From: Candidatus Poseidoniaceae archaeon
GTDB taxonomy: Archaea > Thermoplasmatota > Poseidoniia > Poseidoniales > Poseidoniaceae
DNA length: 64,000 bases
NCBI GenBank assembly: GCA_943789275.1
Contig: CALSTM010000003.1
Span: 596,053 to 660,052 of the forward strand
Direction of reading: 5' to 3'
Translations under genes and position numbers: made by a program
Shown: in pieces, positions 1 through 64,000 of the stretch
How the letters are laid out: each line of letters opens with the position of its first letter
How positions within the stretch are numbered: the first letter of the stretch is position 1
The notes under the pieces: generated by a model
Told to the model about the DNA's origin: nothing
Databases searched by the model: none
The model's input: the letters and a program-made list of their open reading frames with translations, nothing else

Positions 1-591
1 GGCAAGGACGGTAACGCTCTCACCGGTGTTAAAGGCGTAACTCGTGTCTTTGGTACAGCTACCGTGGTAATGGTCAAGGACGATCTCCAAGTCATCAAGG
101 GTATTGGCCCATTCATTGAAGAAAAGCTCAATGCGCTCGGAATCTACACTTACCTACAAGTCTCGAAGATGACCTCAAAACTTGAAACAGACGTCAACGA
201 GGCCATCGAGTTCTTCCCTGGCCGTGTCAAGCGAGACCAATGGGTCAACCAGGCGAAGATTTTGCTCGGTGAGGACGTGAAACTCGATGAGAAGGCACTC
301 AAGCAAGCCGAAGACCTCGAACGAATCTCCAAGAAGGCTGAGTCAATTGACTTCGCTACGCTTGGTGTTGCAAGCGCTTCCGAGAAGGACTCGCTGCAGA
401 CAATCAAAGGGATTGGTCCGTTTATTGAAGAGAAGTTGAATGCGCTTGGTATTTACACCTTCGAACAAGTTGGAAACATGACGCCTGATATTGAAGAACA
501 GGTCAACAAGGCCATCGAGTTCTTCCCAGGCCGTGTCAAGCGAGACCAATGGGCGAAGCAGGCTCGTGAATTGCACAGTAACAAAAAGTGA
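1..591 (+). CDS. C-terminal fragment of a protein ending in two tandem HhH-like domains (IKGIGPFIEEKLNALGIYT...FFPGRVKRDQW). The gene starts upstream of the window and is probably the cytoplasmic tail of a third giant-adhesin paralog.
   Basis: Frame 1 is open from base 1 with no stop before the listed GTG at 64. There are two ~58-aa internal repeats. The segment is about 85% identical at protein level to the C-terminal ~95 aa of the giant ORF that ends at 13092. Confidence 0.6.
   Translation, partial: GKDGNALTGVKGVTRVFGTATVVMVKDDLQVIKGIGPFIEEKLNALGIYTYLQVSKMTSKLETDVNEAIEFFPGRVKRDQWVNQAKILLGEDVKLDEKALKQAEDLERISKKAESIDFATLGVASASEKDSLQTIKGIGPFIEEKLNALGIYTFEQVGNMTPDIEEQVNKAIEFFPGRVKRDQWAKQARELHSNKK
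88..570 (+). repeat. Tandem duplication of a ~58-aa HhH-like domain, with copies at about 88-260 and about 397-570.
   Basis: The protein repeat IKGIGPFIEEKLNALGIYT(Y/F)xQVxxMTxxxExxVNxAIEFFPGRVKRDQW occurs twice within the ORF. Confidence 0.7.
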
Positions 592-860
592 TGCTCTCAT
601 TTCTGATTGTCATTTGGTGCGTTTTTGAGCCAACGGTGCATCGACTCAAGAAAAAATCTGACGTCGCGGGAATGGAAAACCAGTTCTCCAGAACGGTGGG
701 TTTTTGACACCTCACTACGGCAGTTCCTTAGAAAGGTTCTATTCTTTCCGACGTCAGCAAACATCATGGGCGTCGTGTTAAACGAGCGTAATGGCTGCAT
801 TTGGCGATTGGATGTTGGTCTTGTTCAGATGGTCGAGACTGATGTTTCTTTTGAAGGAAG

Positions 861-1550
861 GTGATATGTATGGGTGGATTAAAAGCGAGCGGTGATATGC
901 GGTATTTTCAGATACGTATTCTGCATGAGCAAGCCCAGCATTTACCAGGGAATATCCTTACGAAGTTCTTCAGCAAAGTGGAAATGGTTACTGGAACTGG
1001 GGTTGTGGACTCCATCCCAACATGTATTCTCAGGGTAGAGCATGATGGCGTTGACATTAGGAAACTCAAAGATCAACTCAAGGGGAGTTTAATCATCGAT
1101 AAAATCCTCCAAGAAGGGGATGATTATGCCTACTTGAAAGCGAAAACTCCTGGACCGATTCAACTCATTATTGGGGCTGAAGAGGAAGCATGGATTATGC
1201 CACCATCGTATCTCTCCAGAGAAAGTGGTTTCTTTATGACCATACACGGCACGCCGAAAGGGCTGAAGAGAATCAAAGACAAATTAGAGGCATTGATTCC
1301 TGAAAAAATGGATATGCGAATTTCAAAACTGATTATCGGCGATTGGATGTCTGCTCCAAAACTGCCAAATAAGCGTTATTTAGCTATTAAAACTGCAGTT
1401 GATATGGGTTATTACAGCACTCCTCGAAGGTGCAATCAAAGCGATATTGCAGAAGTTTTGGGTGTTAAACAAGGAACCGTTGCAGAACATTTACACTTCG
1501 CTGAAAGCATAATCATCAATTCTTGGTCCGAGCAAACATCGAGTTCATAG
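861..1550 (+). CDS. Bat-type (bacterio-opsin-activator-like) HTH_10 DNA-binding transcription regulator.
   Basis: The C-terminal motif LPNKRYLAIKTAVDMGYYSTPRRCNQSDIAEVLGVKQGTVAEHLHFAESII matches the HTH_10 signature (LTxRQRExLxxAxxxGYFDxPRxxxxxELAxxLGISxSTxxxHLRxAE). The listed start is GTG, and an ATG lies 9 nt downstream. Confidence 0.6.
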   Translation: MICMGGLKASGDMRYFQIRILHEQAQHLPGNILTKFFSKVEMVTGTGVVDSIPTCILRVEHDGVDIRKLKDQLKGSLIIDKILQEGDDYAYLKAKTPGPIQLIIGAEEEAWIMPPSYLSRESGFFMTIHGTPKGLKRIKDKLEALIPEKMDMRISKLIIGDWMSAPKLPNKRYLAIKTAVDMGYYSTPRRCNQSDIAEVLGVKQGTVAEHLHFAESIIINSWSEQTSSS

Positions 1551-2156
1551 CCCTCGGATTGAGATAATCGTTGCCAATATGAAAAGTAAACTTCCTAAAA
1601 CAGTAAATGCTTTTTTGAGGAACTTCGGCTCGTCTGTTTTCGATTTTATCTTCTCGCCAAGATTCGACCAAACCAACATGGCGAGAATCCCGCCGCTTGT
1701 TGTAATGCTGGTGATGGTCAAGATGCCAACTACACCTCCGCCGAAATCATCCAAAAATTTCGTCATCAACATGAACACCATGGCCCATTCCTTGCCATTT
1801 ACATATTGCATCAAGACGCCGGTTTTGAATCCTAATTTAGGGACCACTTCAGGAAAATTTTGTATTTTTTCCGAACGTCCAAGATACAAAATACCGAAGG
1901 CGATTAAAAACATGAATAACGAACCAATGATGTCCATTACGGTGCGGACTGTTCCGTCTTCATCAAAAGAATCAACAGCCATACCGCAGATGAAATGTAT
2001 GGAACTGAAGCCCAAAGCCATTCCAGCAATCAGCGGTAAATTACTTTTTTTTCCATGCACAACTGCATGAACTGTACAGGTAATGTTGTTCGGTCCAGGC
2101 GTAATCAATCCGGCGAGAAGTAATGCCAGTAAGTATGCTAACGAATCCCACGGCAT
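1545..2156 (-). CDS. LysE/RhtB-family amino-acid exporter.
   Basis: A ~200-aa polytopic membrane protein with the LysE-type motif AGLITPGPNN near the N-terminus. The internal ATG at 2156 gives the typical family length, whereas the ORF-track start at 2375 adds a non-hydrophobic 73-aa extension. Confidence 0.7.
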   Translation of the reverse strand: MPWDSLAYLLALLLAGLITPGPNNITCTVHAVVHGKKSNLPLIAGMALGFSSIHFICGMAVDSFDEDGTVRTVMDIIGSLFMFLIAFGILYLGRSEKIQNFPEVVPKLGFKTGVLMQYVNGKEWAMVFMLMTKFLDDFGGGVVGILTITSITTSGGILAMLVWSNLGEKIKSKTDEPKFLKKAFTVLGSLLFILATIISIRGL

Positions 2157-2399
2157 GCTGATGGCAATGAAATACACGGTATAGTTATTTTGTTGTGTTG
2201 CCGATTTAATGATTGGTCTGTTCGTTTTTCGGTTTCTTTGAGATTGACTAAACCGTCGTAGATTCAGCTCTTCTTGAACGGGGTTGAAGAGCCACTTGTG
2301 CGAAATTATAGGGTCAACTATGATAGTCAGTTCGTCGTTGGTTGGCGCATGAATGATGCCGATGGTATAGGTCACAGCCGTGTATTTGGACTAAAATCC

Positions 2400-2870
2400 A
2401 TGAAATCACTCCTTCTTGCCGTGTTAATGGTCTCCATGTCCCTTTCTGTGGGCCTTGTGGAACTGAACAAAGCCCCTTGGCTTGTTGAAGACGGTGAAAG
2501 CGAACTTGAAGAGTTAAACAATCCCATGCACACAACCGCACCTTCGATTTCCTATTCCTCAAGCACACTCGCTCTTTCCAACAACACCGCTATGACGCCA
2601 GTGACAGCGACGAATTCAGGTGGTACGGTTGGAGTTCCGGTGGCAATAGAACTCAGTACCATCGATGAATGGCTGTCTTTAGCCCTTGATTCTGATGGAT
2701 ACAGGCATGTTTCCGCTGCCGACACCACCAGTAGTGATCTCATGTATGCGACCGACACCAGTGGGGCTTGGGTCAACATAACCGTTGATGCTCCAGGACA
2801 GGTCGGGGAATACAACTCAATCGCTGTTGATTCTGAAGACGTCGTGCATATTGCCTACTTCAGCCTATAA
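2400..2870 (+). CDS. N-terminal signal-peptide-bearing segment of giant surface protein 1. It is separated from the body by an apparent +1 frameshift at about 2865-2870.
   Basis: MKSLLLAVLMVSMSLSVGLVELN is an N-terminal signal-like hydrophobic segment. The segment ends with the repeat ...IAVDSEDVVHIAYFSL followed by a stop. The same repeat unit (..K..DLKYATC..) continues in frame +1 from about 2866. The upstream ORF-track start (2274) is TTG and lacks a signal peptide. Confidence 0.5.
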   Translation: MKSLLLAVLMVSMSLSVGLVELNKAPWLVEDGESELEELNNPMHTTAPSISYSSSTLALSNNTAMTPVTATNSGGTVGVPVAIELSTIDEWLSLALDSDGYRHVSAADTTSSDLMYATDTSGAWVNITVDAPGQVGEYNSIAVDSEDVVHIAYFSL

Positions 2871-5800
2871 GGATGATACGAACGCACTTACTCAAGACCT
2901 CAAGTACGCTACGTGCGCATCATCATGCGCATCAGCATCTTCATGGTCAAACATCACCCTTGACGCCACTGGTTTTGTAGGCGAGAGAACCTCCATCGCA
3001 GTTGATTCAAATGATGGAGTGCATATTTCCTACACCGATAATACCAACAATGCACTGAAGTATACCATGTGCTCCTCATCTTGTGGTACAGCATCTTCAT
3101 GGTCGAATGTTTCTGTTGACGATATAGGAACCGGTGATACTAAACCAACTGATATCGCGATTGATTCAAACGATGCAGTACACATTGCCTACCATTGGCA
3201 AGGAATCAGTAATCTCAACATACGATATGCCACGTGTACTACCTCGTGTGCATCGGCATCCTCATGGACAAACACATCAGGTATTAGCCTCAGCAACATA
3301 CACGATGTGGCACTCGCAATTGATTCAAACGACGCACTGCACATTGCTGGCTATGATTATGACAATAAGGATATCATTTACCTCGCATGTACCTCTTCAT
3401 GTACTTCTACCTCTTCATGGTCAAATATTAGCGCTGTTACCACTGGCGAAGTTGGTGCACGATTATCGATTGCAGTTGATTCTACGAATAACCCACACAT
3501 ATCCTATCAGGCTGGTGCGTGGGCCGTACATGTTGGTCTGCCCCTTGGATACGCCACTTGCACTTCATCGTGTCTAACTGCCTCAAGCTTTTGGACTCAC
3601 GGTACTGTTCATAGCGGCTCCGCCGTTTACACCTATGGTACATCAATTGCAGTCAATCATAACAACGATAGCGTACATATCGTCCATGGCAATTTGTTTT
3701 CCAAATTTTACTACCTCGGCTCAGACACTGCTCCATATACCGTAAGTCCCGACCTTCCAAGTGGTTTGAGTTTGGATTGGAGCAGCGGAAAAATTTCTGG
3801 GACACCGAGAGAACTCTCCACCTCCACGATCTACACCATTACCGCAAGAAATGCACATGGTTCGGATACCGCAACACTGACCATTTCGGTCAACGCACCA
3901 CCTTCGCTGTCCTACGATTTGGGTACAGGAAACAGCACTTCAGTCTATTCCAACAAACAGGTTGCTGCAGGATACCAACACACCTGCGCCATTCTTGACA
4001 ATGGTTCTGTGATGTGCTGGGGAGAGAATGGCCACGGACAGTTAGGCAATGGTGGAACAGGCGACGAACACATACCCGTTTGGGTTGATCTTGGCACGGA
4101 TAGGACCGCCGTTGCGATCACTGCTGGATACAGACACACCTGCGCCATTCTTGACAACGGTTCAGTTTCCTGTTGGGGACAGGGAATTTTTGGGCAATTA
4201 GGTAATGGAGGAACATCACAACAAACCTCACCAACGCTCACCAGCAGCCTTGGAACCGGCCGTACGGCCGTAGCGATCACTGCTGGATACAGTCACACCT
4301 GCGTCATTCTTGACAACGGTTCAGTTTCCTGTTGGGGAATCGGAAATAAAGGACACTTGGGTAACGGAGGTACATCACAACAAAACTCACCAACGCTCAC
4401 CAGCAGCCTTGGTACCGGCCGTACGGCCGTAGCGATTTCTGCTGGACAATATCACTCCTGCGCCATTCTTGACAGCGGTTCAGTTTCCTGTTGGGGGTAT
4501 GGAATTGAGGGACAATTGGGTAACGGAGGTACATCACAACAAAACTCACCAACACTCACCAGCAGCCTTGGAACCGGTCGTACGGCCGTAGCGATTTCTG
4601 CTGGAGGCATCCACACCTGTGCCATACTTGACAACGGTTCAGTCTCATGTTGGGGGGAGGGAAGTAAAGGACGATTGGGTAACGGAGGTACATCACAACA
4701 AAACTCACCAACGCTCACCAACAGCCTTGGAACCGGTCGTACGGCCGTAGCGATTTCTGGTGGAGCCAAACACACCTGCGCCATTCTTGACAGCGGTTCA
4801 GTCTCATGTTGGGGAGATGGAGCCATTGGCATACTGGGTGACGGGGGGACATCAGATCAACACTCACCAACGCTCACCAGCAGCCTTGGAACTGGCCGAA
4901 CGGCAGTTGCGCTTGAGAATGGACACGCCCACACCTGTGCCATTCTTGACGACGCTTCCATGAAGTGTTGGGGAAATGACAACAACAAGCAGTTAGGCAA
5001 TGGAGCCACAGGCAGCACCGGCGACCCACCCGTTTTGGTATCAGGCAGCCATACGTGGGACTCCACGATGATTTCAGGTTCATCAAGTACAGTTTACCTT
5101 GTACAGAATGCGCTTATGAGTTCACTTTCTCCAACGTTAGACGCTGGCTTCGGTGCACCCACTTCATGCAACCAAACAGGGCTACCTTCTGGCCTTTTAC
5201 TTAGCACCACATGCGTGCTCTCAGGAACACCGACAACGTTGGGCAGTACAACGCTGACAATTACCCCCTCGAATGCAGAAGGTAATGGTTCTGCAGCCAT
5301 TTTTATCGTCAATGTGAATGCTTCAGGTGGTTCAATCACCATCAACACAACCTCCACCGAAGGTGGCGTAGGCAGTGCCATCTCAGACATCACCATGTCG
5401 TATACACACACCGCCAGCATTCCAAATTGGGTCTCAGGTGTGACCAACAGCACAATTAATCCAGCCCCCTCAATTCCAGCCGGCGGGGGTTCAAAACTTT
5501 CAATCGATTCTGGTCTAAACGGAGACATCGCAGCTGTGTATTCAGTGGAGCGAACCGGCGCGACCTCAGCCAATCTCTCCTTGCTCTACAAGTGGAACGG
5601 GGCATGGACAGAGAGTACCATTGACAGCAGTGTCGATACGGAGGTTCCATCGGTTGCTATCGACCGACAGGGAGCACTTCACATCGGGTATGTCGATAAG
5701 GACAATGCCAAGTTGAAGTACGCCACCAATGCATCTGGGTCTTGGGTCGTTGAAACGTTGGGTGATGCAGCGACTCACCAATTTGCACAAACGGCAATTT

Positions 5801-8800
5801 CAGTGCATCCGGTCACAAATGCAATTCATATCATGGCCGTGAACGGATCGACCATCCCAACCGCAGGATTGAATCATCACACAAACGAAACAGGTACCTG
5901 GCTCTACTCAACCATTTCTGACCCATCAGAGGAAGAGGGATTCGGGGTTAATTTCGATATTGACTCAGATGGTAACCTGCATGTTGTTTTCCGAAGAGAA
6001 GCCAACAGTGTCACGACCCCTCACTATGACCACTTGATAATGGCCAGTCGAATAAACGGTGTTTGGCAAAACCAGACCATTGCAATCAATCTGATTAACG
6101 GTGCGTATGGACATCACTTTGACATGGCCATTGATTCACAAGATCAAATACACGTAACATATCAAGGTAACCTCAATCAAGGAAAATGGATTTGGCATGG
6201 CGTATTATCAAGTGTTAACCCAAGCAGTAGCTGGGTTTTAACTCAATTATCTACCTCAGGATTTTACCCAGCTTTGGCCGTCGATTCAAACGACAATGTG
6301 CACCTTTCTTATCACGGTGGTGCGGGCTGTCCAAGGATCAGTGGTACCAAACATACACCTCTGGAACGTGGAGTTCGACGAATCGAAACAAGCGCCACCG
6401 CCGGCAACATTCATGGGGGTTACTTCAATGAAATGACCACAGATTCCAATGATGATGTCTTTATATTTGCTTATGGGCAAGTGGTTTCCACTTGCAAAAG
6501 TTGTGACATTCGAATAACCAGAATTCAAGGTTTAGGACCAAGTCTTGCGACGAATCCGATTTTCGAGGTATCACCACCACTCCCAGACGGACTGAACATG
6601 AACTGGCACAACGGTACCATTTCTGGAACACCGACTGAAACCCACGCGAACACTACACACACCGTCACAGTGACTGCCTTTGGCGCAACCACAACTGAAA
6701 CATTCACACTTATGGTCATTGAAGCAGCCGATATTTCCTACGCAGGTTCACCGTTTACGTTCACCAAGAACACCGAAGTCGTTGGAGAAACACCAACCAA
6801 CGCTGGTGGAGCAGTCATCACATGGGCAATTCACCCGCCAGCATCTTCGCTACCAAACGGTCTCTTGTTTGGCCCATCCAACGGAACCATCTACGGTACA
6901 CCGACCACTGTGGTCTCTTCCGCCGTTACGTTCACCGTTTGGGCGAACAATTCGGCTGACAGCAATTCGACAACCATTTCGATCACCGTTCAAGACGAAG
7001 CTCCTGACATTTCGTATGCAGGTTCACCGTTTACGTTCACCAAGAACACGGAAGTTGTTGGAGAAACACCAACCAACGCTGGTGGTGCGGTAAGCACATG
7101 GGCAATTCACCCGCCAGCATCTTCGCTACCAAACGGTCTCTTGTTTGGCACATCCAACGGAACCATCTACGGAACACCGACCACTGTGGTCTCTTCAGCC
7201 GTTACGTTCACGGTTTGGGCGAACAATTCTGCCGATGATATTTCGACAACCATTTCGATTACTGTTCAAGATGAAGATGCTGACATTTCGTACGCAGGTT
7301 CACCGTTCACATTCACCAAGAACAGTCTTGTGAGCGGTGCAACGCCAACTAACGTTGGTGGCGCACCAGATGCATGGGCTATTGATCCAGAAATCTCTAC
7401 CACGATTCCAGGACTCTCGTTCAACACCGCAACGGGTGCTATCACCGGTACGCCAACAGGAGTACATTCGGCCACTATGTTCACCGTTTGGGCCAACAAT
7501 TCCGCAGGTGATATTTCGACAACCATTTCGATCACCGTTCAAGATGAAGATGCTGACATTTCGTACGCAGGTTCACCGTTCACGTTCACCAAGAACAGTC
7601 TTGTGAGCGGTGCAACGCCAACTAACGTTGGTGGCGCACCAGATGCATGGGCTATTGATCCAGAAATCTCTACCACGATTCCAGGACTCTCGTTCAACAC
7701 CGCAACGGGTGCTATCACCGGTACGCCAACAGGAGTACATTCGGCCACTATGTTCACCGTTTGGGCCAACAATTCCGCAGGTGATATTTCGACAACCATT
7801 TCGATCACCGTTCAAGATGAAGATGCTGACATTTCGTACGCAGGTTCACCGTTCACATTCACCAAGAACAGTCTTGTGAGCGGTGCAACGCCAACTAACG
7901 TTGGTGGCGCACCAGATGCATGGGCTATTGATCCAGAAATCTCTACCACGATTCCAGGACTCTCGTTCAACACCGCAACGGGTGCTATCACCGGTACGCC
8001 AACAGGAGTACATTCGGCCACTATGTTCACCGTTTGGGCCAACAATTCCGCAGGTGATATTTCGACAACCATTTCGATCACCGTTCAAGATGAAGATGCT
8101 GACATTTCGTACGCAGGTTCACCGTTCACATTCACCAAGAACAGTCTTGTGAGCGGTGCAACGCCAACTAACGTTGGTGGCGCACCAGATGCATGGGCTA
8201 TTGATCCAGAAATCTCTACCACGATTCCAGGACTCTCGTTCAACACTGCAACGGGTGCTATCACCGGTACGCCAACAGGAGTACATTCGGCCACTATGTT
8301 CACCGTTTGGGCCAACAATTCCGCAGGTGATATTTCGACAACCATTTCGATCACCGTTCAAGATGAAGATGCTGACATTTCGTACGCAGGTTCACCGTTC
8401 ACATTCACCAAGAACAGTCTTGTGAGCGGTGCAACGCCAACTAACGTTGGTGGCGCACCAGATGCATGGGCTATTGATCCAGAAATCTCTACCACGATTC
8501 CAGGACTCTCGTTCAACACCGCAACGGGTGCTATCACCGGTACGCCAACAGGAGTACATTCGGCCACTATGTTCACCGTTTGGGCCAACAATTCCGCAGG
8601 TGATATTTCGACAACCATTTCGATCACTGTGAACGACATTGCACCAGTTTTCACATATTCATCCCTCGAAGTGACATTAACCAATAATTCGGCGGTATCG
8701 CTCTTGCCAATCAGCACGGGCGGGGCGGTCACATCGTGGGAGTACGTAGGAACTGAACCACTCGGTTTGAACTTCGAAGGCGGAAATGGAACCATTTGGG

Positions 8801-11800
8801 GCACACCAACCGTTGTTCAATCGAAAACTCAATACTTGATTTGGGGGAACAATTCAGGTGGACAGCTTTTGGTTTACATGAACATCACCATTTCTGATGT
8901 GCCTGTTTCCTTGAGTTACACCTCTGACAATTACAACCTCACGCGTGCTGTCACAATGACAACGCCAATCAGTCCAGTTTACACTGGTATTGTTGATGCG
9001 TGGGGCATTGAACCTTCACCTACATTGGCGGGTCTCTCTTGGGATTCATCCACAGGTGTGATTTCAGGTACGCCAAACATCAACATGACCCGAACAGAAT
9101 ACACCGTTTGGGCAAACAATACCGGTGGTAACGTGTCTCATAAGTTCAACATCACCATCAACGAACCGATTGTGACCTTGGTCTACACTCCTGCGAGCGA
9201 AACCTTTGTTCGAGGTACGACAATCACCAACTGGCTCCCAACGGTGACCGGTGGAAACGTCGAAACTTGGGGCATTGAACCTTCAATTACGGGAACTGGT
9301 CTTTCGTTTGTCAACGGAGTGATTTCGGGTACACCGACCATCAACATGACCCAAGCCGATTACATCGTATGGGCCAACACGACCGGTGGCGAGACCAACT
9401 TTACCATCAGCATTACCATCAATGAACCGATTGTGACCTTGGTCTACACTCCTGCGAGCGAAACCTTTGTTCGAGGTACGACAATCACCAACTGGCTCCC
9501 AACGGTGACCGGTGGAAACGTCGAAACTTGGGGCATTGAACCTTCAATTACGGGAACTGGTCTTTCGTTTGTCAACGGAGTGATTTCGGGTACACCGACC
9601 ATCAACATGACCCAAGCCGATTACATCGTATGGGCCAACACAACCGGTGGCGAGACCAACTTTACCATCACCATCACCATCAATGAACCGATTGTGACCT
9701 TGGTCTACACTCCTGCGAGCGAAACCTTTGTTCGAGGTACGACAATCACCAACTGGCTCCCAACGGTGACCGGTGGAAACGTCGAAACTTGGGGCATTGA
9801 ACCTTCAATTACGGGAACTGGTCTTTCGTTTGTCAACGGAGTGATTTCGGGTACACCGACCATCAACATGACCCAAGCCGATTACATCGTATGGGCCAAC
9901 ACAACCGGTGGCGAGACCAACTTTACCATCACCATCACCATCAACGAACCTGGAGTCATCCTTGAGTACAATCCAGAAAATGTAATCGTCACAATTGGTG
10001 ACCCAATGACTGCGTTGACCCCAATTGTCAGCAACGGGAGCGTTGAGATATGGAGCATTTATCCCGAACTTGATAATGGATTGAACTTTGCAAACGGAAT
10101 CATCTCAGGAACGCCAACAAGCATTCAATCAAAACAAACCTACAAGATTTGGGCTAACAACACAGGCGGCAATACATATCACGATGTCAACATCACAATC
10201 CTTGACATCGTTCCTGAAATTTCCTACAGTCTCGTAAGCATTGACCTTACTAATGATACGACAAGCAGTGAGTTGCCTCTCTCCCCGAGTAACCTCGGCG
10301 GTCCAGTGGTGTCATGGTCGATTACGCCAGACCTCAGCCTTGGCTTGTCGTTTGACCCTGCAACCGGCGTCATCAGTGGAACACCCACTGAAGTCACAGC
10401 ACTTCGAGTCTACACCGTTACTGCAACAAATACAGGTGGAACGAGCACGACAGAGATTGAAATCACCGTTCTTGACCAAGTTCCGATGATTGCATACGTG
10501 CCTTCGGATGAAGTTCTGCTCTTGAACGAGAGTGTCCTGAACATGGTACCTGAATCCACGGGTGGAGCAATCACGGGCTGGTCAATCACACCTGAGCCAT
10601 CTGCTGGTTTGTTCTTTGACGCATCGACCGGTGTTTTCAGCGGTACGCCTACGGAGACAATGATTCGAACCCTGTACGAGATTACAGCAACAAATGATGT
10701 GGGAAGCATGACCGTTTCGGTTAACATCACCGTTGAAGATTTGAATTACAACCTCTCGCTTGGTCCGATTTATTTGCTCATTAATGAGGAAATGTTGAGT
10801 TTAGAACCGACATCAACCCTCTCTGATGCTGTCTATGAAGTCAGCCCAGATCTGCCTGATGGTCTCTTCCTTGGAGAAAGCAATGGAACCATTTGGGGCA
10901 CACCAACGGTTGGAATGCCTCTGACAAATTTCACCATCTATGCCAACAGCAGTTTGTTCAATGATGTGCTTGAAATCCAAATCGGAGTCCTAGAAGATTC
11001 AGATTCGGATGGAATGCCGAACCAACTGCCGCTTGGTTACAATCCACTCGGCGGTCTTACCGAAGACTTGGACGATGACGGTGACGGCTTCACTGATGCC
11101 GAGGAAAGCGAATGCGTTTCAGACGCATTGGATGCAGATTCAGCGCCAACCGACCTCGATGGCGATTCCATCTGCGACGCATTGGATGATGACGTCGACG
11201 GCGATGGCTTGTTGAATGATGTTGAAACAAACACCTCAACCTACGTGGATGAGAACGATACTGGAACCGACTCAATGAACGCTGACACCGACGGTGACGG
11301 CGTTTGCGATGGACCTCAAGTGCCAGCTAACGGCGGCTGCACCGCAGGACCAGATGTGTTCCCACTCGACCCTGCAGGCTCCGTTGACAGCGATGGTGAC
11401 GGCATGCCGGACACTTTGAACGGTGAATCCACCAGTTCACCACCTCTGGTCGAAGACCTCGATGACGACAACGACGCTTGGTCTGACGAGATGGAAGCAG
11501 CATGTGGAACGGACAGCGTCGATTCGAACAGTGTTCCTAGCGATGAAGACGCCGACGAAATCTGTGACAGCCTTGACACGAACCTGGACCTGCCGTTCAA
11601 CCTCACATACCCAACCGATACATTGACTGTAACATTAGGTGAAGAGATTTCAATCCTGCTTCCAAACCTCACCGGTTTGGGTGAAGTGTCTTCTTGGGAG
11701 ATTGAAGGTGAATTGCCCGAGGGATTGACCTTTGGCTGGAGTCCAGCAAGGGATGCTGCTCTTGACGGAAGTATACGTGGTACACCAACTGCAGTAATGT

Positions 11801-13092
11801 CTGCGACCGTCTTTACCATCTGGGCGAACAACTCTGCATACAGTCAATCGTTTGAACTTACGATTACTGTTCTCGAAGACCTCGTTCTTCCAAATGATGA
11901 TGGTGATGCTGGTGTTGATGAGGATGATGAGGACACCCCGCTGCTCCTCACTTGGGGTTACATCTGTTGCCCGTTGCTTCTTCTGCTTCTGCTGTCCGTC
12001 TTTATGTTGTTCTTCATCGGTGAAAAACAAGTCGTTATCGATGCTGAACCTTCAAACACTTTTGTAAAACCAGTTAGCAAAAGAGGCACAGGTACTCAAG
12101 AAGATCCTTTCGTATTGAAATCAATTGGAGGTCTCAAACCCGGTGGAAAAGCGAACAGCCATGAACGAATTACATTCGTCGGCTTGACAGTAGAGAGTAT
12201 TGAAATAATCGATTTGGAGCAAAAGAACAATGGAAATAAATTTTCCATGTTCATGCTCAAGCCAGCCTCCAGTGAAACGGGTGTTCGAATGCTTGGTATC
12301 GACGAGAATGTAGACACCACCATTGGCATGAGATTCGATGACAGTAAAGAAGAATCTTCCGTTAAGGGCGATGAATATTCAGCGTTGTTGAAAATTGGCA
12401 AATCCAGTGTTTACTTTTCTTGGACGGTGACGGTTAAACCGAGCAAGGTCAACAAAGTGAAGCCTAGAGAACCAATAGTGACGATTAAATCGACACAATC
12501 CATGTCCAAATCGGGTTCAATGAGTTCTTCTGAACCAAAGTCGTCCGTGGAGGAGAAGGCTGCAAAGGATGCTGAAGCTAAGGCTGCAAAGGATGCCAAA
12601 GCGCAAGCAGATGCGGATACTAAGGCGGCAAAGGAAGCCAAAGCGCAAGCAGATGCGGATGCTAAGGCGGCAAAGGAAGCCAAAGCGCAAGCAGATGCGG
12701 ATGCTAAGGCGGCGAAGGAACTCAAAGCACAAGCGGATTCAGAAGCCAAAGCAGTTAAAGAAGCCAGAGCCAAAGTCGACGAAGATGCTGCAGCTGTTGC
12801 CAAAAAGGCAGAAGAATTGGAACGTATCGCAAAGCGGGCTAAAAGTATTGATTTCGCTACGCTCGGTGTGGCTAACATCGGTGAAAAAGATGACCTGCAA
12901 GCCATCAAGGGCGTTGGTCCGTTCATCGGAGAAAAGTTGAATGCACTCGGCATCTTTACGTTTGAGCAAGTCGGAAACATGACGCCTGAAATTGAAGAAC
13001 AGGTCAACAAAGCGATTGAATTTTTCCCTGGCCGCGTTAAGCGAGACCAGTGGGCGAAGCAAGCAAGGCAACTTCATCATGATAAAAAGTGA
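2785..13092 (+). CDS. Body of giant secreted, membrane-anchored adhesin-like protein 1 (3435-aa ORF, ~3,600 aa with the N-terminal segment). It contains beta-propeller-like repeats, RCC1-like repeats, tandem Ig-like (He_PIG or cadherin-like) domains, TSP3-like Ca-binding repeats, a single TM helix, and a cytoplasmic tail with AK-rich repeats and an HhH-like domain.
   Basis: A single 10.3-kb ORF. The RCC1 signature HTCAILDNGSVSCWGxGxxGQLGNGG occurs seven times. LPxGLxFxxxxGxIxGTPT Ig-like units number more than 20. The acidic repeats include DxDxDGxxD (DTDGDGVCD). The hydrophobic helix is LLLTWGYICCPLLLLLLLSVFMLFFIG. The C-terminus is IKGVGPFIGEKLNALGIFTFEQV...FFPGRVKRDQW. Confidence 0.85.
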   Translation: MMLQDRSGNTTQSLLILKTSCILPTSAYKDDTNALTQDLKYATCASSCASASSWSNITLDATGFVGERTSIAVDSNDGVHISYTDNTNNALKYTMCSSSCGTASSWSNVSVDDIGTGDTKPTDIAIDSNDAVHIAYHWQGISNLNIRYATCTTSCASASSWTNTSGISLSNIHDVALAIDSNDALHIAGYDYDNKDIIYLACTSSCTSTSSWSNISAVTTGEVGARLSIAVDSTNNPHISYQAGAWAVHVGLPLGYATCTSSCLTASSFWTHGTVHSGSAVYTYGTSIAVNHNNDSVHIVHGNLFSKFYYLGSDTAPYTVSPDLPSGLSLDWSSGKISGTPRELSTSTIYTITARNAHGSDTATLTISVNAPPSLSYDLGTGNSTSVYSNKQVAAGYQHTCAILDNGSVMCWGENGHGQLGNGGTGDEHIPVWVDLGTDRTAVAITAGYRHTCAILDNGSVSCWGQGIFGQLGNGGTSQQTSPTLTSSLGTGRTAVAITAGYSHTCVILDNGSVSCWGIGNKGHLGNGGTSQQNSPTLTSSLGTGRTAVAISAGQYHSCAILDSGSVSCWGYGIEGQLGNGGTSQQNSPTLTSSLGTGRTAVAISAGGIHTCAILDNGSVSCWGEGSKGRLGNGGTSQQNSPTLTNSLGTGRTAVAISGGAKHTCAILDSGSVSCWGDGAIGILGDGGTSDQHSPTLTSSLGTGRTAVALENGHAHTCAILDDASMKCWGNDNNKQLGNGATGSTGDPPVLVSGSHTWDSTMISGSSSTVYLVQNALMSSLSPTLDAGFGAPTSCNQTGLPSGLLLSTTCVLSGTPTTLGSTTLTITPSNAEGNGSAAIFIVNVNASGGSITINTTSTEGGVGSAISDITMSYTHTASIPNWVSGVTNSTINPAPSIPAGGGSKLSIDSGLNGDIAAVYSVERTGATSANLSLLYKWNGAWTESTIDSSVDTEVPSVAIDRQGALHIGYVDKDNAKLKYATNASGSWVVETLGDAATHQFAQTAISVHPVTNAIHIMAVNGSTIPTAGLNHHTNETGTWLYSTISDPSEEEGFGVNFDIDSDGNLHVVFRREANSVTTPHYDHLIMASRINGVWQNQTIAINLINGAYGHHFDMAIDSQDQIHVTYQGNLNQGKWIWHGVLSSVNPSSSWVLTQLSTSGFYPALAVDSNDNVHLSYHGGAGCPRISGTKHTPLERGVRRIETSATAGNIHGGYFNEMTTDSNDDVFIFAYGQVVSTCKSCDIRITRIQGLGPSLATNPIFEVSPPLPDGLNMNWHNGTISGTPTETHANTTHTVTVTAFGATTTETFTLMVIEAADISYAGSPFTFTKNTEVVGETPTNAGGAVITWAIHPPASSLPNGLLFGPSNGTIYGTPTTVVSSAVTFTVWANNSADSNSTTISITVQDEAPDISYAGSPFTFTKNTEVVGETPTNAGGAVSTWAIHPPASSLPNGLLFGTSNGTIYGTPTTVVSSAVTFTVWANNSADDISTTISITVQDEDADISYAGSPFTFTKNSLVSGATPTNVGGAPDAWAIDPEISTTIPGLSFNTATGAITGTPTGVHSATMFTVWANNSAGDISTTISITVQDEDADISYAGSPFTFTKNSLVSGATPTNVGGAPDAWAIDPEISTTIPGLSFNTATGAITGTPTGVHSATMFTVWANNSAGDISTTISITVQDEDADISYAGSPFTFTKNSLVSGATPTNVGGAPDAWAIDPEISTTIPGLSFNTATGAITGTPTGVHSATMFTVWANNSAGDISTTISITVQDEDADISYAGSPFTFTKNSLVSGATPTNVGGAPDAWAIDPEISTTIPGLSFNTATGAITGTPTGVHSATMFTVWANNSAGDISTTISITVQDEDADISYAGSPFTFTKNSLVSGATPTNVGGAPDAWAIDPEISTTIPGLSFNTATGAITGTPTGVHSATMFTVWANNSAGDISTTISITVNDIAPVFTYSSLEVTLTNNSAVSLLPISTGGAVTSWEYVGTEPLGLNFEGGNGTIWGTPTVVQSKTQYLIWGNNSGGQLLVYMNITISDVPVSLSYTSDNYNLTRAVTMTTPISPVYTGIVDAWGIEPSPTLAGLSWDSSTGVISGTPNINMTRTEYTVWANNTGGNVSHKFNITINEPIVTLVYTPASETFVRGTTITNWLPTVTGGNVETWGIEPSITGTGLSFVNGVISGTPTINMTQADYIVWANTTGGETNFTISITINEPIVTLVYTPASETFVRGTTITNWLPTVTGGNVETWGIEPSITGTGLSFVNGVISGTPTINMTQADYIVWANTTGGETNFTITITINEPIVTLVYTPASETFVRGTTITNWLPTVTGGNVETWGIEPSITGTGLSFVNGVISGTPTINMTQADYIVWANTTGGETNFTITITINEPGVILEYNPENVIVTIGDPMTALTPIVSNGSVEIWSIYPELDNGLNFANGIISGTPTSIQSKQTYKIWANNTGGNTYHDVNITILDIVPEISYSLVSIDLTNDTTSSELPLSPSNLGGPVVSWSITPDLSLGLSFDPATGVISGTPTEVTALRVYTVTATNTGGTSTTEIEITVLDQVPMIAYVPSDEVLLLNESVLNMVPESTGGAITGWSITPEPSAGLFFDASTGVFSGTPTETMIRTLYEITATNDVGSMTVSVNITVEDLNYNLSLGPIYLLINEEMLSLEPTSTLSDAVYEVSPDLPDGLFLGESNGTIWGTPTVGMPLTNFTIYANSSLFNDVLEIQIGVLEDSDSDGMPNQLPLGYNPLGGLTEDLDDDGDGFTDAEESECVSDALDADSAPTDLDGDSICDALDDDVDGDGLLNDVETNTSTYVDENDTGTDSMNADTDGDGVCDGPQVPANGGCTAGPDVFPLDPAGSVDSDGDGMPDTLNGESTSSPPLVEDLDDDNDAWSDEMEAACGTDSVDSNSVPSDEDADEICDSLDTNLDLPFNLTYPTDTLTVTLGEEISILLPNLTGLGEVSSWEIEGELPEGLTFGWSPARDAALDGSIRGTPTAVMSATVFTIWANNSAYSQSFELTITVLEDLVLPNDDGDAGVDEDDEDTPLLLTWGYICCPLLLLLLLSVFMLFFIGEKQVVIDAEPSNTFVKPVSKRGTGTQEDPFVLKSIGGLKPGGKANSHERITFVGLTVESIEIIDLEQKNNGNKFSMFMLKPASSETGVRMLGIDENVDTTIGMRFDDSKEESSVKGDEYSALLKIGKSSVYFSWTVTVKPSKVNKVKPREPIVTIKSTQSMSKSGSMSSSEPKSSVEEKAAKDAEAKAAKDAKAQADADTKAAKEAKAQADADAKAAKEAKAQADADAKAAKELKAQADSEAKAVKEARAKVDEDAAAVAKKAEELERIAKRAKSIDFATLGVANIGEKDDLQAIKGVGPFIGEKLNALGIFTFEQVGNMTPEIEEQVNKAIEFFPGRVKRDQWAKQARQLHHDKK
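3960..5010 (+). repeat. Seven RCC1-like (beta-propeller blade) repeats of about 150 bp each, encoded within giant gene 1.
   Basis: Recurring xHTCAILDxGSVxCWGxxxxGQLGNGGTSQQNSPTLTSSLGTGRTAVAIxAG. Several copies share long identical nucleotide runs (for example acggttcagtttcctgttgggg). Confidence 0.75.
6724..8635 (+). repeat. Seven tandem 273-bp (91-aa) Ig-like domain repeats. The last five (7271-8635) are nearly identical at nucleotide level.
   Basis: The protein unit DADISYAGSPFTFTKNSLVSGATPTNVGGAPDAWAIDPEISTTIPGLSFNTATGAITGTPTGVHSATMFTVWANNSAGDISTTISITVQDE occurs five times. Spurious antisense and alternate-frame ORFs recur with an exact 273-nt period (7266, 7539, 7812, 8085, 8358) and identical translations. 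Confidence 0.9.
9163..9945 (+). repeat. Three near-identical tandem repeats of about 261 bp (87 aa), each encoding an Ig-like domain.
   Basis: EPIVTLVYTPASETFVRGTTITNWLPTVTGGNVETWGIEPSITGTGLSFVNGVISGTPTINMTQADYIVWANTTGGETNFTI(S/T)ITIN occurs three times. The nucleotide copies are visibly identical. Confidence 0.85.
12590..12720 (+). repeat. About three tandem copies of a 60-bp repeat encoding the Ala/Lys-rich unit AKEAKAQADADAKAAK in the cytoplasmic tail of giant protein 1.
   Basis: The string gcaaaggaagccaaagcgcaagcagatgcggatgctaaggcggca repeats three times with a 60-nt period. Confidence 0.8.
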
Positions 13093-13177
13093 TTTGAGTT
13101 CTTTTTCAAGGGTTCCAATCGATTCATCCGTTGATGTAAGGCATAACTCATTTAAGTGAGTTTTTCGACCTGCACTC

Positions 13178-13501
13178 ATGAGAGGGGACGCCGTAGGTAT
13201 GCCTCTCTTTCAATCGGGCCACTCTGCTGTGTTGAACAGAAAGTCCATCAAGTCAATTTGGCTTGCAGTTTTGATGGTTTCAATGTCGCTTTCTGTTGGC
13301 ATCGTTGAATTGAACCGGACACCGTTGGTAGATGCCATTGGTGTAGCAAGTGTTGGAGCAGGCTGTGCGTTTATCACTCGGGCCAGCGGCGAGGCAATCT
13401 ATGTCGATCCGGTCAACGGTTCGGATGCTTGGGACGGCACCTGGTCGTGTCCAAAAGCAACACTTTCCGATGCTCTGAACGACTCCATTTCAGAACGATG
13501 A
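13178..13501 (+). CDS. N-terminal signal-peptide segment of giant locus 2. It ends at a stop and continues in frame +1.
   Basis: The signal peptide ...KSIWLAVLMVSMSLSVGIVELN matches that of gene 1. YVDPVNGSDAWDGTWSCPKATLSDALNDS is the usual N-terminal lead-in of right-handed beta-helix proteins. The continuation (ND)EIVLYSGRYHENVTVDG lies in the next frame from about 13479. Confidence 0.5.
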   Translation: MRGDAVGMPLFQSGHSAVLNRKSIKSIWLAVLMVSMSLSVGIVELNRTPLVDAIGVASVGAGCAFITRASGEAIYVDPVNGSDAWDGTWSCPKATLSDALNDSISER

Positions 13502-16500
13502 AATCGTACTGTACAGCGGGCGGTATCACGAAAACGTCACTGTTGATGGCAAGGACAACCTTCTGATTCGTGCAGCCGATGGAGCCCGTGTTGTCTTTGA
13601 CGGTACTCGAAGCATTACTGAAGATTTAGGTGGTGTTTGGGGTGCAGCCGACAGCGATGGAATCCAAGAAGTCACTTTGCCTGTTGATGGCTGGCAACTG
13701 TTCCTTGCCTACGAAGAACAAGTTCCTGCTCGATGGCCAAATGCCCAATTCTCTGATGAAACGGTCTTCAATCGTTCGTACTGGGCTGAAGGCACATTGA
13801 CCGGTTCAAACAATGCCTACACGCAAGGCTGGTTGACAGATGCTGGTCCTGAAACAGGTGTTCACACAGGCCTCAATGAAACAATTAACGCCACAGGCCT
13901 CGACCCTGAAGGGGCTATTGCGGTGATGAACCTCGGTTCGTTCCGCTCCAACAGCCGTGTCATCACCGATTGGAATTCGGCCAACGGGACGTTTGCATAC
14001 GATGGCACTGGCGTAGGTTGGAAAACCAAGCATCACGCTTACTTCCTTGAGGGCAAGCGAGAACTCATCGATGTCGATGGTGAATGGTGGTTCAACAATG
14101 CAATCAACCGCCTGCATTACAAAACGCCAAGCGGGCAGAATGCAAACAATTTGGATTTGCGTGTCAAGGTACAACCGTTTGCGATGAGCGTTGAAAACTC
14201 CGACGGCGTGACCATCCAAGGCCTCGATTTCTTTGGAACGACGGTCAACTTCAACGAATGCGATGGATGCAGTTTCACCAATTCGACCCTCGAATATCCA
14301 AGCACCTCAAAGCGTGGATTGGGTATTGCCGGCGAATCAGAAGATGACCGTTGGATGACACGTTTCTATCGTTCAACCAACTCGTTTGTCGACAACATTT
14401 CCATCACCAACACCGACGGTGGCGCTCTTGAATTCCAAGGGTCTGCGGGTCAGTCGCACAACAACACGGTGAACAATTCCTACTTCCACGCCATCGACTG
14501 GTCAGCTGCCGACCAGAAAGGACTGATGGTCACAATTTACGAGGGAGGCCGAGACATGTACTTCACCAACAACACCGTTCACTTGACCGGGGCTTCATCC
14601 GTACTCTCCATTGGTGATGCGCCCAAGGTGTTCTACAACGAAGTCTGGGATGTTGGGCATTTGCAAACTGATGGCGCTGTTGTTCAGATCATGCAAGGTG
14701 AGGCCCCAGGTGCTGAAGTTGCTCACAACTGGATTCATGACATCATCAAGTACGGTGCCCGGTTTGATGCACCCATTGGAGAAGCGGGAGAAGGCCGGAA
14801 TGGAACCATGCATCACAATGTCATTTGGAATGTAACGGGCGGTTTGATGGTTAAGGGGGACTATCACGACGTCCACAACAACACGGTGTTCAATTCCTCA
14901 GATGGCAAAAATGACATCATTGCCCTCACCGATGGCGAGATCAACAACAAAAATTCGACGTTTCACCGCAATGCGGTGGATAAGATGGCCGACCATCGCT
15001 CAGGCTCATGGTCGCTTTATCCACTTCCCGCTGGGACGTATTGGAACAACTGGAACGGCTACGTCAACACCACGGATACGGTTTGGAATCAACTGGTTGA
15101 CCCTGCCAATTACGATTTCAGACCGAAGACCAACTCCCATCTTGACAACATGAGTGCGGGTGCATACGATGCTGGTGTGAGCAATCCGTGGACGGCCGGT
15201 ATTTCTTGGACATACACGACGCCCGATGCACCGGTCGAAGGGTGTATGCTCGATTATGCTGACAACTACGATGCAGACGCCACGCTATCAGACGGCTCGT
15301 GCTCCTTCGCATCGTATACGCCACCGGCCACGCTCGACCTCCGTCTCCATCTTGACCCAACCAACAGCAGTTCCTACAGCGGCAGCGGCACCAACGTCGC
15401 TGACCTTTCTGGGTTCAACAACTACGGAACCGTCGCCGCCGCTGGACCGACATGGGACGGCGATTTCACACGCTTCTCCTACGATGGGGCGTGCACTGGC
15501 TCGACCCCGAACCTGGTTTGCGATGAGATCGAAGTTTCTGACTCAACGAGCTTGCGCCCGGGCGGAAACGACTGGTCGGTATCAGTTTGGTTCAACGCCT
15601 CAACGCACCAACACAGCGTGATACTCGGCGCCTTCGACGACGGAGGGGCAGCAGTGGATGTTGGATGGGCCATCCGAATGAGAGCATCAGGTGGCATCTA
15701 TGCAAATGTGGGAACCACTTCCAACAATTCGGCCGCATGGACGTCAGAAGCATCCATCGATACGGACCGCTGGTATCACGTGGTCTTGGTTGCAGACCCG
15801 GGAAATACCCTCAGACTCTATGTTGATGGGCAAAACGTCGGAAGCGGTTCCTTGTCTGGAAGTGGAGCCCTGCGCAATGTAAGCAACAGCCTCTTCATCG
15901 CCTCCTACAACGGCGGTGAATATTCTCAGACCTTTGATGGACAAGTTGGTTCCGTCATGGCCTTTGCCGATGCACTCAACGCCACCACCATCAATCAAAT
16001 CTACAATGCAAGCAAGGGTGTGTACAGCAACACGACCACCCTGTCCTTCCCTCAATCTTCACCGACCTTGCTCCTCGGTCAAACATACAGTTTCCCCATG
16101 ACTGTCGCCAACGGTGAGATCACGACGTCCTATTCGCTCACGGGAACCTTGCCAAGCGGCATGAATTTCGAATCGAGCAACGGTACGATTTGGGGAACGC
16201 CAACGGCGGCTATGTCAACCACGAGCTACACCGTGACGGCCAACAACTCAGCCGGCACCTACTCGACCTCGTTCTCGTTGACATCGCAACATGCGGCACC
16301 GTACGATTTGGCCTACGCGCCAGAGAACATGACCCTTGAGAAGGGTACGGCCATGACGACCAACACGCCGAGTGTGAGCGGGGGCGCCATCACATCTTGG
16401 GAAATCAACCCCTCCGTGCCAACTGGACTTTCCTTTAGCACCTCAACCGGTGCCATCAGTGGTACGCCTTACGTGTTGCAAACAACAGCAACCACGTACA

Positions 16501-19500
16501 CGATATGGGCCAACAATTCAGGCGGAAATGCTTCAGCACAGGTCAACATCACCATCAACGATGAAGTGCCGATTATTTCCTATTCGTATGATGACATTAC
16601 CGGTACCAAGAGCGTGGCCATCAGCCCCCATTCTGGTCCAACTACGAGCGGTGGGACCATCACCTCATGGGAGATTTCACCATCACCAGGTTCTGCGTTC
16701 CACTTTAATTCCGCAAATGGCTACATCAGCGGAACTCCGGGGATTCTTCTGGCTAGAACCCAATACACCATTTGGGCCAACAATTCAGGTGGTTCGTCCG
16801 TTGCCTATGTCAACGTGACCATCAACGATGCAGCGCCGAACGCGTTGGGTTATTCTCCAGAAAATATGACACTCGAGAAGGATACAGCGATGACGCCGAA
16901 CCTTCCTTCGGTCAGTGGTGGAACCATCACGTCATGGGAAATCAGTCCTTCTCTGCCGAGCGGTCTGACATGGGGGGCCTCGGATGGGAAAATCAGTGGA
17001 ACACCCGCCGTTCTGCAAACGACGACGGTTACGTACACGATTTGGGCCAACAACTCAGGTGGTTCAGATTCCGCTCAAGTGAACATCACCATCAACGACC
17101 AACTCGCATCTGCAACCTATCCTTCAACCGTTGAAGTATCCAACGACCGAGCGATGACGACGGTCTCGCCGACCGTCACCGGTGGAGCGGTCATCTCGTG
17201 GGTCATCGTGCCTTCACTCTCCTCAGGCCTCAATTTCGGTAGTAGCAACGGAAGCATCTGGGGCACGCCAACAGGATTGTTGGAGAACGCCACCTACACC
17301 GTCTATGCGAACAACAGCGGCGGTTCAACCAGCATTACCTTCACGCTCGGGCTCAACTGGACGCTGACGCCAAGTGCCGAGGGTGCCTTCATCACCCGCA
17401 ACAGTTCCATTGCCAGCGACATCACGTGGGAATGGGATTACGATCCGCTTGAAGCTCAGAACCTTTCATTGGTGACTGGAGAATGGAACACCTGTGCCCT
17501 TGATAGCAATCAAAACGTGTTTTGTTGGGGACGAAACGGCAACGGTCAAATCGGCAACGGACAAACTGGAACGTCTGGTTGCGGTACATCAGGCCACAAG
17601 TGCAAGGACATTCCAACAGCAACGAACGATTTGGGCTCGGACGTGATCTCCCTTGCCTTTGGCCACCAGCATGCATGTGGCTTGCTTGACACTGGTGCCG
17701 TGAAGTGTTGGGGCCGAAACAATGCAGGGCAACTTGGAACCAGCGGTGGAGACAAGGATACGCCTCAAACCATCAATCTCGGGTCAGGGCGAACCGCTAC
17801 GAGCATCTACGCCGGTGGCCACTACACCTGCGCCATCCTCGATGACGCCTCCGTCAAGTGCTGGGGGGAGAATGGGAACGGTCAACTCGGTATTGGTTCA
17901 AACTCGAACGCCAACACACCGACCACCATTAACACCCTCGGGTCAGGTCGCACGGCTATTTCTTTAGCAACCGCCATGAGTGCAGTCTGTGCCCTCCTCG
18001 ATGACGGTTCAGTCAAGTGTTGGGGAGCCTCCGCAAATGGCCAGTTAGGCAATGGGGGTACCAGTTCAAATCTGAAGAGTCCACCTGCATCTGCAATTAA
18101 CCTCGGAACCGGCCGTACTGCAAAAGCCATCACAGGTGGCGAATCCCATTTCTGCGCCATCCTCGATGACGATTCCATCAAGTGTTGGGGCAATGGATTC
18201 AATGGGAAACTAGGAACCGGGACAACTTCCCACAGATCAACACCAACCTCAACCAGCGGAAGTTTCGCTACAGGTCGCTATGCGGTCGCCATTGACGCTG
18301 GCTACGATCACACCTGTGCCATTCTCGATAACGGCCAACTCACATGCTGGGGTTCTGATTCTGATGGCCAACTGGGTAACGGCGCTACCACGGGTACGAA
18401 ATCATCGATTCAATCCACAACCGTCACTCTTGGGTCGGGACGAACGGCCATTTCGCTTTCTGCAGGTGGAGAGCACACCTGTGCGCAACTGGACAATGGA
18501 CAACTCAAGTGCTGGGGGAATCGAGCAGACGGTCAAGTTGGCGACAACGGGAATTTCAACAATCCGTCCGATCGCACGAGCCCTTCCTCCGTATCCAACA
18601 ACAACCACGGCGGATATACCTATCTCAATACGGGCGTCATGCCTTCTTCCGCTGTTACTGGCGCTACCTGCGAGATCTCGCCTTCCCTCCCAACCGGCCT
18701 CAGTTTGACCGCCGGCACCTGCACCATCACCGGCACACCGACCGCTACAGCCAGCAACGCCACCTACACCATTTGGGCCAACGTTTCCGGCACATCGTAC
18801 AGCGGTCAAATCTGGCTTGAAGTCGGTTTGAATGCACCGGACATTTCCTATTCGTCTTCGACCTATACCTACACCAAGGACATAGAAATTTTCACGCTCA
18901 ACCCAACCAACGTCGGTGGCGAAGTGACAACTTGGGCCATCAACGCAACGTTGCCATCAGGCCTTACATTCGAGACCAGTAACGGTACAATTTGGGGCAC
19001 ACCGGACACGATTACGGCATCAACCACCTACACGGTATGGGCGAACAATTCCGCTGATTCAGATTCCTTCACCATCACGTTCACCGTAAACGATGCTACT
19101 CCGAATTTCTATTACGGCAGCGCAAGCGGTGGAGGCGCACACACACTTGTCCTCTATCTGGATCAGACCATGAATCCACTCACGCCGACCCAGGCATCCG
19201 GGGGTGGAGCGATCACTTCGTGCAGCAGTTCACCATCACTGCCTTCTGGGCTGTCGTTGAGTTCAACATGTGTCCTTTCAGGAACACCTGATGCAACCGC
19301 TACCGGGGCCTTCTACACCATCACAGGAACCAACACAGGCGGTAGCGATACAGCATCGTTGTACATCGAAATCCGCTCCTATGGTGGAACATTGAGCGTG
19401 ACACCAAGCAACACTGAAGGCAGCGTGAACAGTTCCATCTCAGACATCACGATGTCCTATGCGCATCAAATCAGCAACTACGGTTGGACATCTGGTGTAA

Positions 19501-22500
19501 GCAACACGACCACGACCCTCAGCAATAATTTCCTAACCGCAGGTGGAACGCACCTGCTCGGCATTGATTCGGGCGATCAAGGCGAGATGGTCGTTGTCTA
19601 TGCACATAACGATACGAGTTCCGCCAGTGGCACCTACAGCTTGGCCATGATGTACCGCTGGGGCGGAACATGGACTGAAACCATTCTCGACACCGGCACA
19701 GATACGGGGTATCATCCATCGGTTGCCATCGATCGTCAGGGCGCAATCCACATCGCCTACATCGATGATCACAACGACGAACTTCGTTATGCTACCAATG
19801 CTTCAGGGTCGTGGGTCTTCACAACCTTGGGAAGTTCAACCTACGACAACGATGACGGACGTGGAACGGCGATTGTCGTTCACCCAATTACAGATGCCGT
19901 TCACATTGTGACAACGATCAACGATAACACCTATCGTGATTTACAATATCACACCAATGAAAGTGGTTCTTGGGTGAATGAGACCATCACCAATACGCTC
20001 TCGGATGAAGGTCATGACCCTGCTATGGCGATGGATGGCGACGGAAATCTCCACGTCGCTTACTATTGCGACGATGGTTGTAGCGATTTGCGTATGTCCA
20101 GCCGAATCAATGGCGTTTGGCAAAACGAAACGGTTGCGAGCACCCTTAACATTGGAAACGATCCTGACATTGCCATCGATTCACAGGGTACGATTCACAT
20201 CGTGTCACAGTACCTCAATACCAAACGTATCTATCTCCATTCCGGTACGCCAGGAAGTTGGACTGAACAAACAGGGCTCTCAGGAGGAAACGCTCACTGG
20301 CCTGTGGTATCGGTTGATTCAAATGATGCTGTCCACATCTCCTATCATTTTGGAAACACACAAAAAGATGTGATGTACATGACCAACGCTTCTGGCTCTT
20401 GGTCAACAGCGTCCATGATTGAAGGATACGGTGGCTGGGGCAGTGAAATGGTCATCGATGCCAACGATGACATCTTCATTCCGAACGTCGCTCCAGGAAT
20501 AACAGAGATCCAATTGACCACAGTCAAGGGTTCAGGACAAGGTTTGACAGCCCGTCCAACCTATGACATTGCACCGATGCTTCCTGACGGTTTGATCATG
20601 AACTGGCGTAATGGAACCATTTCGGGCACACCAACAGAAGCCCTTGCCAACACAACCTTCACCGTCACAGTCACCGCCCTCGGAACCACCACCACATCGG
20701 CCTTCACGCTCTTCATCACCGGCGCTCCCGGTGCTATCGCTTACAGCGACATCTCAGGGACAAAGGGTACGGCCATCACCCCCGTCACACCGTCCATCAC
20801 CACCAACGGCACGACCGGTAGCGTGACCTCGTGGACCATCAGTCCAACTTTGCCAAGCGGGCTTTCATTCGGTACGAGCAATGGAACGATTTGGGGTACG
20901 CCAACAGTGGTTGTTTCCGGAGCGGTGTTCACGATTTGGGCGAACAACTCGGTCGGGTCCAAGTCAACAACGGTCAACATCACTGTCAATGATGAAGCAC
21001 CTGACATCTCTTACAATCCAGACTGGTTTGTTTTGACCAAGGGCACTGTCATGTCACCAACAGCGACACCAACCAATACAGGTGGTGCGATTCCATCGGG
21101 CATTGTCGACTCTGGAAGCAGTCTTGGTAGTCACACCTCAATCGCCCTTGATTCGAATGGATACAAGCATATTTCCTACTATCATGCCACCAATAAGGAC
21201 CTCATGTATGCAACCGATAAGAGCGGTTCTTGGGTCACCACTTCGATTGATACATCTGGAATTGTTGGCCATTACACCTCCATCGCCATTGATTCCAATG
21301 ATGATGTTCACATTTCCTACTATGATTCCACCAATGGCGACCTCAAGTATGCAACCGATAAGAGCGGTTCATGGGTCACTACTTCGATTGACACCTCTGG
21401 AATTGTTGGCCATTACACTTCCATCGCCATTGATTCCAATGACGACGTGCACATTTCCTACTATGACACCACCAATGGCGACCTCAAGTATGCAACCAAT
21501 AAGAGCGGTTCTTGGGTCACCACTTCGATCGATACATCTGGGACTTCGATTTTTAGCTCTTACACCTCCATTGGCATTGATTCCAATGATGATGTTCACA
21601 TTTCCTACTATGATTACACCAATGGCGACCTCAAGTATGCGACCGATAAGAGCGGTTCTTGGGTCACCACTTCGATTGATACATCTGGAATTGTTGGCCA
21701 TGACACCTCCATCGCCATTGATTCCAATGATGATGTTCACATTTCCTACTATGATTACACCAATGGCGACCTCAAGTATGCAACCGATAAGAGCGGTTCT
21801 TGGGTCACCACTTCGATCGATACATCTGGAAATGTTGGCGCTTACACCTCCATCGCCATTGATTCCAATGATGATGTGCACATTTCCCACCAAGATTTCG
21901 GGAATGGCGACCTCAAGTATGCAACCGATAAGAGCGGTTCTTGGGTCACCACTTCGATCGATACCTCTGGAAATGTTGGCGCTTACACCTCCATCGCCAT
22001 TGATTCCAACGATGATGTGCACATTTCTTACTATCACATCACCAATACCGAACTCAAGTATATCGGTCTTGATTCTTCTTCGAATGTGCTTGGCTATTCG
22101 GTCAGTCCAGCCCTACCTGCAGGATTGAGTTTGGATTTGGGTACGGGTGAAATTTCAGGCACACCAACTGCGCTTTCAACCAACACGACATACACGATAA
22201 CGGTACGCAACTCTGGCGGTACTAACACAACGACGATCACAATCGAGGTTCTCGACCAGTTGCCGACCATTGCTTACTCGCCAGAGAACTTGACGCTGAC
22301 CAACAACACGGCCAGCACCGATTTGCCGCTGACTGCAACGGTCACGGGTTCGGGGACGATCACCTCTTGGGCGATCAACGCAACCTTGCCTGCTGGCCTC
22401 AACTTCGGAACCAGCAACGGTACGATTTGGGGCATTCCGACCGTGCTCCAAACAACGGCAACAACCTACACGGTTTGGGCCAACAACAGCGGTGGTTCCT

Positions 22501-23309
22501 CCTCAGCTACGGTGACCATCACGATCAACGACGAGGCACCAGGTCCATTCGAGTACAACCCAGAGAACAACACGCTGACGAACAACACCTACGTGCATCT
22601 TGAGCCTGACTTCATCAACATGACAACGGGCAACGGCAGTTCTTGGTCCACCGCACCAGCGGGTTATCAATTGACGAGAACTGATTGGCCGAATGAACCG
22701 TGCCTCAATCATACCTACAATGGCACAACTTATGTCTCATATAATTCCAAATTGCACGGTTACGGTATTGCCAACAACACGTTATGGCTCATCAACAATA
22801 CCATCCAAGGTGTCGGTTGTTACACGTACTCTAAATGGCCCTCAGGCACTGGTTACTCGGAAGGTCTTAGCCAAATGTACGGGACATCGCTGTATTTCAT
22901 TGGTAAAGATGGTTCGGATCGAAAGTTGTACGGCTACGGTATGGAAAATGAAACCGTTTGGGTGGAGAGTACTGCGGAACCCCATGTATGGAGCATGCTG
23001 GTTGACGATGTCATGTACTTTTATGGCGAAACGGGTAACAGCGGGTATGAACTCCACGGTCACAACCTGAGCAACGGCACCACTTGGATGCTGGACGATA
23101 TTTACTCTGGCTCAGGAAGTATCACTGGGCCGGCTCTAGGACAGAATTGGCCGGTCTTGGTGGGATCGACATTTGTGTTTGTGGCAGTCTTCAGTAACGG
23201 TAGTACCTACAGTCGTGAGACATGGGCGCACAACATCAGCAACGGGACATCTTGGCGCCTCTCAATCGTATATGATGCATACCACAGCTGGCGCTCAGGT
23301 GATTGGTGA
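13479..23309 (+). CDS. Main segment of giant locus 2. It contains a pectin-lyase-like right-handed beta-helix, a LamG/ConA-like lectin domain, Ig-like domains, RCC1-like repeats, YATDKSGSWVTTSIDTSG...IAIDSNDDVHISYYD propeller-like repeats, and kelch-like repeats.
   Basis: The open frame extends upstream of the listed TTG (13677) to a stop at about 13476. It shows PbH1-like beta-helix rungs (NNTVxxS..., NxIHDIIKYGARFD). The LamG-like block is WSVSVWFNASTHQHSVILGAFDDGG...RLYVDGQNVGSGS. RCC1 repeats lie at about 17470-18560. Seven tandem 135-bp repeats lie at about 21100-22080. Confidence 0.75.
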   Translation, partial: TTPFQNDEIVLYSGRYHENVTVDGKDNLLIRAADGARVVFDGTRSITEDLGGVWGAADSDGIQEVTLPVDGWQLFLAYEEQVPARWPNAQFSDETVFNRSYWAEGTLTGSNNAYTQGWLTDAGPETGVHTGLNETINATGLDPEGAIAVMNLGSFRSNSRVITDWNSANGTFAYDGTGVGWKTKHHAYFLEGKRELIDVDGEWWFNNAINRLHYKTPSGQNANNLDLRVKVQPFAMSVENSDGVTIQGLDFFGTTVNFNECDGCSFTNSTLEYPSTSKRGLGIAGESEDDRWMTRFYRSTNSFVDNISITNTDGGALEFQGSAGQSHNNTVNNSYFHAIDWSAADQKGLMVTIYEGGRDMYFTNNTVHLTGASSVLSIGDAPKVFYNEVWDVGHLQTDGAVVQIMQGEAPGAEVAHNWIHDIIKYGARFDAPIGEAGEGRNGTMHHNVIWNVTGGLMVKGDYHDVHNNTVFNSSDGKNDIIALTDGEINNKNSTFHRNAVDKMADHRSGSWSLYPLPAGTYWNNWNGYVNTTDTVWNQLVDPANYDFRPKTNSHLDNMSAGAYDAGVSNPWTAGISWTYTTPDAPVEGCMLDYADNYDADATLSDGSCSFASYTPPATLDLRLHLDPTNSSSYSGSGTNVADLSGFNNYGTVAAAGPTWDGDFTRFSYDGACTGSTPNLVCDEIEVSDSTSLRPGGNDWSVSVWFNASTHQHSVILGAFDDGGAAVDVGWAIRMRASGGIYANVGTTSNNSAAWTSEASIDTDRWYHVVLVADPGNTLRLYVDGQNVGSGSLSGSGALRNVSNSLFIASYNGGEYSQTFDGQVGSVMAFADALNATTINQIYNASKGVYSNTTTLSFPQSSPTLLLGQTYSFPMTVANGEITTSYSLTGTLPSGMNFESSNGTIWGTPTAAMSTTSYTVTANNSAGTYSTSFSLTSQHAAPYDLAYAPENMTLEKGTAMTTNTPSVSGGAITSWEINPSVPTGLSFSTSTGAISGTPYVLQTTATTYTIWANNSGGNASAQVNITINDEVPIISYSYDDITGTKSVAISPHSGPTTSGGTITSWEISPSPGSAFHFNSANGYISGTPGILLARTQYTIWANNSGGSSVAYVNVTINDAAPNALGYSPENMTLEKDTAMTPNLPSVSGGTITSWEISPSLPSGLTWGASDGKISGTPAVLQTTTVTYTIWANNSGGSDSAQVNITINDQLASATYPSTVEVSNDRAMTTVSPTVTGGAVISWVIVPSLSSGLNFGSSNGSIWGTPTGLLENATYTVYANNSGGSTSITFTLGLNWTLTPSAEGAFITRNSSIASDITWEWDYDPLEAQNLSLVTGEWNTCALDSNQNVFCWGRNGNGQIGNGQTGTSGCGTSGHKCKDIPTATNDLGSDVISLAFGHQHACGLLDTGAVKCWGRNNAGQLGTSGGDKDTPQTINLGSGRTATSIYAGGHYTCAILDDASVKCWGENGNGQLGIGSNSNANTPTTINTLGSGRTAISLATAMSAVCALLDDGSVKCWGASANGQLGNGGTSSNLKSPPASAINLGTGRTAKAITGGESHFCAILDDDSIKCWGNGFNGKLGTGTTSHRSTPTSTSGSFATGRYAVAIDAGYDHTCAILDNGQLTCWGSDSDGQLGNGATTGTKSSIQSTTVTLGSGRTAISLSAGGEHTCAQLDNGQLKCWGNRADGQVGDNGNFNNPSDRTSPSSVSNNNHGGYTYLNTGVMPSSAVTGATCEISPSLPTGLSLTAGTCTITGTPTATASNATYTIWANVSGTSYSGQIWLEVGLNAPDISYSSSTYTYTKDIEIFTLNPTNVGGEVTTWAINATLPSGLTFETSNGTIWGTPDTITASTTYTVWANNSADSDSFTITFTVNDATPNFYYGSASGGGAHTLVLYLDQTMNPLTPTQASGGGAITSCSSSPSLPSGLSLSSTCVLSGTPDATATGAFYTITGTNTGGSDTASLYIEIRSYGGTLSVTPSNTEGSVNSSISDITMSYAHQISNYGWTSGVSNTTTTLSNNFLTAGGTHLLGIDSGDQGEMVVVYAHNDTSSASGTYSLAMMYRWGGTWTETILDTGTDTGYHPSVAIDRQGAIHIAYIDDHNDELRYATNASGSWVFTTLGSSTYDNDDGRGTAIVVHPITDAVHIVTTINDNTYRDLQYHTNESGSWVNETITNTLSDEGHDPAMAMDGDGNLHVAYYCDDGCSDLRMSSRINGVWQNETVASTLNIGNDPDIAIDSQGTIHIVSQYLNTKRIYLHSGTPGSWTEQTGLSGGNAHWPVVSVDSNDAVHISYHFGNTQKDVMYMTNASGSWSTASMIEGYGGWGSEMVIDANDDIFIPNVAPGITEIQLTTVKGSGQGLTARPTYDIAPMLPDGLIMNWRNGTISGTPTEALANTTFTVTVTALGTTTTSAFTLFITGAPGAIAYSDISGTKGTAITPVTPSITTNGTTGSVTSWTISPTLPSGLSFGTSNGTIWGTPTVVVSGAVFTIWANNSVGSKSTTVNITVNDEAPDISYNPDWFVLTKGTVMSPTATPTNTGGAIPSGIVDSGSSLGSHTSIALDSNGYKHISYYHATNKDLMYATDKSGSWVTTSIDTSGIVGHYTSIAIDSNDDVHISYYDSTNGDLKYATDKSGSWVTTSIDTSGIVGHYTSIAIDSNDDVHISYYDTTNGDLKYATNKSGSWVTTSIDTSGTSIFSSYTSIGIDSNDDVHISYYDYTNGDLKYATDKSGSWVTTSIDTSGIVGHDTSIAIDSNDDVHISYYDYTNGDLKYATDKSGSWVTTSIDTSGNVGAYTSIAIDSNDDVHISHQDFGNGDLKYATDKSGSWVTTSIDTSGNVGAYTSIAIDSNDDVHISYYHITNTELKYIGLDSSSNVLGYSVSPALPAGLSLDLGTGEISGTPTALSTNTTYTITVRNSGGTNTTTITIEVLDQLPTIAYSPENLTLTNNTASTDLPLTATVTGSGTITSWAINATLPAGLNFGTSNGTIWGIPTVLQTTATTYTVWANNSGGSSSATVTITINDEAPGPFEYNPENNTLTNNTYVHLEPDFINMTTGNGSSWSTAPAGYQLTRTDWPNEPCLNHTYNGTTYVSYNSKLHGYGIANNTLWLINNTIQGVGCYTYSKWPSGTGYSEGLSQMYGTSLYFIGKDGSDRKLYGYGMENETVWVESTAEPHVWSMLVDDVMYFYGETGNSGYELHGHNLSNGTTWMLDDIYSGSGSITGPALGQNWPVLVGSTFVFVAVFSNGSTYSRETWAHNISNGTSWRLSIVYDAYHSWRSGDW
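21100..22080 (+). repeat. About seven tandem 135-bp (45-aa) repeats, YATDKSGSWVTTSIDTSGxVGxYTSIAIDSNDDVHISYYDxTNGDLK. The units are BNR- or propeller-like.
   Basis: The periodicity is visible in both the protein and the nucleotide sequence. Several copies are nearly identical. Confidence 0.8.
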
Positions 23310-23508
23310 TGTGGCTTACTTTGGTCAACAAACATCTTCTGGAATTTTCTCGCTCTATGCTTACAATGCTTCAAATGCGACGCTATGGATGGTTTCAGGG
23401 AGTAATGCTAATCGTGGTGTTGCTGTAACTATTGACGGTGTATTGTATGGTAGTCGTGGTCTACAGTTCTCTTCCAGGTGGCTCTACACTCTGGGCGCAC
23501 AACCCTAA
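23173..23508 (+). CDS. Short frame-shifted fragment of giant locus 2 carrying kelch-like LYAYNASNATLWMVSG repeats.
   Basis: It continues the xLWAHNxSNGTxW repeat family seen at the end of the preceding ORF and the start of the following one. Confidence 0.35.
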   Translation: MCLWQSSVTVVPTVVRHGRTTSATGHLGASQSYMMHTTAGAQVIGDVAYFGQQTSSGIFSLYAYNASNATLWMVSGSNANRGVAVTIDGVLYGSRGLQFSSRWLYTLGAQP

Positions 23509-25891
23509 CAACGGAACCTCGTGGGTAATTGCTCCAAACATTGCTCCAGGAATTAATCAGGCTTTTGAGATAGCCGGAACGCTGTATTACAGGGGCGGTT
23601 TATCTTCCAGCCAAGAAGTATGGGCGTATGAGCCGACCAATACGACGGCATGGAAGGTCACGGACATCACGCTCCCTCAATCCGGCCTCTTCTTTGCCCT
23701 TGGTGACCTCATTTACTTTACAGGCAGCAACGCCACGACCAGTGGTGTTTGGGCGCACAGCACTTCCAACCATTCGACCTGGTTTGTGAGCAATCCATTC
23801 TCAAGCAACGCCGCCACCGCGGTTGCTGTTGTGAACGGTACGCTTTACTTGGGTAATTCTGGAATGGCTGCTCATCAGCCAACCTCCATCAACTACCGGA
23901 CGAACACGGGTGGACCCGTCACCTCGTGGGCGATCAACGCCAGCCTGCCGAGTGGCCTTTCCTTCAGCACGACCAACGGCAGCATCTACGGCACGCCGAC
24001 CGAGCTGTGGACACAAACGTCTTACATGGTCTGGGCCAACAACAGCGGTGGCTCAACCGTGGCCTACCTCAACATCACCGTGGTTGACGAGTTACCAACG
24101 CTTTCGTATTCTCCAGAGAACTTGACACTGACCAAGAATCAGACAAGCACCGATTTGCCACTGACTGCAACGGTCACGGGTTCGGGGACGATCACGTCCT
24201 GGGCCATCAGCCCAGTACTGCCTAGCGGTTTGTCCTTTGGAACGAGCAACGGAACGATTTGGGGCACTCCGACGGTCTTGCAGACCAGTCCAGTGACCTA
24301 CACCGTTTGGGCGAACAACAGCGGAGGTTCATCCTCAGCCACGGTCAACATCACTGTCAACGACGAAGCGCCTGACATCTCTTACAATCCAGACTGGTTT
24401 GTTCTTACCAACAATACGGCCATGTCTCCGATTGCAACACCGACGAATTCTGGTGGTGCGATTCCGTCAACCGTCATCGATTCAACTGGCAATGTTGGAG
24501 AAGATACTTCCATCGCCATTGATTCAAATGGAAACAGGCACATTTCCTACTACGACGAAACTGGTTCCGACCTCAAGTATGCGACGGATAAAACTGGTTC
24601 TTGGGTCACCGTTTCCGTTGACACAACAGGGTTTGTGGGAACTGACTCTTCTATCGCCATCGATTCCAACGATGCAGTCCACATTTCCTACTATGATTAC
24701 ACCAATAGCGACCTCAAGTACGCCACTTGTTCAAGCGGTTGCACAATCGCAAGCAATTGGGACGATGTCTCCGTTGACACAACAGGGTTTGTGGGAACTG
24801 ACTCTTCTATCGCCATCGATTCCAACGATGCAGTCCACATTTCCTACTATGATTACACCAATAGCGACCTCAAGTACGCCACCTGTTCAAGTGGTTGCAC
24901 AACCGCAAGCAACTGGGACGATGTTTCCGTTGAAACAACAGGTGTCGTGGGATCTTTCACTTCTATCGCCATCGATTCCAATGATGCAGTCCACATTTCC
25001 TACTATGATTCCACCAATAGGGATCTCGAGTACGCCACCTGTTCAAGTGGTTGCACAACCGCAAGCAATTGGATCACTACTTCGGTTGAAACGACAGGTG
25101 TTGTGGGATATTACACTTCAATCGCCATCGATTCAACCGATGCAGTCCACATTTCCTACTTCGATAATACCAATGATGACCTCAAGTACGCCACATGTTC
25201 AAGCGGTTGCACAACAGCAAGCAATTGGGTCGATGTCTCCGTTGACATAACAGGTCATGTGGGACGTTACACTTCCATCTCCATCGATTCTAACGATAAT
25301 GCCCACATTTCCTACTATGATACCACCAATAGCGATCTCAAGTACGCCACCTGTTCAAGCGGTTGTACAACCGCAAGCAATTGGGACAAGGTCTCCGTTG
25401 ACACATCAGGTAGTGTGGGATATTACACTTCAATCGCCATCGATTCCAGCGATACTATCCACATTTCCTACTTCGATAATACCAATGACGACCTCAAGTA
25501 CGTCGTTCTCGATTCTTCTTCGAATATGTATGGCTATTCCATCAGTCCAGACCTGCCTGCTGGATTGAGTTTGAACTTTACAAGTGGCGAAATCTCAGGA
25601 ACGCCAACTGCACTATCAACCAACACGACCTATACTATTACAGTGAGAAACAGTGGTGGTGTGAACACGACCACGATCACAATCGAGGTTCTCGACCAGT
25701 TGCCGACCATTGCTTACTCGCCAGAGAACTTGACACTGACCAAGAATCAGACCAGCACCGATTTGCCGCTGACTGCAACGCGTCATGGGTTCGGGGACAA
25801 TCACGTCCTGGGCCATCAGCCCAGCTTTGCCAAGCGGTCTTATCCTTTGGAACGAGCAACGGAACGATTTGGGGAACGCCGACATCATTGA
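23432..25891 (+). CDS. Frame-shifted fragment of giant locus 2 containing kelch-like repeats, Ig-like domains and YATCSSGCTTASNW...IAIDSNDAVHISYYD repeats.
   Basis: The ORF ends by running out of frame inside an Ig-like unit. Comparing 25781-25800 with its intact upstream copy at 24161-24180 shows 1-nt insertions. Confidence 0.55.
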   Translation: MTVYCMVVVVYSSLPGGSTLWAHNPNNGTSWVIAPNIAPGINQAFEIAGTLYYRGGLSSSQEVWAYEPTNTTAWKVTDITLPQSGLFFALGDLIYFTGSNATTSGVWAHSTSNHSTWFVSNPFSSNAATAVAVVNGTLYLGNSGMAAHQPTSINYRTNTGGPVTSWAINASLPSGLSFSTTNGSIYGTPTELWTQTSYMVWANNSGGSTVAYLNITVVDELPTLSYSPENLTLTKNQTSTDLPLTATVTGSGTITSWAISPVLPSGLSFGTSNGTIWGTPTVLQTSPVTYTVWANNSGGSSSATVNITVNDEAPDISYNPDWFVLTNNTAMSPIATPTNSGGAIPSTVIDSTGNVGEDTSIAIDSNGNRHISYYDETGSDLKYATDKTGSWVTVSVDTTGFVGTDSSIAIDSNDAVHISYYDYTNSDLKYATCSSGCTIASNWDDVSVDTTGFVGTDSSIAIDSNDAVHISYYDYTNSDLKYATCSSGCTTASNWDDVSVETTGVVGSFTSIAIDSNDAVHISYYDSTNRDLEYATCSSGCTTASNWITTSVETTGVVGYYTSIAIDSTDAVHISYFDNTNDDLKYATCSSGCTTASNWVDVSVDITGHVGRYTSISIDSNDNAHISYYDTTNSDLKYATCSSGCTTASNWDKVSVDTSGSVGYYTSIAIDSSDTIHISYFDNTNDDLKYVVLDSSSNMYGYSISPDLPAGLSLNFTSGEISGTPTALSTNTTYTITVRNSGGVNTTTITIEVLDQLPTIAYSPENLTLTKNQTSTDLPLTATRHGFGDNHVLGHQPSFAKRSYPLERATERFGERRHH

Positions 25892-25942
25892 TGACGCTCA
25901 AGACGTTCACAATTTCGGCGAGCAATAGCGGCGGTTCAGTCA

Positions 25943-27331
25943 ATGCAACCGTTAACATCACTGTCAATGATGAAGCCCCTGATATCGTATTCTCCAGACT
26001 GGTTTGTTCTCACCAACAATACGGCCATGTCGCCAACGGCTACACCAACCAATTCAGGTGGTGCAATCCCGTCTGGAATTATTGCTGAACCGTCGCAAGT
26101 TGGCTCTCAGTATTCCGAGGGGAGATACAATTCTATTGCCGTTGATTCGAATGGCGTCGCACATGTTGTTTATTTTGGCAACTATAATTCACAAACGTTG
26201 TATTACGCAACCAATGCCAACGGTTCATGGGTTACGACTGTGCTCAAGAATCAGAATGGTATAACCAACGGAGCATCAATTGTCATTGACTCTAACGATA
26301 CCATCCACATCAGTTATTCACACAGGTTTAGCCAATACAGTATGGGGAATAACCTCTATTACTCGACTTGTTCTTCATCTTGTTCATCTGCATCATCATG
26401 GAGTGGTGGTTTGGTCGTCGGAGGTGGGTATTACAACGATATTGCGATCGATACCAACGGTACATTGCACATCTCTCACTGGACAGGTTCCTCGCTCCAG
26501 CATTCGACCTGTTCCTCTTCTTGTTCAACAGCATCGTCTTGGACCACAACCTCGGTTACTTCGGTGACCCAACAGATGAGGATTTCAATGACAACCGATT
26601 CCAACAACAGTATACACATCCTTTACTCAGAGGGCTACCCAACAAGAGACCTCAACTATGCGACCTGCTCTTCTGGATGCACATCGTCATCATCGTGGTC
26701 TACAGTTGAGCTCAATGCTTCCAGCACTTCCACTTTTATAGGGGATCAATCCATTGCTGTTGATTCAAACAACGGTATTCACATAACATATCAATTCAAT
26801 ACTAACCTGACCTATGCGACCTGTTCTTCTTCATGTACATCAGCATCATCATGGACCAATACCACGGTTCCCCCTGTCAAGGCTTTATACGGCCTCGGGG
26901 AAATCGCCATTGATTCCAACGACCATCTCTACATCTCGTATGCAAAGGGTTCTTCCAATGCAGCATCTAAACTAACCTATGCGACCTGTTCTTCTTCATG
27001 TACATCAGCATCGTCGTGGACCAACACCACGTTTGACACAAATGGCGGTAATCAACGGTCAATGGCTCTTGATTCCAACGACCGTGTGCACATCTCCTAT
27101 CACTCAGGTAGTACGGATAAATCCCTTAGGTACCTCGCAGTTGAACCATCATCGATTGTTTATGCTTACTCCATCAGTCCAGCCTTGCCTGCAGGGTTAA
27201 GTTTGGAAATCAGCACAGGTGAGATCTCAGGAACGCCGACTGAGTTGTCGACCAATACAACATACACGATTACGGTACGCAATGCGGGGTGGCACAAATA
27301 CGACGACCATCACCATCGAAGTCAACGATGA
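25943..27331 (+). CDS. Frame-shifted fragment of giant locus 2 with YATCSSSC...IAVDSNNGIHITY propeller-like repeats and an Ig-like domain.
   Basis: The same repeat family continues. The end runs out of frame at ...TYTITVRNAG|WHKYDD, whereas intact copies read ...RNSGGTNTTTITIEV. Confidence 0.55.
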   Translation: MQPLTSLSMMKPLISYSPDWFVLTNNTAMSPTATPTNSGGAIPSGIIAEPSQVGSQYSEGRYNSIAVDSNGVAHVVYFGNYNSQTLYYATNANGSWVTTVLKNQNGITNGASIVIDSNDTIHISYSHRFSQYSMGNNLYYSTCSSSCSSASSWSGGLVVGGGYYNDIAIDTNGTLHISHWTGSSLQHSTCSSSCSTASSWTTTSVTSVTQQMRISMTTDSNNSIHILYSEGYPTRDLNYATCSSGCTSSSSWSTVELNASSTSTFIGDQSIAVDSNNGIHITYQFNTNLTYATCSSSCTSASSWTNTTVPPVKALYGLGEIAIDSNDHLYISYAKGSSNAASKLTYATCSSSCTSASSWTNTTFDTNGGNQRSMALDSNDRVHISYHSGSTDKSLRYLAVEPSSIVYAYSISPALPAGLSLEISTGEISGTPTELSTNTTYTITVRNAGWHKYDDHHHRSQR

Positions 27332-27458
27332 GGTCCCGACAATAGCGTACTCGCCGAACGATTTGGACCATGACCAATAACACGGCAAGCAGCGACCTTC
27401 CGCTCTCGCCGACCATCACAGGTTCGGTGAAATCACGTCGTGGGCCATCAACGCCATC

Positions 27459-30400
27459 TTGCCAGCGGTCTGTACCTTCGAGACCAGCAACGGTACCATT
27501 TGGGGAACACCGACCGAACTGTGGACGCAAACGGCCTACATGGTCTGGGCCAACAACAGCGGTGGGTCCGCCGTCGCCTACCTCAACATCACCGTAGTTG
27601 ACGAACTACCAACGATTGCTTACTCGCCGAACGATTTGGATTTGACCAACAACACGGCAAGCAGTGACCTTCCGCTCTCGCCGACCGTGACAGGTTCTGG
27701 TGAATTTACGTCGTGGGCCATTAACGCAAGTCTTCCGAGCGGACTTACCTTCGAGACCAGCAACGGAACCATTTGGGGAACACCGACCGAACTGTGGACG
27801 CAAACGGCCTACATGGTCTGGGCCAACAACAGCGGTGGGTCCGCCGTCGCCTACCTCAACATCACCGTAGTTGACGAACTACCAACGATTGCTTACTCGC
27901 CGAACGATTTGGATTTGACCAACAACACTGCTTCGAGCGATCTTCCACTTTCGCCGACCGTGACAGGTTCTGGTGAATTTACGTCGTGGGCCATTAACGC
28001 AAGTCTTCCGAGCGGACTTACCTTCGAGACCAGCAACGGAACCATTTGGGGCACACCGACCGAACTGTGGACGCAAACGGCCTACATGGTCTGGGCCAAC
28101 AACAGCGGTGGCTCAAGCGAGGCCTACCTCAACATCACCGTAGTTGACGAACTACCAACGATTGCTTACTCGCCAAACGACTTGGATTTGACCAACAACA
28201 CGGCAAGCAGTGACCTTCCACTCTCGCCGACCGTGACTGGTTCTGGTGAATTTACGTCGTGGGCCATTAACGCAAGTCTTCCGAGCGGTTTGACTTTCGG
28301 TACGAGCAACGGAACAATTTGGGGCACACCGACCGAACTGTGGACGCAAACGGCCTACATGGTCTGGGCCAACAACAGCGGTGGCTCAAGCGAGGCCTAC
28401 CTCAACATCACGGTCAACGATCAAATGCCAACGCTTTCGTATTCACCTGCCAACCTCACGCTCTACAAGAACACCGCCAGCAGTGATTTGCCGTTGAACG
28501 CCACGCTGACCGGTCCTGGAGAGATCACTTCGTGGACCATCGCACCCGGTTTGCCGAACGGTTTGACCTTTGAGACAAGCAACGGAACGATATGGGGCAT
28601 TCCAACACAGCGTATGACCACCACACAGTTCACGGTCTGGGCCAACAACAGCGGTGGGTCCGCCGTCGCTTACCTCAACATCACGGTGCTCCACGAAGCA
28701 CCGATGTTCAGCTATTCATCCTACAACTTGACGCTGGTCAACAACACGGCCATGACTGCAATGGGTGCGCCGATTACGGGTGGCGACGTCACATCGTGGG
28801 AAGTTGAACCGGCTTGGCCAACAGGTCTCTATTTAGGGTCCTTATATGGAACAATTTGGGGAACGCCAACCGTGGTTCAAAACATGACCATGTACCAGAT
28901 TTGGGGCAACAATTCAGGTGGCTCTCACTCTGTCTTCATCAACATCACCGTCGATGACCGAGCACCTTCGTTCACCTACAACCCAGAAAACCTCACCCTG
29001 ACCAACAACACGGTCAGCACTGACCTACCGCTTGTACCAACGGTTTCGAATACTGGAGATGCTCCAACAGGTTGGGTCTTGATGGGCACCTTGCCTGCAG
29101 GTCTCAACTTTGGCACCAACAACGGAACCATTTGGGGTACGCCAACCGAGCTATGGACGACCACAAATTACACCGTATACGGGAACAACACCGGCGGTTC
29201 GTTCAATGTGAGCATCAACATTACGGTCAACGATCAGATGCCAACGCTTTCGTATTCTCCAGAGAATTTGACATTCTACAATGATACTGCCAGCAGCGAC
29301 CTTCCACTTTCGCCGACCATCACCGGTTCAGGCGAGTTTGTATCATGGGCCATCAGTCCATCAGAGCCAAGCGGTCTTTCCTTTGATACTTCGAACGGAA
29401 CGCTCAGTGGAACGCCAACTGAACTGCTGACACGTACAATGTTCACGATTACGGCGACCAACACCGGTGGAACAGCAACAGCGTACATCAACATCACAAT
29501 TGTTGACCAAGTGCCGACGATTGCGTACTCGCCAAACGACTTGAGCATGACCAACAATACGGCGAGCAGTGACCTACCGCTTTCGCCAACCATCACTGGT
29601 TCAGGTGAGGTTGTGTCTTGGAGCATCAGTCCATCAGTGCCAAGTGGTTTGGCCTTTGATACTTCAAACGGAACGCTCAGCGGCACGCCGACTGAATTGC
29701 AGACACGGACAATGTACACCATCACAGCAACAAACACCGGTGGGACAGCAACAGCGTACATCAACATCACAATTGTTGACGAAGTGCCGACGATTGCGTA
29801 CTCGCCAAACGACTTGAACATGACCAACAACACGGCAAGCATTGACCTTCCACTTTTGCCGACCATCACCGGTTCAGGCGAGTTCGTATCGTGGGCCATC
29901 AGCCCATCAGAGCCAAGCGGTCTTTCCTTTGATACTTCGAACGGAACGCTCAGCGGAACGCCGACTGAATTGCTGACACGGACAATGTACACCATCACAG
30001 CAACAAACACCGGTGGAACGGCAACAGCCTACATCAACATCACAATCGTTGACGAAGTTCCGACGATTGTCTACTCACCAAACGATTTGAACATGACCAA
30101 CAACACTGCCTCGCTCGATCTTCCGCTCTCGCCAACAGTGACCGGTTCTGGCGAGTTCGTGTCCTGGGCCATCAGCCCTTCAGTGCCAAGCGGTTTGGCC
30201 TTCAGCACCTCAACAGGTGTGCTCAGTGGAACGCCGACAGAATTGCTGACACGTAGTATGTTCACGATTACGGCGACCAACACTGGTGGCTCAAGTATCG
30301 CCTACATCAACATCACCATTGTTGACGAGGTGCCGACCATTGCTTACTCGCCAAACGACTTGAGCATGACCAACAATACGGGGAGCAGTGACCTTCCACT

Positions 30401-30521
30401 TTTGCCGACCATCACCGGTTCAGGTGAGTTGTGTCTTGGGCCATCAGTCCAGCAGTGCCAAGCGGTCTTGCGTTTGACACCTCGACAGGTGTGCTCAGTG
30501 GAACGCCGACTGAATTGCTGA
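27459..30521 (+). CDS. Frame-shifted fragment of giant locus 2 consisting almost entirely of tandem 91-aa Ig-like (He_PIG-like) domains.
   Basis: The listed start is TTG inside a repeat. There are more than 10 consecutive LPTIAYSPNDLxxTNNTASSDLPLSPTxTGSGExxSWAIxxSxPSGLxFxTSNGTxxGTPTEL units. The end runs out of frame within a unit (TGSGELCLGPSVQQC...). Confidence 0.55.
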   Translation: MPAVCTFETSNGTIWGTPTELWTQTAYMVWANNSGGSAVAYLNITVVDELPTIAYSPNDLDLTNNTASSDLPLSPTVTGSGEFTSWAINASLPSGLTFETSNGTIWGTPTELWTQTAYMVWANNSGGSAVAYLNITVVDELPTIAYSPNDLDLTNNTASSDLPLSPTVTGSGEFTSWAINASLPSGLTFETSNGTIWGTPTELWTQTAYMVWANNSGGSSEAYLNITVVDELPTIAYSPNDLDLTNNTASSDLPLSPTVTGSGEFTSWAINASLPSGLTFGTSNGTIWGTPTELWTQTAYMVWANNSGGSSEAYLNITVNDQMPTLSYSPANLTLYKNTASSDLPLNATLTGPGEITSWTIAPGLPNGLTFETSNGTIWGIPTQRMTTTQFTVWANNSGGSAVAYLNITVLHEAPMFSYSSYNLTLVNNTAMTAMGAPITGGDVTSWEVEPAWPTGLYLGSLYGTIWGTPTVVQNMTMYQIWGNNSGGSHSVFINITVDDRAPSFTYNPENLTLTNNTVSTDLPLVPTVSNTGDAPTGWVLMGTLPAGLNFGTNNGTIWGTPTELWTTTNYTVYGNNTGGSFNVSINITVNDQMPTLSYSPENLTFYNDTASSDLPLSPTITGSGEFVSWAISPSEPSGLSFDTSNGTLSGTPTELLTRTMFTITATNTGGTATAYINITIVDQVPTIAYSPNDLSMTNNTASSDLPLSPTITGSGEVVSWSISPSVPSGLAFDTSNGTLSGTPTELQTRTMYTITATNTGGTATAYINITIVDEVPTIAYSPNDLNMTNNTASIDLPLLPTITGSGEFVSWAISPSEPSGLSFDTSNGTLSGTPTELLTRTMYTITATNTGGTATAYINITIVDEVPTIVYSPNDLNMTNNTASLDLPLSPTVTGSGEFVSWAISPSVPSGLAFSTSTGVLSGTPTELLTRSMFTITATNTGGSSIAYINITIVDEVPTIAYSPNDLSMTNNTGSSDLPLLPTITGSGELCLGPSVQQCQAVLRLTPRQVCSVERRLNC
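27480..28410 (+). repeat. About 3.4 near-identical tandem 273-bp Ig-like-domain repeats within giant locus 2.
   Basis: Spurious antisense ORFs recur at 27606, 27879 and 28152 (period 273) with nearly identical translations. The protein unit TSNGTIWGTPTELWTQTAYMVWANNSGGSAVAYLNITVVDELPTIAYSPNDLDLTNNTASSDLPLSPTVTGSGEFTSWAINASLPSGLTFE occurs three times. Confidence 0.85.
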
Positions 30522-30870
30522 CACGTAGCATGTTCACGATTACCGCAACCAACACCGGTGGAACGGCAACAGCGTACATCAACATCACAATCGTTGACGA
30601 ACTTCCAACGATTGCATACTCGCCGAACGATTTGATTATGACCAACAATACTGTTTCGAGTGATCTTCCGCTTTCGCCGACCATCACCGGCTCTGGCGAG
30701 ATTGTATCGTGGGCCATCAGCCCATCAGAGCCAAGCGGTCTTTCCTTTGATACTTCGAACGGAACGCTCAGCGGAACGCCGACTGAATTGCTGACACGTA
30801 CAATGTACACCATCACAGCAACAAACACAGGTGGGACAGCAACAGCGTACATCAACATCACCGTTCTTGA
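29230..30870 (+). repeat. About six tandem 273-bp Ig-like-domain repeats at roughly 90% identity. They span the frameshift at about 30430-30520.
   Basis: VPTIAYSPNDLxMTNNTASxDLPLxPTITGSGExVSWxISPSxPSGLxFDTSNGTLSGTPTELxTRTMxTITATNTGGTATAYINITIVDE recurs six times. Confidence 0.8.
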
Positions 30871-33121
30871 CATCATCCCAGAAATCTCCTATTCTCCGCC
30901 AGAAATGGTCCTTACAAACAACACTTCGATGGCCTATTGGTCTCCACTCAATGTCGGTGGGCCCGCTCTTTCATGGAGTATTTCTCCAGAACTTTCTCCA
31001 GGACTGTTGTTCGATTCCTCCAACGGTACAATTTCGGGACTACCAACCGAGGTTGCCCCACTGCTCAACTATACAGTCTCAGCGACCAACAGTGGAGGCA
31101 CTTCCGAGTTTAGCATCAACATCACCGTCGTTGGAAACGTTCCTCTCATTGAATATGTGCCGAGTGACATTGTTTTACTCAACAATTCGAGCATACTTGA
31201 TTTGTTACCGCTTTCTACCGGTGGAGCTGTGTTGGAATGGTCAATTACTCCGGAACTGCCGCTCGGCCTTACGTTTGACAACACATCTGGTCGCATGAAC
31301 GGTACGCCTGTTGAAGTGAGCAGCCAAACTCAGTATTCAGTGACGGTCATCAACGATGACGGATTTTTGACTGTTATGGTCAACATCACCGTTGAAGACC
31401 TTGTTTATGAGACCGCTCAAGGCGTTTTCAATGCCCTCAATAAATCGATGATTGAATCAATCGAGCCGCTTTCTTTCATCAGCGATTCAGTGTACGAGAT
31501 TCACCCTGCTCTTCCAACGGGTCTTTCGATTGGACCGTTGAACGGTACCATTTGGGGAGTTCCGAGTGAAGTCATGGAACTGAAGAGTTACACTGTGTAT
31601 TCGAATTCAAGTTTGTTCAATGACACCTTCATCATAATGCTGCGAGTTCTTGAAGACTCAGACAACGATTCCTTACCAGACGCTCTGCCTGTTGGATATG
31701 ATTTGATCGGAGAACTCATTGAAGATTTAGATGATGATGACGACGGTTATTCTGATTTGCTTGAAGACGAGTGTTTGAGCGATTCGCTTGACGATAATTC
31801 GATGCCCGGCGACCTTGACGGTGATTCCATTTGTGACCCGCTGGACAACGACGTTGACGGTGACGGACTGTTCAACCTCTTGGAAGATAGCAGTGGGAAC
31901 TACACATCAATCATTGATACGGGGACGAACCCACTGCTTGCAGATACTGATGGTGACGGCGTTTGTGATGGCCCACTCATCCCTGCGAACGGAGGCTGCA
32001 CAATGGGACCTGATGCCTTCCCGAATGACCCTTCAGCATTTGCCGATACCGATGGAGATGGTATGCCCGACGAAATGTTTGGAAATTCAACCAGTGAACC
32101 ACCGTTGATACTTGATTTGGATGATGATAATGATTTGTGGACCGACCTCCAGGAAGAGGAGTGCGGAACTGACCATCTTGACCAATACAGTGTACCTGAA
32201 GATGCAGACGGTGACGGAATCTGTAACAACCTCGATGAGCGAATGGATCTTTCTTTCAATCTCACCTATCCGATTACCAACCGAACACTCCTCTTGGATG
32301 AAGAGATGGAGCCTTTGCTTCCGAACATCACTGGAATTGGGGAAATTGAGACTTGGGAAATTGTTGGGGAATTACCTGATGGTTTGACCTTTGGATGGAG
32401 TCCAGCTCGAGACGCCCTTCTGGACGGAAGCATCCGAGGTACACCTACTGAACTGATGAACGCCACTGATTTCGTCATTTGGGCGAACAATTCGGGGTAC
32501 AGTCGATCGTTCATGATTACACTTGAAGTTTCATATGAATACTATCCAGAGGATAACAATGCGACACCGCAGGTATTGGGCTACATCTTGTGCCCGCTCT
32601 TTTTGTTGGTTTTGGTTGCCGTGGCTATGCTACTTGTTCCAAAGAAAAAAGTTGTCTTCAGAGATGCTCAGCCACAAAACACGTCCTCTCGTCCGAAGTT
32701 CAAGAGCGGTGCTGGAACTCGGGAGGACCCGTTCATTATCCAGACGCTTACCGGCGTTGAAGCCAGAACGTTTGTGCTTAGCAAGGAATCAATCACGACA
32801 AATGAAGTCTCACCTTCGAGCGTGTTTGACATTCGGGATGAAAACGAGGTCGAGAACGATGGCCGATTTAAAATCCTCAATCACCACAATGAATCTTCTT
32901 CTGTGGAAGAGGAATGGTCACCGGTTTCAAGACTCAACTCTGACCAAGAAGGTGTTCTCATCTACCAATTGGCTTTTGATGACCGTGACTCTGCTACGGT
33001 TCGTGAAAGTTCTTACACGACTTTGTTCAAGGTAGGGAACGAATCCGTGTATTTCCAATGGACGGTCAAGATGAAACCGAAGAAGAACCCGAGGAAGAAG
33101 TCGGGCAAGAAATCAAAGTGA
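30431..33121 (+). CDS. C-terminal segment of giant locus 2. It contains Ig-like domains, acidic TSP3-like Ca-binding repeats, a single TM helix, and a basic cytoplasmic tail homologous to the tail of giant protein 1.
   Basis: The acidic block DSDNDSLPD...DTDGDGVCDGPLIPANGGC...DADGDGICNNLD parallels the corresponding block of gene 1. The TM helix is LGYILCPLFLLVLVAVAMLLV. The tail shares GxGTxEDPF..., ...SVYFxWTVxxKP and the basic C-terminus KKNPRKKSGKKSK with gene 1. This locus has no terminal HhH-like domain. Confidence 0.65.
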   Translation: MSWAISPAVPSGLAFDTSTGVLSGTPTELLTRSMFTITATNTGGTATAYINITIVDELPTIAYSPNDLIMTNNTVSSDLPLSPTITGSGEIVSWAISPSEPSGLSFDTSNGTLSGTPTELLTRTMYTITATNTGGTATAYINITVLDIIPEISYSPPEMVLTNNTSMAYWSPLNVGGPALSWSISPELSPGLLFDSSNGTISGLPTEVAPLLNYTVSATNSGGTSEFSINITVVGNVPLIEYVPSDIVLLNNSSILDLLPLSTGGAVLEWSITPELPLGLTFDNTSGRMNGTPVEVSSQTQYSVTVINDDGFLTVMVNITVEDLVYETAQGVFNALNKSMIESIEPLSFISDSVYEIHPALPTGLSIGPLNGTIWGVPSEVMELKSYTVYSNSSLFNDTFIIMLRVLEDSDNDSLPDALPVGYDLIGELIEDLDDDDDGYSDLLEDECLSDSLDDNSMPGDLDGDSICDPLDNDVDGDGLFNLLEDSSGNYTSIIDTGTNPLLADTDGDGVCDGPLIPANGGCTMGPDAFPNDPSAFADTDGDGMPDEMFGNSTSEPPLILDLDDDNDLWTDLQEEECGTDHLDQYSVPEDADGDGICNNLDERMDLSFNLTYPITNRTLLLDEEMEPLLPNITGIGEIETWEIVGELPDGLTFGWSPARDALLDGSIRGTPTELMNATDFVIWANNSGYSRSFMITLEVSYEYYPEDNNATPQVLGYILCPLFLLVLVAVAMLLVPKKKVVFRDAQPQNTSSRPKFKSGAGTREDPFIIQTLTGVEARTFVLSKESITTNEVSPSSVFDIRDENEVENDGRFKILNHHNESSSVEEEWSPVSRLNSDQEGVLIYQLAFDDRDSATVRESSYTTLFKVGNESVYFQWTVKMKPKKNPRKKSGKKSK

Positions 33122-33130
33122 GGGGTCCCC

Positions 33131-34270
33131 TCAGTATTCGTGGTAACCATCCAATTCTTCATTGGCGAACTCAACCAGCATCTCACCAAGTCCTTGGTCG
33201 GCAAATTTCTTCATTTCAGTGACGATCTTAGCCAAAGCAATACAGATTCCAATCGAGCTGAGTGATCCTAGGGACAGCGCCCATCCGTACCAAGGAAGCG
33301 CTCCATATGTCCTGAACAGTGGGACGACGATAATGAGCGACAAGACCAGCAAAACCACACCTATTCCAGCGACAACGATTCCACCCTTCTTCAGGTGACC
33401 AGCCAAATCTTGACTCGCTTCCGAATCATGATTTTCGACTATTTCTTCTATTTCGACCAACCAATCTCTGTCAAGAGGAGTCGGGTTGTTCTTATCCTGA
33501 TTCTGTTTTTTACAGATGGTAAAGAACTCGTCGATTTGAGCGTCTGTACACGAATACAGTTTCATTTTTCTTGCTAATGCCTCAACAGATGGATGTGCAA
33601 AATGCAACTCACCCCAGACGTTTTTTGCCGATTCAAAATGTACCGGTTCATCCGAATAAGGGATGTCGGATTTTTCATCTGGATTCACTGGCTGGGTGGG
33701 ATTCAATATTTCTTTCACACCACCAATGACAAACAGTCCGGCAATCAAAGTGCTGAACAGAGCAACGAATACAGGTGGTATGAACGGGGCAAAGTTTCCT
33801 TGATCAGTATCGATATTGTTCGGATCTTCGGAATCATATGCAATTTCTCTGGTAGAGTTCTTTGGATAATCGACTTCCCATACTCGGGATTCAAAATGAG
33901 AAACTTTTTCATATCCCGATGCGGAATACGTCTGCTCATCGACGACATAACGTAGAAGGTAGTTGACGTAATAATCGGTACAAGTGGAACTGCTCTCGGC
34001 ATCGCCACATTCGTATTCTTGCGTCTCAATTTCAAGTTGTACAACTCTGGCATCGACGGTCTCCCACGATTGAGCTTCCAATTCATCGGTAAAATCACCG
34101 AGAACAATGAACGGCCAAATACATCCAAGAAGAAATACGACGATTCCGGCGACAAGAAGAGCACCTGGTGAGGACTGATTGGGGCCGCTGAGTTGTACTT
34201 CCATGAACATCAATCCTTGCCGTACTACTTTACCGTAGTCCCGATATCCTTCAAAGGACGCATCTTCCAT
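33131..34270 (-). CDS. Membrane protein of unknown function with the topology TM, soluble domain, two TM helices (DUF3592-like).
   Basis: A 379-aa ORF with hydrophobic helices near residues 35-60, 170-190 and 300-350. It is convergent with giant locus 2. Confidence 0.45.
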   Translation of the reverse strand: MEDASFEGYRDYGKVVRQGLMFMEVQLSGPNQSSPGALLVAGIVVFLLGCIWPFIVLGDFTDELEAQSWETVDARVVQLEIETQEYECGDAESSSTCTDYYVNYLLRYVVDEQTYSASGYEKVSHFESRVWEVDYPKNSTREIAYDSEDPNNIDTDQGNFAPFIPPVFVALFSTLIAGLFVIGGVKEILNPTQPVNPDEKSDIPYSDEPVHFESAKNVWGELHFAHPSVEALARKMKLYSCTDAQIDEFFTICKKQNQDKNNPTPLDRDWLVEIEEIVENHDSEASQDLAGHLKKGGIVVAGIGVVLLVLSLIIVVPLFRTYGALPWYGWALSLGSLSSIGICIALAKIVTEMKKFADQGLGEMLVEFANEELDGYHEY

Positions 34271-34906
34271 CTACCGCCGGGTGAGGACAAACACCGAAAG
34301 GCTGCAACGGCTAAGGTCACGTTGTTCTTCTTCTAAGAGGTCGCTCCATTGAACCCGCTGTACGTGAAAATGTTCTGAAAACAAAGTTTCGACTTCTGAA
34401 TCAGGCAACGCAAAGGGTGGGCCTTGCATCTCTGATTGTGGATAATCAAACGTCACCATGAGGCCCTTACTGCCTTTGGAAGTGAGGTTACACAGTTGTT
34501 CAACATAGGCTTGACGCATGGACGAGGGGAGGGCAACGAGTGCTGCTCGGTCGTACCAAGCATCAAACGGTGCTTCATCCGGTTGGACTTCAAAGAAGTC
34601 AGCATGGTAAAGGTGAATGTTTTCTGTTGAGTATTTTGTGCCGGTTGGCTTCTGGTCAACACTTGCAGTCGTTGAGGCATCTTCAAAAAAATGCTTGACC
34701 GCTTTCTCGACCAGTTCAATCCCGACAACGGCGTGACCTTGTTCATGCAACCAATGCATGTCAAGGGATTTACCGCATAATGGAACGAGCACTTTTGCGC
34801 CGTTGGCAAGATCAAGTGAAGACCAATGATCTTCTAAGGTCGGGTTCGCTTCAAGCCGATGAAAACCAATGCGGTTCTCATCCCATCGCTGGTGCCATAT
34901 GGACAT
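34271..34906 (-). CDS. tpm: Thiopurine S-methyltransferase family SAM-dependent methyltransferase.
   Basis: MSIWHQRWDENRIGFH...VLVPLCGKSLDMHWL...GHAVVGIELVEKAV closely matches the Tpm N-terminal signature (WxxRWxxxxIGFHQ...VLVPLCGKSxDMxWL). Confidence 0.85.
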   Translation of the reverse strand: MSIWHQRWDENRIGFHRLEANPTLEDHWSSLDLANGAKVLVPLCGKSLDMHWLHEQGHAVVGIELVEKAVKHFFEDASTTASVDQKPTGTKYSTENIHLYHADFFEVQPDEAPFDAWYDRAALVALPSSMRQAYVEQLCNLTSKGSKGLMVTFDYPQSEMQGPPFALPDSEVETLFSEHFHVQRVQWSDLLEEEQRDLSRCSLSVFVLTRR

Positions 34907-34910
34907 TCAA

Positions 34911-35777
34911 TCACTGGCCAGTGAAGTTGGCAACACGCTTTTCGACGTAGGCAGCAATTCCTTCTTTGGCGTCAGTACTGTTGAACAAAGACGCTTGCAA
35001 CTCACGCTCGAGAGCCAAGTGGTATTCGAATGGAATCTCTGGGCCGGTTTGGCATGAACGCTTGATGTTTCCAACAGCCTTGACTGCCTTGTTTGGTAGA
35101 GTGAATTGACTGCACCAGTCGAGAATGTCTCGACGGAAATCTTCTGCAGAGCCTTCCCAAATGTGGTTGATGAGGTTGCAGCCGTGTGCGTCCTCAAACG
35201 ACATGAGTTCGCCGGTGACCATCATTTCAAGAGCCATTGCCTTACCGATGAGGCGAGTCAAACGAGCAGTTCCACCGGTTCCAGCAAGAACACCAAGGTT
35301 AATTTCTGGAAGTCCGACTTTGCCTGCGTTCTTTCGAGCGATTCGAATGTCTGCAGCCATAGCGATTTCAAGACCGCCACCTACAGCGTGACCGTTGATA
35401 GCACAAACGACGAGCTTCGAAGTTTGCTCAAGTCGAGAAAGAGTTTCATTGGCGTGAAGACAGAAGTTGTACTTGAAACCTGGAGTGACGCTGTTCAACA
35501 TTTGAATGGATGCGCCGGCAGAAAAGAAGGATGCGCCGTTGCCGGTCAAGACAATGCAAGTGACATCGTCATCGAACCGAGCCTTGACAATTGCCGTGTC
35601 AATATCGCACATCATGGCGTGGGTGTAGGTGTTTGGAGAGCGGTCGTTTGCTCCTTCTAAAGGAGCACCTGCTGAGTCCGAGGTGAGTTCAATTACCGCA
35701 ATTCCGTTGGTGGTAACACCGTAGTTGACAAGACGGTTAGGCATAGGTTCGAGTTTGAGTCCATAGAGGTCGCTCAT
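34911..35777 (-). CDS. Enoyl-CoA hydratase/isomerase (crotonase) family protein.
   Basis: IAVIELTSD...FFSAGASI...INGHAVGGGLEIAMAADIRIA...GLPEINLGVLAGTGGTARL is the crotonase fold signature. The internal ATG at 35777 is chosen, and the ORF track extends to 35810. Confidence 0.8.
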   Translation of the reverse strand: MSDLYGLKLEPMPNRLVNYGVTTNGIAVIELTSDSAGAPLEGANDRSPNTYTHAMMCDIDTAIVKARFDDDVTCIVLTGNGASFFSAGASIQMLNSVTPGFKYNFCLHANETLSRLEQTSKLVVCAINGHAVGGGLEIAMAADIRIARKNAGKVGLPEINLGVLAGTGGTARLTRLIGKAMALEMMVTGELMSFEDAHGCNLINHIWEGSAEDFRRDILDWCSQFTLPNKAVKAVGNIKRSCQTGPEIPFEYHLALERELQASLFNSTDAKEGIAAYVEKRVANFTGQ

Positions 35778-35821
35778 ACATCGACCCACAAGGATTCGCA
35801 TTAAGAACAAATCGCTTTGAA

Positions 35822-37084
35822 TTACTGCGCATCGGTATCGGTTTCAGTATCTTTGGAAAACGAGAGTTTCGCCCCTTGTTTACGAACTTCAGTCCACTGC
35901 TCACCAATGGCAAGTGCTTCAGGTGATTGCTCCCAGACATCTCGTTTGAGGGCTTTACGGAACGGCATTCGACGAACTCCTCGACCGTGAGCCTTGGCGT
36001 CTTTTTCGAGCATGAACGGATTGACGATTCGATAGAGAAGAGATTTGAGCAGCGTTGGGCGGAACAGTTTTCCAATCCAAACTAAGCCGTCCCCACGCTT
36101 CTTCTGGTCTTTCATCCATGCTTTGCACATTCGCTTGAACATACGGTCACCAACACGATTCATCAACCATCGGTTGGCTACACTGGTACGTACATACGGC
36201 ATGAGGTGCTCTCTGACATCCGCTTCATAGTCGCCTTTACCGAGAATGTCATTCGCGGCTAGAACGCCCGACCAGACTGCCATTCTCATGCCGAAGCCCC
36301 ACATGAAATCCTGTAGGCCGCCTGATTCACCAACGTAGTATCGACCGTCTTGCTTGTAATTCCTGTTGATGGTGAAGTCACCTTTACCACCAACTCGCTT
36401 GATGGGTTTACGGTTCAAGTTTGGATAATGTGCTTCGTACCAGGCAATCGTTTCGTTGAGGAACCGTTCACTTTTCTTCTGTTTGCGCCACAAGCACGTA
36501 CAGATCAAGCCAACGCCATCGATGATGATGAGGTAGGAATAGGAACCAGGTGCCAATTTGTCGTTGAGTTGGAAGCCAATATGGTTTGGATGGTCGGTAT
36601 GAAAGATTTCCCCATAGGCAACTGCAGAGGTGCCCTTTGGCCCACAAGCGATAATGGTGCAGTCTTCTTCTTTGACCCTTGACTTGTAATGGATTTGAAC
36701 ACCGGCAGCCAAGGCTTGTCGCTTGAAACCTTGGTCGATGGTATGGTCGGATGTTCCTCGTTCAATGATTCGATAAGCAGTTCCTGGGGTGGTGGCTTGT
36801 GTAATGACATCGTCAGGGTGAATAAGGTCGACCACATCAAATTCTGTTGCTTTGAATTCCGATAAGTCGAAGCCCCATTCTTTCAACTGCTCAAAGAAAT
36901 CAACGCCCATACTCCAGTTTTCCAAGGCTTGGAAATCGCCGTCAAAGCGAGCACCAGAATCGGAGCGAATGTCGTGGACATGGACTTCCTTACCGCCCTT
37001 GGCCAACACCGTGGCAGCAGCAAGACCCGAGAGTCCTGCGCCCATGATGTGGATGGCCTCTTCGCTGCCCATGACACCTCCCAT
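35822..37084 (-). CDS. FAD-dependent oxidoreductase (geranylgeranyl-reductase-like or FAD-monooxygenase family).
   Basis: The N-terminal dinucleotide-binding motif HIMGAGLSGLAAATVLAKGGKEVHVHD (GxGxxG) is present. The ORF is 420 aa. Confidence 0.6.
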   Translation of the reverse strand: MGGVMGSEEAIHIMGAGLSGLAAATVLAKGGKEVHVHDIRSDSGARFDGDFQALENWSMGVDFFEQLKEWGFDLSEFKATEFDVVDLIHPDDVITQATTPGTAYRIIERGTSDHTIDQGFKRQALAAGVQIHYKSRVKEEDCTIIACGPKGTSAVAYGEIFHTDHPNHIGFQLNDKLAPGSYSYLIIIDGVGLICTCLWRKQKKSERFLNETIAWYEAHYPNLNRKPIKRVGGKGDFTINRNYKQDGRYYVGESGGLQDFMWGFGMRMAVWSGVLAANDILGKGDYEADVREHLMPYVRTSVANRWLMNRVGDRMFKRMCKAWMKDQKKRGDGLVWIGKLFRPTLLKSLLYRIVNPFMLEKDAKAHGRGVRRMPFRKALKRDVWEQSPEALAIGEQWTEVRKQGAKLSFSKDTETDTDAQ

Positions 37085-37101
37085 ACAGGCGTGAGGTTTG
37101 A

Positions 37102-37551
37102 ATGATGCGTTCCACTCGTGCGTCCATGCCGGGGTTCATTCTCATCGAAGAAGCGCTTGAATCGCTCGATGAAAATGCACTCAAAGCCAAGTTGCCAACC
37201 GAAGGTTGTGGAGCAATCGTCTCTTTTTTGGGAATTACCCGAGGAAAGGAGGGTGATGCGGATGTCTTGCGTCTCGAATTTGACGCATGGCAAAACCAGT
37301 TGTCGCCCGTTTTACACGGATTAGCCGAACAAGCCATCGAAAACTTCGGAGTTTTGGCTGTGGCAATGGCTCACAGGGTTGGCTCGGTTGGACCGTCTGA
37401 CTCCATCGTATCGATTCATGTTGGCAGCCCGCATCGGAAAGAAGCATTCCAAGCGTGTGAATGGCTCATCGACGAACTCAAGAAGCAGGCGCCTCTGTGG
37501 AAGAAAGAGGTCACCAGTGATGGTGAGTCTTGGAAGGCCGGTCTCGGTTAG
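37102..37551 (+). CDS. moaE: Molybdopterin synthase catalytic subunit MoaE.
   Basis: GAIVSFLGITRG...VLRLEFDAW...HRVGSVGPSDSIVSIHVGSPHRKEAFQACEWLIDELKKQAPLWKKE matches conserved MoaE blocks. Confidence 0.8.
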   Translation: MMRSTRASMPGFILIEEALESLDENALKAKLPTEGCGAIVSFLGITRGKEGDADVLRLEFDAWQNQLSPVLHGLAEQAIENFGVLAVAMAHRVGSVGPSDSIVSIHVGSPHRKEAFQACEWLIDELKKQAPLWKKEVTSDGESWKAGLG

Positions 37552-37562
37552 GAGTTGACACC

Positions 37563-38012
37563 ATGGAAAGAGAAATCGAAGGAATTGTAGAAATCGGTGC
37601 GAAAGCCGTTGTTGAACGCCGTGCCTCGGCAACAGGCCTCCTCAAACTAAGTGCTGAATCGGCACAAGCGATTCAAACAAAATCAGTCAAGAAAGGCGAT
37701 GTTTTGGAAGCCTCCACCATTGCTGCAATCCAAGCGGTGAAAGACACGCCACGCATTGTTCCGCATTGTCACCCAATCCCTCTGGAAGGATGTAAGGTCC
37801 AATGGGCGTGGGAAGGGAACGCACTGCGTTGTACCGTTCATGTCTCAGCCCATTACAAGACTGGCATCGAAATGGAGGCGCTTACAGGAGTAAGTGCAGG
37901 CCTCTTGTGTGCGCTGGACATGGTCAAATCCATTGAGAAAGACGAGAACGGTCAGTATCCCGGAACTTCCATTTCAGACATCGTTGTCCTTGAGAAGTTC
38001 AAAGGTCAGTAA
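37563..38012 (+). CDS. moaC: Cyclic pyranopterin monophosphate synthase accessory protein MoaC.
   Basis: KKGDVLEASTIAAIQAVKDTPRIVPHCHPIPLEG...TGIEMEALTGVSAGLLCALDMVKSIEKD matches MoaC (KGDVxxxAxIAGIxAAKxTxxLIPLCHPL...TGVEMEALTAxSVAALTIYDMCKAV). The ATG at 37563 avoids overlap with moaE. Confidence 0.85.
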   Translation: MEREIEGIVEIGAKAVVERRASATGLLKLSAESAQAIQTKSVKKGDVLEASTIAAIQAVKDTPRIVPHCHPIPLEGCKVQWAWEGNALRCTVHVSAHYKTGIEMEALTGVSAGLLCALDMVKSIEKDENGQYPGTSISDIVVLEKFKGQ

Positions 38013-39709
38013 TTCTCAGAAAGAACTTCTTTCGCGCACTGCAGTATGCGTTCGTTTTCTTTTTGTGAACGAATGGCGAATCGAACGGCCTTATTGGTGA
38101 GGGATACACCCATGTTTTGAGCATCCCGAATGAACACACCTTTGCCTTTACACGCTTCGATAAACGAGGCTGAAGTATGGTGTGTATGCTCGGGTAAGAA
38201 CGTCAAGATGAAATTAGCAACACCGGGTAGAACGGTAAACTTCTCTTCGTTCAACAAGCGGCTGAGCTCTTCCCTTTGCTGGTGAATGATGTTGTATTGC
38301 TGTCGGTAATATTCAGGGTTACGCAGTGCTGCAACCGCTGCGAGTTGTCCCGGTAGGCTAACGGCCCATGGCGGAATGAACCGCCGTAGTTCGTTCATCT
38401 TTTGACCGACCGCATAGGCTACACGCAGTCCTGACAGCGCGTAGCATTTGCTCATGCTTTTGCAGACGATGAGGCTTGGCGTGGTCGCAACCATCGATTC
38501 TAGCGATTGTGCTTCCGGTATGTAGTCGATGTAGGTCTCATCAACCCAAATCATCTTGCAACGGGTAGGGGATTCACTTTCATCTTGGATTCGGCGTACA
38601 ATCTCACTCATTTCTTCGCTGTAAACGCCCGTCGGACTGTTGGGATTGACAAAAATCACGGCATCGTGGAGGCGCGATTGTTCGACCAAATCATCAGCAT
38701 TGATCTGAAAACCGTCTTCTTGGTGAAGAACAAAGTTCGTCATATGGCAACCAATGACATGGGTGAGGATGTGACTGTATTCACCGTACATCGGCGAGAG
38801 TACCATCACGTTCGAATCTTGATTGAGCAATTGCGGCAGGAACGAGAACATCAACGAGGAGGAACCCGATGATACGGCAACATGCTTGGCGTTCACGCCA
38901 CGGACATCAGCAACCGTTTCAATCAGTTCTTCACATTGCGTCGGAGGAGATTCTTGGCAACATCGTTCAAGTTGTTCCCGCAAAACATCGAGTGCTTCGG
39001 GACAAGGTGGGAACGGGCTATCGAGCACGTCGGCAACCACCAAGGAATCACGAATTTCAAAATCGAACTTCGAAGTATCCCATGACTTGCCGCCGTGGTA
39101 GCAAACATCATCATCATCTTCTAAATTGATGTCAGCATCGATGCGTAGGGCGTGTTCCTTCATCACTTTTATGGGGTTTAGGTACATTGGATAATACAAC
39201 GTTTGACCGTGCAGAACTCCGTGTTCATCAAAGACAGTCATGCCGTTTTTCCGGTACAACTCTGCAACTTCGGAATGTCCCATAGCGACGATATCTGTGC
39301 CGTCTCTTTCCAGGATAAATTCGAGCGCATACCGCATCAATCGGAATGAAATGTTCTGTCCTCGGAAAGCCGGATTTACGGTGAGAGCTCGAACTTCAAA
39401 GGTCGTGTTAAGTCGATGTTCGCATTCAGCATAGACCGTTTGTTCAAGAGTTTCTTTTGAGAAATAAGTGGTTATTCGGAACGGTTTTTCTTGAGGTGGA
39501 TTGAGGCTGATGTATCCTGCGAGGACTCCGTTTTCCACGCAAGCGATAAAGTGACGTCCAGGGTCTTCGATTTTTTGTTCGGAATTGGCATCGTATTGTT
39601 GCAATTCGTTGGCATACACTTCATGACGAAGTCGAGAGATGCCGTTCCAAATCTGTACAACTTCTTTGTCATCGGGGAGCGGGTAATCAAAGTGCAAGAA
39701 ATCTGCCAT
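38006..39709 (-). CDS. Fusion protein: N-terminal GNAT-type N-acetyltransferase fused to a C-terminal class I/II PLP-dependent aminotransferase (HisC/CobD-like).
   Basis: The N-terminal ~200 aa has a GNAT-like core (VRALTVNPAFRGQNISFRLMRYALEFI). The C-terminus has aminotransferase blocks (VFVNPNSPTG..., WVDETYIDY, and a lysine block KSMSKCYALSGLRVAYAVG). Confidence 0.65.
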   Translation of the reverse strand: MADFLHFDYPLPDDKEVVQIWNGISRLRHEVYANELQQYDANSEQKIEDPGRHFIACVENGVLAGYISLNPPQEKPFRITTYFSKETLEQTVYAECEHRLNTTFEVRALTVNPAFRGQNISFRLMRYALEFILERDGTDIVAMGHSEVAELYRKNGMTVFDEHGVLHGQTLYYPMYLNPIKVMKEHALRIDADINLEDDDDVCYHGGKSWDTSKFDFEIRDSLVVADVLDSPFPPCPEALDVLREQLERCCQESPPTQCEELIETVADVRGVNAKHVAVSSGSSSLMFSFLPQLLNQDSNVMVLSPMYGEYSHILTHVIGCHMTNFVLHQEDGFQINADDLVEQSRLHDAVIFVNPNSPTGVYSEEMSEIVRRIQDESESPTRCKMIWVDETYIDYIPEAQSLESMVATTPSLIVCKSMSKCYALSGLRVAYAVGQKMNELRRFIPPWAVSLPGQLAAVAALRNPEYYRQQYNIIHQQREELSRLLNEEKFTVLPGVANFILTFLPEHTHHTSASFIEACKGKGVFIRDAQNMGVSLTNKAVRFAIRSQKENERILQCAKEVLSENY

Positions 39710-39805
39710 GGGGGGGTTATTGCTTCGGATGTCTTCAAGAGTTTGCCGGACATTTGCAAAATTTTGAATCGTAAAGTCATTATTGGTTGGCAGGCAGGGA
39801 CAACC

Positions 39806-41374
39806 ATGCGAGCAAAGGCTATGATGTTGGTTCTCCTTGTTTCGACGATGTCGATGGCAGGCTGCTTTGGTGCCGAAGATTCCGTTGTGGAAGTTGAAAT
39901 GGAACCTGAAATGGACAAGAGGGTTTTCGTTACCGACGGCACAGGTATGGCCGTTAATGAGATGCCTCTTGAGATGGATTTCGTGTTCAGCGATGTTGGG
40001 GAAACCGGTAAGGAACCGAGCATTGGCATCACTTCAAGCGGATGTATGTTCTTTATCGCCATGGAAAAACCAATGCGCTCTTGCGACCATGGAGAGAGTT
40101 GGGAAAACACAGCCGACATTACACAAGCTCCGTTCACCAGCGACCCGTATGGATGGGTCGACCCGGTAACTGACCGGATTTTCAACATCCACATGATGGG
40201 GCTTGCAACGACTTGGATTGGCTGGTCCGATGACGATGGAGAATCCTGGTTGGGTAACCCATACGACAGCGGTCCAGTGCCTCTCAACGATCACATCAAA
40301 TTAGGTTCCGGGCCATGGACCGATTCGGGTTACGGCGGATTAGGACAACTGAGTCCGCTTTACTCTGAAGCGGTGTATTTCTGTTACAACAAGTTGGCTG
40401 GGATTTTCTGCTACACCAGTTACGATGGAGGTGCCACTTTCCCAACTGGAGGCCAGATTTACGGACTTGCAACCAGTAATGGAGGTCTGCATGGAGCCAT
40501 TACCACCGCTCCTGATGGAACGGTCTATGTGACTCCAAGAGTTGCAACTCCAACCATCATTTACTCGAAGGATAACGGTCTTACTTGGGATACTCGAGAA
40601 ATGGGACAGGACGCATCGACTCCAAACCCGCGTAAAAATTCCGAAGTTGCAACCGACTCTGAATCCAACGCATATCACGTGTGGACAGGAGGCGACCAAG
40701 GGATTTACATGGCTCGAAGTACCGATTCAGGGGATACTTGGGATTCAGAAAGTATTCGCATCAGTCCAGCAGGCGTCATCTCGACAACGTTCCCTCAAAC
40801 AGATGCTGGTGACCCAGGAAGAATTGCGATAACATACCTTGGAAGTGAAAACGTTTCCTTGCTCAATACAACGGACATTGACGGAAATAATTGGAACGGA
40901 AACGGTCATTACGCACCGAGCGGGGTGCACTACCATCTTTACGTCACGTACAGTCTCAATGCACTGGATGAAAACCCAACATTCCACACCTATCGAGTTT
41001 CTGACGACCCCGTTCAAATTGGAAGTATGTGCCTAAACAGTGGCGATTGCCGTACCGATGAGGGGGGCTCAAACCGAAACTTGCTCGACTTCAACGACCT
41101 CACCATCGATCTTGAAGGAAGAGTCTACATTGCTTTCGCAGACGGTTGCATCGATGCTTGCGCTACTGGAAACAATTCGCAACCTCAAGATTCCCGTGCT
41201 GGTCGTGGCTCAGTCTACTTCATGGCCAACGGGCCAAGCCTCTATGTAGCCAACGGTGAGCTGACTTCTCCAGTTCAATCAGCAGAGATGCTTAACACCT
41301 CAACGCTCCCTCAGCTCTGTGAAGCAGAGCAGTGTCGCTACGAAGACCAAGAAGTGGTCATGAGCGACGAATAA
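39806..41374 (+). CDS. Secreted lipoprotein-like BNR/Asp-box repeat protein with a sialidase-type beta-propeller fold.
   Basis: The signal or lipobox-like N-terminus is MRAKAMMLVLLVSTMSMAGCFG. Repeated SxDxGxTW Asp-box motifs are present (SDDDGESW, SYDGGATF, SKDNGLTWD, STDSGDTWD). The ATG at 39806 avoids the ORF-track extension that would overlap the divergent upstream gene. Confidence 0.65.
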   Translation: MRAKAMMLVLLVSTMSMAGCFGAEDSVVEVEMEPEMDKRVFVTDGTGMAVNEMPLEMDFVFSDVGETGKEPSIGITSSGCMFFIAMEKPMRSCDHGESWENTADITQAPFTSDPYGWVDPVTDRIFNIHMMGLATTWIGWSDDDGESWLGNPYDSGPVPLNDHIKLGSGPWTDSGYGGLGQLSPLYSEAVYFCYNKLAGIFCYTSYDGGATFPTGGQIYGLATSNGGLHGAITTAPDGTVYVTPRVATPTIIYSKDNGLTWDTREMGQDASTPNPRKNSEVATDSESNAYHVWTGGDQGIYMARSTDSGDTWDSESIRISPAGVISTTFPQTDAGDPGRIAITYLGSENVSLLNTTDIDGNNWNGNGHYAPSGVHYHLYVTYSLNALDENPTFHTYRVSDDPVQIGSMCLNSGDCRTDEGGSNRNLLDFNDLTIDLEGRVYIAFADGCIDACATGNNSQPQDSRAGRGSVYFMANGPSLYVANGELTSPVQSAEMLNTSTLPQLCEAEQCRYEDQEVVMSDE

Positions 41375-41424
41375 CCAACCTTAATGTCATCAACGACTAA
41401 TAACTTCTCAGTCAAGGGCACATT

Positions 41425-42069
41425 ATGTTCAGCCAGTTTCATTTGACGAAACCTACCCAGTGGCATCTCGCACTTTCACACGATGATTCCACCGTTCTTG
41501 AGCGGGCCATCGGCATTTTCTTCTTTGCTGGATTAACTGCATTATGTGCTCAACTCGCCCTCCCTACCAGTTGGACGCCGGTGCCTTACACGTTCCAGAC
41601 GTTTTCCATTATGGCAGCAGGTGTTTACCTGCGAAGGAACGACGCATTCCTCTCCGGTGCTGTTTACCTCATTGCTGGGGCTGTTGGTGCTCCAGTGTTC
41701 GCCGGTGGAGCCAGTGGTTTGTTTTCCGGTTCACAACTCATTGCTTCGGGAGGATATCTCCTTGCCTTCCCAGTTGCTTCTGCCTTGATTGCAGAAGGTT
41801 TAGATCGTTCACGAAAAGCAGGAGTTGCAGACATCAAGGCGCAAATTCTCTGCTGGACTCTTGCTATGATTCCGGTCTACATCTTCGGAACTTTGTGGTT
41901 AGCCGAAGCGTATGGTGTGGACATGGCCCAAGCCTTTGTCTGGGGCACTGAACCGTTCCTGCTTTGGGATTTTGGCAAGATTGTTCTTCTTGCCTTCGTG
42001 ACGACCAAGGTATGGTCTTACGAATCTTTTGAAGAAGCTTCAGATGATGAAGTTGGCTCGATTGAGTGA
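41425..42069 (+). CDS. bioY: BioY-family biotin transporter (ECF-type S component).
   Basis: A ~200-aa, 5-6 TM protein. ALCAQLALP...VPYTFQTFSIMAAGVYL...GAVGAPVFAGGASG...SGGYLLAFPVASALIA matches the BioY consensus. Confidence 0.8.
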   Translation: MFSQFHLTKPTQWHLALSHDDSTVLERAIGIFFFAGLTALCAQLALPTSWTPVPYTFQTFSIMAAGVYLRRNDAFLSGAVYLIAGAVGAPVFAGGASGLFSGSQLIASGGYLLAFPVASALIAEGLDRSRKAGVADIKAQILCWTLAMIPVYIFGTLWLAEAYGVDMAQAFVWGTEPFLLWDFGKIVLLAFVTTKVWSYESFEEASDDEVGSIE

Positions 42070-42129
42070 ACAGATGACCCGTCAATTCAAACCGTTTCAT
42101 TCATGGATGGGGCGCGCCCGTCGTGATTC

Positions 42130-43083
42130 ATGGGCAGTGTAGGCGACCTTTACCACCACTTCTTAGAAGCCGTAGACCAAGCGGCAATTTCCAGTGCAGC
42201 ATGGCGCGGTCTTGGTGAAAAAGAAAAGGCTGATGAAGCCGCTGTTGAAGCCATGCGCCGTACCTTTGACCGCGTACCTTTTGACGGACGCGTCGCCATT
42301 GGTGAAGGCGAACGGGACGAAGCGCCCATGCTCTACATTGGGGAAGAAATCGGCAGCATGGTTGGCGTTGCTGGCGCTCCTCAGATTGACATCGCCGTTG
42401 ATCCGCTTGAATGCACCAACAACTGTGCTTCCAATTCTCCGAACTCGATTGCAGTACTTGCTGCAGCACCTCGTGGAACGCTTCTTCACGCCCCTGATTG
42501 TTACATGGACAAGATTGCCGGTGGCCCGGAACTCGTCGGTCACATCAGCCTTGACGGTGGGGTTGCTTACAATCTTGAACAAACTGCTGCGGCTTTGGAC
42601 AAAGCAGTCTCCGATGTTCGAGTTGTTGCACTTGACCGTGAGCGTCATTCGCAATTGTTCAAAGAAATCCGTGCCAGCGGTGCTCAATTGGAACTGATGG
42701 GAGATGGAGATGTCTCTGGCGCAATTTGGGCGGCTCGCTCAGACGGTCCATTCGATTTACTCATGGGGATTGGTGCTGCGCCAGAGGGCGTCATATCAGC
42801 CGCCGCCATTCGTGGCTTGGGGGGCGTCTTTGAAGGGCGTCTTGTTTTCCGCTCCGATGAAGAAGAAGCCCGTGCCGGAAACATGGTTGGTGACGATTTG
42901 ACACGGCTATGGGAAGCGCACGACTTGTGCAAGAGTGAAAACGCCATCTTTGCCGCATCCGGTGTATGCGATGGATATCTACCGGCTGCAATACTTGGCA
43001 AGACTCACACGACAACTTTTGGTGAAGTCATCGATGTCGAGTCTGGAACTGTTCGACGAATCGAGACCACTCGTAAAGTGTGA
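42130..43083 (+). CDS. glpX: Class II fructose-1,6-bisphosphatase (GlpX family).
   Basis: RVAIGEGERDEAPMLYIGEEIG...DIAVDPLECT...LLHAPDCYMDKIAGGP...GDGDVSGAI...MGIGAAPEGVISAAAIRGLGG aligns strongly with E. coli GlpX. Confidence 0.88.
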   Translation: MGSVGDLYHHFLEAVDQAAISSAAWRGLGEKEKADEAAVEAMRRTFDRVPFDGRVAIGEGERDEAPMLYIGEEIGSMVGVAGAPQIDIAVDPLECTNNCASNSPNSIAVLAAAPRGTLLHAPDCYMDKIAGGPELVGHISLDGGVAYNLEQTAAALDKAVSDVRVVALDRERHSQLFKEIRASGAQLELMGDGDVSGAIWAARSDGPFDLLMGIGAAPEGVISAAAIRGLGGVFEGRLVFRSDEEEARAGNMVGDDLTRLWEAHDLCKSENAIFAASGVCDGYLPAAILGKTHTTTFGEVIDVESGTVRRIETTRKV

Positions 43084-43285
43084 TTCAGTTCTTCTCAACT
43101 GCGTTCAACTTGCCTGTCCCGGCAAGGAATGTTAAGCGTATACCACTCCGCTACACTATGCAGCATCTCATGACCTCTCGCGATGGACGAAATTTAGACG
43201 TTCTGCTTGGAGGTAATCCAAACGCTTCAATGGCTCTTGTTTGCCACCACGGCACCCCCAGCGTAAGAGTTCAGGTGCAACCGTT

Positions 43286-43525
43286 CTATTTCTGAGGCAC
43301 AGCATTCGGGTTTGCTTCAACGTTGTTGATCGGGGTGTCAACAGATTGGAGGTTGTAGAGTACCAATCCGAGTATGCCGCAAACTACCGGAGCAAAGAGC
43401 AACGGAACAAGGGCGGTCAATGCTTGGGTAACGGCAATCAGAGAGATGCCCAGTAATCCCAAGATGTATCCTACGATGTTGGTCGCAGAAAATAGTTTTC
43501 GTGTGTCTGACATAATTTTGTCCAT
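43286..43525 (-). CDS. Small hypothetical membrane protein of about 80 aa with two TM helices.
   Basis: Hydrophobic helices NIVGYILGLLGISLIAV and LVPLLFAPVVCGILGLVLY. The start is uncertain, and the ORF track extends to 43720. Confidence 0.3.
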   Translation of the reverse strand: MDKIMSDTRKLFSATNIVGYILGLLGISLIAVTQALTALVPLLFAPVVCGILGLVLYNLQSVDTPINNVEANPNAVPQK

Positions 43526-43744
43526 GCATTGTACATCGTAAAGGGGGTATATGAGGTCCTGTATTTTGAACGTGCCAAAATTGGAAGGTCTTTGAGCTTG
43601 GTTTATATTCGGTTTATTCCAGTCCAGTGCGGCGTTTTTGATGGTTTTGTACGTGCCTTCACTGCAACGGTTTACCACCAAACCATTACGATTCATTGGT
43701 TTTTGTTTCGTGAACTTCAAGTGCGTGGCTCCCTACAACCCATC

Positions 43745-44371
43745 ATGGCGGTTCAGCAAGTTCGCATCGAAGTTCGGTTGCCGGAAGGCCATTGGGCGGG
43801 GGATGTAACGCGCAGCCACCCTTCAGCAGTCTTGCGAATCGAGGAACACATGCCCTTGCAGAAGGGAAGAGGGACGGCTCGTGCTTCATGCAGTGAGGAG
43901 ATTACTGCTACGGTATCGGAACATTCTGGTATCGAAGAAGTCCGCAGTTTTGGGAAACAGAGTTTTGTGGTGGACATTATTGCAGGAGGTGGAGGTTTTC
44001 TCAAACCACTTCTCAAAGTCGGCGTAATCCCACATACACCGTTCGAGGTTCGGGACGGTTGGGTCGAATGGACCATTTCATGCGCTCGTGAAAAAGTGCG
44101 AGATTTGCTTTCTGGCTTTGATGATGAAGACATTCCCTACCAACTGGTTTCGACGCGTGGAGTCACCAATCGATTGCTCACACCTCGTCAACGCTATGTG
44201 TTTGATACGGCCATGAAGGAAGGGTACTACGATGTGCCACGACGTATCACATTGACCGAGTTAGCCGTTGTCCTTGACGTTGCGAAATCCACTTTGTCTG
44301 CACAACTCCATCTCATCGAATCAACGGTACATCACGCCTTTGCTGATGATATCCGTCGGCGTAGCCCCTAA
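43745..44371 (+). CDS. Bat-type HTH_10 transcription regulator with an N-terminal sensor-like domain.
   Basis: The C-terminus LTPRQRYVFDTAMKEGYYDVPRRITLTELAVVLDVAKSTLSAQLHLIEST is a canonical HTH_10 motif. An internal ATG at 43745 is chosen over the ORF-track start at 43529. Confidence 0.6.
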   Translation: MAVQQVRIEVRLPEGHWAGDVTRSHPSAVLRIEEHMPLQKGRGTARASCSEEITATVSEHSGIEEVRSFGKQSFVVDIIAGGGGFLKPLLKVGVIPHTPFEVRDGWVEWTISCAREKVRDLLSGFDDEDIPYQLVSTRGVTNRLLTPRQRYVFDTAMKEGYYDVPRRITLTELAVVLDVAKSTLSAQLHLIESTVHHAFADDIRRRSP

Positions 44372-44429
44372 CATGTTCGTACGAACATGTTCGCAAAGGC
44401 AATAAGGTGGACCCACCCATCCTCTCACC

Positions 44430-45590
44430 ATGGACAACCTACCGAATACATGGGAAGACTGGATTTCAAACTTTACCGAATGGCAAGACCGCGTCGGATT
44501 TGACCGCGATTGGATGGGTGACTTTGACCTCTCCATTCAGTTCGACTGGGACCGTGCTGGTGACCTCATCGAATACGGCGACTATGCAGGACGCCCAAAG
44601 TGGGAACGTTCGCTCCAAGTTCCTCAGCAAAGCATGCGCGACGCTCTTGTCAGTATGATTACCGTTCAGGGCGACACAGAATTCGCTTCCGTTGAACAAC
44701 AACGTCACCTTCTCGCCTCCGCACCAACGGACTACGACCGCTATGCAGCTGCCAGGATCATGGCCGAAGAACAACGCCATGGATGGCAAATGGCTTACCT
44801 TTTGATGACCTACTTTGGACAACAAGGACGTCGCGAGGCACAAAAACTCCTCGAGCGCAACGCCCAAGACGGCGATCGATTGCTTGGTGCTTTCAACCGC
44901 CCAATGCCACACTGGCTCGATTTCTTCTGCTACACCATGTTTGTTGACCGTGACGGTAAGTTCCAACTTGGCATGCTCTCAACATCCGCTTTCAAGCCTC
45001 TGGCTGCGTCCATGGGACCAATGCTCAAGGAAGAGTCGTTCCACCTTGGAACCGGCTCCAACGGATTGCGCCGAGTCATCAAGGCCGGTATTATCCCGCT
45101 CGACATGCTTCAGAAATTCTTCAACAAGTGGGTTTCAACCGCACATGACTTGTTTGGTGTCGACGCATCATCTTCGGCTCACTGGTCGTATGTCTGGGGT
45201 GTTAAAGGACGCTGGGACGAGCGCAAGAAACTCGAAGCTGGTATTGAAGTGGACAAGGAAGTTCTCAATGAAGAAGCCCGAGGCCACTACCACGCAGAGA
45301 TTGTTGCTGAAGTTGCTAAACTCAATGGATACCTTCCAGAAGGCAGCACTCCGCTGATCGTTCCTCACGAAAACTTCAACCGTGACATTGGTGCATTCAA
45401 GCGTCAACGCTTCACCATCGAAGGTACGCCGTTCGAAGGCAGCGATGAAGAGTGGGACGCCTACATGGATTCGGCTCTTCCAAACGCATCGGACGAAGCA
45501 CAACTCAAAGAATTTTTCAAGCAAGAATGGGTCGCTAACAAGCCGATGTCTGCTCGTCAAATCGCATCCGGTATCGGTGCCAAAGTTTGA
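44430..45590 (+). CDS. Ferritin-like di-iron oxygenase of the PaaA/BoxB (aryl-CoA epoxidase) family.
   Basis: The di-iron ligand blocks AEEQRHGWQMAYLL and LKEESFHLGTG resemble the PaaA blocks QDEAGHGLYLYS and CKEESFHQRQG. Confidence 0.5.
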   Translation: MDNLPNTWEDWISNFTEWQDRVGFDRDWMGDFDLSIQFDWDRAGDLIEYGDYAGRPKWERSLQVPQQSMRDALVSMITVQGDTEFASVEQQRHLLASAPTDYDRYAAARIMAEEQRHGWQMAYLLMTYFGQQGRREAQKLLERNAQDGDRLLGAFNRPMPHWLDFFCYTMFVDRDGKFQLGMLSTSAFKPLAASMGPMLKEESFHLGTGSNGLRRVIKAGIIPLDMLQKFFNKWVSTAHDLFGVDASSSAHWSYVWGVKGRWDERKKLEAGIEVDKEVLNEEARGHYHAEIVAEVAKLNGYLPEGSTPLIVPHENFNRDIGAFKRQRFTIEGTPFEGSDEEWDAYMDSALPNASDEAQLKEFFKQEWVANKPMSARQIASGIGAKV

Positions 45591-45604
45591 GACCCGTACG
45601 CTCT

Positions 45605-45610
45605 GGAGGG
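45605..45610 (+). promoter_or_regulatory. Shine-Dalgarno-like ribosome-binding site GGAGGG, 5 nt upstream of the ATG at 45616.
   Basis: Read directly in the sequence (ctctggagggtaactATG). Confidence 0.4.
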
Positions 45611-45615
45611 TAACT

Positions 45616-46152
45616 ATGATTCCAGTCTCATTGTACGGTATCGACGTCGAAAAGTGCGAAGCGTTCTACGCAGCACTGCCCGGACTTGTGGCGGACACGG
45701 TCGACGATGAAAAGTACGCGAACGCTCTGTTTTCCATTGAAAGTGAAGCATCCCTTGAACACATCCGTGTCGCTGACCAATGGTCAGACAACGACCCTTT
45801 CGTTTGGCCTGAAGACATCTCGAACGAAGTAGAAATGACGCTTCGTACCGTGAACTATCCTGACGTGTCCCTGCTGGAACACCTCTTAACCCTCGACAAT
45901 GTGGACGCTGCTCGTGTTTCAACATGGATGCACTTCTCGACCAACTTGTTTCCTCTGTACACAGAGGCTGCTTGTGCCACTCTGACTCGAATGGGTGTTC
46001 CGACGCCCTATGACCCAACCGACATTGCCAGTTATGGGCTCTATGTTTCTCGCATTGAAGGCTTGAAACTTTACGCACCTGCGGCTGGTCTGCCTGAAAT
46101 CGGCTTACCCCGTTCACGCATGCTCCAACTCGGATTGGAGCGGTTTTCATGA
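45616..46152 (+). CDS. Hypothetical protein of 178 aa immediately downstream of the PaaA-like oxygenase. It is a possible partner subunit.
   Basis: The ATG at 45616 is preceded by GGAGGG at 45605-45610. The ORF-track start at 45382 would overlap the upstream CDS. Confidence 0.45.
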   Translation: MIPVSLYGIDVEKCEAFYAALPGLVADTVDDEKYANALFSIESEASLEHIRVADQWSDNDPFVWPEDISNEVEMTLRTVNYPDVSLLEHLLTLDNVDAARVSTWMHFSTNLFPLYTEAACATLTRMGVPTPYDPTDIASYGLYVSRIEGLKLYAPAAGLPEIGLPRSRMLQLGLERFS

Positions 46153-47069
46153 AGAACCTCTTGGTTCACATGAAATTAATATTTGTCGTCATCGTTTGGG
46201 GTTTTGGCTGGCCTGCTGGTCGTGTGATTGCACAAGACATTGCCCCGTTTGCAGCCTCATGGATTCGTTACGTCGTCGCTGTCGCTTTGTTTGTGATTTA
46301 CCTCAAACTCTCCAGTCAGTGGATGATTCCTACTCGAGGTGAATGGAAAAGAATTGCTTGGATCGGTTTTTTTGCAACCTGTCTGTATCAGGCCTTCTTC
46401 ATGGTTGGAATGAAATACACCGCAGCCGGCGACGCATCTTTGATGATTACCTTCAATCCCTTTTTCACTGCCGTTCTTGCCATTTTCTTCCTCAATGAAG
46501 CGATGCACTGGCGACTCGGTGCGGGTATTGCTCTGGGTCTAGCAGGTGTAACCGTTCTCTTTCTCTACTCACCAAACGTCGACATTCCGTTCTATGAACG
46601 GGCACTTGGTGATGTTCTCATCGCAGGTGCTGCCTTTGCGTGGGCTTGCAACTCCATCCAAATGAAAATTGCAATGACAGAACCGGCCGTAGATTCGGAC
46701 CGTTGTCTCTCTCCGTTGCAGCTCACCGTCTGGTCCTCTGTGATTGGCCTGGTGATGTTGACTCCAATCGCAGCAGTTGAAACTGCAGTTATGGGGATTC
46801 CTGAACCGTCGTTTGATGGTTGGGTTGCCATTCTATTCCTTGCCATCTTCTCGACCGTTGTTTCGTACGTTTGGTTTGCTGACGGTATACTTACCATCGG
46901 GGCAGGTAAAAGTGCCTTGTACGTCTATCTTGTACCCATCTTCGGCATTTACAGCGGCTATTTACTGCTTGACGAGAAACTCGGTGCTTCGCTTCTGGTT
47001 GCCTTCGTGTTGATTGTCGGCGGTGTTGCGCTTGCCCAAAGCAAGCAACACGCTGTCAAGGAAGCATGA
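46149..47069 (+). CDS. EamA/DMT-family (drug/metabolite) transporter.
   Basis: A 306-aa protein with 10 predicted TM helices in the two-EamA-domain pattern. Its start overlaps the previous stop by 4 nt (ATGA). Confidence 0.75.
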   Translation: MKNLLVHMKLIFVVIVWGFGWPAGRVIAQDIAPFAASWIRYVVAVALFVIYLKLSSQWMIPTRGEWKRIAWIGFFATCLYQAFFMVGMKYTAAGDASLMITFNPFFTAVLAIFFLNEAMHWRLGAGIALGLAGVTVLFLYSPNVDIPFYERALGDVLIAGAAFAWACNSIQMKIAMTEPAVDSDRCLSPLQLTVWSSVIGLVMLTPIAAVETAVMGIPEPSFDGWVAILFLAIFSTVVSYVWFADGILTIGAGKSALYVYLVPIFGIYSGYLLLDEKLGASLLVAFVLIVGGVALAQSKQHAVKEA

Positions 47070-47094
47070 TGAAGTCCGGCCTGTTGGGTCACGC

Positions 47095-47982
47095 ATGGAG
47101 ATTCGTTGCGTAGCGGTTATCGGCGCAGGAACAATGGGTGCTGGAATTGCACAAGTTTGTGCTCAAAGCGGTTGGAAAACGAACCTGTTTGACGCCTTTC
47201 CGGAAGGGTTGGAGCGAGGTATGGCTCGAATTGATGCATTTTGGGACAAGGGAATCGCTCGAGGTAAGACGACTCTTGAGCAAAAGGAGTCGTGGAGTGC
47301 GAACCTCCACGCTGTATCGAACATGGCTGAGGCAGTAGCGCAGGCAGACATGATCATCGAAGCAGTTCCAGAAATACCGGACTTGAAACACTCCATTTTT
47401 GCCGAATTGGACAAACTTGCTCAACCTCATGCCATACTTGGTACAAACACTTCATCGCTCTCCATTGCAGATATTGCGGCAGCGACTTCTCGCCCTGAAA
47501 GCGTCATTGGTATGCATTTCTTTAATCCAGTTCCAATCATGAAGTTGCTCGAACTCGTTCGACATGATTCGACCAGTGAACATACAGTTGCAGTTGCTCA
47601 AGCAGCCGGTGCTGCAATGGGTAAAACGACAATTCTTGTCAAAGACATCCCAGGGTTTGCGACCAGTCGACTTGGCGTTGTTCTTGGAAACGAAGCCATC
47701 CGTATGCTGGCCGATGGTGTTGCGAGTGCCAAAGACATTGACACTGCAATGGTACTCGGCTACAAACATCCAATGGGACCGTTGGCCCTAACCGATTTGG
47801 TTGGTCTTGATGTGCGCCGTGATATTCTCAAGAATTTACAAACCTCGTTCAACGATGATGCCTATGCACCCCATCCGATGTTGGAAAAACTCGTCGCCTC
47901 AGGCCGTTTGGGTAAGAAATCCGGTAAGGGGATCTACGATTGGTCCACCGGCGAGGCAGTTGAGACTGAGCTACCTGAATGA
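47095..47982 (+). CDS. 3-hydroxyacyl-CoA (3-hydroxybutyryl-CoA) dehydrogenase.
   Basis: The N-terminus VAVIGAGTMGAGIAQV carries the NAD-binding motif. Also present are ...EAVPEIPDLKHSIF...TNTSSLSI...GMHFFNPVP...ELV... and the C-terminal dimerisation block YKHPMGPLALTDLVGLDV. Confidence 0.88.
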   Translation: MEIRCVAVIGAGTMGAGIAQVCAQSGWKTNLFDAFPEGLERGMARIDAFWDKGIARGKTTLEQKESWSANLHAVSNMAEAVAQADMIIEAVPEIPDLKHSIFAELDKLAQPHAILGTNTSSLSIADIAAATSRPESVIGMHFFNPVPIMKLLELVRHDSTSEHTVAVAQAAGAAMGKTTILVKDIPGFATSRLGVVLGNEAIRMLADGVASAKDIDTAMVLGYKHPMGPLALTDLVGLDVRRDILKNLQTSFNDDAYAPHPMLEKLVASGRLGKKSGKGIYDWSTGEAVETELPE

Positions 47983-48803
47983 TTCAGTTCATAGCCGCAG
48001 TGTTTGCAATGTTTTGCGTTTGAGTCGTGGCCTTCTTTGGAACACTGCATGCAAGCACGAGTGCTGAAATCTCCAGCCTTGATGAGTTCGGTTGAGATAA
48101 TTCCTGTCGGGACGATGATGAGGCTGTATCCCATGATCATAATGAATATCGCCAGCACTTTGCCAACTGGAGTCAACGGGACGGTATCTCCGTATCCGGT
48201 ACTCGTCAAGGTTACAATCGCCCAATAGACGCTTTGGGGAATGGAAGTGAATCCGTTTTCAGGCCCTTCAAACAGGTACATGCCGGCACCGGTAATAAAA
48301 CTGAGAATGGTGACCGTGGTCAAGAAGACAATAATTCTTGAACGTGATTCGAGAATTGCAGCACCGAGTATCGATGCTTCGCCGACGTATCGGGTGAGTT
48401 TGAACACTCGAAAAACTCGGAGCAGACGCAGTGCACGGATGATGAGAAGGCTTTGAGCTCCGGGGATGAAAAAGCTCAGGTAGGTTGGAAGAATTGCCAA
48501 AAGGTCCACTATTCCGAAGAACGAGGTTGCGTACTCTATCGAATGGCGAGTGATGTAGAGGCGCGTGAAGTATTCAATGGTGAACAAGATGGTGAAAAAC
48601 CATTCAGCAAAAACCAATTCTGTGTGGTACTGTGAATTGATGCTGTCCACACTTTCAAGCGAGACCGCGATAATCGAGCCAATAATGGATACGAGTAATG
48701 CTGCATCAAAGTAGGTGCCGTACTTGGTATCGGCTTCAAATATGATTTCGTGCATTTTTTCCCGAAACGATTTTTCTTCTACCGTTTCAGACACGAACTT
48801 CAC
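47934..48803 (-). CDS. Voltage-gated K+ channel (6-TM Kv/KvAP-like) with a C-terminal Cys4 zinc-ribbon.
   Basis: The S4 arginine ladder is LRALRLLRVFRVFKLTRY. The selectivity filter is TLTSTGYGDTVP. The C-terminus is CMQCSKEGHDSNAKHCKHCGYEL. Confidence 0.85.
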   Translation of the reverse strand: MKFVSETVEEKSFREKMHEIIFEADTKYGTYFDAALLVSIIGSIIAVSLESVDSINSQYHTELVFAEWFFTILFTIEYFTRLYITRHSIEYATSFFGIVDLLAILPTYLSFFIPGAQSLLIIRALRLLRVFRVFKLTRYVGEASILGAAILESRSRIIVFLTTVTILSFITGAGMYLFEGPENGFTSIPQSVYWAIVTLTSTGYGDTVPLTPVGKVLAIFIMIMGYSLIIVPTGIISTELIKAGDFSTRACMQCSKEGHDSNAKHCKHCGYELNHSGSSVSTASPVDQS

Positions 48804-49588
48804 TCCTTGTGAAACACTGGCTTACGCTTGTCAAGAAAGGCAGTCACGCCTTCTTTGAACGCTTCAGTCGTTCCTGCTGCCTCGATGAGGGTGCGTTCAT
48901 GGTTGAGGTGGGATTCGAAATCCTGTGACGATTGGACATGAAGTAAATGCTTGGTTGCTTCTTTGGTGTGTTCGCCCCATTGACTCCATCGAGCAGCCAT
49001 AGAACACGCTGCGTCAACGAGTCTGTCTGCATCAACAAGAGCATCTGCTGCACCAACGGCTACGCATTGCTCTGCATTCCAAATTTCGTTTTCCAAAAAG
49101 AACCGTCGTGAGACCTGTTCGCCGACCAGCCGAGGAAGGAGCCATGTTGTCCCACCATCCGGTGAAAGTCCCATGCCAGCATAGGATGCAGCCATTTTCG
49201 CTTGAGGCGAGGCGATACGAGCGTCACACGCTAGAGCCAGTCCAAGGCCACCACCTGCACTTGCACCGTTGAGGGCTGCAATGGTGATGGTTGGTGATTG
49301 CCGCATTCGTATCAGCAGTGGGTGAAGGATTCCTGTAAGGTCACGAATCAACTGAGGCGCTTCTTTGTCTTCAATCGATTGAGCGAAGGCATTGATGTCA
49401 GCACCTGCAGAGAAGAACTTCCCTTCTCCAGTAAGGACCAACGCTCGGACGTTTGGGTGAGTGAGTCCAGCATCGATGGCTTGGACGATGTGCGGTAAGA
49501 ATTCACGAGAAAACGACTGCGTTGCCGATGGACCAGAGAATTGAATGAGACGAATGCCGTTTTCCAAATCGGTAGATTCTATTGCCAT
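48800..49588 (-). CDS. Enoyl-CoA hydratase/isomerase (crotonase) family protein.
   Basis: VLTGEGKFFSAGADI...ALNGASAGGGLGLALACDARIA is the crotonase signature. Confidence 0.8.
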   Translation of the reverse strand: MAIESTDLENGIRLIQFSGPSATQSFSREFLPHIVQAIDAGLTHPNVRALVLTGEGKFFSAGADINAFAQSIEDKEAPQLIRDLTGILHPLLIRMRQSPTITIAALNGASAGGGLGLALACDARIASPQAKMAASYAGMGLSPDGGTTWLLPRLVGEQVSRRFFLENEIWNAEQCVAVGAADALVDADRLVDAACSMAARWSQWGEHTKEATKHLLHVQSSQDFESHLNHERTLIEAAGTTEAFKEGVTAFLDKRKPVFHKE

Positions 49589-49597
49589 TGTGATCCC

Positions 49598-51034
49598 TCA
49601 AAGTTTGACGTTGACGTTCTTCACCTTGGTGTAGAATCGCAATGCATCTTTGCTTTGCTCTATCCCGATGCCGGATTGTTTCCAACCGGTAAATGCAGTT
49701 TGTGGGAAGGTAATTGGGTACTCGTTAATGGAGACCATGCCGCTTTCCAAATCACGAGCCATCGAATGAGCACGGCTCAAGTTCTGCGTCCAGATGCCGT
49801 TGAGAAGGCCAAACGGTGAGTCGTTCGCAAGGGCGAGTGCTTCAGCATCATCGCTGAATGAAGTGACGGAGAGAACTGGGCCAAACAATTCCTCATTGAA
49901 CAGAAGATTGGAACTGTCAACACCGGTGATAACGGTTGCTTCCATGAAAGCGCCTTCACCTTCGATGATGTTTCCACCGCATACCACTTCTCCACCCATG
50001 GCGAGTCCTGCTTGTAATTTTTCCATGACTTCAGCACGGTGATTTTCGTGAACCAAACTGCCAATTCGTACGCCTTCAGACATACCAGGGCCGACTTTCC
50101 ACTTGGCGACTTCAGCCACGACTGCTTCGACCAACTGGTCATGAACATCTTCGTGAACAATGAGTCGAGAACCAGCCCAGCACATTTGTCCAGCGTTCAT
50201 GAATATGCCAAAGCAGATGGCTTTAGCAGCGTAGCGAAGGTTGGCGTCAGCAAACACGAGGTTTGCTCCTTTTCCACCGAGTTCAAGAGTCACTGGAGTG
50301 AGGTTTTCACTGGCCTTGGCCATGACCGTTTGACCGGTTGGTACACCGCCCGTAAGGACGATTCCGTCCACACCCTTGTGGCCTGCTAAAGCGTCTCCAA
50401 TCAGTCCACCGGAGCCGGTGATCACTTGGAGAACGCCGGTTGGAAGGCCGACTTCTGCTTCTTCCATGGCCTTGGCCCATGCCAAGAGTGACAGCGGAGT
50501 CCACGATGCGGGTTTGGCAATCACGGTGCATCCTGCTGCCAGTGCAGGTGCAATGGAACGGATGGCCAGTTGAAGTGGAAAGTTCCACGGAACGATGTGA
50601 ACGGTAACGCCGAGCGGTTGTCGCAGGGTGTAGTTGAGACGGTTACCCGGAACAGGAATGGTACTGCCTTCGATTTTATCAGATAGACCTGCAAAGTATT
50701 CCAGTGTCCATGCACCGTAGCGAATTTCAGATAGGGCTTCACGGAACGTCTTACCGTTGTTGTTGGATTCTATGGCTGCCAGTTCCTTGGCTTTCGCATA
50801 GGTGGCTTGTGCCATTTTATTGAGGATTCGTCCACGCTGAGCAGGGTCCATTGCTTTCCATGATGGGTCTTCGAACGCTGCACGAGATGCGTCAACGCAA
50901 CGGTTGACGTCGGCGAGAGTTGCTTTGGGTGTTGTCGCCATAACTTCGCCCGTAGCAGGGTTCAGAATATCGGCCGTCGTTCCATCTTCAGCATCACACC
51001 ATACTCCAGCAATTGACATCTGTTCTGCGCTCAT
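49598..51034 (-). CDS. NAD(P)-dependent aldehyde dehydrogenase.
   Basis: The ALDH catalytic blocks ELGGKGANLVF (Glu) and FMNAGQMCWAGSRLIVHE (Cys) are present, as is a GxGxxxG-like GSGGLIGDAL motif. The ATG at 51034 is chosen, and the ORF track extends to 51100. Confidence 0.85.
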   Translation of the reverse strand: MSAEQMSIAGVWCDAEDGTTADILNPATGEVMATTPKATLADVNRCVDASRAAFEDPSWKAMDPAQRGRILNKMAQATYAKAKELAAIESNNNGKTFREALSEIRYGAWTLEYFAGLSDKIEGSTIPVPGNRLNYTLRQPLGVTVHIVPWNFPLQLAIRSIAPALAAGCTVIAKPASWTPLSLLAWAKAMEEAEVGLPTGVLQVITGSGGLIGDALAGHKGVDGIVLTGGVPTGQTVMAKASENLTPVTLELGGKGANLVFADANLRYAAKAICFGIFMNAGQMCWAGSRLIVHEDVHDQLVEAVVAEVAKWKVGPGMSEGVRIGSLVHENHRAEVMEKLQAGLAMGGEVVCGGNIIEGEGAFMEATVITGVDSSNLLFNEELFGPVLSVTSFSDDAEALALANDSPFGLLNGIWTQNLSRAHSMARDLESGMVSINEYPITFPQTAFTGWKQSGIGIEQSKDALRFYTKVKNVNVKL

Positions 51035-51125
51035 GAACTGCCCAAGTGCTGTCCCCTCAAAGGCATTCGCTTTGGCAAGACAAGCACAAAGGATGCTCAA
51101 GCAACGGTAAAGGGCGAAAAGACTC

Positions 51126-51818
51126 TTGAAGCAGATTCATTGTGCTTTGTCCATGGCTCGAAATGTAAGTTTGGCTGATGCTGCTGCTCGAACCATTGCT
51201 GACCGAGCACCGAGATTGTTGGTTGTGGCAGGAGCAACCGGAACAGGGAAATCCACTGCCTCGGTTCAATTGGCGGCTGAGAACAACTTCGCACGGCTTC
51301 TTTCAACCGATGCAATACGAGAAATTATGCGTTCTTGCGATGAAGAGCGCAGCCAGTCAGCCCTCCACCGTTCATCCTTTTCACGTGGTGATTCAGGTGA
51401 GCCTGTCCTTGATTGGATGGAAACATGCAAAGCTGTGGAAACTGGAATCATCGCTACGATTGATCGAGCTCGTCGTGAAGGCATCGACTTGATTATCGAA
51501 GGCGTACATATCAATCCAAGTGAACGCTTACTGCGCAGTTGGCGCGAGGCCGGTGGAATTGCAATTGGCCTTGTTATGGCCGTCGGTGAGGAAGACCGTC
51601 ATCGTTCGATGATTCGTTCCCGAGAAGCCCATTCGTTTCGACGTGCAGACCGTTACTTGGCAGCCTTCCCTCGAATTCGCGCCATACAAGACGGGTTAAT
51701 CGAGCGAGCTAAAATTGCATCTTGGCCAATCGTTGATTTATCCCGCGTCAGTAAAGATACTGAACGCATCAAGCACCTCATGGACCTTGCTTGGAACGAA
51801 CACACGCAGCGTCGTTAG
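51126..51818 (+). CDS. P-loop kinase resembling archaeal 2-phosphoglycerate kinase.
   Basis: Walker A motif VAGATGTGKSTASVQLA followed by STDAIREIMR, which is characteristic of the 2-PGK family. Confidence 0.5.
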   Translation: MKQIHCALSMARNVSLADAAARTIADRAPRLLVVAGATGTGKSTASVQLAAENNFARLLSTDAIREIMRSCDEERSQSALHRSSFSRGDSGEPVLDWMETCKAVETGIIATIDRARREGIDLIIEGVHINPSERLLRSWREAGGIAIGLVMAVGEEDRHRSMIRSREAHSFRRADRYLAAFPRIRAIQDGLIERAKIASWPIVDLSRVSKDTERIKHLMDLAWNEHTQRR

Positions 51819-52264
51819 GCGTGCGTGATGTCAAACGCCAACTGTACAGTCATCATTACTGAACCGTCAGATATGCCGAGTTCCGCTTCAAAGTGAAGTG
51901 TGCTCGCTGAAGTTTCGTTGACCTGCATTCCGATGAGTTTGATTTCAATACCCCTCAACTCGCCATGATAGAGCATGTCGTTGTGGACGCTTTGGAATGC
52001 CGTTTCTCCGGCTTCAAGCGGTTCCAGACCACCGTCAATCCACAACTGTGTTCGTGCTTCAGTAAGTTCCGGAACGGCATCGGCCACTTCCAGCGAGGTC
52101 ACCAGCACTCCGTCGGAAGCCGTGTCATGGGGCATGGTAAGCCCAGCAACTTTGACGCCAAAGATGGCCATCGACAGCAGCGACATCAGCAAGACCACAC
52201 CGGTTGCCAGCAGCATTTGTGCAGCATCTCTGTCTTCTGTTGAGCGATCATGGAGCGTGCGCAT
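51815..52264 (-). CDS. Type-IV-pilin-like (class III signal peptide) protein, possibly a minor pilin or FlaF/FlaG-like.
   Basis: The N-terminus ...EDRDAA|QMLLATGVVLLMSLLSMAIFGV has a charged region, then Ala-Gln, then a ~20-aa hydrophobic helix. It lies in a tight operon with the secretion ATPase and membrane platform genes. Confidence 0.4.
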   Translation of the reverse strand: MRTLHDRSTEDRDAAQMLLATGVVLLMSLLSMAIFGVKVAGLTMPHDTASDGVLVTSLEVADAVPELTEARTQLWIDGGLEPLEAGETAFQSVHNDMLYHGELRGIEIKLIGMQVNETSASTLHFEAELGISDGSVMMTVQLAFDITHA

Positions 52265-52710
52265 CAGGCACCACCTCCACGGTTCCAGACGTCAAGCGTA
52301 ACCGTCCATGCGTGTTCATCGATGGACAGCAAGTGGTGAACAGTTACCGTTTCACCGGCGGGTGTCCCCGTATTCCCGTACGGAGCAGAAGTGCCGCTGT
52401 TCTGTGCTAACCAGCAGTTGGATTCTTTTCCTGCGACGATGTAATCCTGGAGCAGTTGGCACGCTTCGTCCAATTCTCCGTTTTCGAGTAATTCACTCAA
52501 GCGATTCTCACCCGAGATTTCTGCTTCAAGTCCAATACCGTATCGAAAGGCATCATCTCCAGCGATTTCCAGCGCTGCATCATGAGCGACCGAGGGTGCA
52601 TCCGGCACTTGAATTCGAATCAAGAAGGTTGCCGACATGAAAAACAGCCAAAACAGCGTCAACATCTCGAGGATGTGGATTTGCGCTTCTTCGTTTTGAC
52701 GCATTCTCAA
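52264..52710 (-). CDS. Type-IV-pilin-like (class III signal peptide) protein.
   Basis: The N-terminus ...RQNEEA|QIHILEMLTLFWLFFMSATFLI shares the same architecture. Its start abuts the stop of the upstream TadC-like gene. Confidence 0.4.
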   Translation of the reverse strand: MRMRQNEEAQIHILEMLTLFWLFFMSATFLIRIQVPDAPSVAHDAALEIAGDDAFRYGIGLEAEISGENRLSELLENGELDEACQLLQDYIVAGKESNCWLAQNSGTSAPYGNTGTPAGETVTVHHLLSIDEHAWTVTLDVWNRGGGA

Positions 52711-54345
52711 TCACCCGAAGAACAGCGGCGAAGGAACGAACGTACCCGTAGACGGATTGAGACCTGGCACTTCGGTGATACCGATAAGGTTCGGTGTGAA
52801 CGCTAAGAAGTTGAACACGACAATGGACACGAGAATCATCATTCCCGAGTGCTTGAATCCAGTTGAGAATCGACCGGTTGACATGAGGCCCGCCATTGTA
52901 CCGTTACCGACCGCCTGCATGGTGACACCGTAATAGAACACCGTCAGGAAAAACAACGGGTCAATGTTACGAATCGTCATGTTACCGATGGTTTGACCTC
53001 CACTGTCACCACCGTCTTCACCGCTGGAGTTCGAACCGGCAATGGCAGGAATAAAGACCACAGCAAGTGTAACAATAACCCCGAGGAAAACGAAGTATGA
53101 TGTCCAAATAACCGCAATATACGAACCGATTGCACGCTTTCGTTCTCCTTCTAAGAACTTCAATTCTCGAGAGTCGTTTGCCGCAGTGACAAGGATATCC
53201 GAAATCTTACCACCTGCGCGGTCTGCTTCAGCAATAAGAGCAATCGCACGTTGAACCAGAGGCGTTCCTACACGGTCAGCAAATTGTTTGATGACATCAC
53301 TGAACTTGATACCCCAACTGAGTTGGTCGGACATTTTCTTGACTTCGTCATTTAACGCTCCGTATTCGGAGGTCGCCAGCGTTTGAATTGCAACGGTCAT
53401 CGAAAGACCACCCTTCCAGTATTCTGCCAAGTCACGAAGGAAATCGGGGAACTTTTCTTCGACTTCGTTCTTTGCGTTCTCGACCCGTTCCCAGTAGTAG
53501 GACGCAGGATACAAGAGGAAAAAGAACGTCATCCCGAAGAAGTTGAGGAAAATGAACGGCCGTATGGATTTGGGCCCGAGATTGACTTCAGGGCCAAGCC
53601 AGTACGATTTGTTGTTCATGTTCGATGGAATGCCATCGTAGTAGTGGACAGTGACATCAAACGTCATTTCTGATATTCGCTTCCCTTCTTCTTGGGAAAA
53701 GGCAACAAGTTCGTATCGTTTTTCCGCAGGAATATGATCAAGGGTGATGCCACAACCGTCGTTATCGGGATTGTTATCGGTATCTGTAGTGCCTTGGTGG
53801 GTTGCAAGGACTTCACCGCTTTGGGAGCGAATAGCGATGATGTAGTCGGTTGGTGTATCTGCATCAACGCTGCAATTGAGCCAAAGAGGCTGGAGTACGA
53901 CGATACCGGCAATCTGGTCCGAGTTTACGCCAGGGACGTCGAAGTTCTTGCCTTGTTTGGAAAATGTTCTCCATTCTTCGTTTGCCCATACCACACGGTC
54001 AGGTTCATCCTGAAGAATCGAACACGATTGATTTGCGGAGTAATCCGGTTTAATGTTCGTGTTGAACTTATCTCCCATTGAATTGCCTTGAGAATCTTCA
54101 GCGGTCATACCACAGTACAGGTTGGTGAACATTGGCTCACCGTTTGCAGTTGGAATGAATCCCGAATTGGTGGCCCAAACAGCTCCAGTGACCAAGCCTA
54201 AGAAGATGGAAACGAAAAGAATGGCATACAGTTTTGTGAGGGTGGAGTCGTCCTTCGGTAGGTCAAGTTTGACGATAATTTTATTCTTCTTTTTTGCCAA
54301 CTTCTCACCTCCTCTCACATTTCTTGTTCTTTGCTGCTTGTCCAA
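52711..54345 (-). CDS. TadC/FlaJ-like type IV pilus or archaellum assembly membrane protein (T2SSF domain) with a large N-terminal extracytoplasmic insertion.
   Basis: The C-terminal T2SSF-like block is WKGGLSMTVAIQTLATSEYGAL...LVQRAIALIAEADRAGGKISDIL, flanked by TM helices. The N-terminus has one TM followed by a ~230-aa hydrophilic domain. Confidence 0.7.
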   Translation of the reverse strand: MDKQQRTRNVRGGEKLAKKKNKIIVKLDLPKDDSTLTKLYAILFVSIFLGLVTGAVWATNSGFIPTANGEPMFTNLYCGMTAEDSQGNSMGDKFNTNIKPDYSANQSCSILQDEPDRVVWANEEWRTFSKQGKNFDVPGVNSDQIAGIVVLQPLWLNCSVDADTPTDYIIAIRSQSGEVLATHQGTTDTDNNPDNDGCGITLDHIPAEKRYELVAFSQEEGKRISEMTFDVTVHYYDGIPSNMNNKSYWLGPEVNLGPKSIRPFIFLNFFGMTFFFLLYPASYYWERVENAKNEVEEKFPDFLRDLAEYWKGGLSMTVAIQTLATSEYGALNDEVKKMSDQLSWGIKFSDVIKQFADRVGTPLVQRAIALIAEADRAGGKISDILVTAANDSRELKFLEGERKRAIGSYIAVIWTSYFVFLGVIVTLAVVFIPAIAGSNSSGEDGGDSGGQTIGNMTIRNIDPLFFLTVFYYGVTMQAVGNGTMAGLMSTGRFSTGFKHSGMMILVSIVVFNFLAFTPNLIGITEVPGLNPSTGTFVPSPLFFG

Positions 54346-55334
54346 ACCAATATGGCGTAAGCAATGTGAATCATTGGTACAAACCCGAGGACAATACCAT
54401 AGAGCATACCTTCAGACATTTGAGCACCGCTACCGGAGACCCAGAACATGATGACCAGCATGACAATCAGGAACAGCGGCATAGCCACAGCGACGACAAT
54501 GTACGATTCTGCCAGAAGCGCAATCGATTCAAGGAACATCTGAAGGCGTGTTCGGTTTTCACGCATGTAGTGCTCTGCACGGTTAAGGAAATACAATTTC
54601 AGTTGACCACCAGCAGTCAATGTACCAACCATGCCTTGGAAGAACTCCGTTAACCAAACGGATGCGGCTCGATCGACGCTCATTTTCATGGCCGTGATGA
54701 GGTCATAGCCAAGCAAGGTAACATCTCTGTACACCATGGCAGCGTCGTCTGCGACGTCACCGTAGATGTCTTTGTTCATGGCAAGAGAGCGGAAAATCTT
54801 GGAAGGTGTTGCGTTTGCCGCAGACATTGCAGCGGTATAGGATGCAGCGTAAGGAAGGTACTTCTCAATCATAGCACCTCGTCGTGCAGCCTCTCGGGCT
54901 GCTCCACCCTTGTTGTACTTGAAAGCGCCATAGGGAATAATCAATCCACCAAGAGCAATGATGAGTGTTTTGAGGATTGGTGGGAAGACTTGGTATGCAA
55001 ATCCATCGCAACCGTTTCCTGGTTTGTTCGGGTCAACCAAATCTTGATTCCAGTACTCCCACTCGAAACAGTAGTCGATGGTCGCAGGGTCTTGGATGCT
55101 CTCCCAATAGGCAATGACGCCGATATCTGGGATGAAAAACAGCGAGACGAACCCCCATGAAACCAGCGTAATGGCAATGGTTGTCATGATTGCAGTAGCA
55201 AGATAGACTTCTGGCATAATCGGCATAGCGCCTTTGACCAGGCTCTTTGCGAGCTCTTTGTCGCCACGAGCACGCTTACGCAAGAATCGACCGAGAAAAC
55301 GGTTGCAAATCCTTTGCCACGTGGTTAAGTCCAT
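54315..55334 (-). CDS. TadB/FlaJ-like pilus assembly membrane protein (T2SSF domain).
   Basis: Typical T2SSF topology with a cytoplasmic helical domain (...KYLPYAASYTAAMSAANATPSKIFRSLAMNKDIYGDVADDAAMVYRDVTLLGYDLITAMK...) between TM helices. It overlaps the downstream gene by 31 nt. Confidence 0.7.
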   Translation of the reverse strand: MDLTTWQRICNRFLGRFLRKRARGDKELAKSLVKGAMPIMPEVYLATAIMTTIAITLVSWGFVSLFFIPDIGVIAYWESIQDPATIDYCFEWEYWNQDLVDPNKPGNGCDGFAYQVFPPILKTLIIALGGLIIPYGAFKYNKGGAAREAARRGAMIEKYLPYAASYTAAMSAANATPSKIFRSLAMNKDIYGDVADDAAMVYRDVTLLGYDLITAMKMSVDRAASVWLTEFFQGMVGTLTAGGQLKLYFLNRAEHYMRENRTRLQMFLESIALLAESYIVVAVAMPLFLIVMLVIMFWVSGSGAQMSEGMLYGIVLGFVPMIHIAYAILVWTSSKEQEM

Positions 55335-55353
55335 CGAATCACTCCACTTTTGT

Positions 55354-56880
55354 TCAACGAAGGCCGTCGACCCGCTCTAAGATTTCAGTTGGCCGGACAT
55401 AATACTCGGTGACGATTTGCGACACTTGGTCTGCCTTACGAATATCGTTCAAAACCATCCATTCAAGGATACGCTTTCGAGTACGCAATTCTCGTCGCAT
55501 ATCATCTTGTGAATAATTGAGTTTCACCATGATTTTCTCAAGAACATAGGATTTACCGCTAAAGATGAAATCATCACTGGTGACGTCCCAACGGAACACT
55601 TCGTTGGTGATGATTTCCAGAGAGTTCGGGTCGATACCGACAATCTCAACCAGTTGCTTCGTACGTCGAACACGCTTTCCATTGATACGGGTTTGAATCT
55701 GAATGCAACACGCTTCCAAAGCAGGCAGAAGAACACGCGGGATGTCAATCGGTTTGTTCTCTAACCGGTGGACAAGGGACGGTACGGAGTCGGCGTGGAC
55801 CGTTGAATATGCGCAGTGACCCGTCGCCATGGCTTGGAACAGAACGTAGGCTTCAGCACCACGAATCTCCCCGACAATGATGTATTCTGGCCGCTCACGA
55901 AGAGCCGCTTTGAGCAACTCGAACTCCCCAATGACACCGTCGGTCGATTCTCCACCGAAACCTTGCCGAGTAAGACCTGGCACCCAGTTTGGTTGAGGGA
56001 TATTGACTTCACGGGTTGATTCGATTGAGACGATTTTCATTTGCCAAGGAATGAAAATACACATGGCGTTGAGCGTCGTTGTCTTCCCGGAAGCAGTACC
56101 GCCGACAAACAGCATTGGAACTTCATTTTGGAATCCGATCCAAAGATAAGCGACCATTAACGACGACATGGTTCTGAACGCCACGATATCAGCAGGTGAG
56201 AACGGGTCGTCTTTGAATCGTCGAATACAGAAGGCTGAACCACGGGTTGAGATTTCGTGCCCAAGTTTCATGACAATTCGAGAACCATCCATCAGCGTAG
56301 CATCCAGCAATGGGTCGGCAACTGAAATGTGCTTGCCACAACGTTGGGCGAGTTTGATAACATAGGATTCCAATTCGTGGTCTGTGTTCCAAACGCAGGT
56401 TGTTTCAACCGATTCGAATTTCCGATGGTAGGCAAAGATCGGAACTCCAGTGCCGTCCATAGAAATATCTTCGACGTTAATGTCATTCATGAGGACATCC
56501 ATTTGCCCGTAACCAATCAGGTCTCGGCGCAAATAATAGAAAATCTTGGATTTCGACTTTTTATTTATTTTCATGCTATAGGCTTTGATGACTTTATCCA
56601 TAGCCGTTCGAATGTAGGCTTCCGGATTTGCATCGATTTCTTCGATGTTGGCCGTAAGGGAGCGAATGAAGATGTCGAGGATTTCATCTCGGTATTCTTG
56701 TTCTCTTTTGGTCATCGGTGGCTCGATGATTTGGTAGATGATGTTGAGCGTTTGCTTGTCACGAACGATGCGCGCAAAGGCGTGCGGTGGCATGACTGGG
56801 TACTTGTCGAGCTCGTCGTATTGGGCGCGTTGTTTGGCTCGCTGACGCTTGCCACCACCTTTGTTTTGTTTTCTTGCCAT
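55354..56880 (-). CDS. FlaI/TadA/VirB11-family type IV pilus or archaellum assembly ATPase.
   Basis: Walker A motif GGTASGKTTTLNA. Asp or His box ...EYIIVGEIRGAEAYVLFQAMATGH... The C-terminal zinc-less FlaI-like domain is ~500 aa. Confidence 0.9.
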   Translation of the reverse strand: MARKQNKGGGKRQRAKQRAQYDELDKYPVMPPHAFARIVRDKQTLNIIYQIIEPPMTKREQEYRDEILDIFIRSLTANIEEIDANPEAYIRTAMDKVIKAYSMKINKKSKSKIFYYLRRDLIGYGQMDVLMNDINVEDISMDGTGVPIFAYHRKFESVETTCVWNTDHELESYVIKLAQRCGKHISVADPLLDATLMDGSRIVMKLGHEISTRGSAFCIRRFKDDPFSPADIVAFRTMSSLMVAYLWIGFQNEVPMLFVGGTASGKTTTLNAMCIFIPWQMKIVSIESTREVNIPQPNWVPGLTRQGFGGESTDGVIGEFELLKAALRERPEYIIVGEIRGAEAYVLFQAMATGHCAYSTVHADSVPSLVHRLENKPIDIPRVLLPALEACCIQIQTRINGKRVRRTKQLVEIVGIDPNSLEIITNEVFRWDVTSDDFIFSGKSYVLEKIMVKLNYSQDDMRRELRTRKRILEWMVLNDIRKADQVSQIVTEYYVRPTEILERVDGLR

Positions 56881-57010
56881 ACGCGCACCCTCTGCCGAAG
56901 CATTTTGTCACACGCTATGGCCGACTATAACTCTTGGGTGAAAACAACCCCAAAAACCGTTACCTGCGAGCAGAATATTTTCTCCACAATCTCCGTTTTG
57001 ACGGCAGAGT

Positions 57011-57568
57011 TTATTCCTCGTTTTCAAACGCAGAAAGCCACTGTTCACAGGCGGCTTGAAACTGGTCGAGTTCAACGTTGTTATCAATCAAATAATTTGA
57101 TTCAGCAATGATTTGTTCAAGGCCCCATCCACGCTCTCGTGCATCACGAATCTCAAACGATTCTCGGTCACCGTCTTCCGAACGACCTCGGTTCTGAATC
57201 CGAGTAAATCGTGTATCGGGTGAAGCATCAACAGCCAAGGAAGAGAAGTTATTCCCCCAGCGTTGTTCAAAAACGATGCGTTCGGCCGTTCCTCGCATGC
57301 CCTCGATAAGGACAATTGAGTGGTTCTTCAAGTGTGCATCAACAGCGTCTGCCAGTCGCACTGCGAGTACATCTTCACCGTGTTCGGCACGTAACTGTGC
57401 TGCGATTTCACCAAAAATTCCTGGAGATTCTTCCAATTCTAACCGTCGAACTTCAGCACGAACCATGTCACCCATCGACAACACTGGGATGCCGTGTGAA
57501 TGCAGTACATTGGCGAACTCACCTTTGCCTGAGCCCGGCATACCGCACACTGCAACGACTCGGGCCAT
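57011..57568 (-). CDS. UPF0200-family archaeal P-loop nucleotide kinase (adenylate or dephospho-CoA-kinase-like).
   Basis: MARVVAVCGMPGSGKGEFA...VLSMGDMVR...IVLIEGMRG...RFTRIQNRGRSED...RDARERGWGLEQIIAESNYLIDN aligns with the archaeal UPF0200 family (MKIIGITGMPGSGKST...GIRG...RGRSDD...ERELSWG). The ATG at 57568 is chosen. Confidence 0.75.
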   Translation of the reverse strand: MARVVAVCGMPGSGKGEFANVLHSHGIPVLSMGDMVRAEVRRLELEESPGIFGEIAAQLRAEHGEDVLAVRLADAVDAHLKNHSIVLIEGMRGTAERIVFEQRWGNNFSSLAVDASPDTRFTRIQNRGRSEDGDRESFEIRDARERGWGLEQIIAESNYLIDNNVELDQFQAACEQWLSAFENEE

Positions 57569-57630
57569 GCTTGAACGGCGCAGCCGAATGCTCATCAAGA
57601 TACCTCCTTTCAGTAGCCAAAGTTTGCGTT

Positions 57631-59331
57631 TCAGTTTGAGAACTCCGCCTTGCCCCAACGTCGGTCCATCAACTTCCAAAGCAGTGCAGAGGCAAGAATC
57701 AAACCAACCGAGATAGCAATCATGCCTTTGTAACCTTGCTCAACCATGCTCTGGTCGTACATGGAAGCAGTCGCAGCCAGACCGTCTTGCGATGCTCGCT
57801 CCCACCAGTTCCCGTACAGTGACACGTCGCCTTGAGTGAACGACAGCAGGAACAACAGCAACAGCGGGACAACGGTTCCAATCCAAAACCAAATCATAAT
57901 CGATGCATCAAAAATGGCCTTGTTCGGACGTAAACCCATCAAGAAAGCCGTCAGAGCAACGATGTAAACGGAGTTCGCAAACATGACGATGATGCTGGTT
58001 GGAAGCGCACCCCATTCGTCCAATCGCCACGCCATGAGGACAATGAAAATCAGTGAGATCCATGATGTTGCAAGGAAGTAAACCACCACTTTTGCTCGAA
58101 TCAGTTGCGGGACACGGAGAGGGAGTCCGTTCATGAATTCCGGTGAGTCAAGTATGGTCAGCCATGAGTAGAAGTTGAATCCAAAGAAGCCGAGGAAAGG
58201 GGCATACGAAAGTAAATTGATTGGTATTGGGGCTTCTGCAAAGTCAACCAGCCACGCCATTCCAAGCAGAACAAGCAACGGAATGGCGTATGAAACGGTC
58301 ATTTTCTTGAGCGACCCCGAACGGAACAGGTCAACGAATTCTTTCGCCACGATGAGTCGAATCTCACCGCGCCCAAGGAAGCCCAATCGATTGTAAATCG
58401 GGAGAAACAATTCTTTTCGCTCGACAACTGATACGTCGAAGTCATCGATGATGAGGGTGGATGAAAGCCAACCCAATCCGACACTCCCGGCCAAGGCCAG
58501 TAAAGCAGTGAAAGGGTTCTGTGAATTCTGTACGCCGAGTCCCCAGAGCATCGAACCAATGTCGAATTTACCTAAGCCAATCGCGATTCCAAGTACAACG
58601 ATAAGTGCAGGTCCGACGATGGTGTACGGTCGTCCTCGCATCCACAGTGCTGAGGCAAAAAAGGCGATGGCAAGGCCTTGTGCAAGGGTGATAATCATCG
58701 CTAACCAAGTCCATGGCAGGCTTGACCATTCCAGTGGAGTCTTGATGTTCGCCGCCGATTCAAGCAGTATGCCAAGTGCCATTCCGGTGACCACAGGAGT
58801 GAGGATGAGCATGACATAGAAGCACAAGTCTTTGACAAAATAAGCAAAGTGAGCAACCGAATTCGGCAAGGGCTGCAGCGCTGGAGCTGCAAGGAGGTAA
58901 TTCTTGGTTCCTGCCCGGTGAACGATGGCGTCATGACCCATGAAAGCGAACGTACCCATTCCAAGACTGAACATCAACAAGGGGAGGTGGAGCGCAAATC
59001 GGAGTTCATCCCAAGTGAACGTTTTCGATTCCAAGTCGCTCACTTGGGCGGTCGAATCCCCAACTAAAAACTGCAAACCAATGGTCGTCACAGCGGTAAC
59101 CAACGTCAGTAGAAGCGGAAACAACACGATTTGTCGTTTTTTAGCGAACTCAATGCTTTTTCGTCCTTCCTCTTTGAACATCACTCGAAAGGTGGCAGAA
59201 AAGGCGTTCCAACCTCGCAACGGCTCGTGCAAGTGTTGCTGATGTGAACTGGTGCCAAGCGGCTCTTGCAGCGAATGTCCATCGCCAACCACTTCTTCCC
59301 AATCACGTGAGACAACGCTTACTCCTGGCAC
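57631..59331 (-). CDS. Large polytopic ABC-2-type transporter permease.
   Basis: A 566-aa protein with at least 12 hydrophobic helices. It has a GTG start and is separated by only 2 nt from the stop of the upstream ABC ATPase. Confidence 0.6.
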   Translation of the reverse strand: MPGVSVVSRDWEEVVGDGHSLQEPLGTSSHQQHLHEPLRGWNAFSATFRVMFKEEGRKSIEFAKKRQIVLFPLLLTLVTAVTTIGLQFLVGDSTAQVSDLESKTFTWDELRFALHLPLLMFSLGMGTFAFMGHDAIVHRAGTKNYLLAAPALQPLPNSVAHFAYFVKDLCFYVMLILTPVVTGMALGILLESAANIKTPLEWSSLPWTWLAMIITLAQGLAIAFFASALWMRGRPYTIVGPALIVVLGIAIGLGKFDIGSMLWGLGVQNSQNPFTALLALAGSVGLGWLSSTLIIDDFDVSVVERKELFLPIYNRLGFLGRGEIRLIVAKEFVDLFRSGSLKKMTVSYAIPLLVLLGMAWLVDFAEAPIPINLLSYAPFLGFFGFNFYSWLTILDSPEFMNGLPLRVPQLIRAKVVVYFLATSWISLIFIVLMAWRLDEWGALPTSIIVMFANSVYIVALTAFLMGLRPNKAIFDASIMIWFWIGTVVPLLLLFLLSFTQGDVSLYGNWWERASQDGLAATASMYDQSMVEQGYKGMIAISVGLILASALLWKLMDRRWGKAEFSN

Positions 59332-59333
59332 GG

Positions 59334-60125
59334 TTACTCCTCCTCAGTTTCTCCGTCCTTGACACCTTCGTTACTCAGCCGCTCAACATCTTCGATTGAG
59401 CGTCCAACCAAGCGGATGAAGACATCTTCCAACGTCTCTTCATCCGATGTTTTGAGTCCTTTAACGGTGCCAGCGGCGAGGACTTTGCCGTTGTTGATAA
59501 TCGCCATTCGGTTGCACATGCGCTCCGCCATTTCCAGAACGTGTGAACAGAGAAAAATCGTTCCACCGTTTTTCACATGTTCAAGGAGCCATTGGCGGCA
59601 TTTTCGCTGATAAATTGGGTCAAGGTTGGCAAACGGTTCATCGAGGAACAGGAGTTTCGGTTTGTGAATAAACGCAGCAGCAAGCATGACTTTTTGACGT
59701 TGACCTTTGGACAAATCTTTGCACATTGTGTCTCGCTTCTCATCCAGTCCAAACCAGTCAATCCAGTGCTCAACATTGTCATCGATACGGTCAACACTGC
59801 GGAGTTTTGCCACGAACTCAAGGAATTCTACAGGGGTAAGGAAGGACGGTGGTGATTCTGATTCAGGGACAATTCCGATGTTGGCTTTGACCTTCTGGGG
59901 GTCGGACACTGCATTGACTCCCAAAACTTCGATTCGACCTTTACTGGGTCGTAATTGGCCGGTGAGGAGTTTGATGAAGGTGGATTTCCCGGCACCGTTG
60001 GGGCCAAAAACACCGAAGAATTCACCGGCGTGAACTTCGACGTTCAGCGGATGAAGAGCAATGAAGTCACCGTATTTTTTGGCCATGTCTATTGCCTTAA
60101 CGAGCGGTGCGGTCGATTCAACCAT
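59334..60125 (-). CDS. ABC transporter ATP-binding protein.
   Basis: Walker A GPNGAGKSTFIKLL, ABC signature LSKGQRQKV, Walker B LLFLDEPFANLD and the H-loop CSHVLE are all present. The ATG at 60125 is chosen. Confidence 0.88.
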   Translation of the reverse strand: MVESTAPLVKAIDMAKKYGDFIALHPLNVEVHAGEFFGVFGPNGAGKSTFIKLLTGQLRPSKGRIEVLGVNAVSDPQKVKANIGIVPESESPPSFLTPVEFLEFVAKLRSVDRIDDNVEHWIDWFGLDEKRDTMCKDLSKGQRQKVMLAAAFIHKPKLLFLDEPFANLDPIYQRKCRQWLLEHVKNGGTIFLCSHVLEMAERMCNRMAIINNGKVLAAGTVKGLKTSDEETLEDVFIRLVGRSIEDVERLSNEGVKDGETEEE

Positions 60126-60212
60126 ACACTGTGTAAACGGTCGTGGTCTTTGAGTTCTTGGTTGACAGTTCATGAACGGTGAAATGATGAACTGAAACCG
60201 TTTGGCACAACC

Positions 60213-61055
60213 ATGAGCGCACCACAGTCGGATGTATTGTCCATCGAAATCCTTCCAGTAAACGACGAAGCAGACCTCGGTTCAATTGCTTGGGTCACCA
60301 TTAATCGACCCGATAAACTCAATGCACTCAACGCAGATGTCATGTCGAGCATCAAAGCAATGGTTGCGTGGGTGGAAGCAACAGATTCGGTTCGTGTCGT
60401 CGTACTCACTGGCGCTCAACCGAACGAACCTGCGGAAGGAAAGCGGGCCAAACCGAATGCATTTGTTGCCGGTGCCGACATCACCGAATTCGTTGGTAAG
60501 AAGAGCGATGATATCCGAGTAATGTTCACTGACAATGCTGTCGAAGCACTTTGGAATCTCAGTAAACCAACCATAGCCATGGTCGATGGGTTTGCATTGG
60601 GCGGTGGCTGTGAAGTTGCTTGCTCGTGTGATGTTCGTATTGCCAGCGACCGTTCACGGTTCGGGACCCCTGAAATCAACCTTGGACTGATTCCAGGCTA
60701 CGGTGCTACGCAGCGTTTGGTCGGATTGGTTGGCTACGGTAAAACCATGGAAATGATCATGACCGGAGAGATGGTTCATGCTGAGGAAGCACACAGAATT
60801 GGCTTAGCCAACCACGTATGCACTCCTGAAGAACTCCATGCGTTCACCCTCAAGATGGCCCAAACCATCGGTAGCAAATCCTCCAACACACTCCGGGTTG
60901 GAAAGGCAACCATTCGAGCAGCGCTCGATGTTGGTTTGACTGAGGGAGTTGCCATCGAGGCTGAAGCTTTCGCCAGCCTTTTTGATTCGAAGGACAAAGA
61001 GATTGGCGTGAACGCCTTTCTCAATCGGACAACCCCCGAATGGGAACATCAGTGA
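60213..61055 (+). CDS. Enoyl-CoA hydratase/isomerase (crotonase) family protein.
   Basis: VTINRPDKLNAL...VVLTGAQ...FVAGADITEF...MVDGFALGGGCEVACSCDVRIA...GTPEINLGLIPGYGATQRL is the crotonase signature. Confidence 0.85.
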   Translation: MSAPQSDVLSIEILPVNDEADLGSIAWVTINRPDKLNALNADVMSSIKAMVAWVEATDSVRVVVLTGAQPNEPAEGKRAKPNAFVAGADITEFVGKKSDDIRVMFTDNAVEALWNLSKPTIAMVDGFALGGGCEVACSCDVRIASDRSRFGTPEINLGLIPGYGATQRLVGLVGYGKTMEMIMTGEMVHAEEAHRIGLANHVCTPEELHAFTLKMAQTIGSKSSNTLRVGKATIRAALDVGLTEGVAIEAEAFASLFDSKDKEIGVNAFLNRTTPEWEHQ

Positions 61056-61097
61056 GCGTAGGTCGCTACCCTTGACGGTGGCTTTCGCCACCCTTAC

Positions 61098-61505
61098 CTA
61101 CCGGCTTCTGTAACCGTTTTCACGAGCAAACTCGCGGAAGTGCGGCATGTGTGCAGCATTCTTGTTCACGAAGGCGCGAGGCATGACACCGTCCCAGCGG
61201 CCAAACGTTTCGTTCCAAACGCGGTTGCAGACAGTGGATTGCAGTTCGCGAAGCAGGCGAAGGTTCGTTGCGTTCTTGGCAGCCTCGTTTGCACAGCAAG
61301 GACCCTTTGCAAGAGCAGCAGCGGCAGCAGCTGACTTTTGCTCTCGCTCGAGTAGCTTTGCAGCAACCCATGCCAGGCGAATTTCTTCTGCGCGATCGCT
61401 GTTAGCTGTCGCTGGACCCTTGTTGTTCCTTCGTGCGGTGGACTTACGGCCAGTTCGACGGTTCTTACCGTTGTGGTGGGGCTTAATCTTTCGGTTCGTT
61501 CTCAT
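61098..61505 (-). CDS. Hypothetical highly basic protein of 135 aa, possibly nucleic-acid-binding.
   Basis: The N-terminus MRTNRKIKPHHNGKNRRTGRKSTARRNNKGP is Arg/Lys-rich. There is a conserved-looking C-terminus GRWDGVMPRAFVNKNAAHMPHFREFARENGY. An overlapping + strand ORF looks less protein-like. Confidence 0.3.
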   Translation of the reverse strand: MRTNRKIKPHHNGKNRRTGRKSTARRNNKGPATANSDRAEEIRLAWVAAKLLEREQKSAAAAAALAKGPCCANEAAKNATNLRLLRELQSTVCNRVWNETFGRWDGVMPRAFVNKNAAHMPHFREFARENGYRSR

Positions 61506-61706
61506 GTATATATCTCTCCAATTTGCTTATGGCTTTGCCATGGCTTAGCCACGACATTGCGATTTCAGCGTTTTGGAGATTATTCGTTCATGTTTTCACC
61601 AGAAAGTAAGGCTGAGTATTACCCTGCCGTTCCTACAACTTAGAGTTGTGTCCACACTTTATCAATGAGTTGCGGGATGTCCCGTTTTTGAGCGTTTTAG
61701 GCGGAT

Positions 61707-62429
61707 TTAGAAGCCTATGACAATTTCCCAAGCGATAGCGAAAATCGCTACATCAGCACACGCATGAGCGATCCATGCAACCCAAATGCTACGGTATTCA
61801 AGGTACAGCCATGAAAAAATTGAACCTCCAATGAATACCCCCAAGGATGCAAGCAAAGCACCTACAGGGTCGAGGAAGACAAACAATGCAATCGAGTGGT
61901 GAAGGGTAAATATTGCTGATGAAATGAACGTTGAACGCCATTTCCCATCAACGAATTGTTCGACTTTGGAGGTGATAAACCATCGGAATACATATTCTTC
62001 AAGAACGGAATTAATGAACACCCAGAACACGATTGCTGCAGCCAACTTCCAAGGCGTGGTGAGTCCAACAGGATCGAGTATGGAGATCAGAACCTCAGGT
62101 TGCAACATCTGTTCTCCGAGCAGAAAATAAGCCAACCACACGACGATCATCATACCAGCGCCGAGCAACAGGGACATGCCCCAACCACCTTTTTTTGCTG
62201 GTGACCAAGAGAACGCTTGCTTTTCGATTTTCAAATGCCAAAATCCAGGAAGTCCGAACATCCAGAGTTTTGTGAAGATAAAAACGAACACAGAGAGAAT
62301 TCCTGCCTTGAATACATATCCGGTTGTGACTGAAATGCTTGGGGCTATGCTTACGAGAATTAATCCAAGTAAAGCCGTATTACGAGCACTTTTACCCGCA
62401 TTTTCCGGCAATGTGGTTTCACTCAACAT
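61707..62429 (-). CDS. CPBP-family (CAAX/Abi-type) intramembrane metalloprotease.
   Basis: Motif 1 NSVLEEYVFRWFI (EExxxR), motif 2 FTLHHS (FxxxH), and the C-terminal His block IAHACADV are present in a 6-7 TM protein. Confidence 0.78.
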   Translation of the reverse strand: MLSETTLPENAGKSARNTALLGLILVSIAPSISVTTGYVFKAGILSVFVFIFTKLWMFGLPGFWHLKIEKQAFSWSPAKKGGWGMSLLLGAGMMIVVWLAYFLLGEQMLQPEVLISILDPVGLTTPWKLAAAIVFWVFINSVLEEYVFRWFITSKVEQFVDGKWRSTFISSAIFTLHHSIALFVFLDPVGALLASLGVFIGGSIFSWLYLEYRSIWVAWIAHACADVAIFAIAWEIVIGF

Positions 62430-62487
62430 GACGCTTCAAACTGCTACATGACTCAAAGTCACTTCAATGTTGACCCGTACAAGCGGC

Positions 62488-63438
62488 TCAATCATCCATC
62501 TCTTTCTTCAACTGAGCCAGTGCACTGCTTGCATCGGGCAGAGGAAGGGCGGGAAGAGGGAGTGCTGCACCATCCGAACCAATCAATGCGGGCAGAGGCA
62601 GTCCATCCGGTCCGAGCAGAGGCGGTAGGGTTGGTTCTTCCTTTTTCTTGACCTGTTGGAATCCATCGTCCAACGGTGTACGAAGTTTGAGAATACGACC
62701 TTCATCGATACGAACAAACGTGGCACCGTAAATGTGCCCTGGCGTTGGATGTTCGGGTGAATCGAGAACAGAATGTCCGTGGCCCGGCGTTTGCAAGAGT
62801 TTGACGAGGTCTTCACCCGCAGTTTGCTCTTCCCACATGCGTGCTGTTGATGCACGAATGTCTGCCAATTGGCCTCTGCGTCGCATTTCAATCTTCTTTC
62901 GAATCTCGTCATGCTTGATTTTGCGTTGTGAAATAGCCATTTCGATATCAGCGTTTTCAACCGATTCGGGACTGACTTCGACGACGAATTCGTCTGCAAC
63001 GTGGACGTCTTCCATTTCCAACGTTACTTCGACCAAATTTTCTTCGGAAGTATCGGCTTGAGCGACCAGAGTTGCCGCGATCAATTCTTCTTGCTTGGAT
63101 TGAGCGGATTGAATTTTAGCCATTTTTCGTTCACGTAATGTGGCCCCGTCAAGTTCCTTTTCGGTAACGGGCTCAGGAATATCTGAATCGATTTCTTGCT
63201 CTTCAACTGATGGCTCAGGTTCTGAAGAGTTCGATGGAGCGGCTTTTCGAGCAGGTCGAGCAGCCTGTTTGGGTGCTCCCATCGTAATCCATGAAAAGGT
63301 GAGAATGAGGATTGCTGCAATGCACATCCACTTGAAATTCGAAGTGAGTGAGCCAGCAAAAAGAAGGTAGAAGGCAGCGATACTGAGGGCTGCAAGGCCA
63401 GTGACAGTACGTCCGAATCCCATGTCCCTCACTTCCAT
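62488..63438 (-). CDS. Hypothetical membrane protein with two N-terminal TM helices, an acidic linker and a C-terminal Pro/Leu-rich region.
   Basis: A 316-aa ORF. The TM helices are LAALSIAAFYLLFAGSL and MCIAAILILTFSWITM. No family is recognised. Confidence 0.4.
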   Translation of the reverse strand: MEVRDMGFGRTVTGLAALSIAAFYLLFAGSLTSNFKWMCIAAILILTFSWITMGAPKQAARPARKAAPSNSSEPEPSVEEQEIDSDIPEPVTEKELDGATLRERKMAKIQSAQSKQEELIAATLVAQADTSEENLVEVTLEMEDVHVADEFVVEVSPESVENADIEMAISQRKIKHDEIRKKIEMRRRGQLADIRASTARMWEEQTAGEDLVKLLQTPGHGHSVLDSPEHPTPGHIYGATFVRIDEGRILKLRTPLDDGFQQVKKKEEPTLPPLLGPDGLPLPALIGSDGAALPLPALPLPDASSALAQLKKEMDD

Positions 63439-63456
63439 CCAATTGGTTTTAACTTA

Positions 63457-64000
63457 TCATGCTGATGGCAATTGCCGCAGTAAGTCATTCAATGCCTTTG
63501 TTCGGTGACTGAAGACTTGTTTCTCATTCAACGGAATGGCTCCAAAGGTCTTTCCATGGGTACTTTTTTCTCCATAGTTCCCCGGTTGGAGAGGTTCTCC
63601 CAGAGCATCAAGGTCATACGGCGTGAAGATGGGGTCAAATCCGAATCCTTCACCTTCACTGCTTTCAAGTGCAATCCACCCCGGGCAACTTCCGTTGCCG
63701 TATAGGATTTCACCGTTGTTCCACAGTGCGGCAACCGCTTGGAATTCAGCGGAGCGTAACTGTGCCGATTGCACCGTGTCTTCACTGTTCAAGTGTTCAA
63801 GCAATTTCAGGATTCCAGAGCATCCAATGGTCTTCAATGCGTAGGCCGAAATGACGCCGGGAAAACCGTTCAGTGCATCAACAAACAATCCCGCATCTTC
63901 GACCATGAGTAAATCCTTAGAATCCTTACCGCCCGGAAGATGCGCAAGAGCTTGCGATATTTTCGACTTGGCCACTTCTTCGAGGGTGTCTGCTTGGGGT
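63457..64000 (-). CDS. Ham1/RdgB-family non-canonical purine NTP pyrophosphatase (ITPase). The 5' end is truncated by the window boundary.
   Basis: EDAGLFVDALNGFPGVISAY...FGFDPIFTPY...GKTFGAIPLNEKQVFSHRTKAL matches Ham1 blocks (DSGLxVDALNGxPGVYSAR..., GFGYDPIF, KNxISHR). The reading frame stays open beyond 63975 to the window end. Confidence 0.8.
   Translation of the reverse strand, partial: PQADTLEEVAKSKISQALAHLPGGKDSKDLLMVEDAGLFVDALNGFPGVISAYALKTIGCSGILKLLEHLNSEDTVQSAQLRSAEFQAVAALWNNGEILYGNGSCPGWIALESSEGEGFGFDPIFTPYDLDALGEPLQPGNYGEKSTHGKTFGAIPLNEKQVFSHRTKALNDLLRQLPSA

Follow-up and report, generated by a model that had tools for sequence, protein, structure and literature searches.

A predicted Ig-like juxtamembrane module, probably cytoplasmic, in giant adhesin-like proteins of Poseidoniales

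Two giant proteins encoded in the window, a 64,000-nucleotide stretch of DNA from a Candidatus Poseidoniaceae archaeon, raise the question of what follows their single transmembrane (TM) helix, on which side of the membrane it lies, and what it might do there. Poseidoniales rank with the most abundant archaea of the plankton and have no cultured member. Giant adhesin-like proteins of the order are thought to mediate particle attachment (PMC4511931). Public records name these proteins only 'putative Ig domain-containing' or 'hypothetical'. A first-pass annotation of the window proposed that the two giants, here gene 1 and locus 2, share a cytoplasmic domain of about 150 aa directly after the TM helix, with collinear motifs, and that this domain points to a dedicated intracellular partner.

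The pairwise alignment of the tails which that annotation had suggested was run by BLASTP. The post-TM tails of gene 1 and locus 2 had 47/147 identities (32%) and 51% positives, with E=1e-19, and the alignment was collinear from 3 residues past each TM helix to the '...SVYF(S/Q)WTV..KP' motif. In gene 1 the domain occupies 12040..12441 of the + strand, as defined by BLASTP against the locus 2 tail, an AF2 model and the family search; it begins DAEPSNT..GTGTQEDPF, with the GTGTQEDPF motif at 12085-12111, and finishes SVYFSWTVTVKP at 12406-12441. The locus 2 copy, defined by BLASTP, the family alignment and orthologues, occupies 32663..33079 (+), begins DAQPQNT..GAGTREDPF (GAGTREDPF at 32708-32734) and finishes SVYFQWTVKMKP at 33044-33079. 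The preceding TM helices were placed by hydropathy and flanking charge. That of gene 1, LLLTWGYICCPLLLLLLLSVFMLFFIG (11941..12021, +), has an acidic stretch on its outer side and Glu-Lys (EK) after the helix on the inner side, and that of locus 2, VLGYILCPLFLLVLVAVAMLLVP (32573..32641, +), is followed by KKK, so that the domain begins at 12040 after a TM end at 12021 in gene 1 and at 32663 after a TM end at 32641 in locus 2. The shared domain with its collinear motifs is therefore borne out by the alignment; it spans about 135-145 aa after the TM helix in both giants. Similarity limited to low-complexity sequence is excluded, since what aligns is a folded all-beta core that recurs in 161 representative clusters.

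The view that the two giants otherwise differ was not upheld. Gene 1 and locus 2 are collinear paralogues across at least 731 aa (BLASTP, 52% identity), and identity before the TM helix is about 57%; of all they share, the tail domain has thus diverged most and is not an island of similarity. The extracellular part of the shared C-terminal cassette of gene 1 (10291..11940, +) is collinear by BLASTP with locus 2 30923-32572. It contains He_PIG repeats, Asp/Cys-rich TSP3-like calcium-binding repeats and a last He_PIG domain, with a He_PIG match in the gene 1 ectodomain itself and TSP3_bac matches in homologues.

Profile searches for the domain on other proteins, also suggested at the outset, showed that it is widespread. 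An exhaustive HMMER search gave 161 representative clusters at a library-wide E<=1e-3 and 71 at E<=1e-10, together with the phage homologues described below. A strong single TM helix lay no more than 140 aa upstream in 48 of the 70 near-full-length representative matches, usually 3-30 aa away, and the named family members came from both Poseidoniaceae and Thalassarchaeaceae, so that the coupling of domain and TM helix extends through an entire archaeal order. Over their full length, the two window copies align with 47 sequences of archaeal members (alignment A3). The family has the collinear motifs EP.NT, P.F..G.GT..DPF, ITI, D.N...N..RF, F.FDD and Y.G..K.G..SVYF.W.V, with invariant columns G24, G26, P31, D109 and G128 and with Pro, Gly and hydrophobic-core residues as the near-invariant positions. 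Because the invariant columns are Gly, Pro and Asp fold determinants, the domain is probably non-enzymatic, as far as its sequence can tell. No match to the beta-sandwich domain was found in Pfam, NCBIfam, PHROG or the PDB sequences; it is a previously unannotated family and, with its 161 representative clusters, new for annotation. Three members, P0084, P0065 and P0151 (the last a 131-aa fragment), have a TM hairpin plus the domain and lack the giant ectodomain, so the cassette functions without one; the full-length P0084 and P0065 run on into coiled coil, and P0084 terminates in an HhH module.

The AF2 model of the gene 1 domain is all-beta, with pLDDT 90.3 and pTM 0.84. On this model the domain is predicted to be an Ig-like beta-sandwich whose topology resembles that of ASH/PapD-like domains, and its best solved structural neighbours are ASH/PapD-like domains (OCRL-Rab8 3qbt, CEP192, Hydin, VAP/Scs2). 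This likeness is one of fold class only. The ASH/PapD-like/MSP proteins (Hydin, CFAP65, FAP81, CEP192, OCRL1 ASH, VAP) have 7-15% sequence identity to the archaeal domain, many unrelated Ig-like sandwiches, among them pilins, the GH123 N-domain and integrin hybrid domains, give structural scores in the same range, and the Pfam ASH, MSP and PapD models matched none of the 47 members at E<=1. The He_PIG (PF05345) ectodomain repeats of the same giants are also Ig-like, but differ from the tail domain in composition and location. A displaced He_PIG repeat was rejected as its identity, with an hhalign probability of 0.2% and no He_PIG match on the tails or the 47 members. The analysis thus shows a real, folded, family-wide and TM-linked domain that is unrelated to the He_PIG repeats. 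A sorting signal of the archaeosortase/PGF-CTERM type or a T9SS CTD was rejected as well. The former is recognized by a motif, a TM helix and a short basic C-terminal cluster, and the latter by a cleavable beta-sandwich with no preceding TM helix; T9SS is a bacterial (Bacteroidota) system. No NCBIfam sorting-signal model matched at E<=1, and the TM helix is not terminal, being followed by 160-360 residues in gene 1 and locus 2 and, in the family at large, by up to 700 or more.

Outside the archaea, distant homologues without a TM helix were found in cyanophage tail-fibre and baseplate proteins. With a profile built from archaeal sequences only, HMMER matched the phage proteins at library-wide E values of 2e-8 to 2e-5. 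The archaeal domain aligned by hhalign with gp119 of Synechococcus phage S-CBWM1 (E=1.6e-5, 28% identity, 115 columns), and the same protein was the best Foldseek match in BFVD (E=3.5e-8, query-normalised TM-score 0.67). It is recorded as a 'BNR repeat domain protein' (ATW62803.1 / A0A3G1L3P5), and the module is N-terminal-proximal. S-CBWM1 gp119 and related tail-fibre-like proteins of uncultured marine phages have the motif order of the archaeal domain (P.F..G.GT...P[FY], NG.RF, F.D.P, Y.G..K.G..SVYF.W.V). The domain of the archaeal giants and this module of tail-fibre-like proteins from marine phages are homologous. The phage copies differ in having neither a TM helix nor a downstream HhH module, in lying at residues 40-300 of virion proteins, sometimes in tandem, with their genes among baseplate, collar and tail-fibre genes, and in being Thr/Ser/Ala/Gly-rich, with 14% charged residues as against 27% in the archaeal copies. 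The window copies themselves were rejected as phage virion genes: they are cellular Poseidoniales genes with housekeeping neighbours, and the domain follows a TM helix. Because homologues occur on tail-fibre-like proteins, at times as tandem copies, the domain is better described as a portable structural module than as a cytoplasm-specific adaptor. The fold itself is uninformative on a cytoplasmic role, as the nearest non-archaeal homologues are extracellular virion proteins.

On which side of the membrane does the domain lie? Both giants have signal-peptide-like N-termini. In gene 1, whose N-terminus has a syntenic counterpart in L003 at 64% identity, the segment MKSLLLAVLMVSMSLSVGLVELNKAP (2400..2477, +) is within ORF 2274-2870, in a different frame from the main ORF 2785-13092; the homologous segment of locus 2, IKSIWLAVLMVSMSLSVGIVELNRTP (13247..13324, +), is in ORF 13178-13501, likewise in a different frame from the 13677-23309 ORF. 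Among 47 family members, the 15 aa flanking the TM helix held 33 K+R before it (outside) and 98 after it (inside). From ectodomain to domain to tail, K+R rose from 1.5% to 9.9% to 18.3%, sequons per 100 aa fell from 2.1 to 1.0 to 0.22, and Cys fell from 2.17% to 0.12% to 0.08%. The HhH module has cytoplasmic carriers elsewhere (NuoE, S2, L21, PhaH, RC-LH1 protein-O). From the signal peptides, the positive-inside rule, the shifts at the TM helix and the HhH carriers we infer that the domain lies in the cytoplasm; every one of these indirect lines agrees with the side first proposed.

Beyond the domain the two tails part company. In gene 1 an Ala/Lys/Asp/Glu-rich repeat segment (12550..12843, +) matched NCBIfam tolA_full with E=9.6e-10 over tail residues 178-284 and is probably a TolA-domain-II-like spacer, presumably helical. 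It is followed by a C-terminal HhH module (..LQAIKGVGPFIGEKLNALGI..FFPGRVKRDQW.., 12844..13074, +) that matched the NuoE C-terminus (NF009040, E=9.1e-22), the S2 and L21 extensions and, among PDB sequences, RC-LH1 protein-O (8yy9_O, E=1.4e-12) and Urf1 (9wqv_a, E=6e-12). The match includes the GhG hairpin (IKGVGP) and the FFPGR..RD.W motif. Both spacer and HhH module are absent from locus 2 and are replaced there by a Lys-rich C-terminal end of 13 residues, KKNPRKKSGKKSK (33080..33118, +), with equivalent K/S-rich ends in L007, L008, L010 and L012. Since locus 2 and its orthologues end in this way, spacer and HhH module are frequent and not defining. The long tail of gene 1 is nevertheless no special case: of the 37 family tails that reach 120 aa or more, 33 end in the HhH module, and the short tail of locus 2 is the exception.

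We favour, with a probability of about 0.55, the reading that the domain is the Ig-like juxtamembrane cytoplasmic module of an anchor cassette of Poseidoniales (Marine Group II archaea) and acts as a scaffold. Identity, fold and location taken alone are highly probable; the scaffold or anchor mechanism is tentative. The cassette would run from TSP3-like calcium-binding repeats and the last He_PIG domain through the single TM helix to the beta-sandwich, a charged helical spacer and one to three HhH modules, with the short Lys-rich end taking the place of spacer and HhH in the locus 2 subfamily. The domain may act as a rigid scaffold on the cytoplasmic face of the bilayer, carrying a putative polyanion- or DNA-binding end (HhH modules or Lys-rich tail) on the spacer. 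On mechanical grounds it could also be a folded 'stopper' that holds an extracellular filament of 3,000-6,000 aa in the bilayer. Comparable designs exist in eukaryotic type I adhesion receptors whose cytoplasmic tails are structured (integrins, cadherins) and in bacterial giant RTX adhesins that have a retention 'plug' domain (LapA/MpIBP): a long adhesive filament lies outside the cell, passes the membrane once and is retained or coupled by a folded element on the far side. These are analogies only, and neither sequence nor fold connects such proteins with the archaeal giants. As a generic scaffold fold, the domain itself is only moderately surprising. The giants would nevertheless share a structured cytoplasmic tail (Ig-like domain, spacer, HhH), which opens their intracellular side to tests of anchoring, clustering and nucleoid coupling.

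Within each orthogroup the dN/dS of the domain was 0.08-0.31 (0.17-0.21 among type A orthologues for gene 1, 0.14-0.31 for locus 2), and the domain is under purifying selection. Its dN exceeded that of the adjacent ectodomain by a factor of about 1.4-2.9, that of the TPMT gene nearby by at least 4-fold and that of the other two flanking enzyme genes by more than 10-fold. This rate is fast for a precise docking scaffold and counts against our preferred reading. That the domain is a decaying duplication remnant with no function of its own might be thought from its place as the least conserved part of the 731-aa collinear paralogous block; this is refuted by the dN/dS values, by its retention in two of the order's families and also in proteins lacking the giant ectodomain, and by the confident predicted fold. 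The dedicated partner of the first-pass annotation would be a specific cytoskeletal, sorting or signalling protein recruited by the beta-sandwich, much as ASH/MSP domains of eukaryotes bind Rab GTPases or FFAT motifs. The cytoplasmic ASH/PapD-like neighbours are protein-interaction domains, the TM-adjacent position is strictly conserved, and EF-hands in the tail of one subfamily hint at signal responsiveness. Such docking is unlikely, however, given the generic Ig-like fold, the Gly/Pro/Asp invariants, the high domain dN, the phage homologues and the metabolic flanking genes. The neighbouring genes are metabolic enzymes and one fast-evolving DUF3592 membrane protein, and no conserved partner gene was found.

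Oligomerisation is another possibility, in which the domains of tandemly encoded paralogues pair or trimerise under the membrane, clustering the filaments or setting their register, as in trimeric phage fibres. Several paralogues per genome carry the domain, in tandem (at least three in the window), the phage relatives are in fibre proteins and occur as tandem copies, and the charged helical spacer could form a coiled coil; the paralogues are nevertheless only 32% identical, which argues against a conserved hetero-interface, and we regard this reading as quite doubtful. That the domain is extracellular, the hydrophobic segment being no stop-transfer anchor and the domain an adhesive Ig-like module as in phage, is disfavoured and very improbable. 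The homologues are virion-exposed and sequon-like N-T-[TS] is common at the domain start, but the signal peptide with a single TM helix, the positive-inside bias and the abrupt shifts at the TM helix (K/R 1.5% to 10-18%, Cys 2.2% to 0.1%, and sequon density) oppose it, as do the downstream HhH modules, found elsewhere only on cytoplasmic proteins, and the TM-hairpin variant P0084, which puts the domain on the side of the N-terminus.

A further reading, of low probability, is an outside-to-inside coupling device, in which giant particle-binding adhesins would be wired through the Ig-like domain and a helical spacer, roughly 15 nm if a single helix, to HhH modules that bind DNA or another shared cytoplasmic target. 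Such a device might hold the nucleoid or large complexes beneath the site of adhesion; alternatively, intramembrane cleavage might set free a fragment that binds DNA, in the manner of Notch. If true, such a device would be one not previously described in archaea, and the HhH module, which alphaproteobacterial NuoE, S2, L21 and RC-LH1 protein-O also carry, would serve as a general tag for tethering in different domains of life.

The HhH module is separate from the shared beta-sandwich domain and occurs here in an archaeal host, in one to three copies. Alphaproteobacterial NuoE, S2, L21, phasin PhaH and RC-LH1 protein-O/Urf1 share it, as a C-terminal module, with the archaeal proteins, so that this tag, whose role in NuoE, Urf1 and protein-O is obscure, is also present in archaea. 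In protein-O/Urf1 it is on a long linker to a membrane anchor, as in gene 1, and is not resolved in cryo-EM maps (PMC12079452, PMC13066640). The statement that AK repeats and an HhH end belong to gene 1 alone is true of the two giants, but a third HhH-ended tail lies at the left edge of the window, where the C-terminal end of a protein that runs off the window occupies 1..591 (+; frame 1 open from base 1). The last 77-90 aa of this protein and of gene 1 belong to the NuoE/protein-O HhH module; the protein has two HhH modules in all, with Pfam Cdd1 and HHH_5 matches, and is 85% identical to the tail of its orthologue in L005, which has a TM helix, the same beta-sandwich, EF-hands and two HhH modules. 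The locus 2 domain has orthologues in L007-L012 at 45-64% identity.

The two giant surface-protein genes occupy a plus-strand ORF of 3,435 aa at 2785-13092 (gene 1) and a plus-strand region split into five ORFs at 13677-33121 (locus 2). Each translated C-terminus contains one strongly hydrophobic TM helix (11941-12021 and 32573-32641, respectively, both +), beyond which lies a soluble tail of 356 aa in gene 1 and 159 aa in locus 2. The first-pass annotation held that the two tails share collinear motifs directly after the TM helix, and the motifs it quoted were found where it had placed them. BLASTP gave a single collinear alignment of the tails, with 47/147 identities (32%), 51% positives and E=1e-19. 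Because the motifs and this alignment agree, the similarity is confirmed, and low-complexity composition fails to explain it. BLASTP in fact shows the two proteins to be paralogues that stay collinear, with 52% identity, over at least 731 aa. Their pre-TM extracellular part, consisting of He_PIG repeats, Asp/Cys-rich TSP3-like repeats and a last He_PIG, is ~57% identical, and the ~135-residue Ig-like domain that follows the TM helix, at 32% identity, is the most diverged segment of the C-terminal cassette common to both. Family-wide, the outer end of the TM helix, as at 11941-12021, carries a conserved Trp/Cys motif (W.WCFPCLL, GYICCPLL, WWCCWPILL) and then a poly-Leu run; this motif may mark a site of lipidation, disulfide formation or recognition.

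Both giant genes contain frame breaks, one of them shortly after each signal peptide. The signal-peptide-like N-termini, which are homologous, are encoded at 2400-2477 (+) for gene 1 and 13247-13324 (+) for locus 2, each within a short ORF that is in a different frame from the main one. In gene 1 the break separates 2274-2870 from 2785-13092 (+). In locus 2 (+) breaks occur between 13178-13501 and the frame open from 13500 onwards, at 23309/23432, 25891/25943 and 27331/27459, and at 30431-30521. A homologue from another assembly (P0005, 99.4-99.7% identical) is uninterrupted across the 30431-30521 break, so that this break at least marks no gene boundary but reflects either an indel error or a mutation specific to the strain. 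Both ectodomains (~6500-8000 in gene 1; 27459-29000 in locus 2) include runs of near-identical ~91-aa He_PIG repeat units, five of them consecutive in gene 1, and such runs probably explain the problems with assembly and frame and give rise to variation in length.

An exhaustive HMMER search, in which representative clusters were taken at the 50% identity level, started from a profile of just three sequences, all archaeal. The search yielded 161 representative clusters at a library-wide E<=1e-3 and 71 at E<=1e-10, so that the domain does occur on other proteins, phage fibre-like ones included; word-indexed homologue searches returned 4 and 6 matches. Named cluster members belong to Poseidoniaceae and Thalassarchaeaceae, and their sole annotation is 'putative Ig domain-containing' or 'hypothetical'. 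The twelve genome loci with the domain are all from Poseidoniales, Poseidoniaceae or 'Euryarchaeota/Methanobacteriota' MAGs, among them the original MG-II genome CM001443.1. The window, which also encodes an HTH_10 regulator, has flanking genes 90-99% identical to those of these MAGs, and its source is accordingly an archaeon of the Poseidoniales (Marine Group II, MGII). The loci fall into orthogroups. In type A (L001-L003, gene 1-like) the tail consists of the domain, an AK-rich helix and HhH; in a type related to A (L004-L006) it contains EF-hands and two HhH modules; and in type B (L007-L012, locus 2-like) the domain is followed by a short Lys/Ser-rich end.

Among the 70 representatives in which the domain is near-full-length, 48 have a strong TM helix just ahead of it, usually with a gap of 3-30 residues; upstream of the helix, family members carry He_PIG and TSP3_bac repeats. 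Where at least 120 aa follow the domain, 33 of 37 representatives end in a specific HhH module, present one to three times. In the small proteins P0084 and P0065 a TM hairpin at the N-terminus leads into the domain and then a coiled coil, and P0084 has an HhH module at its C-terminal end; P0151, a fragment of 131 aa, is of this type too. Since P0084 and P0065 lack a giant ectodomain, the cytoplasmic cassette can stand alone. At the window's edge, where frame 1 is open from base 1, 1-591 (+) codes for the last 196 aa of a third protein, a stretch that includes two HhH modules. This end is 85% identical to that of the L005 giant, the tail of which consists of TM, the same beta-sandwich, EF-hands and 2 HhH; thus at least three cassette-bearing genes lie in tandem. 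The EF-hand loops (DRDGDGELSIED, DKDGDGKLTKED) are canonical (Pfam EF-hand_1, 28 bits), lie between the beta-sandwich and the AK-rich spacer in the L005 and L006 tails (L005 ~4400-4700), and recur in P0013-type relatives; their sequence suggests a calcium-responsive cytoplasmic tail in this third subfamily. P0042 and P0050 have a Lys-rich He_PIG-like segment (..GLDIDSKTGVISGNPEKIGKYTYEV..) between TM helix and beta-sandwich (P0042 residues ~220-340). If it is indeed a He_PIG repeat, a second Ig-like domain would lie on the presumed cytoplasmic side.

AlphaFold2, run on a 47-sequence family alignment, predicted a confident all-beta sandwich (pLDDT 90.3, pTM 0.84) and replaced an earlier run on a 3-sequence alignment (pLDDT 57). 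Foldseek against the PDB returned generic sandwiches only (TM-score <=0.55), the family profile matched no PDB sequence, and neither the two window copies nor any of the 47 alignment members had a meaningful match in Pfam, NCBIfam or PHROGs. The PDB resemblance is one of fold class, not of family membership: the fold class is ordinary, and the sequence family has no description in the libraries or papers searched. The invariant columns are G24, G26, P31, D109 and G128, near-invariant ones are Pro, Gly and core hydrophobics, and no catalytic-type constellation was found among the conserved columns of the 47-sequence alignment. Two other identities were rejected. The domain is not a displaced He_PIG repeat (hhalign probability 0.2% against the same protein's own He_PIG repeats), and the tail is not a C-terminal sorting signal, being long and matching no sorting-signal model in NCBIfam.

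The weaker HMMER matches (E 2e-8 to 1e-4) lack a TM helix and carry the domain at ~residues 40-300 of large Thr/Ser/Gly-rich proteins. One such group shares 41% identity with gp119 from Synechococcus phage S-CBWM1, the gene for which sits between baseplate-wedge and tail-fibre genes. The archaeal profile matched gp119 residues 138-257 (hhalign E=1.6e-5) and, independently of the sequence profile, gp119 was the best Foldseek match in a viral structure library (E=3.5e-8, TM-score 0.67). Further copies were found on IMG/VR phage contigs, once in tandem (L016), and adjoining Collar and DUF4815 genes (L017). In tblastn against deposited phages, the P0116-type N-terminus, which matches S-CBWM1, was the sole query with a match; the window domain and the P0128 N-terminus had none. 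Charged residues make up 27% of the archaeal copies but 14% of the phage copies. The domain is thus a portable structural module of marine phage fibre-like proteins and archaeal cell-surface giants.

On which side of the membrane the archaeal copies lie was judged from four agreeing lines. Besides the signal-peptide-like N-termini, the charge flanking the TM helix is asymmetric: across 47 family members the 15 residues before it hold 33 K+R and 204 D+E, and the 15 after it hold 98 K+R, with a typical start of R-[DE]-[KR]. Composition shifts abruptly at the helix: from ectodomain to domain to tail, K+R rises from 1.5% to 9.9% and 18.3%, the density of N-x-S/T sequons falls from 2.1 to 1.0 and 0.22 per 100 aa, and Cys falls from 2.17% to 0.12% and 0.08%. 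Finally, other carriers of the HhH module are cytoplasmic: NuoE, S2, L21, PhaH and the cytoplasmic C-terminal domain of RC-LH1 protein-O/Urf1. We therefore infer, with a probability of about 0.9, that the domain is cytoplasmic, the rival reading being an extracellular location.

The HhH module that ends gene 1 (12844-13074, +; matches PDB 8yy9_O and 9wqv_a) and recurs at 1-591 also forms the C-terminal domain of NuoE, S2, L21, the phasin PhaH and protein-O/Urf1 in alphaproteobacteria. Structural papers call its function 'obscure', even where the complexes are solved (PMC12079452). Archaeal surface-protein tails carry one to three copies of it, a cross-domain distribution of which the literature searched contained no description. 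The modules in the family carry the canonical GhG hairpin. The post-domain spacer is charged, has a TolA-like match (E=9.6e-10) and is probably helical; type B has a Lys-rich end instead of spacer and HhH. No account of cytoplasmic domains in MGII giant proteins turned up in the literature searched, nor any of a structured cytoplasmic tail of Ig-like domain, spacer and HhH on archaeal giant adhesins.

A folded, non-enzymatic-looking Ig-like domain is, then, fixed beside the TM helix, usually with spacer and HhH behind it. It could be the rigid base of a cytoplasmic tether, could help, as a folded stopper, to keep a very long extracellular filament in place, and might hold a putative polyanion- or DNA-binding end at a set distance. 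Oligomerisation is one rival reading, and a functionless relic another; dN/dS of the domain within orthogroups was 0.08-0.31, values that show a translated sequence under constraint. For the pre-TM ectodomain next to it, dN/dS was 0.07-0.21, with dN 1.4-2.9 times lower than the domain's. Flanking metabolic genes from the same genome pairs gave 0.01-0.09, with dN below the domain's at least 4-fold for TPMT and >10-fold for the other two genes. For the locus 2 tail domain against L007-L012, dN was 0.25 and dS 1.3, compared with 0.003-0.07 and 0.3-1.0 for the flanking enzymes (34271-43083). With this higher dN, the giant gene stands out over its entire length, the tail as well, as a rapidly evolving island within a conserved backbone.

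Such fast evolution is more in keeping with a scaffold than with a site of precise docking, and it bears on docking of a partner, the rival that the first-pass annotation had favoured in reasoning from a conserved cytoplasmic domain to a dedicated partner. The domain was borne out, the dedicated partner only in part: a scan of the window ORFs and a comparison of related genome loci found no conserved cytoplasmic partner gene in the flanking genes. The only consistent type B neighbour encodes a multi-TM membrane protein of 379 aa with a weak DUF3592 match (33131-34270, -), directly downstream in 6/6 type B loci and, like the giant gene, fast-evolving (50-74% identity versus 96-99% for the neighbouring ECH). 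The scanned window ORFs yielded neither a rhomboid protease nor an archaeosortase. At 52711-56880 (-) a T2SSE-family ATPase gene is grouped with two genes of the T2SSF family, an arrangement that suggests an assembly cluster for an archaeal type IV pilus or archaellum. A small ORF immediately upstream of gene 1 (861-1550, +) is 72% conserved at the same position in the MG-II genome (L003), and its C-terminus (..YYSTPRRCNQSDIAEVLGVKQGTVAEHL..) reads like a putative HTH_10-type regulator.

Follow-up and report, generated by a model that had tools for sequence, protein, structure and literature searches.

Is the giant gene that begins near position 13,199 of the window, a 64,000-nucleotide stretch of archaeal DNA, really interrupted at positions 13476-13503, and if so does the cell recode it, switch it on and off or lose it, or does the interruption exist in the assembled sequence alone? 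The N-terminal ORF of this gene (giant locus 2) lies in frame 2, encodes a signal peptide plus about 60 more residues and ends in …CPKATLSDALNDSISER-TGA (start at 13178 or 13199, stop at 13499-13501), and the body, which begins with TTPFQNDEIVLYSGRYHENVTVDG…, lies in frame 0 and is open directly after the TGA at 13476-13478 up to 23309. Between the two stops the frames share 20 nt (13479-13498), or 26 nt if both stops are counted, and joining frame 2 to frame 0 takes a +1 shift, i.e., the DNA has one surplus base. The coordinates, the overlap of about 23 nt and the direction of the shift that a first-pass annotation had given are therefore correct. The join that it had proposed, …LNDSI-QNDEIVLY…, is off by one residue: DNA alignment identifies the surplus base as A13492 in TTTC[A]GAACG, between TC and the next codon, and deleting this base yields …LNDSISNDEIVLY… (…DSISNDEIVLY…). 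A13492 falls outside the TTT run, which is the longest run at the site. The overlap of the frames is not due to chance, because conservation across all 84 orthologous loci extends over the 66 frame 0 codons that precede the first possible start (TTG at 13677). Judged by the names of its protein hits, the window belongs to a Poseidoniaceae (Marine Group II) archaeon.

Coordinates of the features at giant loci 1 and 2 (positions in the window).
Feature	Position	Strand	Remarks
N-terminal ORF, locus 1	2298..2870	+	Ends …VVHIAYFSL-TAA; signal-peptide Met at 2400
Body of giant locus 1	2785..13092	+	Frame 1
Extra C, locus 1	2864	+	AGC[C]TATAAG
Alternative ATG for locus 2 N-terminal ORF	13178	+	
N-terminal ORF, locus 2	13199..13501	+	Signal peptide and first part of predicted β-helix lead-in; ends TGA 13499-13501
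Body of gene, locus 2	13479..23309	+	Frame 0; predicted β-helix glycoside-hydrolase-like domain, then RCC1, Laminin_G_3 and He_PIG repeats
Extra base A, locus 2	13492	+	Missing from L043, L044, L085 and L108 (TTTCGAACG) and from 84 orthologous loci
Window-specific extra base, GCAT[A]CC	23281	+	L104, L105 and L106 lack the base and read through
Window-specific extra base, GGT[C]TAC	23461	+	Second +1 shift; sibling contigs read through
Rest of same gene	23432..33121	+	Four ORFs with ~9 further single-base indels (three-frame reading)

The ortholog set comprised 84 loci, 41 from a scan of one genome per species and 43 from JGI metagenome contigs, and at every one of them (84/84) the junction is crossed by a single tblastn segment in one frame. 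The junction peptide of the orthologs, …L[ND][DE]S[SVI][SA][NDS]DEI[VI]L…, varies exactly in the three to four residues at the site. Close relatives of the window were found among contigs with names typical of short-read assemblies (we judged the platform from the names): L043 (OBPB01000644), with 99.1% nucleotide identity over 5 kb in which A13492 is the only 1-nt indel, L085 (96.9%), L044 (93.7%) and L108, whose N-terminal protein is identical to that of the window. All four read GAC TCC ATT TCG AAC GAT GAA (DSISNDE, with TTTC-GAACG) in frame where the window has …ATT TC[A] GAA CGA TGA, i.e., the lesion is missing from independent assemblies of the same or a near strain. The first-pass annotation had raised a shared regulatory recoding or phase-variation mechanism and had named orthologs without any shift as the observation that would speak against it; this is the observation made at 84 of 84 loci.

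Programmed +1 ribosomal frameshifting at AUU-U or CGA-UGA would produce the full-length secreted protein and might regulate its level. It would account for overlapping ORFs from which a +1 shift restores a conserved protein, and for an upstream ORF that ends in an in-frame UGA and so superficially resembles the prfB site, yet no shift occurs in any of the 84 orthologs or in any of the four contigs from the same or a near strain, sibling contigs carry both +1 and +2 versions, and a slip at AUU-U would leave the protein one residue shorter than every ortholog. The mRNA at the site reads GAC UCC AUU UCA GAA CGA UGA, in which CGA is unable to re-pair in the +1 frame, and inspection of the locus 2 site revealed neither a shifty stop of the CUU-UGA type nor a slippery motif nor a Shine-Dalgarno-like (GGAGG-like) stimulator upstream. 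RNA structure at the site is nothing unusual (z = -0.05), an Rfam scan returned no family there and a tRNA scan returned nothing relevant. We consider the probability of recoding to be vanishingly small.

The 100-aa product of the locus 2 N-terminal ORF (start at 13199) is recorded in exactly this form on four long contigs (L104, L105 and L106 among them) that bear Flye-style names and stem from different ENA analyses, which excludes plain random error at 13492; the protein look-up gave no exact record of the 107-aa form that starts at 13178, and none of the contigs recovered through it is identical to the window. Sequence at the site was compared among six sibling long contigs, which come from different samples and bear Flye-like names (contig_N or scaffold_N), five of them chosen through the frameshifted product itself so that L110 is the only unbiased sample. 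Three distinct out-of-frame strings occur at this one spot: ATTTCAG (+1) in the window, L104, L105 and L106, TTTCAGC (TCC-TTTCAGCAACG, another +1 form) in L107, and ATTTCAGC, which reads TCCATTTCAGCAACG (+2), in L110. Assemblies from different samples, at least four of them, share the extra A, which is linked with SNPs (13402T, 13411G and 13429T) that are missing from the in-frame contigs; no in-frame junction was recovered in long-read contigs. All three strings can be written as column-wise mixes of ATT-TCG, which is observed, and TTT-AGC, which is hypothetical, when the two are aligned with gaps as [A]TTT[C][A]G[C], such that one observed haplotype (ATTTCG) and one predicted haplotype (TTTAGC) would account for every form. 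A search of the fetched loci and proteins, of IMG/VR contigs and of the protein database gave no instance of the predicted haplotype TTT AGC ('DSFSND').

At giant locus 1, where the window carries an extra C, both parents of such a mix are observed. The window reads TAC TTC AGC CTA TAA there (…YFSL, stop), and its 190-aa N-terminal product is on record from two contigs. Sibling long contigs show two haplotypes that are in frame at this site, haplotype Y, AGCTATAAG (TAC TTC AGC TAT AAG, …FSYK…), in L088-L092 and in proteins P0231, P0232, P0234 and P0236, and haplotype L, AGCCTTAAG (TAC TAC AGC CTT AAG, …YSLK…), in L109 and L110 and in proteins P0227, P0235, P0238 and P0240. If gaps are allowed and CTT is set as C-T-(gap)-T over TAT as (gap)-T-A-T, their union is the CTAT of the window (AGCCTATAAG, +1) and their intersection is the TT of L087 (AGCTTAAG, -1), i.e., each lesion results when the two in-frame haplotypes seen here are merged with gaps. 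In-register homologous recombination of CTT and TAT can generate CAT, TTT, CTT or TAT only and yields neither of these forms, so they are products of alignment and consensus, not of biology. The lesion is missing from independent assemblies (L088-L092 and L110 are in frame at the locus 1 site), and the union form was seen again in the contig of a second sample, from which it follows that merge artefacts can repeat across samples of one population. We infer that a common process underlies the locus 1 merge and A13492, and that a second haplotype exists at 13492.

Taken at face value, the length variants could also reflect phase variation, a hypermutable on/off switch at the 5' ends of giant genes that might serve, for example, in escape from viruses or grazers. 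Variants of different length do co-exist in one population (0, +1, +1' and +2 at locus 2; -1, 0 and +1 at locus 1), and both sites lie near the 5' ends of surface-protein genes. The known slipped-strand mechanism, however, is unavailable, as neither site has a homopolymer or short tandem repeat: Tandem Repeats Finder (TRF) reported no tandem repeats in 13300-13700, and AGCCTATAAG at locus 1 is likewise repeat-free. Moreover, the variants are not changes in the number of a repeat unit: in the assemblies, those at locus 1 are what a gapped alignment of two in-frame haplotypes gives as union and intersection, and those at locus 2 would be of the same kind. An alignment algorithm produces such forms and no known mutational process does, and many more indels are scattered elsewhere in the gene. 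We judge a switch of this kind to be highly improbable, and give an equally slim chance to repeat-independent hypermutable spots whose -1, 0, +1 and +2 variants would switch giant secreted glycosidase or adhesin genes in the Marine Group II population.

The remainder of the gene is affected in the same manner. Relative to three sibling contigs there is no indel in 13501-23280, and the window-specific extra base at 23281 then breaks the frame and creates a false stop, such that 23309 is a false gene end. Deletion of 13492, 23281 and 23461 opens 4193 codons from 13199, the siblings read through 23281 and 23461, and we conclude from these two results that locus 2 and the four ORFs that follow it up to 33121 are one gene of ~6,600 codons; the body ORF of the siblings measures 4091-4563 aa from the same start. 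Further indels map near 25790, 25845, 25960, 27290, 27345, 27410 and 30430, with a compensated pair near 27440-27460, all in the part that encodes He_PIG repeats, and three +1 shifts fall within 250 nt. In total the gene carries ~12 single-base indels in the window, nine of which are +1; the frame path was read by eye, and the intact orthologs P0247 and P0300 were unusable as guides since their domain order differs beyond ~630 aa. At least seven of the ~12 indels are missing from a sibling contig that has just 20 SNPs relative to the window in 14 kb, a ratio of indels to SNPs that is implausibly high for real evolution. No indels at all were detected between the window and two contigs with names in the style of short-read assemblers over 30770-44270 (13.5 kb, of which ~11 kb are housekeeping genes), and the neighboring housekeeping enzymes match Pfam models over essentially the full model length. 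Long contigs from related populations break the same gene at many other positions. Genes in the neighborhood include a T2SSE/T2SSF (archaellum/type IV pilus-like) cluster.

Taken together, comparison of the sequences makes A13492 most likely a consensus artefact, introduced when variants of two strains that live side by side were merged by a long-read metagenome assembler. The window would stem from a long-read metagenome assembly, and the giant surface-protein genes of this archaeon differ between co-existing strains. Where strains differ by several adjacent bases, the consensus step would align the variants with gaps, and if columns were kept from both variants the consensus would gain or lose one base relative to each real variant; A13492 would be a merged column of this kind. 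The real gene would then read …GAC TCC ATT TCG AAC GAT GAA… (DSISNDE), or, in the predicted second in-frame variant, …TCC TTT AGC AAC…, and would be a single unbroken gene of ~6,600 codons (13199-33121) whose product would be secreted and carry a glycosidase-like right-handed β-helix domain at its N-terminus, with no frame shift in the cell. The split is present in the assembled sequence and most likely absent from the cell.

Two simpler sources of error were considered and set aside. Basecalling errors at methylation motifs (the insertions lie in TCGA and AGCT) were dropped in view of the 13.5 kb free of indels and of a platform that is probably HiFi, and plain homopolymer read error does not fit, since of the four insertions mapped, three (13492, 23281 and 23461) do not extend a homopolymer. 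Judging from contig names, the assembly was probably made from PacBio HiFi reads with Flye --meta in a coastal time series. Sidhu et al. (2023; PMC10108472) describe a set of 30 PacBio Sequel II HiFi metagenomes for which Flye 2.8.3 was run with --meta --pacbio-hifi, and from the contig names we infer that this project may be the source of the window. One neighboring protein in the window is identical to a JGI marine metagenome protein.

A real one-base insertion in one local lineage, which would have cut the signal peptide from the body and recently turned the gene of a dispensable surface protein that varies between strains into a pseudogene, is the most serious alternative, though still an unlikely one. 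It would explain why the identical lesion, on a SNP haplotype of its own, recurs across samples, in four or more assemblies that were probably built from accurate HiFi reads, and the giant surface genes do sit in a strain-variable island (L109 lacks locus 2 entirely). On the other hand, three lesion forms at one spot would take at least three independent indels within 10 bp in one population, and for its counterpart at locus 1 a gapped merge of two haplotypes is demonstrated. The insertion would also leave the body without a start codon for 62 codons and thereby destroy a 20-kb gene in a ~2-Mb genome. No nonsense codon or other decay is found in the 4193 codons that open once three bases are removed, and the body protein is 90% identical to that of an ortholog over the first ~530 residues past the junction. 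A merged consensus remains our preferred reading of A13492. As observations that bear on it from the other side, an extra A shared together with linked SNPs is also what a real allele of a single lineage looks like, and HiFi reads are accurate, such that plain read error is unlikely; the merge would need strains to be mixed in every affected sample.

Once the frame is restored, the junction falls in the lead-in of a predicted β-helix fold. A profile of the orthologs (A2) matched the parallel β-helix protein 9rx2 (3.7e-20), 3vst (chain annotated as Xylosidase; 3e-16, query 33-143 to chain 3-113, which is the N-terminal lead-in) and the glycoside hydrolase BT_1002 (5mqp; 1.1e-13) in the PDB, the ortholog P0040 matches DUF1565 above the Pfam cut-off at positions 2-42 (about the first 42 positions), and orthologs show weak matches to the GH141_M insertion domain; the restored N-terminus of the window by itself gave nothing above threshold against Pfam. 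Homology at the level of profiles thus predicts a right-handed parallel β-helix glycoside-hydrolase-like domain for the N-terminal ~600 aa of the restored protein, and the claim of the first-pass annotation that the junction lies in the N-terminal lead-in of such a domain is supported by the matches to 9rx2, 3vst, 5mqp and DUF1565. The signal peptides of the two giant loci share 20/27 residues and 55/81 nt, i.e., they are, as it had noted, more alike at the protein than at the DNA level. The two shifts do not, however, occupy the same structural position, as had been proposed: that of locus 1 lies 154 codons past the conserved signal-peptide Lys, inside a '…VHIAY..D…LKYA.C.SSC' repeat, and that of locus 2 lies 81 codons past it, in the β-helix lead-in, and beyond the signal peptide the N-terminal regions of the two loci are unrelated domains. 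The shared direction of the shifts likewise carries no weight, since nine of the ~12 indels in the gene are +1. Of the alternatives that had been offered, the first, recurrent error in these genes, is the one that the evidence favors.

The gene is most likely intact in cells, and no biological weight should be placed on the split. One gene of ~6,600 codons is annotated here as six ORFs, and in long-read metagenomes recurrent frameshifts in strain-variable giant surface genes can mimic recoding or pseudogenization. Merged-haplotype indels should be checked first before pseudogenes, recoding events or 'split' giant genes are counted in such MAGs.

Several known systems resemble locus 2 in part. 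The prfB frameshift, conserved across bacteria, relies on the shifty stop CUU-UGA-C and on a Shine-Dalgarno-like stimulator that lies 3 nt upstream of it; as at locus 2, a short upstream ORF that ends in UGA overlaps a long +1 ORF, but none of the three (motif, stimulator, conservation) is seen here. In Sulfolobus solfataricus, the α-L-fucosidase gene fucA1 is expressed by a programmed -1 shift on an A-AAA-AAT heptamer, as confirmed by protein chemistry, and there too the annotation splits an archaeal gene of glycoside-hydrolase-like type into two ORFs that overlap, whereas the shift at locus 2 is +1, has no slippery heptamer and is absent from contigs of the same strain. Bacterial contingency loci likewise display frame-changing length variants near the 5' end of surface-protein genes, but they need a homopolymer or short tandem repeat tract, which neither of our sites has. 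With the β-helix hydrolases of the GH141 and GH120 type (we take 5mqp to belong to GH141 and 3vst to GH120) the predicted domain shares homology at the profile level that includes the lead-in interrupted by the junction, although the likeness is remote and the domain here heads a multi-repeat protein of ~6,600 aa. The closest parallel is found in the consensus errors of collapsed strains, whose gap-tolerant polishing is a recognized source of indels in long-read metagenome assemblies: there, too, single-base indels are confined to strain-variable or repetitive genes, depend on the assembly, are missing from short-read contigs and equal gapped merges of two real haplotypes. Nothing essential sets locus 2 apart from these errors, and what is unusual here is that the same merged form appears in several samples of a time series.

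What had been taken as giant locus 2 and the four ORFs downstream of it are one gene of ~6,600 codons, which in the window is split by ~12 single-base indels. At two positions where the window carries an extra base, 23281 and 23461, the sibling contigs (long metagenome contigs of related strains) show no frame break and read through.

Coordinates of features in the window
Feature	Position	Strand	Description
Tail of giant gene begun upstream of the window	64-591		helix-hairpin-helix/Cdd1-like module
Locus 1	6322-6379		frame difference from several siblings
Locus 1	9176-9441		in-frame length polymorphism
Locus 1	12556-12579		in-frame length polymorphism
Locus 1	12604-12645		in-frame length polymorphism
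Locus 1 tail	12808-13076		similar to upstream giant gene's tail
Locus 2 gene, whole	13199-33121		one gene, split by indels
Locus 2 gene, downstream ORF	23432-25891
Locus 2 gene, downstream ORF	25943-27331
Locus 2 gene, downstream ORF	27459-30521
Locus 2 gene, downstream ORF	30431-33121
Archaellum/type IV pilus-like cluster	52711-56880	-	T2SSE ATPase (508 aa) adjoined by a pair of membrane proteins, 544 aa and 339 aa long, each with a T2SSF domain

Locus 1, the giant surface-protein gene preceding locus 2, also varies among the sibling contigs. A repeat unit of ~266 nt is present in 0, 1 or 2 copies, and the C-terminal part carries additional indels of 24 and 42 nt. Compared with several siblings, the window further differs by -2 and -1 nt spaced 57 nt apart, a local change of frame over 19 codons that leaves the overall frame intact and that may be either a further lesion from merged haplotypes or a real divergent segment. 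The locus 1 tail shares 74-80% DNA identity with that of the upstream giant gene, whose module matches Pfam PF11731 (E = 2e-7); against Pfam the locus 1 tail itself scores only weakly (E = 0.069). Secreted giant proteins would not be expected to end in a domain of this kind.

In the related strain L109 (ERZ10646685 contig_21403), compared with the window from 13178 onward, a locus 1-like gene is present and is followed by PALP and Cys_Met_Meta_PP genes in place of locus 2; the giant genes therefore lie in a strain-variable island.

Some public short-read contigs, seen through their proteins P0001 and P0013, finish in …LSLIHI. These residues are what the Nextera adapter CTGTCTCTTATACACATCT encodes when translated, which indicates that untrimmed adapter persists at the contig ends. 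Other long-contig assemblies, from sister populations, likewise interrupt the orthologous giant gene, at numerous differing positions that are not conserved (proteins P0324, P0331, P0334, P0341, P0342 and P0009-P0011). Broken giant genes are therefore a general problem of this gene family across public long-read metagenome data.

Follow-up and report, generated by a model that had tools for sequence, protein, structure and literature searches.

Seven-bladed beta-propellers occur both among sugar-binding lectins and among enzymes. In the PLL and BP39L lectins, the sugar pockets lie between blades and are built on Trp pairs. On the enzyme side, BT3686 is a GH145 alpha-L-rhamnosidase and FoRham1 a PL42 lyase, while the active site of CylK requires a second, Ca-binding domain. 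The PHL lectin repeats its sugar sites round the ring, between blades (PMC5584973). One recurrent element of such folds, the Asp-box (BNR) repeat S-x-D-x-G-x-T-W, is defined by Asp or Asn at position 5, Ser/Thr two residues ahead of it, Gly two residues behind it and an aromatic five residues on, at position 10, with the hairpin set between strands 3 and 4, the outer pair of a blade (PMC2716378). The Asp-box group is also among the source lineages of highly repetitive beta-propellers, whose blades are >60% identical (Pereira and Lupas 2022, PMC9218822).

We analysed a window of 64,000 nucleotides (the whole stretch of contig CALSTM010000003.1 between positions 596,053 and 660,052) from a Candidatus Poseidoniaceae (Marine Group IIa) archaeon, in which an initial annotation had picked out a set of tandem propeller-like repeats. 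Poseidoniales rank with the most abundant surface-ocean archaea and have yet to be cultured, and Marine Group II archaea are surface-ocean heterotrophs. The only pointers to what Poseidoniales cells attach to are archaellum and thrombospondin-like genes (PMC6461757), and a search of the Marine Group II literature for giant surface proteins turned up nothing specific.

The repeat array, its fold and its setting

The repeats occupy 21066-22058 on the + strand, inside the + strand open reading frame 13677..23309, with units starting at 21066, 21207, 21348, 21489, 21636, 21777 and 21918. Tandem Repeats Finder (TRF) reported an array at 21133-22061 with a period of 141 bp, 6.5 copies, 87% matches and a score of 1354. 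Seven tandem repeats had been claimed here, and both TRF and a unit HMM support the array. The period originally assigned, 45 aa or 135 bp, was too short: it is 47 aa or 141 bp, and the consensus string given with the claim itself has 47 residues. In order, the units measure 47, 47, 47, 49, 47, 47 and 47 aa. Their description as near-identical copies holds for units 2-7, which share 85-98% of amino acids and 86-98% of nucleotides in pairwise comparison, and fails for unit 1, a diverged copy at about 43% identity or less (36-43%) to the others. Matches of the unit HMM to units 2-7 (E 4e-26 to 9e-34) exclude chance as the source of the repeats. Unit 4 differs from its orthologue by a 6-nt insertion, located in a variable loop, and by two substitutions; since the insertion is clean and in frame, we rejected a pair of sequencing frameshifts as its origin.

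An AF2 model of the array (m915f40ffb4b2; pLDDT 94.7, pTM 0.93) is a seven-bladed beta-propeller of 28 strands, in which seven four-stranded antiparallel sheets form a ring, the arrangement that defines such a propeller. The repeats had been taken for the blades of an unusually regular beta-propeller, and this is borne out by the model and by a median blade identity of ~0.87. That value stands at the top of the family range, where the median is 0.50 and only 6 of 332 arrays reach a median blade identity of at least 0.8. Past the last blade, a linker identified by sequence and DSSP (22059..22094, + strand, YIGLDSSSNVLG) leads back into an Ig-like domain, and its first residues supply the propeller's last strand (DSSP strand E323-329 of the model). 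Reading the strand order and DSSP string rather than the model coordinates, we infer that the N- and C-termini probably lie on the same face, together with the conserved D-S-N-D-D and D-K-S-G-S-W turns.

Foldseek searches against the PDB ranked the Photorhabdus PLL/PHL sugar-binding lectins first (E ~1e-16, TM 0.77). The best structural neighbours comprise CylK, the BP39L/PLL lectins and Vgb lyase; there are further matches to 5mul, 5mum, 7esk and 5uam (the GH145/PL42/ulvan lyase group), and the array resembles PLL/BP39L lectins more closely than it does generic propellers. A viral fold library returned generic propellers only, carried by proteins of phages and giant viruses with <=20% identity. 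A role as a binding head is weakened by the enzymes (CylK, Vgb lyase, GH145, PL42) that stand among the close structural neighbours.

The propeller is inserted within an Ig-like He_PIG domain and buds out of it. The N-terminal part of the split domain (20976..21101, + strand, NITVNDEAPDISYNPDWFVLTKGTVMSPTATPTNTGGAIPSG) was located by removing the propeller in silico, and the C-terminal part (22095..22265, + strand, YSVSPALPAGLSLDLGTGEISGTPT...TITIEVLDQLP) by its match to the He_PIG profile. With the propeller deleted, the two parts give one continuous match of 46.0 bits that runs from position 12 to 95 of the 96-position profile; an intact native He_PIG unit scores 43.6 bits. By itself, the C-terminal part matches positions 45-95 at 41.8 bits, such that splicing adds only ~4 bits, and the N-terminal part alone has no He_PIG match.

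Six propellers of this family lie in the window, all on the + strand of two paralogous giant genes, which contain all 39 blade copies found by HMM. Giant gene 2 (13199..33121, + strand), delimited by open reading frames, Pfam matches and its termini, would encode ~6,600 aa if its frame breaks are artefacts; the breaks fall where a second assembly differs by indels. Its product begins with a signal peptide (13250-13300) and ends in a transmembrane helix (32579-32638) followed by a cytoplasmic tail. Between them, Pfam identifies LamG, an RCC1 propeller (about 17.5-18.5 kb) and many He_PIG domains, alongside four family propellers. Giant gene 1 (2400..13092, + strand), delimited by open reading frames, termini and TRF arrays, encodes a paralogue of ~3,560 aa with the same signal peptide (2400-2453), a transmembrane helix at 11953-12021 and a cytoplasmic tail; it carries two family propellers, an RCC1 array and He_PIG arrays. 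The signal peptide and C-terminal transmembrane helix predicted in each identify both giant proteins as type-I membrane proteins; the tail of the gene 2 product is basic.

Among the paralogous propellers of gene 2, the seven-bladed one at 24443..25498 (+ strand) has a TRF period of 156 bp (52 aa), seven HMM matches and an AF2 model (mf52952ffe466, pLDDT 91.1) with 28 propeller strands. In five of its blades the Asp-box-like turn gives way to a C-S-S-G-C-T-T-A-S-N-W insert, which lengthens them to 51-52 aa; the inserts carry C-x-x-x-C, and the model places a short helical turn within each. A diverged propeller at 26099..27112 (+ strand), supported by seven HMM matches and the translated reading frame, has seven blades, most with a Cys pair. 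Another diverged copy, at 19662..20480 (+ strand), has six blades by HMM and a seventh upstream recognized by eye. The N-terminal propeller of gene 1 (2607..3687, + strand; HMM and translation) has seven blades, several with a Cys pair, and its reading frame shifts near 2870, where HMM matches pass from frame p3 to p1. The second propeller of gene 1 (5596..6315, + strand) is diverged, with five blades by HMM and a sixth weak match extending to 6474. The initial annotation had named related arrays that correspond to those starting at 2607, 24443 and 26099, all of them real by TRF and HMM; the two diverged arrays starting at 5596 and 19662 are additional to it.

Sequence family and loop variation

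The family comprises 21,720 clusters at 50% identity, spread across many bacterial and archaeal phyla, and has neither a dedicated Pfam or NCBIfam model nor a solved structure recognizable by sequence. The family mode is seven blades, the count of 199 arrays in a set of 266 homologues. The repeat had been described as not assignable to a named Pfam family, and indeed no Pfam or NCBIfam match covers it in the window's array. A clear match to BNR, PQQ or YVTN had been named as the outcome that would overturn this description, and what we found in that direction is weak, consisting of partial BNR_4 matches in homologues: 15/50 at E <= 0.001 and 15/43 at E <= 1e-5, with a best E of 5.5e-26. Among the matches listed (n=5), these span profile positions about 203-269 of 272, equivalent to one blade. 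Homologues clear the whole-protein score of the model only through such matches; P0001, for example, accumulates 92 bits through five repeats of the ~203-269 match. The window's own copy has no BNR_4 match at E <= 0.1, no Pfam BNR-repeat model is among the matches listed for the window at the same threshold, and the array at 21066-22058 has no Pfam match to YVTN, PQQ or SBBP. SBBP does appear at the array at 26.1-27.1 kb (E 0.0086), at 16.5 bits and under the 20.5 cut-off.

Other candidates were set aside. Sub-threshold Pfam matches of the array to DUF6913, Lipocalin_4 and Ub-RnfH had no significant stretch and were treated as repeat-inflated noise. PDB sequence searches with the single sequence and with the family profile gave no credible match for the array; PBP3 (E 0.016) and D-Ala-D-Ala ligase from the former, and beta-agarase CBM6 (E 0.004) and PknD (E 0.49) from the latter, were rejected as chance or compositional. 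NCBIfam PDIAV_lipo matched the array at 19.5-21.0 kb (E 1.3e-6) and 3/50 homologues, but at 28 bits versus a cut-off of 90 we did not assign membership; we take the match as a lead to a related propeller family. NCBIfam BP39L_fam_lectin has no match in the window copy and a weak one in 1/50 homologues (E 6.2e-7), and AlphRhmnaseBT3686 matches one homologue weakly (E 1e-6).

An Asp-box-like element had been noticed in the repeat, and A-T-D-K-S-G-S-W does keep the D...W spacing of the Asp-box. It departs from that motif in having Ser at the expected Gly, with Gly one residue later, and Ala at the expected Ser/Thr. Family-wide, blade position 4 is Asn in 55% and Asp in 7%, position 9 is Trp in 96%, and Ala occupies 82% of the sites where Ser/Thr is expected. 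At 24.7-25.5 kb, the five blades with a Cys pair carry Cys instead of Asp and so lack the D/N feature of the Asp-box. By the DSSP string, the turn joins the L-K-Y-A-T and W-V-T-T-S strands.

Among the partner families listed for 43 long representatives, Ig-like, beta-sandwich or binding modules make up nearly the whole, including FlgD_ig, PKD, CarboxypepD_reg, Big_5, BACON, fn3 and He_PIG. The one enzyme-associated partner among the 25 families listed is a non-catalytic glucodextranase domain, present in one protein. Homologues bear signal or lipoprotein signal peptides, T9SS tails and dockerins.

The seven-unit array has orthologues in four other Poseidoniaceae MAGs, which come from other samples. 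Across 29 blades of the five orthologues, the only widely variable codons are 19, 22, 23, 39, 41 and 44, each with 5-9 residue types and an enrichment in His, Tyr and Trp. These six codons sit in two loops per blade, and a family-wide set of 3,121 blades has positions 19, 22, 41 and 44 within its six lowest in conservation. Comparing same-position blades between genomes, pN is 0.38-0.47 at the six variable codons, which were picked after seeing the data so that the comparison is inflated, whereas the scaffold has a pN of 0.011-0.023 and a pS of 0.17-0.25 (Fisher p 2e-4 to 1.2e-3). Scaffold pN/pS is ~0.09, which indicates selection on the protein and a real gene. Synonymous differences in the scaffold form a mosaic, with 0.201 between same-position blades of different genomes and 0.204 between different positions, consistent with shuffling among blades. 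As a possible origin of the loop variation we also considered a diversity-generating retroelement; the 39 blade copies are all confined to the two giant genes. We rejected recent amplification as the sole cause of near-identity given a scaffold pS of ~0.2, the low pN/pS and an array common to five genomes. By beta-meander topology, taken from strand order and DSSP and not from coordinates, the variable loops would lie on the face opposite the termini.

Candidate functions of the propeller

We think it probable that the propeller is the lectin-like, multivalent ligand-binding head of a giant adhesin in this archaeon. That it is a binding head of any kind seems rather likely, while for a glycan specifically as the predicted ligand we would give slightly less than an even chance. 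In the proposed arrangement, the Ig-like domains would serve as a stalk and the propeller as the predicted head at the extracellular surface, flanked within the protein by He_PIG, RCC1 and LamG neighbours that support this assignment. The variable face is the putative ligand-binding face. Pointing away from the termini, it would display two variable loops per blade, rich in His, Tyr and Trp; with a near-invariant scaffold, blades 2-7 would thus create a face with six or seven similar, non-identical candidate sites, which could confer avidity and tunable specificity.

Were the regularity of the array an assembly artefact of collapsed or expanded repeats, or the mark of a pseudogene, neither the seven-blade count nor the near-identity would be biological. 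Frameshifts that break the surrounding genes, 38 indel columns between the two assemblies at 23.3-30.4 kb, and contig names suggestive of long-read assemblies all lend themselves to this explanation. However, 21000-22200 has zero differences between the window and the second assembly (L001), the GenBank MAG contig CALSPS010000003.1 (L002) is 100% identical over 340 propeller residues, and the same seven units recur in the four orthologous arrays, so the repeat number is not an assembly artefact. The scaffold pN/pS and the prevalence of seven blades in the family argue in the same direction, making an artefact extremely unlikely. A functional alternative, that this is a catalytic BNR_4-type propeller (GH145 rhamnosidase, PL42 lyase or PL24/PL25 ulvan lyase), would imply algal polysaccharide breakdown at the cell surface, in keeping with the surface-ocean heterotrophy of Marine Group II, and draws on the BNR_4 matches of homologues and the single weak AlphRhmnaseBT3686 match. 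Those BNR_4 matches that are listed cover one blade, repeated five times in P0001, and the window copy lacks one at E <= 0.1. Catalytic residues of GH145/PL42 enzymes are blade-specific, such as the GH145 His48, which sits in a posterior pocket, or the PL42 Arg/His/His/Tyr set, spread over blades 1, 3, 4 and 6 (PMC8377490). Here, by contrast, the conserved residues are identical in every blade, and blades 2-7, at 85-98% identity, would leave no asymmetric active site. With no catalytic domain among the partner families listed either, we consider a catalytic propeller very doubtful.

The propeller might instead be mainly a structural or protective module, a bulky surface bead of the cell coat. 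Viruses or predators that use the protein as a receptor would then have driven the changes in its variable face, and not a ligand specificity of its own. Variation limited to exposed loops, with pN > pS as in an arms race, suits this explanation, as do a synonymous mosaic compatible with shuffling among blades and the occurrence of six paralogous propellers across the two genes. The insertion into a split Ig-like domain and the adhesin-like partners across many phyla, however, suit a binding head better than a spacer, and His/Tyr/Trp enrichment at variable positions is typical of binding sites; we regard a mainly structural bead as unlikely. A bead and a binding head are compatible with each other, and variation of the exposed face may equally represent escape from viruses or grazers instead of ligand specificity. 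It is improbable, in our estimate, that the six propellers make up a cassette system by which a planktonic archaeon varies its surface recognition. Under that scheme, a near-invariant 47-aa scaffold would bear six hypervariable positions and loop-length changes per blade, and gene conversion would reshuffle variation both between blades and between the six paralogous propellers. If true, it would yield fast-changing multivalent specificities or escape variants, analogous to repeat-based variable receptors on a propeller scaffold.

Returning to the binding-head reading, the six propellers are the best candidates for binding heads of the largest Poseidoniales surface proteins, and they therefore offer a concrete, expressible target for asking what Poseidoniales bind. 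Since so large a family is without a dedicated model, a curated one would annotate many proteins. The pairing of a regular scaffold with focused loop variation also makes this a natural repeat scaffold of possible use in protein design.

Comparison with known systems

Propellers of the BNR_4 family (PF15892: GH145 BT3686 and PL42 FoRham1, with the related PL24/PL25) are also seven-bladed with Asp-box-type turns. Homologues of the window's propeller match BNR_4 at blade level, and the structural matches 5mul, 5mum, 7esk and 5uam belong to this likeness. The window copy, however, falls below threshold, homologues match only about one blade's length of the model, and the near-identical window blades would carry no blade-specific catalytic residues; their context is a giant adhesin-like protein, not an enzyme. 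The PLL/PHL/BP39L/CV39L seven-bladed lectins are alike in fold (the Foldseek E and TM above), blade length and regularity, but sequence identity is 10-16%, with no family-level sequence match for the window copy; these lectins are small and soluble, whereas the window propeller is nested in a giant membrane protein. CylK (7ron) and virginiamycin B lyase (2z2n), whose propellers show 14-15% identity, are both enzymes, and we found no sequence-level relation to them.

As in the highly repetitive propellers of Pereira and Lupas, the window blades exceed 60% identity (median ~87%, 85-98% for units 2-7), consistent with blade-level amplification followed by differentiation. They are, however, no fresh amplification, as seen from the scaffold pS of ~0.2, the five genomes that share the array and the differences in two loops. 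The nesting is the same as that of RTX and fibrillar adhesin domains that bud from split Ig-like domains, exemplified by AhLap (PMC12077191), and the window propeller's termini would likewise share a face by predicted topology; cluster 16 in Monzon et al. 2022 (PMC9210967) is a possible kindred system. The window protein differs from AhLap-type adhesins in being an archaeal type-I membrane protein rather than a T1SS RTX protein, and in having a propeller, instead of a CBM or vWFA domain, bud from the split Ig-like fold.

Seven-bladed propeller repeats in six arrays

Within a plus-strand ORF of gene 2 (13677..23309), Tandem Repeats Finder (TRF) detected an array at 21133-22061 with a period of 141 bp (6.5 copies, 87% matches), and the protein register resolved seven units of 47, 47, 47, 49, 47, 47 and 47 aa at 21066-22058. 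TRF and unit lengths thus put the period at 47 aa (141 bp), correcting the 45 aa (135 bp) of the initial annotation. Pairwise identity among units 2-7 is 85-98% at the amino-acid level and 86-98% at the nucleotide level; unit 1 has diverged from them (36-43% identity).

Modelled by AlphaFold2 from a 50-sequence alignment, the stretch 21084-22103 gave a confident structure (pLDDT 94.7, pTM 0.93) with 28 evenly spaced strands, hence seven four-stranded blades, which bears out the earlier proposal of a beta-propeller. Each unit runs from a W-V-T-T-S-I-D strand through the T-S-G-x loop to a V-G-x-Y-T-S-I-A-I strand and a D-S-N-D-D turn, then from a V-H-I-S-Y-Y-D strand through the x-T-N-G loop to a D-L-K-Y-A-T strand and a D-K-S-G-S turn. 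Given beta-meander topology, this strand order would place both x-containing loops at one end of the blade, with the conserved turns and both termini at the opposite end.

Searching a six-frame translation of the window with a unit HMM revealed 39-40 blades in six arrays, all on the + strand; four had been noticed previously and two missed. Gene 1 holds arrays at 2607-3687 (with a frame shift near 2870) and 5596-6315 (diverged), and gene 2 holds a diverged array at 19662-20480 besides the regular one, which the HMM delimited at 21072-22058. Further downstream lie arrays at 24443-25498 (TRF period 156 bp; blades lengthened to 51-52 aa by a C-S-S-G-C insert) and 26099-27112 (diverged, with a Cys pair in most blades). 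In many blades, at 24719-25498, 26.3-27.1 kb and 2.9-3.7 kb, a longer insert, C-S-S-G-C-T-T-A-S-N-W, replaces the Asp-box-like turn T-D-K-S-G-S-W; the Asp is gone and a C-x-x-x-C pair is gained, possibly forming a disulfide. A Cys-pair paralogue was likewise modelled with seven blades (AlphaFold2, pLDDT 91.1) and a short helical turn at each insert.

Giant surface proteins and the sequence assembly

The propeller is flanked upstream by …SYNPDWFVLTKGTVMSPTATPTNTGGAI and downstream by YSVSPALPAGLSLDLGTGEISGTPT…TITIEVLD, which look like two halves of a single He_PIG (Ig-like) unit. Scanned with He_PIG, the N half alone gave no match and the C half alone matched positions 45-95 (41.8 bits); spliced together, they gave one continuous match to positions 12-95 of 96 (46.0 bits), and an intact native unit matched positions 6-96 of 96 (43.6 bits). 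These flanks recur on either side of the other arrays and of the Poseidoniales homologues. Ligand-binding domains of RTX adhesins bud from split Ig-like domains, with adjacent termini and binding at the far end (PMC12077191). In three related Poseidoniaceae MAGs (L004, L005 and L006), a second propeller copy with its flanks lies ~2 kb downstream, at positions of about 4700-6300 (~89% nucleotide identity), so whole propeller-plus-stalk blocks have been duplicated.

A signal-peptide-like start (KSIWLAVLMVSMSLSVG, 13250-13300, +) and a single TM helix (32579-32638, +) followed by a basic tail support gene 2 as one gene of ~6,600 aa at ~13199-33121. Its paralogue, gene 1 (2400-13092, +), has a nearly identical signal peptide (MKSLLLAVLMVSMSLSVG) and a TM helix at 11953-12021; both encode type-I membrane proteins with one C-terminal TM helix apiece and similar cytoplasmic tails. 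In the gene 1 tail there are also repeats of 14 aa rich in Lys, Ala and Asp (12556-12770), and its end resembles a helix-hairpin-helix.

The reading frame of gene 2 is interrupted at 23309/23432, 25891/25943, 27331/27459 and near 30430-30520. The window and ENA ERZ10646505 contig_5061 (99.48% identity over 21 kb) are separated by 73 substitutions and 38 indel columns, which all fall within 23281-30427. Because the breaks lie near such indels, and the contig_5061 gene reads through the break at 23309/23432 and stops at a different place, those at 23.3-30.4 kb are probably assembly errors in repeat-rich DNA, not real pseudogenes. The giant genes are also frameshifted near 2870 and at 13498-13677. 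That the array itself is an assembly artefact is very improbable and, for the copy at 21066-22058, ruled out: the stretch does not differ from that in a second assembly or in the GenBank MAG contig CALSPS010000003.1 (Candidatus Poseidoniaceae archaeon isolate C_MB351), where the propeller is 100% identical.

A Pfam scan showed the repeats to be surrounded by He_PIG Ig-like domains, a LamG domain and an RCC1 propeller. Tandem He_PIG units of 261-273 bp occupy 7206-8627, 9146-9950, 27348-28411 and 29284-30861; the 99% identity of the 5.2 copies at 7206-8627 points to very recent amplification of this stalk array. RCC1-type propellers occur in gene 1 (4108-4958; 159-bp period, 5.4 copies) and gene 2 (~17480-18520; Pfam WD40_RLD, E 5.8e-76), giving each protein two unrelated propeller types. 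Immediately external to the membrane anchor are thrombospondin-type-3-like D-T-D-G-D-G repeats (~31.9-32.3 kb; counterpart in gene 1 near 11.7 kb), which may be why Marine Group II archaea are described as having thrombospondin genes. At its N-terminus (13677 to ~15300), gene 2 encodes 500-600 aa that lack a Pfam match and carry repeated N-x-T/S and H-N-N-T-V motifs; by eye, the region looks like a right-handed beta-helix. T2SSF- and T2SSE-like genes, of the kind that assembles archaeal type IV pili or archaella, lie at 52711-56880 on the - strand, some 20 kb downstream of the two giant genes. A separate 627-aa protein (39491-41374, +) matched BNR_2 weakly (E 1.9e-6, below cut-off).

Loop-focused variation among blades

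Orthologous seven-unit arrays in four other Poseidoniaceae MAGs were 98, 90, 89 and 85% identical. Across 29 blades of 47 aa each, wide variation was limited to six codons, each showing 5-9 residue types: 19, 22 and 23, which fall in the first loop and at the start of a strand, and 39, 41 and 44, at the end of a strand and in the second loop. Positions 22, 23 and 39 often carry His, Tyr or Trp. The two extra residues of the 49-aa unit come from 6 nt inserted in frame into the first variable loop. By the Nei-Gojobori method, scaffold pS was ~0.20 and pN ~0.02 (ratio 0.09), with pN reaching 0.36-0.58 at the six codons. Between same-position blades across genomes, six-codon pN (0.38-0.47) exceeded scaffold pS (0.17-0.25; Fisher p 2e-4 to 1.2e-3), a comparison in which the codons were picked after the data had been seen; four of them (19, 22, 41 and 44) rank among the six positions that are conserved least across the family, which lends the choice partial independent support. 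Scaffold pS was the same (0.19-0.22) whether blades were compared within one genome, at matching positions or at different positions, suggesting that the blades are a mosaic of shared variants, which may reflect gene conversion.

Relatives, putative function and known systems

At least 3,600 relatives were recovered by a word-indexed search; when 1.84 billion cluster representatives were searched exhaustively with HMMER, 21,720 matched at E <= 1e-3, of which 15,049 passed E <= 1e-10 and 6,008 passed E <= 1e-30. GTDB genomes with the domain include archaea (Poseidoniales, Thalassarchaeaceae, Bathyarchaeia, methanogens) and bacteria (Nitrospiraceae, Brocadia, Planctomycetota, Elusimicrobia, Chloroflexota, Verrucomicrobiota, Eisenbacteria, Firestonebacteria, CPR bacteria). 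From 266 homologues we extracted 3,121 blades with a modal spacing of 47 aa; arrays of 7 blades were commonest (199), followed by 14 (47) and 13 (28). The consensus, Y-A-T-N-x-S-G-S-W-x-x-x-T-V-D-S-x-G-x-V-G-x-Y-T-S-I-A-L-D-S-N-G-x-x-H-I-S-Y-Y-D-x-T-N-x-D-L-K, is near-invariant at Y1, W9, D29, H35, Y38, L46 and K47. Median blade identity within arrays was 0.50 and reached 0.8 in only 6 of 332, placing the window's array at the regular extreme of the family, as the description 'unusually regular' had anticipated. Partners in 43 long representatives include FlgD_ig, PKD, CarboxypepD_reg, MopE, Big_5, BACON, fn3, He_PIG, Big_9, HYR, SdrD_B and Cadherin_5; the sole enzyme-associated partner among the 25 families listed was the non-catalytic glucodextranase domain B, in one protein. 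Short homologues carry signal or lipoprotein signal peptides, T9SS tails or dockerins.

The window's copy had no Pfam match spanning the repeat, in agreement with the initial annotation, and none in NCBIfam or, with profile searches included, among PDB sequences. Pfam BNR_4 was matched by 15/50 and 15/43 homologues, and single homologues weakly matched the NCBIfam models BP39L_fam_lectin and AlphRhmnaseBT3686. The top Foldseek matches were PLL/PHL lectins (E ~1e-16, TM 0.77), with GH145, CV39L and PL42 next. In the turn A-T-D-K-S-G-S-W, the D...W spacing of an Asp-box is preserved but its Gly and first Ser/Thr are not (PMC2716378).

We consider it reasonably likely that the propeller is a binding head; glycans are its most likely ligand, a proposal we hold with less confidence. 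Such a head would be multivalent and borne on a stalk of Ig-like domains in a giant surface protein anchored in the membrane, with its variable face setting binding specificity. An enzymatic role is improbable: BNR_4 includes the seven-bladed GH145 and PL42 enzymes, whose catalytic residues are blade-specific (PMC8377490), but matches to it cover about one blade (model positions ~203-269 of 272, among the matches listed), and symmetrical blades cannot accommodate an asymmetric active site. A structural module, or variation that serves escape, is somewhat less unlikely and may coexist with binding.

We conclude that these propellers form a distinct family that lacks a dedicated curated model and neighbours the Asp-box, BNR_4 and PLL-lectin propellers, belonging to none by the criteria tested. 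The fold, its Asp-box-like lineage, split-domain adhesin heads and highly repetitive propellers (PMC9218822) are already known. New are the delineation of this very large family, its occurrence in giant surface proteins of Poseidoniaceae, its nesting within He_PIG domains and the loop-focused variation of its blades.

Follow-up and report, generated by a model that had tools for sequence, protein, structure and literature searches.

Organization of the giant locus

The 64,000-nucleotide stretch of Candidatus Poseidoniaceae DNA analysed here (the window) contains a row of consecutive ORFs on the forward strand that together span about 20 kb (Table 1). He_PIG repeats (PF05345) are present in every large ORF fragment of this giant locus, with E-values of 3e-69 to 5e-83, two of the fragments containing 10 stretches each; an NCBIfam search of the locus returned no informative family. 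The first-pass annotation had described the same domain families as continuing across at least five ORF boundaries, in different frames, between 23.3 and 30.5 kb. He_PIG and propeller-like modules do run through five boundaries in this interval; the statement about frames needs amending, since the ORF ending at 25891 and the one starting at 25943 share a frame.

Twelve edits of 1-2 bases convert the fragments into one ORF of 6,646 aa with zero internal stops, which is far more order than would be expected by chance. The reconstructed protein combines many significant He_PIG domains with an N-terminal hydrophobic segment and a C-terminal transmembrane helix, the profile of a He_PIG surface protein, and is rich in Ig-like domains and N-glycosylation sequons. 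Corrected junctions read, for example, ...LTATVMGSGTITSW..., ...VRNAGGTNTTTITIEV... and ...GSGE(V/F)VSWAISP....

Table 1. Features of the giant locus and positions of the frameshift sites (window coordinates)
Feature	Position	Strand	Description
Reconstructed gene	13178..33121	+	N- to C-terminus: hydrophobic segment, beta-helix-like region, Laminin_G_3, He_PIG arrays, RCC1 propeller, 'DSNDxVHISY' repeat modules, ELW-like repeats, two 273-bp He_PIG arrays, Asp-rich Ca-binding-like repeats, TM helix and basic tail
N-terminal hydrophobic segment	13256..13306	+	IWLAVLMVSMSLSVGIV; inside frame-2 ORF 13178..13501, severed from remainder of gene
ORF	13677..23309	+	frame 3
ORF	23173..23508	+	frame 1
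ORF	23432..25891	+	frame 2
ORF	25943..27331	+	frame 2
ORF	27459..30521	+	frame 3
ORF	30431..33121	+	frame 2
J0	13490..13499	+	extra base at ~13494 (tcaGaac), frame 2 to frame 3
Paralogous post-propeller unit	22180..22260	+	100% identical to alternative 'allele' at 25620-25700 in several other assemblies
J1a	23284	+	extra A, CATACCACAGC vs CATACC-CAGC, frame 3 to frame 1
J1b	23458..23465	+	complex +GG/-G (net +1), frame 1 to frame 2
156-bp repeat module	24614..25502	+	'DSNDAVHISYYD...KYATCSSGCTTASNW', 5.7 copies
Hotspot J2	25600..26000	+	in window: +C at 25781, +1 at 25839-25843, -2 at 25984-25986
Hotspot J3	27100..27600	+	in window: +G 27286, +1 27368-27370, -1 27425, -1 27456, +1 27472-27473
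He_PIG tandem array 1	27348..28411	+	273 bp, 3.9 copies, 93% matches
He_PIG tandem array 2	29284..30861	+	273 bp, 5.8 copies, 82% matches
Hotspot J4	30400..30550	+	in window: -1 at 30428-30430 (GAG-TTGTG)
C-terminal transmembrane helix	32576..32641	+	LGYILCPLFLLVLVAVAMLLVP; then cytoplasmic tail with terminal KKNPRKKSGKKSK

Frameshift sites

The J0 frameshift lies outside the range of the first-pass annotation and cuts the N-terminus off the gene; homologs are uninterrupted at this point, reading ..SxSNDEIVLYSGRYHENV... Deleting a presumed extra C at 13496 also restores the frame, but the homologs place the extra base at the G near 13494. At J1a, P0103 and the TARA protein P0121 read DAYPA(G/I)AQVIGD, and at J1b the relatives read GVLYGSRSSSSLPGGSTLW. 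The J0, J1a and J1b indels are missing in L022/P0103, in P0121, which reads the whole of J1 in frame, and in other homologs.

Comparison of the broken Ig-like unit at 25781-25860 with the copy 1,620 bp upstream reproduced the single-base insertions reported previously, at 25781 and 25839-25843. The stop at 25889 results from the +1, +1 and -2 events within 25781-25986. The next junction, thought to require some three indels within 27285-27440, takes five, distributed over 27285-27475. It lies where the first 273-bp array begins, at a point where consensuses interleave two unit types. At J4, the window sequence is a chimera; its two parents, allele A (GAGGTTGTG) and allele B (GAGTTCGTA), both occur in frame in other assemblies. 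The repeats had been called near-identical; identity between a broken unit and its best paralog is no higher than 82-88%, and the array with 93% matches does not lie at the breaks. Nor is the damage confined to the repetitive gene between 23.3 and 30.5 kb, as had been proposed: besides J0, it includes J1a and J1b, both in non-repetitive sequence, and one frameshift at 2864 in the neighbouring giant gene (gene 1). The housekeeping genes of the window are intact, as originally stated, with full-length Pfam domain matches.

Comparison with independent assemblies

Ten contigs from different samples (ERZ10646xxx, 0.3-1.0 Mb) share a 20.6-kb region with the window, and coordinates were carried across assemblies by HSP-based maps. 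All ten seem to originate from a single project and pipeline and may therefore share biases. Overall identity to the window in the shared region is 99.5-99.7%, rising to about 99.97% outside three hotspots (25.6-26.0, 27.1-27.6 and 30.40-30.55 kb). The hotspots total 1,050 bp and hold 215 of the 223 indel differences and 480 of the 725 substitutions between the window and the ten contigs. In 11.8 kb of housekeeping DNA, the ten comparisons summed gave 2 indel and 31 substitution differences.

The set of hotspot indels is different in each assembly; at J2, for instance, those of the other assemblies differ from those of the window. Most window indels are private to it (e.g. 27286, 27425, 27473, 30430 and 2864). 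The sole widely shared indel is the extra base at 25839-25843 (cttaTcc), found in 10 of the 11 versions, which could reflect genuine mutation or systematic error. The module at 26010-27100 is in phase 0, 1 or 2 relative to the C-terminus in 3, 4 and 3 versions, respectively. Gene calls vary accordingly between assemblies: seven have a C-terminal ORF of 1,625-1,875 aa, showing that J4 is intact in them, and six have an N-terminal ORF of 4,091-4,241 aa, hence intact J0 and J1. Every one of the 11 versions has at least one break in J2 and at least one in J3.

Each hotspot occurs in at least two sequence versions, of which one reads in frame in other assemblies, another does so in an Illumina scaffold, and another is identical to a paralogous unit within the gene. 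Consensuses with a frameshift are chimeras that combine bases from these alternatives, position by position. At J4, where other assemblies have two in-frame alleles, the hybrids are the window (-1) and L014/L019/L020 (+1). At J3, the L012 allele equals the allele that is in frame in Illumina scaffold L004, with six spurious inserted bases added, and in L015-L019 two unit types are interleaved at the single-base level. In the left part of J2, the alternative allele is the one identical to the upstream paralogous unit (Table 1).

Short-read sequences provided a further comparison. The extra bases J2a and J2b are missing in one co-occurring strain contig and in four short-read MAG contigs, and J2 is in frame in L057, L024, L025 and L026. 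An intact ORF in related genomes, for which the first-pass annotation had suggested a search, was recovered in part: short-read MAG contigs of related Poseidonia species (with SPAdes- or MEGAHIT-type names) have open frames of 3,024-4,956 aa running uninterrupted through the orthologous module. Giant-gene frames are fragmented in SOLiD and nanopore+pilon assemblies. A scan of GTDB genomes yielded relatives at 80% identity or less only, and no exact match was found for the 896-aa and 3,435-aa ORFs of the window. No clean haplotype of the same population was found across J2 or J3, short-read contigs included; among the matches listed for same-population proteins across J3, there were only broken ORFs of the long contigs and structural variants. 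An exact-pattern scan of JGI metagenomes for short-read contigs across J1 gave no match.

Origin of the frameshifts

The region 13178-33121 very probably represents one intact giant cell-surface protein gene of a marine Poseidoniaceae (MGIIa), encoding about 6,650 aa, with the frameshifts being a consensus artefact. The window would be a metagenome consensus, probably from a long-read assembly, rather than the genome of one cell. The population would be heterogeneous inside both giant genes, with co-occurring strains carrying differing versions of particular He_PIG units and differing module numbers. Strain versions, along with paralogous units 80-93% alike, would have been merged by the assembler or polisher into a single sequence. 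At clusters of substitutions that distinguish two versions, majority voting column by column would retain bases of both, and the mixed-vote columns would generate spurious 1-2 base indels and, through them, frameshifts. Flye-type assemblers are documented to collapse strains into consensus contigs (PMC8302730), and the proovframe preprint (10.1101/2021.08.23.457338) names indels as a main source of the frameshifts seen in long-read assemblies. The reads were presumably mixed at the window's own sites as well, heterogeneity there being extrapolated from the other assemblies, and individual cells would carry an uninterrupted gene. Of the two causes offered by the first-pass annotation, consensus errors from collapsed repeats or strain mixture are the one borne out: the indel sets differ among the eleven versions, the errors are hybrids at sites with several versions, and close short-read relatives lack them and are in frame. 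The other, genuine decay or hypermutation, fared poorly, with no shared set of inactivating mutations, as detailed below.

Errors of the sequencing platform, random or systematic, left by weak polishing and involving no mixture of strains or paralogs, are an unlikely source of the whole pattern. They could explain isolated indels in non-repetitive sequence with no visible second allele (13494, 23284, 2864), as well as the isolated indels of other assemblies in giant gene 1 (6323 and 7535). However, homopolymers of three or more bases are present at only 1 of the 12 sites, the hotspots are also enriched in substitutions, with recognisable second alleles, and hardly any indels occur in any version of the adjoining 11.8 kb of housekeeping DNA, which indicates a very low base error rate. 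The indels at 13494, 23284 and 2864, at non-repetitive positions with no demonstrated polymorphism, may represent read error, mixture or private mutation.

We consider it quite improbable that the gene is a pseudogene, a giant adhesin gene decaying in the lineage by real frameshift mutations. Inactivation often hits large surface-protein genes, and both the interruption of J2 and J3 in every version and the extra base shared by ten of them are as decay would predict. Against this, the inactivating indels are mostly private to the window, the frame phases cover all three values, and the indels are clustered (5 in 190 bp) at spots of allele mixing. Moreover, the 6,646 corrected codons contain no nonsense substitution, and dN/dS is 0.14-0.54 versus four relatives, values compatible with very recent inactivation; even the module that separates J2 from J3 has a ratio of 0.36-0.54.

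A biological switching of frames, whether by slipped-strand phase variation, programmed ribosomal frameshifting or hypermutation of the diversity-generating retroelement (DGR) type, is highly improbable. Frameshift-ended He_PIG ORFs are frequent among database entries of Poseidoniales giant genes, and the break sometimes directly follows a common GSGE(I/F)V motif, as in P0003, P0049 and J4 of the window. Nevertheless, the positions vary between assemblies of one population. Slipped-strand variation is contradicted by the site contexts, which contain neither homopolymer nor simple-sequence tracts, 11 of the 12 sites being in runs of two bases or fewer. Programmed frameshifting fits poorly with twelve assembly-variable sites, whose contexts were inspected, and with continuous short-read orthologs. 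As to a DGR, the variable hotspot sites show no adenine bias (A 36, C 30, G 38, T 40) and their variation includes indels and whole-unit swaps; no reverse transcriptase domain was detected among the Pfam-screened genes of the window or the precomputed gene calls of contigs covering about 24.3-59 kb. That the fragments are truly separate adjacent genes deserves next to no credence even though gene callers split the ORFs in every assembly, for the ORFs end inside He_PIG domains and their out-of-frame tails encode He_PIG in another frame, the fragments have neither signal sequences of their own nor stops at domain borders, and the orthologs are continuous.

Relation to known systems

The frameshift artefacts of strain-collapsed long-read metagenome assemblies (Strainberry, PMC8302730; proovframe, 10.1101/2021.08.23.457338) resemble the present case: small indels break ORFs in a consensus of several strains, and the errors vary by assembly and disappear in short-read or haplotype-resolved data. 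Unlike there, the errors described here lie almost wholly in narrow hotspots of two giant repeat genes, on a background otherwise error-free and nearly clonal, and are chimeras of alleles or paralogs, not homopolymer miscounts. The giant He_PIG proteins of Marine Group II (MGII)/Poseidoniales, such as that of CM001443, share with the reconstructed protein the He_PIG arrays and the 'DSNDxVHISY' propeller-like and ELW-like repeats, at 63-80% identity; the present copy differs in its reconstructed length of 6,646 aa and in carrying an RCC1 propeller, Laminin_G_3 and, at its C-terminus, a TM anchor. The gene of CM001443, which we take to be the MG-II genome of Iverson et al. 2012, is likewise split, into four overlapping frames. 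A literature search on the ERZ10646xxx assemblies and on giant or hypervariable MGII proteins returned nothing usable.

In otherwise clonal marine populations, hypervariable 'metagenomic islands' encode cell-surface proteins. The locus resembles such islands in its near-identical backbone across samples and in the focusing of variation in surface-protein genes; it differs in that the variable patches span only about 100-450 bp inside one gene and are obscured by consensus artefacts. Phase-variable adhesins governed by slipped-strand contingency loci provide another parallel, a large adhesin-like gene broken by frameshifts; here, in contrast, there are many sites, no repeat tract at any of them, and states irreproducible between assemblies. 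The module number and order of MGII giant genes vary between strains. Tentatively, in a population otherwise almost clonal across samples, the gene might have a few such patches with at least two deeply diverged in-frame alleles, along with whole-module deletion variants broken in paralogous He_PIG units. This would amount to mosaic, cassette-like variation in which repeat units and strains exchange sequence through recombination or gene conversion, perhaps driven by recognition by viruses or grazers. The data only hint that strain-level variation in these archaea is focused in few units of giant surface proteins.

If the frameshifts are a consensus artefact, the appropriate annotation of the locus is a single surface-protein gene of about 6,650 aa, rather than five or six fragments or a pseudogene. 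Comparing independent assemblies of one population can separate consensus artefacts from real mutations without recourse to reads. Out-of-frame He_PIG tails terminate many database proteins of Poseidoniales giant genes, including P0049 of the reference MG-II genome ("subtilisin peptidase"), and contaminate protein clusters and pseudogene counts.

Frame breaks along giant gene 2

Giant gene 2 (13178..33121) belongs, by the names attached to its homologs, to a Candidatus Poseidoniaceae (Marine Group II) archaeon. From 13677 onwards it is spread over six successive ORFs. He_PIG repeats (Ig-like domain, PF05345) are present in every large fragment; the first ORF of the series also encodes Laminin_G_3 and an RCC1 propeller, and the last ends in a transmembrane helix followed by a basic tail. 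Since the out-of-frame tail of each fragment continues as normal He_PIG sequence in the following frame, the first-pass annotation was right in its core observation that the same domain families cross at least five ORF boundaries in differing frames. Break sites were placed by aligning each broken unit to its best paralog and then to other assemblies. Twelve small edits restored a single 6,646-aa ORF with no internal stops and 203 N-x-S/T sequons. The J0 junction lies beyond the 23.3-30.5 kb range originally assigned to the damage; its extra base severs the true N-terminus, a separate 107-aa frame-2 ORF (13178..13501) containing a hydrophobic signal/anchor segment. Both of the insertions tabulated at 25781 and 25839-25843 fall within the Ig-like unit (25781-25860) for which single-base insertions had been reported. 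The repeats, described as near-identical, proved to be just 82-88% identical between broken units and paralogs, and J3, placed at 27285-27440 and thought to need about three indels, takes five.

Frame-break junctions (J) and ORF fragments of giant gene 2
Feature	Position	Strand	Description
J0	~13494	+	one extra base (tcaGaac), non-repetitive sequence
J1a	23284	+	extra A
J1b	23458-23465	+	+GG/-G, net +1
J2	25781; 25839-25843; 25984-25986	+	+C; +1; -2
J3	27286; 27368-27370; 27425; 27456; 27472-27473	+	+G; +1; -1; -1; +1
J4	30428-30430	+	-1
ORF, 3,210 aa	13677..23309	+	frame 3, first of six
ORF	23173..23508	+	frame 1
ORF	23432..25891	+	frame 2
ORF	25943..27331	+	frame 2
ORF	27459..30521	+	frame 3
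ORF	30431..33121	+	frame 2, last of series

Several modules (window 21133-22061, 24614-25502 and 26000-27100; gene 1 ~2700-3300) are built from ~47-52-aa repeats, 'DSNDxVHISYYDxTNxDLKYATCSSGCTTASNW'. As Pfam matches them only faintly (SBBP, BNR_4), they seem to belong to a little-described family of propeller-like repeats that is characteristic of the giant proteins of Poseidoniales.

Comparison with independent assemblies

Exact look-ups of adjoining housekeeping proteins located the genome region in many public assemblies. Ten long contigs (0.3-1.0 Mb) cover window positions 24274-44906 at 99.5-99.7% identity. They derive from different ENA analyses (ERZ10646082...ERZ10646689), bear Flye-style names (contig_N or scaffold_N) and probably share one pipeline. 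Three hotspots (25600-26000, 27100-27600 and 30400-30550; 1,050 bp in total) account for 215 of the 223 indel differences and 480 of the 725 substitutions; the 11.8 kb of downstream housekeeping DNA shows 2 and 31, respectively, summed over the ten comparisons. The hotspot indel pattern differs from assembly to assembly. A C-terminal ORF of 1,625-1,875 aa is uninterrupted across J4 in 7/10 assemblies. In six, the N-terminal ORF measures 4,091-4,241 aa and, judging by that length, begins at ~13.2 kb and spans J0 and J1. Measured against the C-terminus, the net phase of module 26010-27100 takes all three values (0, 1 and 2 in three, four and three versions, respectively), as expected of noise rather than inheritance.

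The sole indel difference outside the giant genes is at 39709, in a poly-G run adjoining the start codon of a GNAT-aminotransferase gene: contigs L016 and L017 have one more G there, so that the gene is called at 591 instead of 567 aa. About 20 kb downstream (52711-59331), a set of T2SSE/T2SSF genes for an ATPase and a membrane protein (archaeal type IV pilus or archaellum-like) is intact and is identical in other assemblies.

Hotspot alignments revealed at least two diverged sequence versions per hotspot, of which the frameshifted consensuses are hybrids. At J4, two alleles are in frame: GGT GAG GTT GTG TCT TGG (contigs L012, L015, L017) and GGC GAG TTC GTA TCA TGG (L013, L016, L018); the window reads GAG-TTGTG (-1), and L014, L019 and L020 read GAGGTTCGT (+1). 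At J3, L015-L019 are a base-by-base mix of a 'TFETSNGTIWGTPTELWTQTAYMVWANNSGG' unit and a 'SFSTSTGVLSGTPTELLTRSMFTITGTNTGG' unit; the version in L012 corresponds to the in-frame allele seen in L004, an Illumina scaffold, with six spurious bases inserted. The C inserted in the window at 25781 (J2) agrees with the ...ACGCTGTCA... form at that site in L016, L019 and L020. Five assemblies have an alternative sequence at 25620-25700, which matches a paralogous unit of the window itself (22180-22260) with 100% identity.

Whole-module variants occur in related contigs, with breakpoints coinciding with the hotspots. Protein P0103 and contig L022 (ERZ10646672 contig_3743, which represents a second strain in the sample that yielded main-population contig L020) lack ~24250-25870; the J2-J3 module (25.7-27.3 kb) is missing from proteins P0027 and P0228; in P0012 and L004, J3 runs directly into array-2-type units. 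Contigs L056 and L057 also show module-level structural variants, and one related-strain variant has far fewer 273-bp units. Together, the hybrids, the paralog-identical unit and the module variants indicate that co-occurring strains and paralogous repeats both contribute, bearing out the collapsed repeats or strain mixture initially suggested as a cause.

Independent evidence points to a continuous gene. The J2a and J2b extra bases are absent from L022 and four short-read MAG contigs, and the J1a and J1b indels from L022, P0103, TARA Oceans protein P0121 and three more distant orthologs. Five homologs read through J0 as ...SxS(N/D)DEI(V/I)LYSG.... SPAdes or MEGAHIT MAG contigs of related Poseidonia species hold uninterrupted 3,024-4,956-aa frames through the orthologous module, whereas the gene is fragmented in the SOLiD-based MG-II genome CM001443 and one nanopore+pilon MAG. 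Against four relatives, dN/dS is 0.14-0.54, the J2-J3 module included.

Origin of the frame breaks

Although the shattering does exist in the sequence, it is very probably an assembly consensus artefact, of whatever kind, and does not represent a biological feature. Judging from the sequences compared, the mechanism is likely to be a mixture of strains or paralogs in the consensus. The main doubts come from the interruption of all eleven versions (the window and the ten contigs) somewhere in J2 and J3, from the extra base at 25839-25843 common to 10/11 of them, from the pipeline that the comparison contigs probably have in common, and from single indels (13494, 23284, 2864) that stand isolated in non-repetitive surroundings with no second allele visible. 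It may be, though this is less likely than not, that the hotspots mark real mosaic alleles of a giant surface protein, and variants in its module number, in an archaeal population that is clonal elsewhere; this is the sole mildly novel reading left. A truly inactivated gene would be expected to show inactivating mutations in common among versions, along with some nonsense changes; neither was seen, which speaks against a pseudogene and against the decay or hypermutation entertained earlier. Only one of the 12 break sites falls in a homopolymer of at least three bases, and hotspot variable sites are evenly spread across A, C, G and T; these findings argue against homopolymer miscounting, slipped-strand phase variation and DGR mutagenesis.

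Other giant genes

Flye-type assemblers are described as collapsing similar strains to consensus contigs, and indels as a main reason why ORFs are interrupted when long reads are assembled (PMC8302730; proovframe). Out-of-frame He_PIG tails are found in many database Poseidoniales giant-gene proteins (P0001, P0002, P0003, P0019, P0043, P0049, P0103, P0241); thus, the problem is widespread. In the reference MG-II genome (CM001443.1, 414269-435819), the ortholog occupies four overlapping frames, and a fragment named 'conserved putative subtilisin peptidase' (P0049) ends in such a tail; the split probably reflects an artefact of this type, here within a reference record.

The N-terminus of giant gene 1 (ORF 2785..13092) is also broken: a frame-3 ORF with MKSLLLAVLMVSMSLSVG... 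runs into the gene (region 2274-2870). The window's extra C at 2864 is not in assemblies L058 and L059, where separate indels occur at 6323, 6329, 6379 and 7535; L058 has ~100 additional bases at window 4539, presumably a scaffold gap. Just upstream of the window start, long contigs contain further large ORFs of the He_PIG/TSP3-like type, a third set (1,161, 1,168 and 987+ aa; L058 11785-20831), so that giant surface-protein genes are clustered in this part of the genome.
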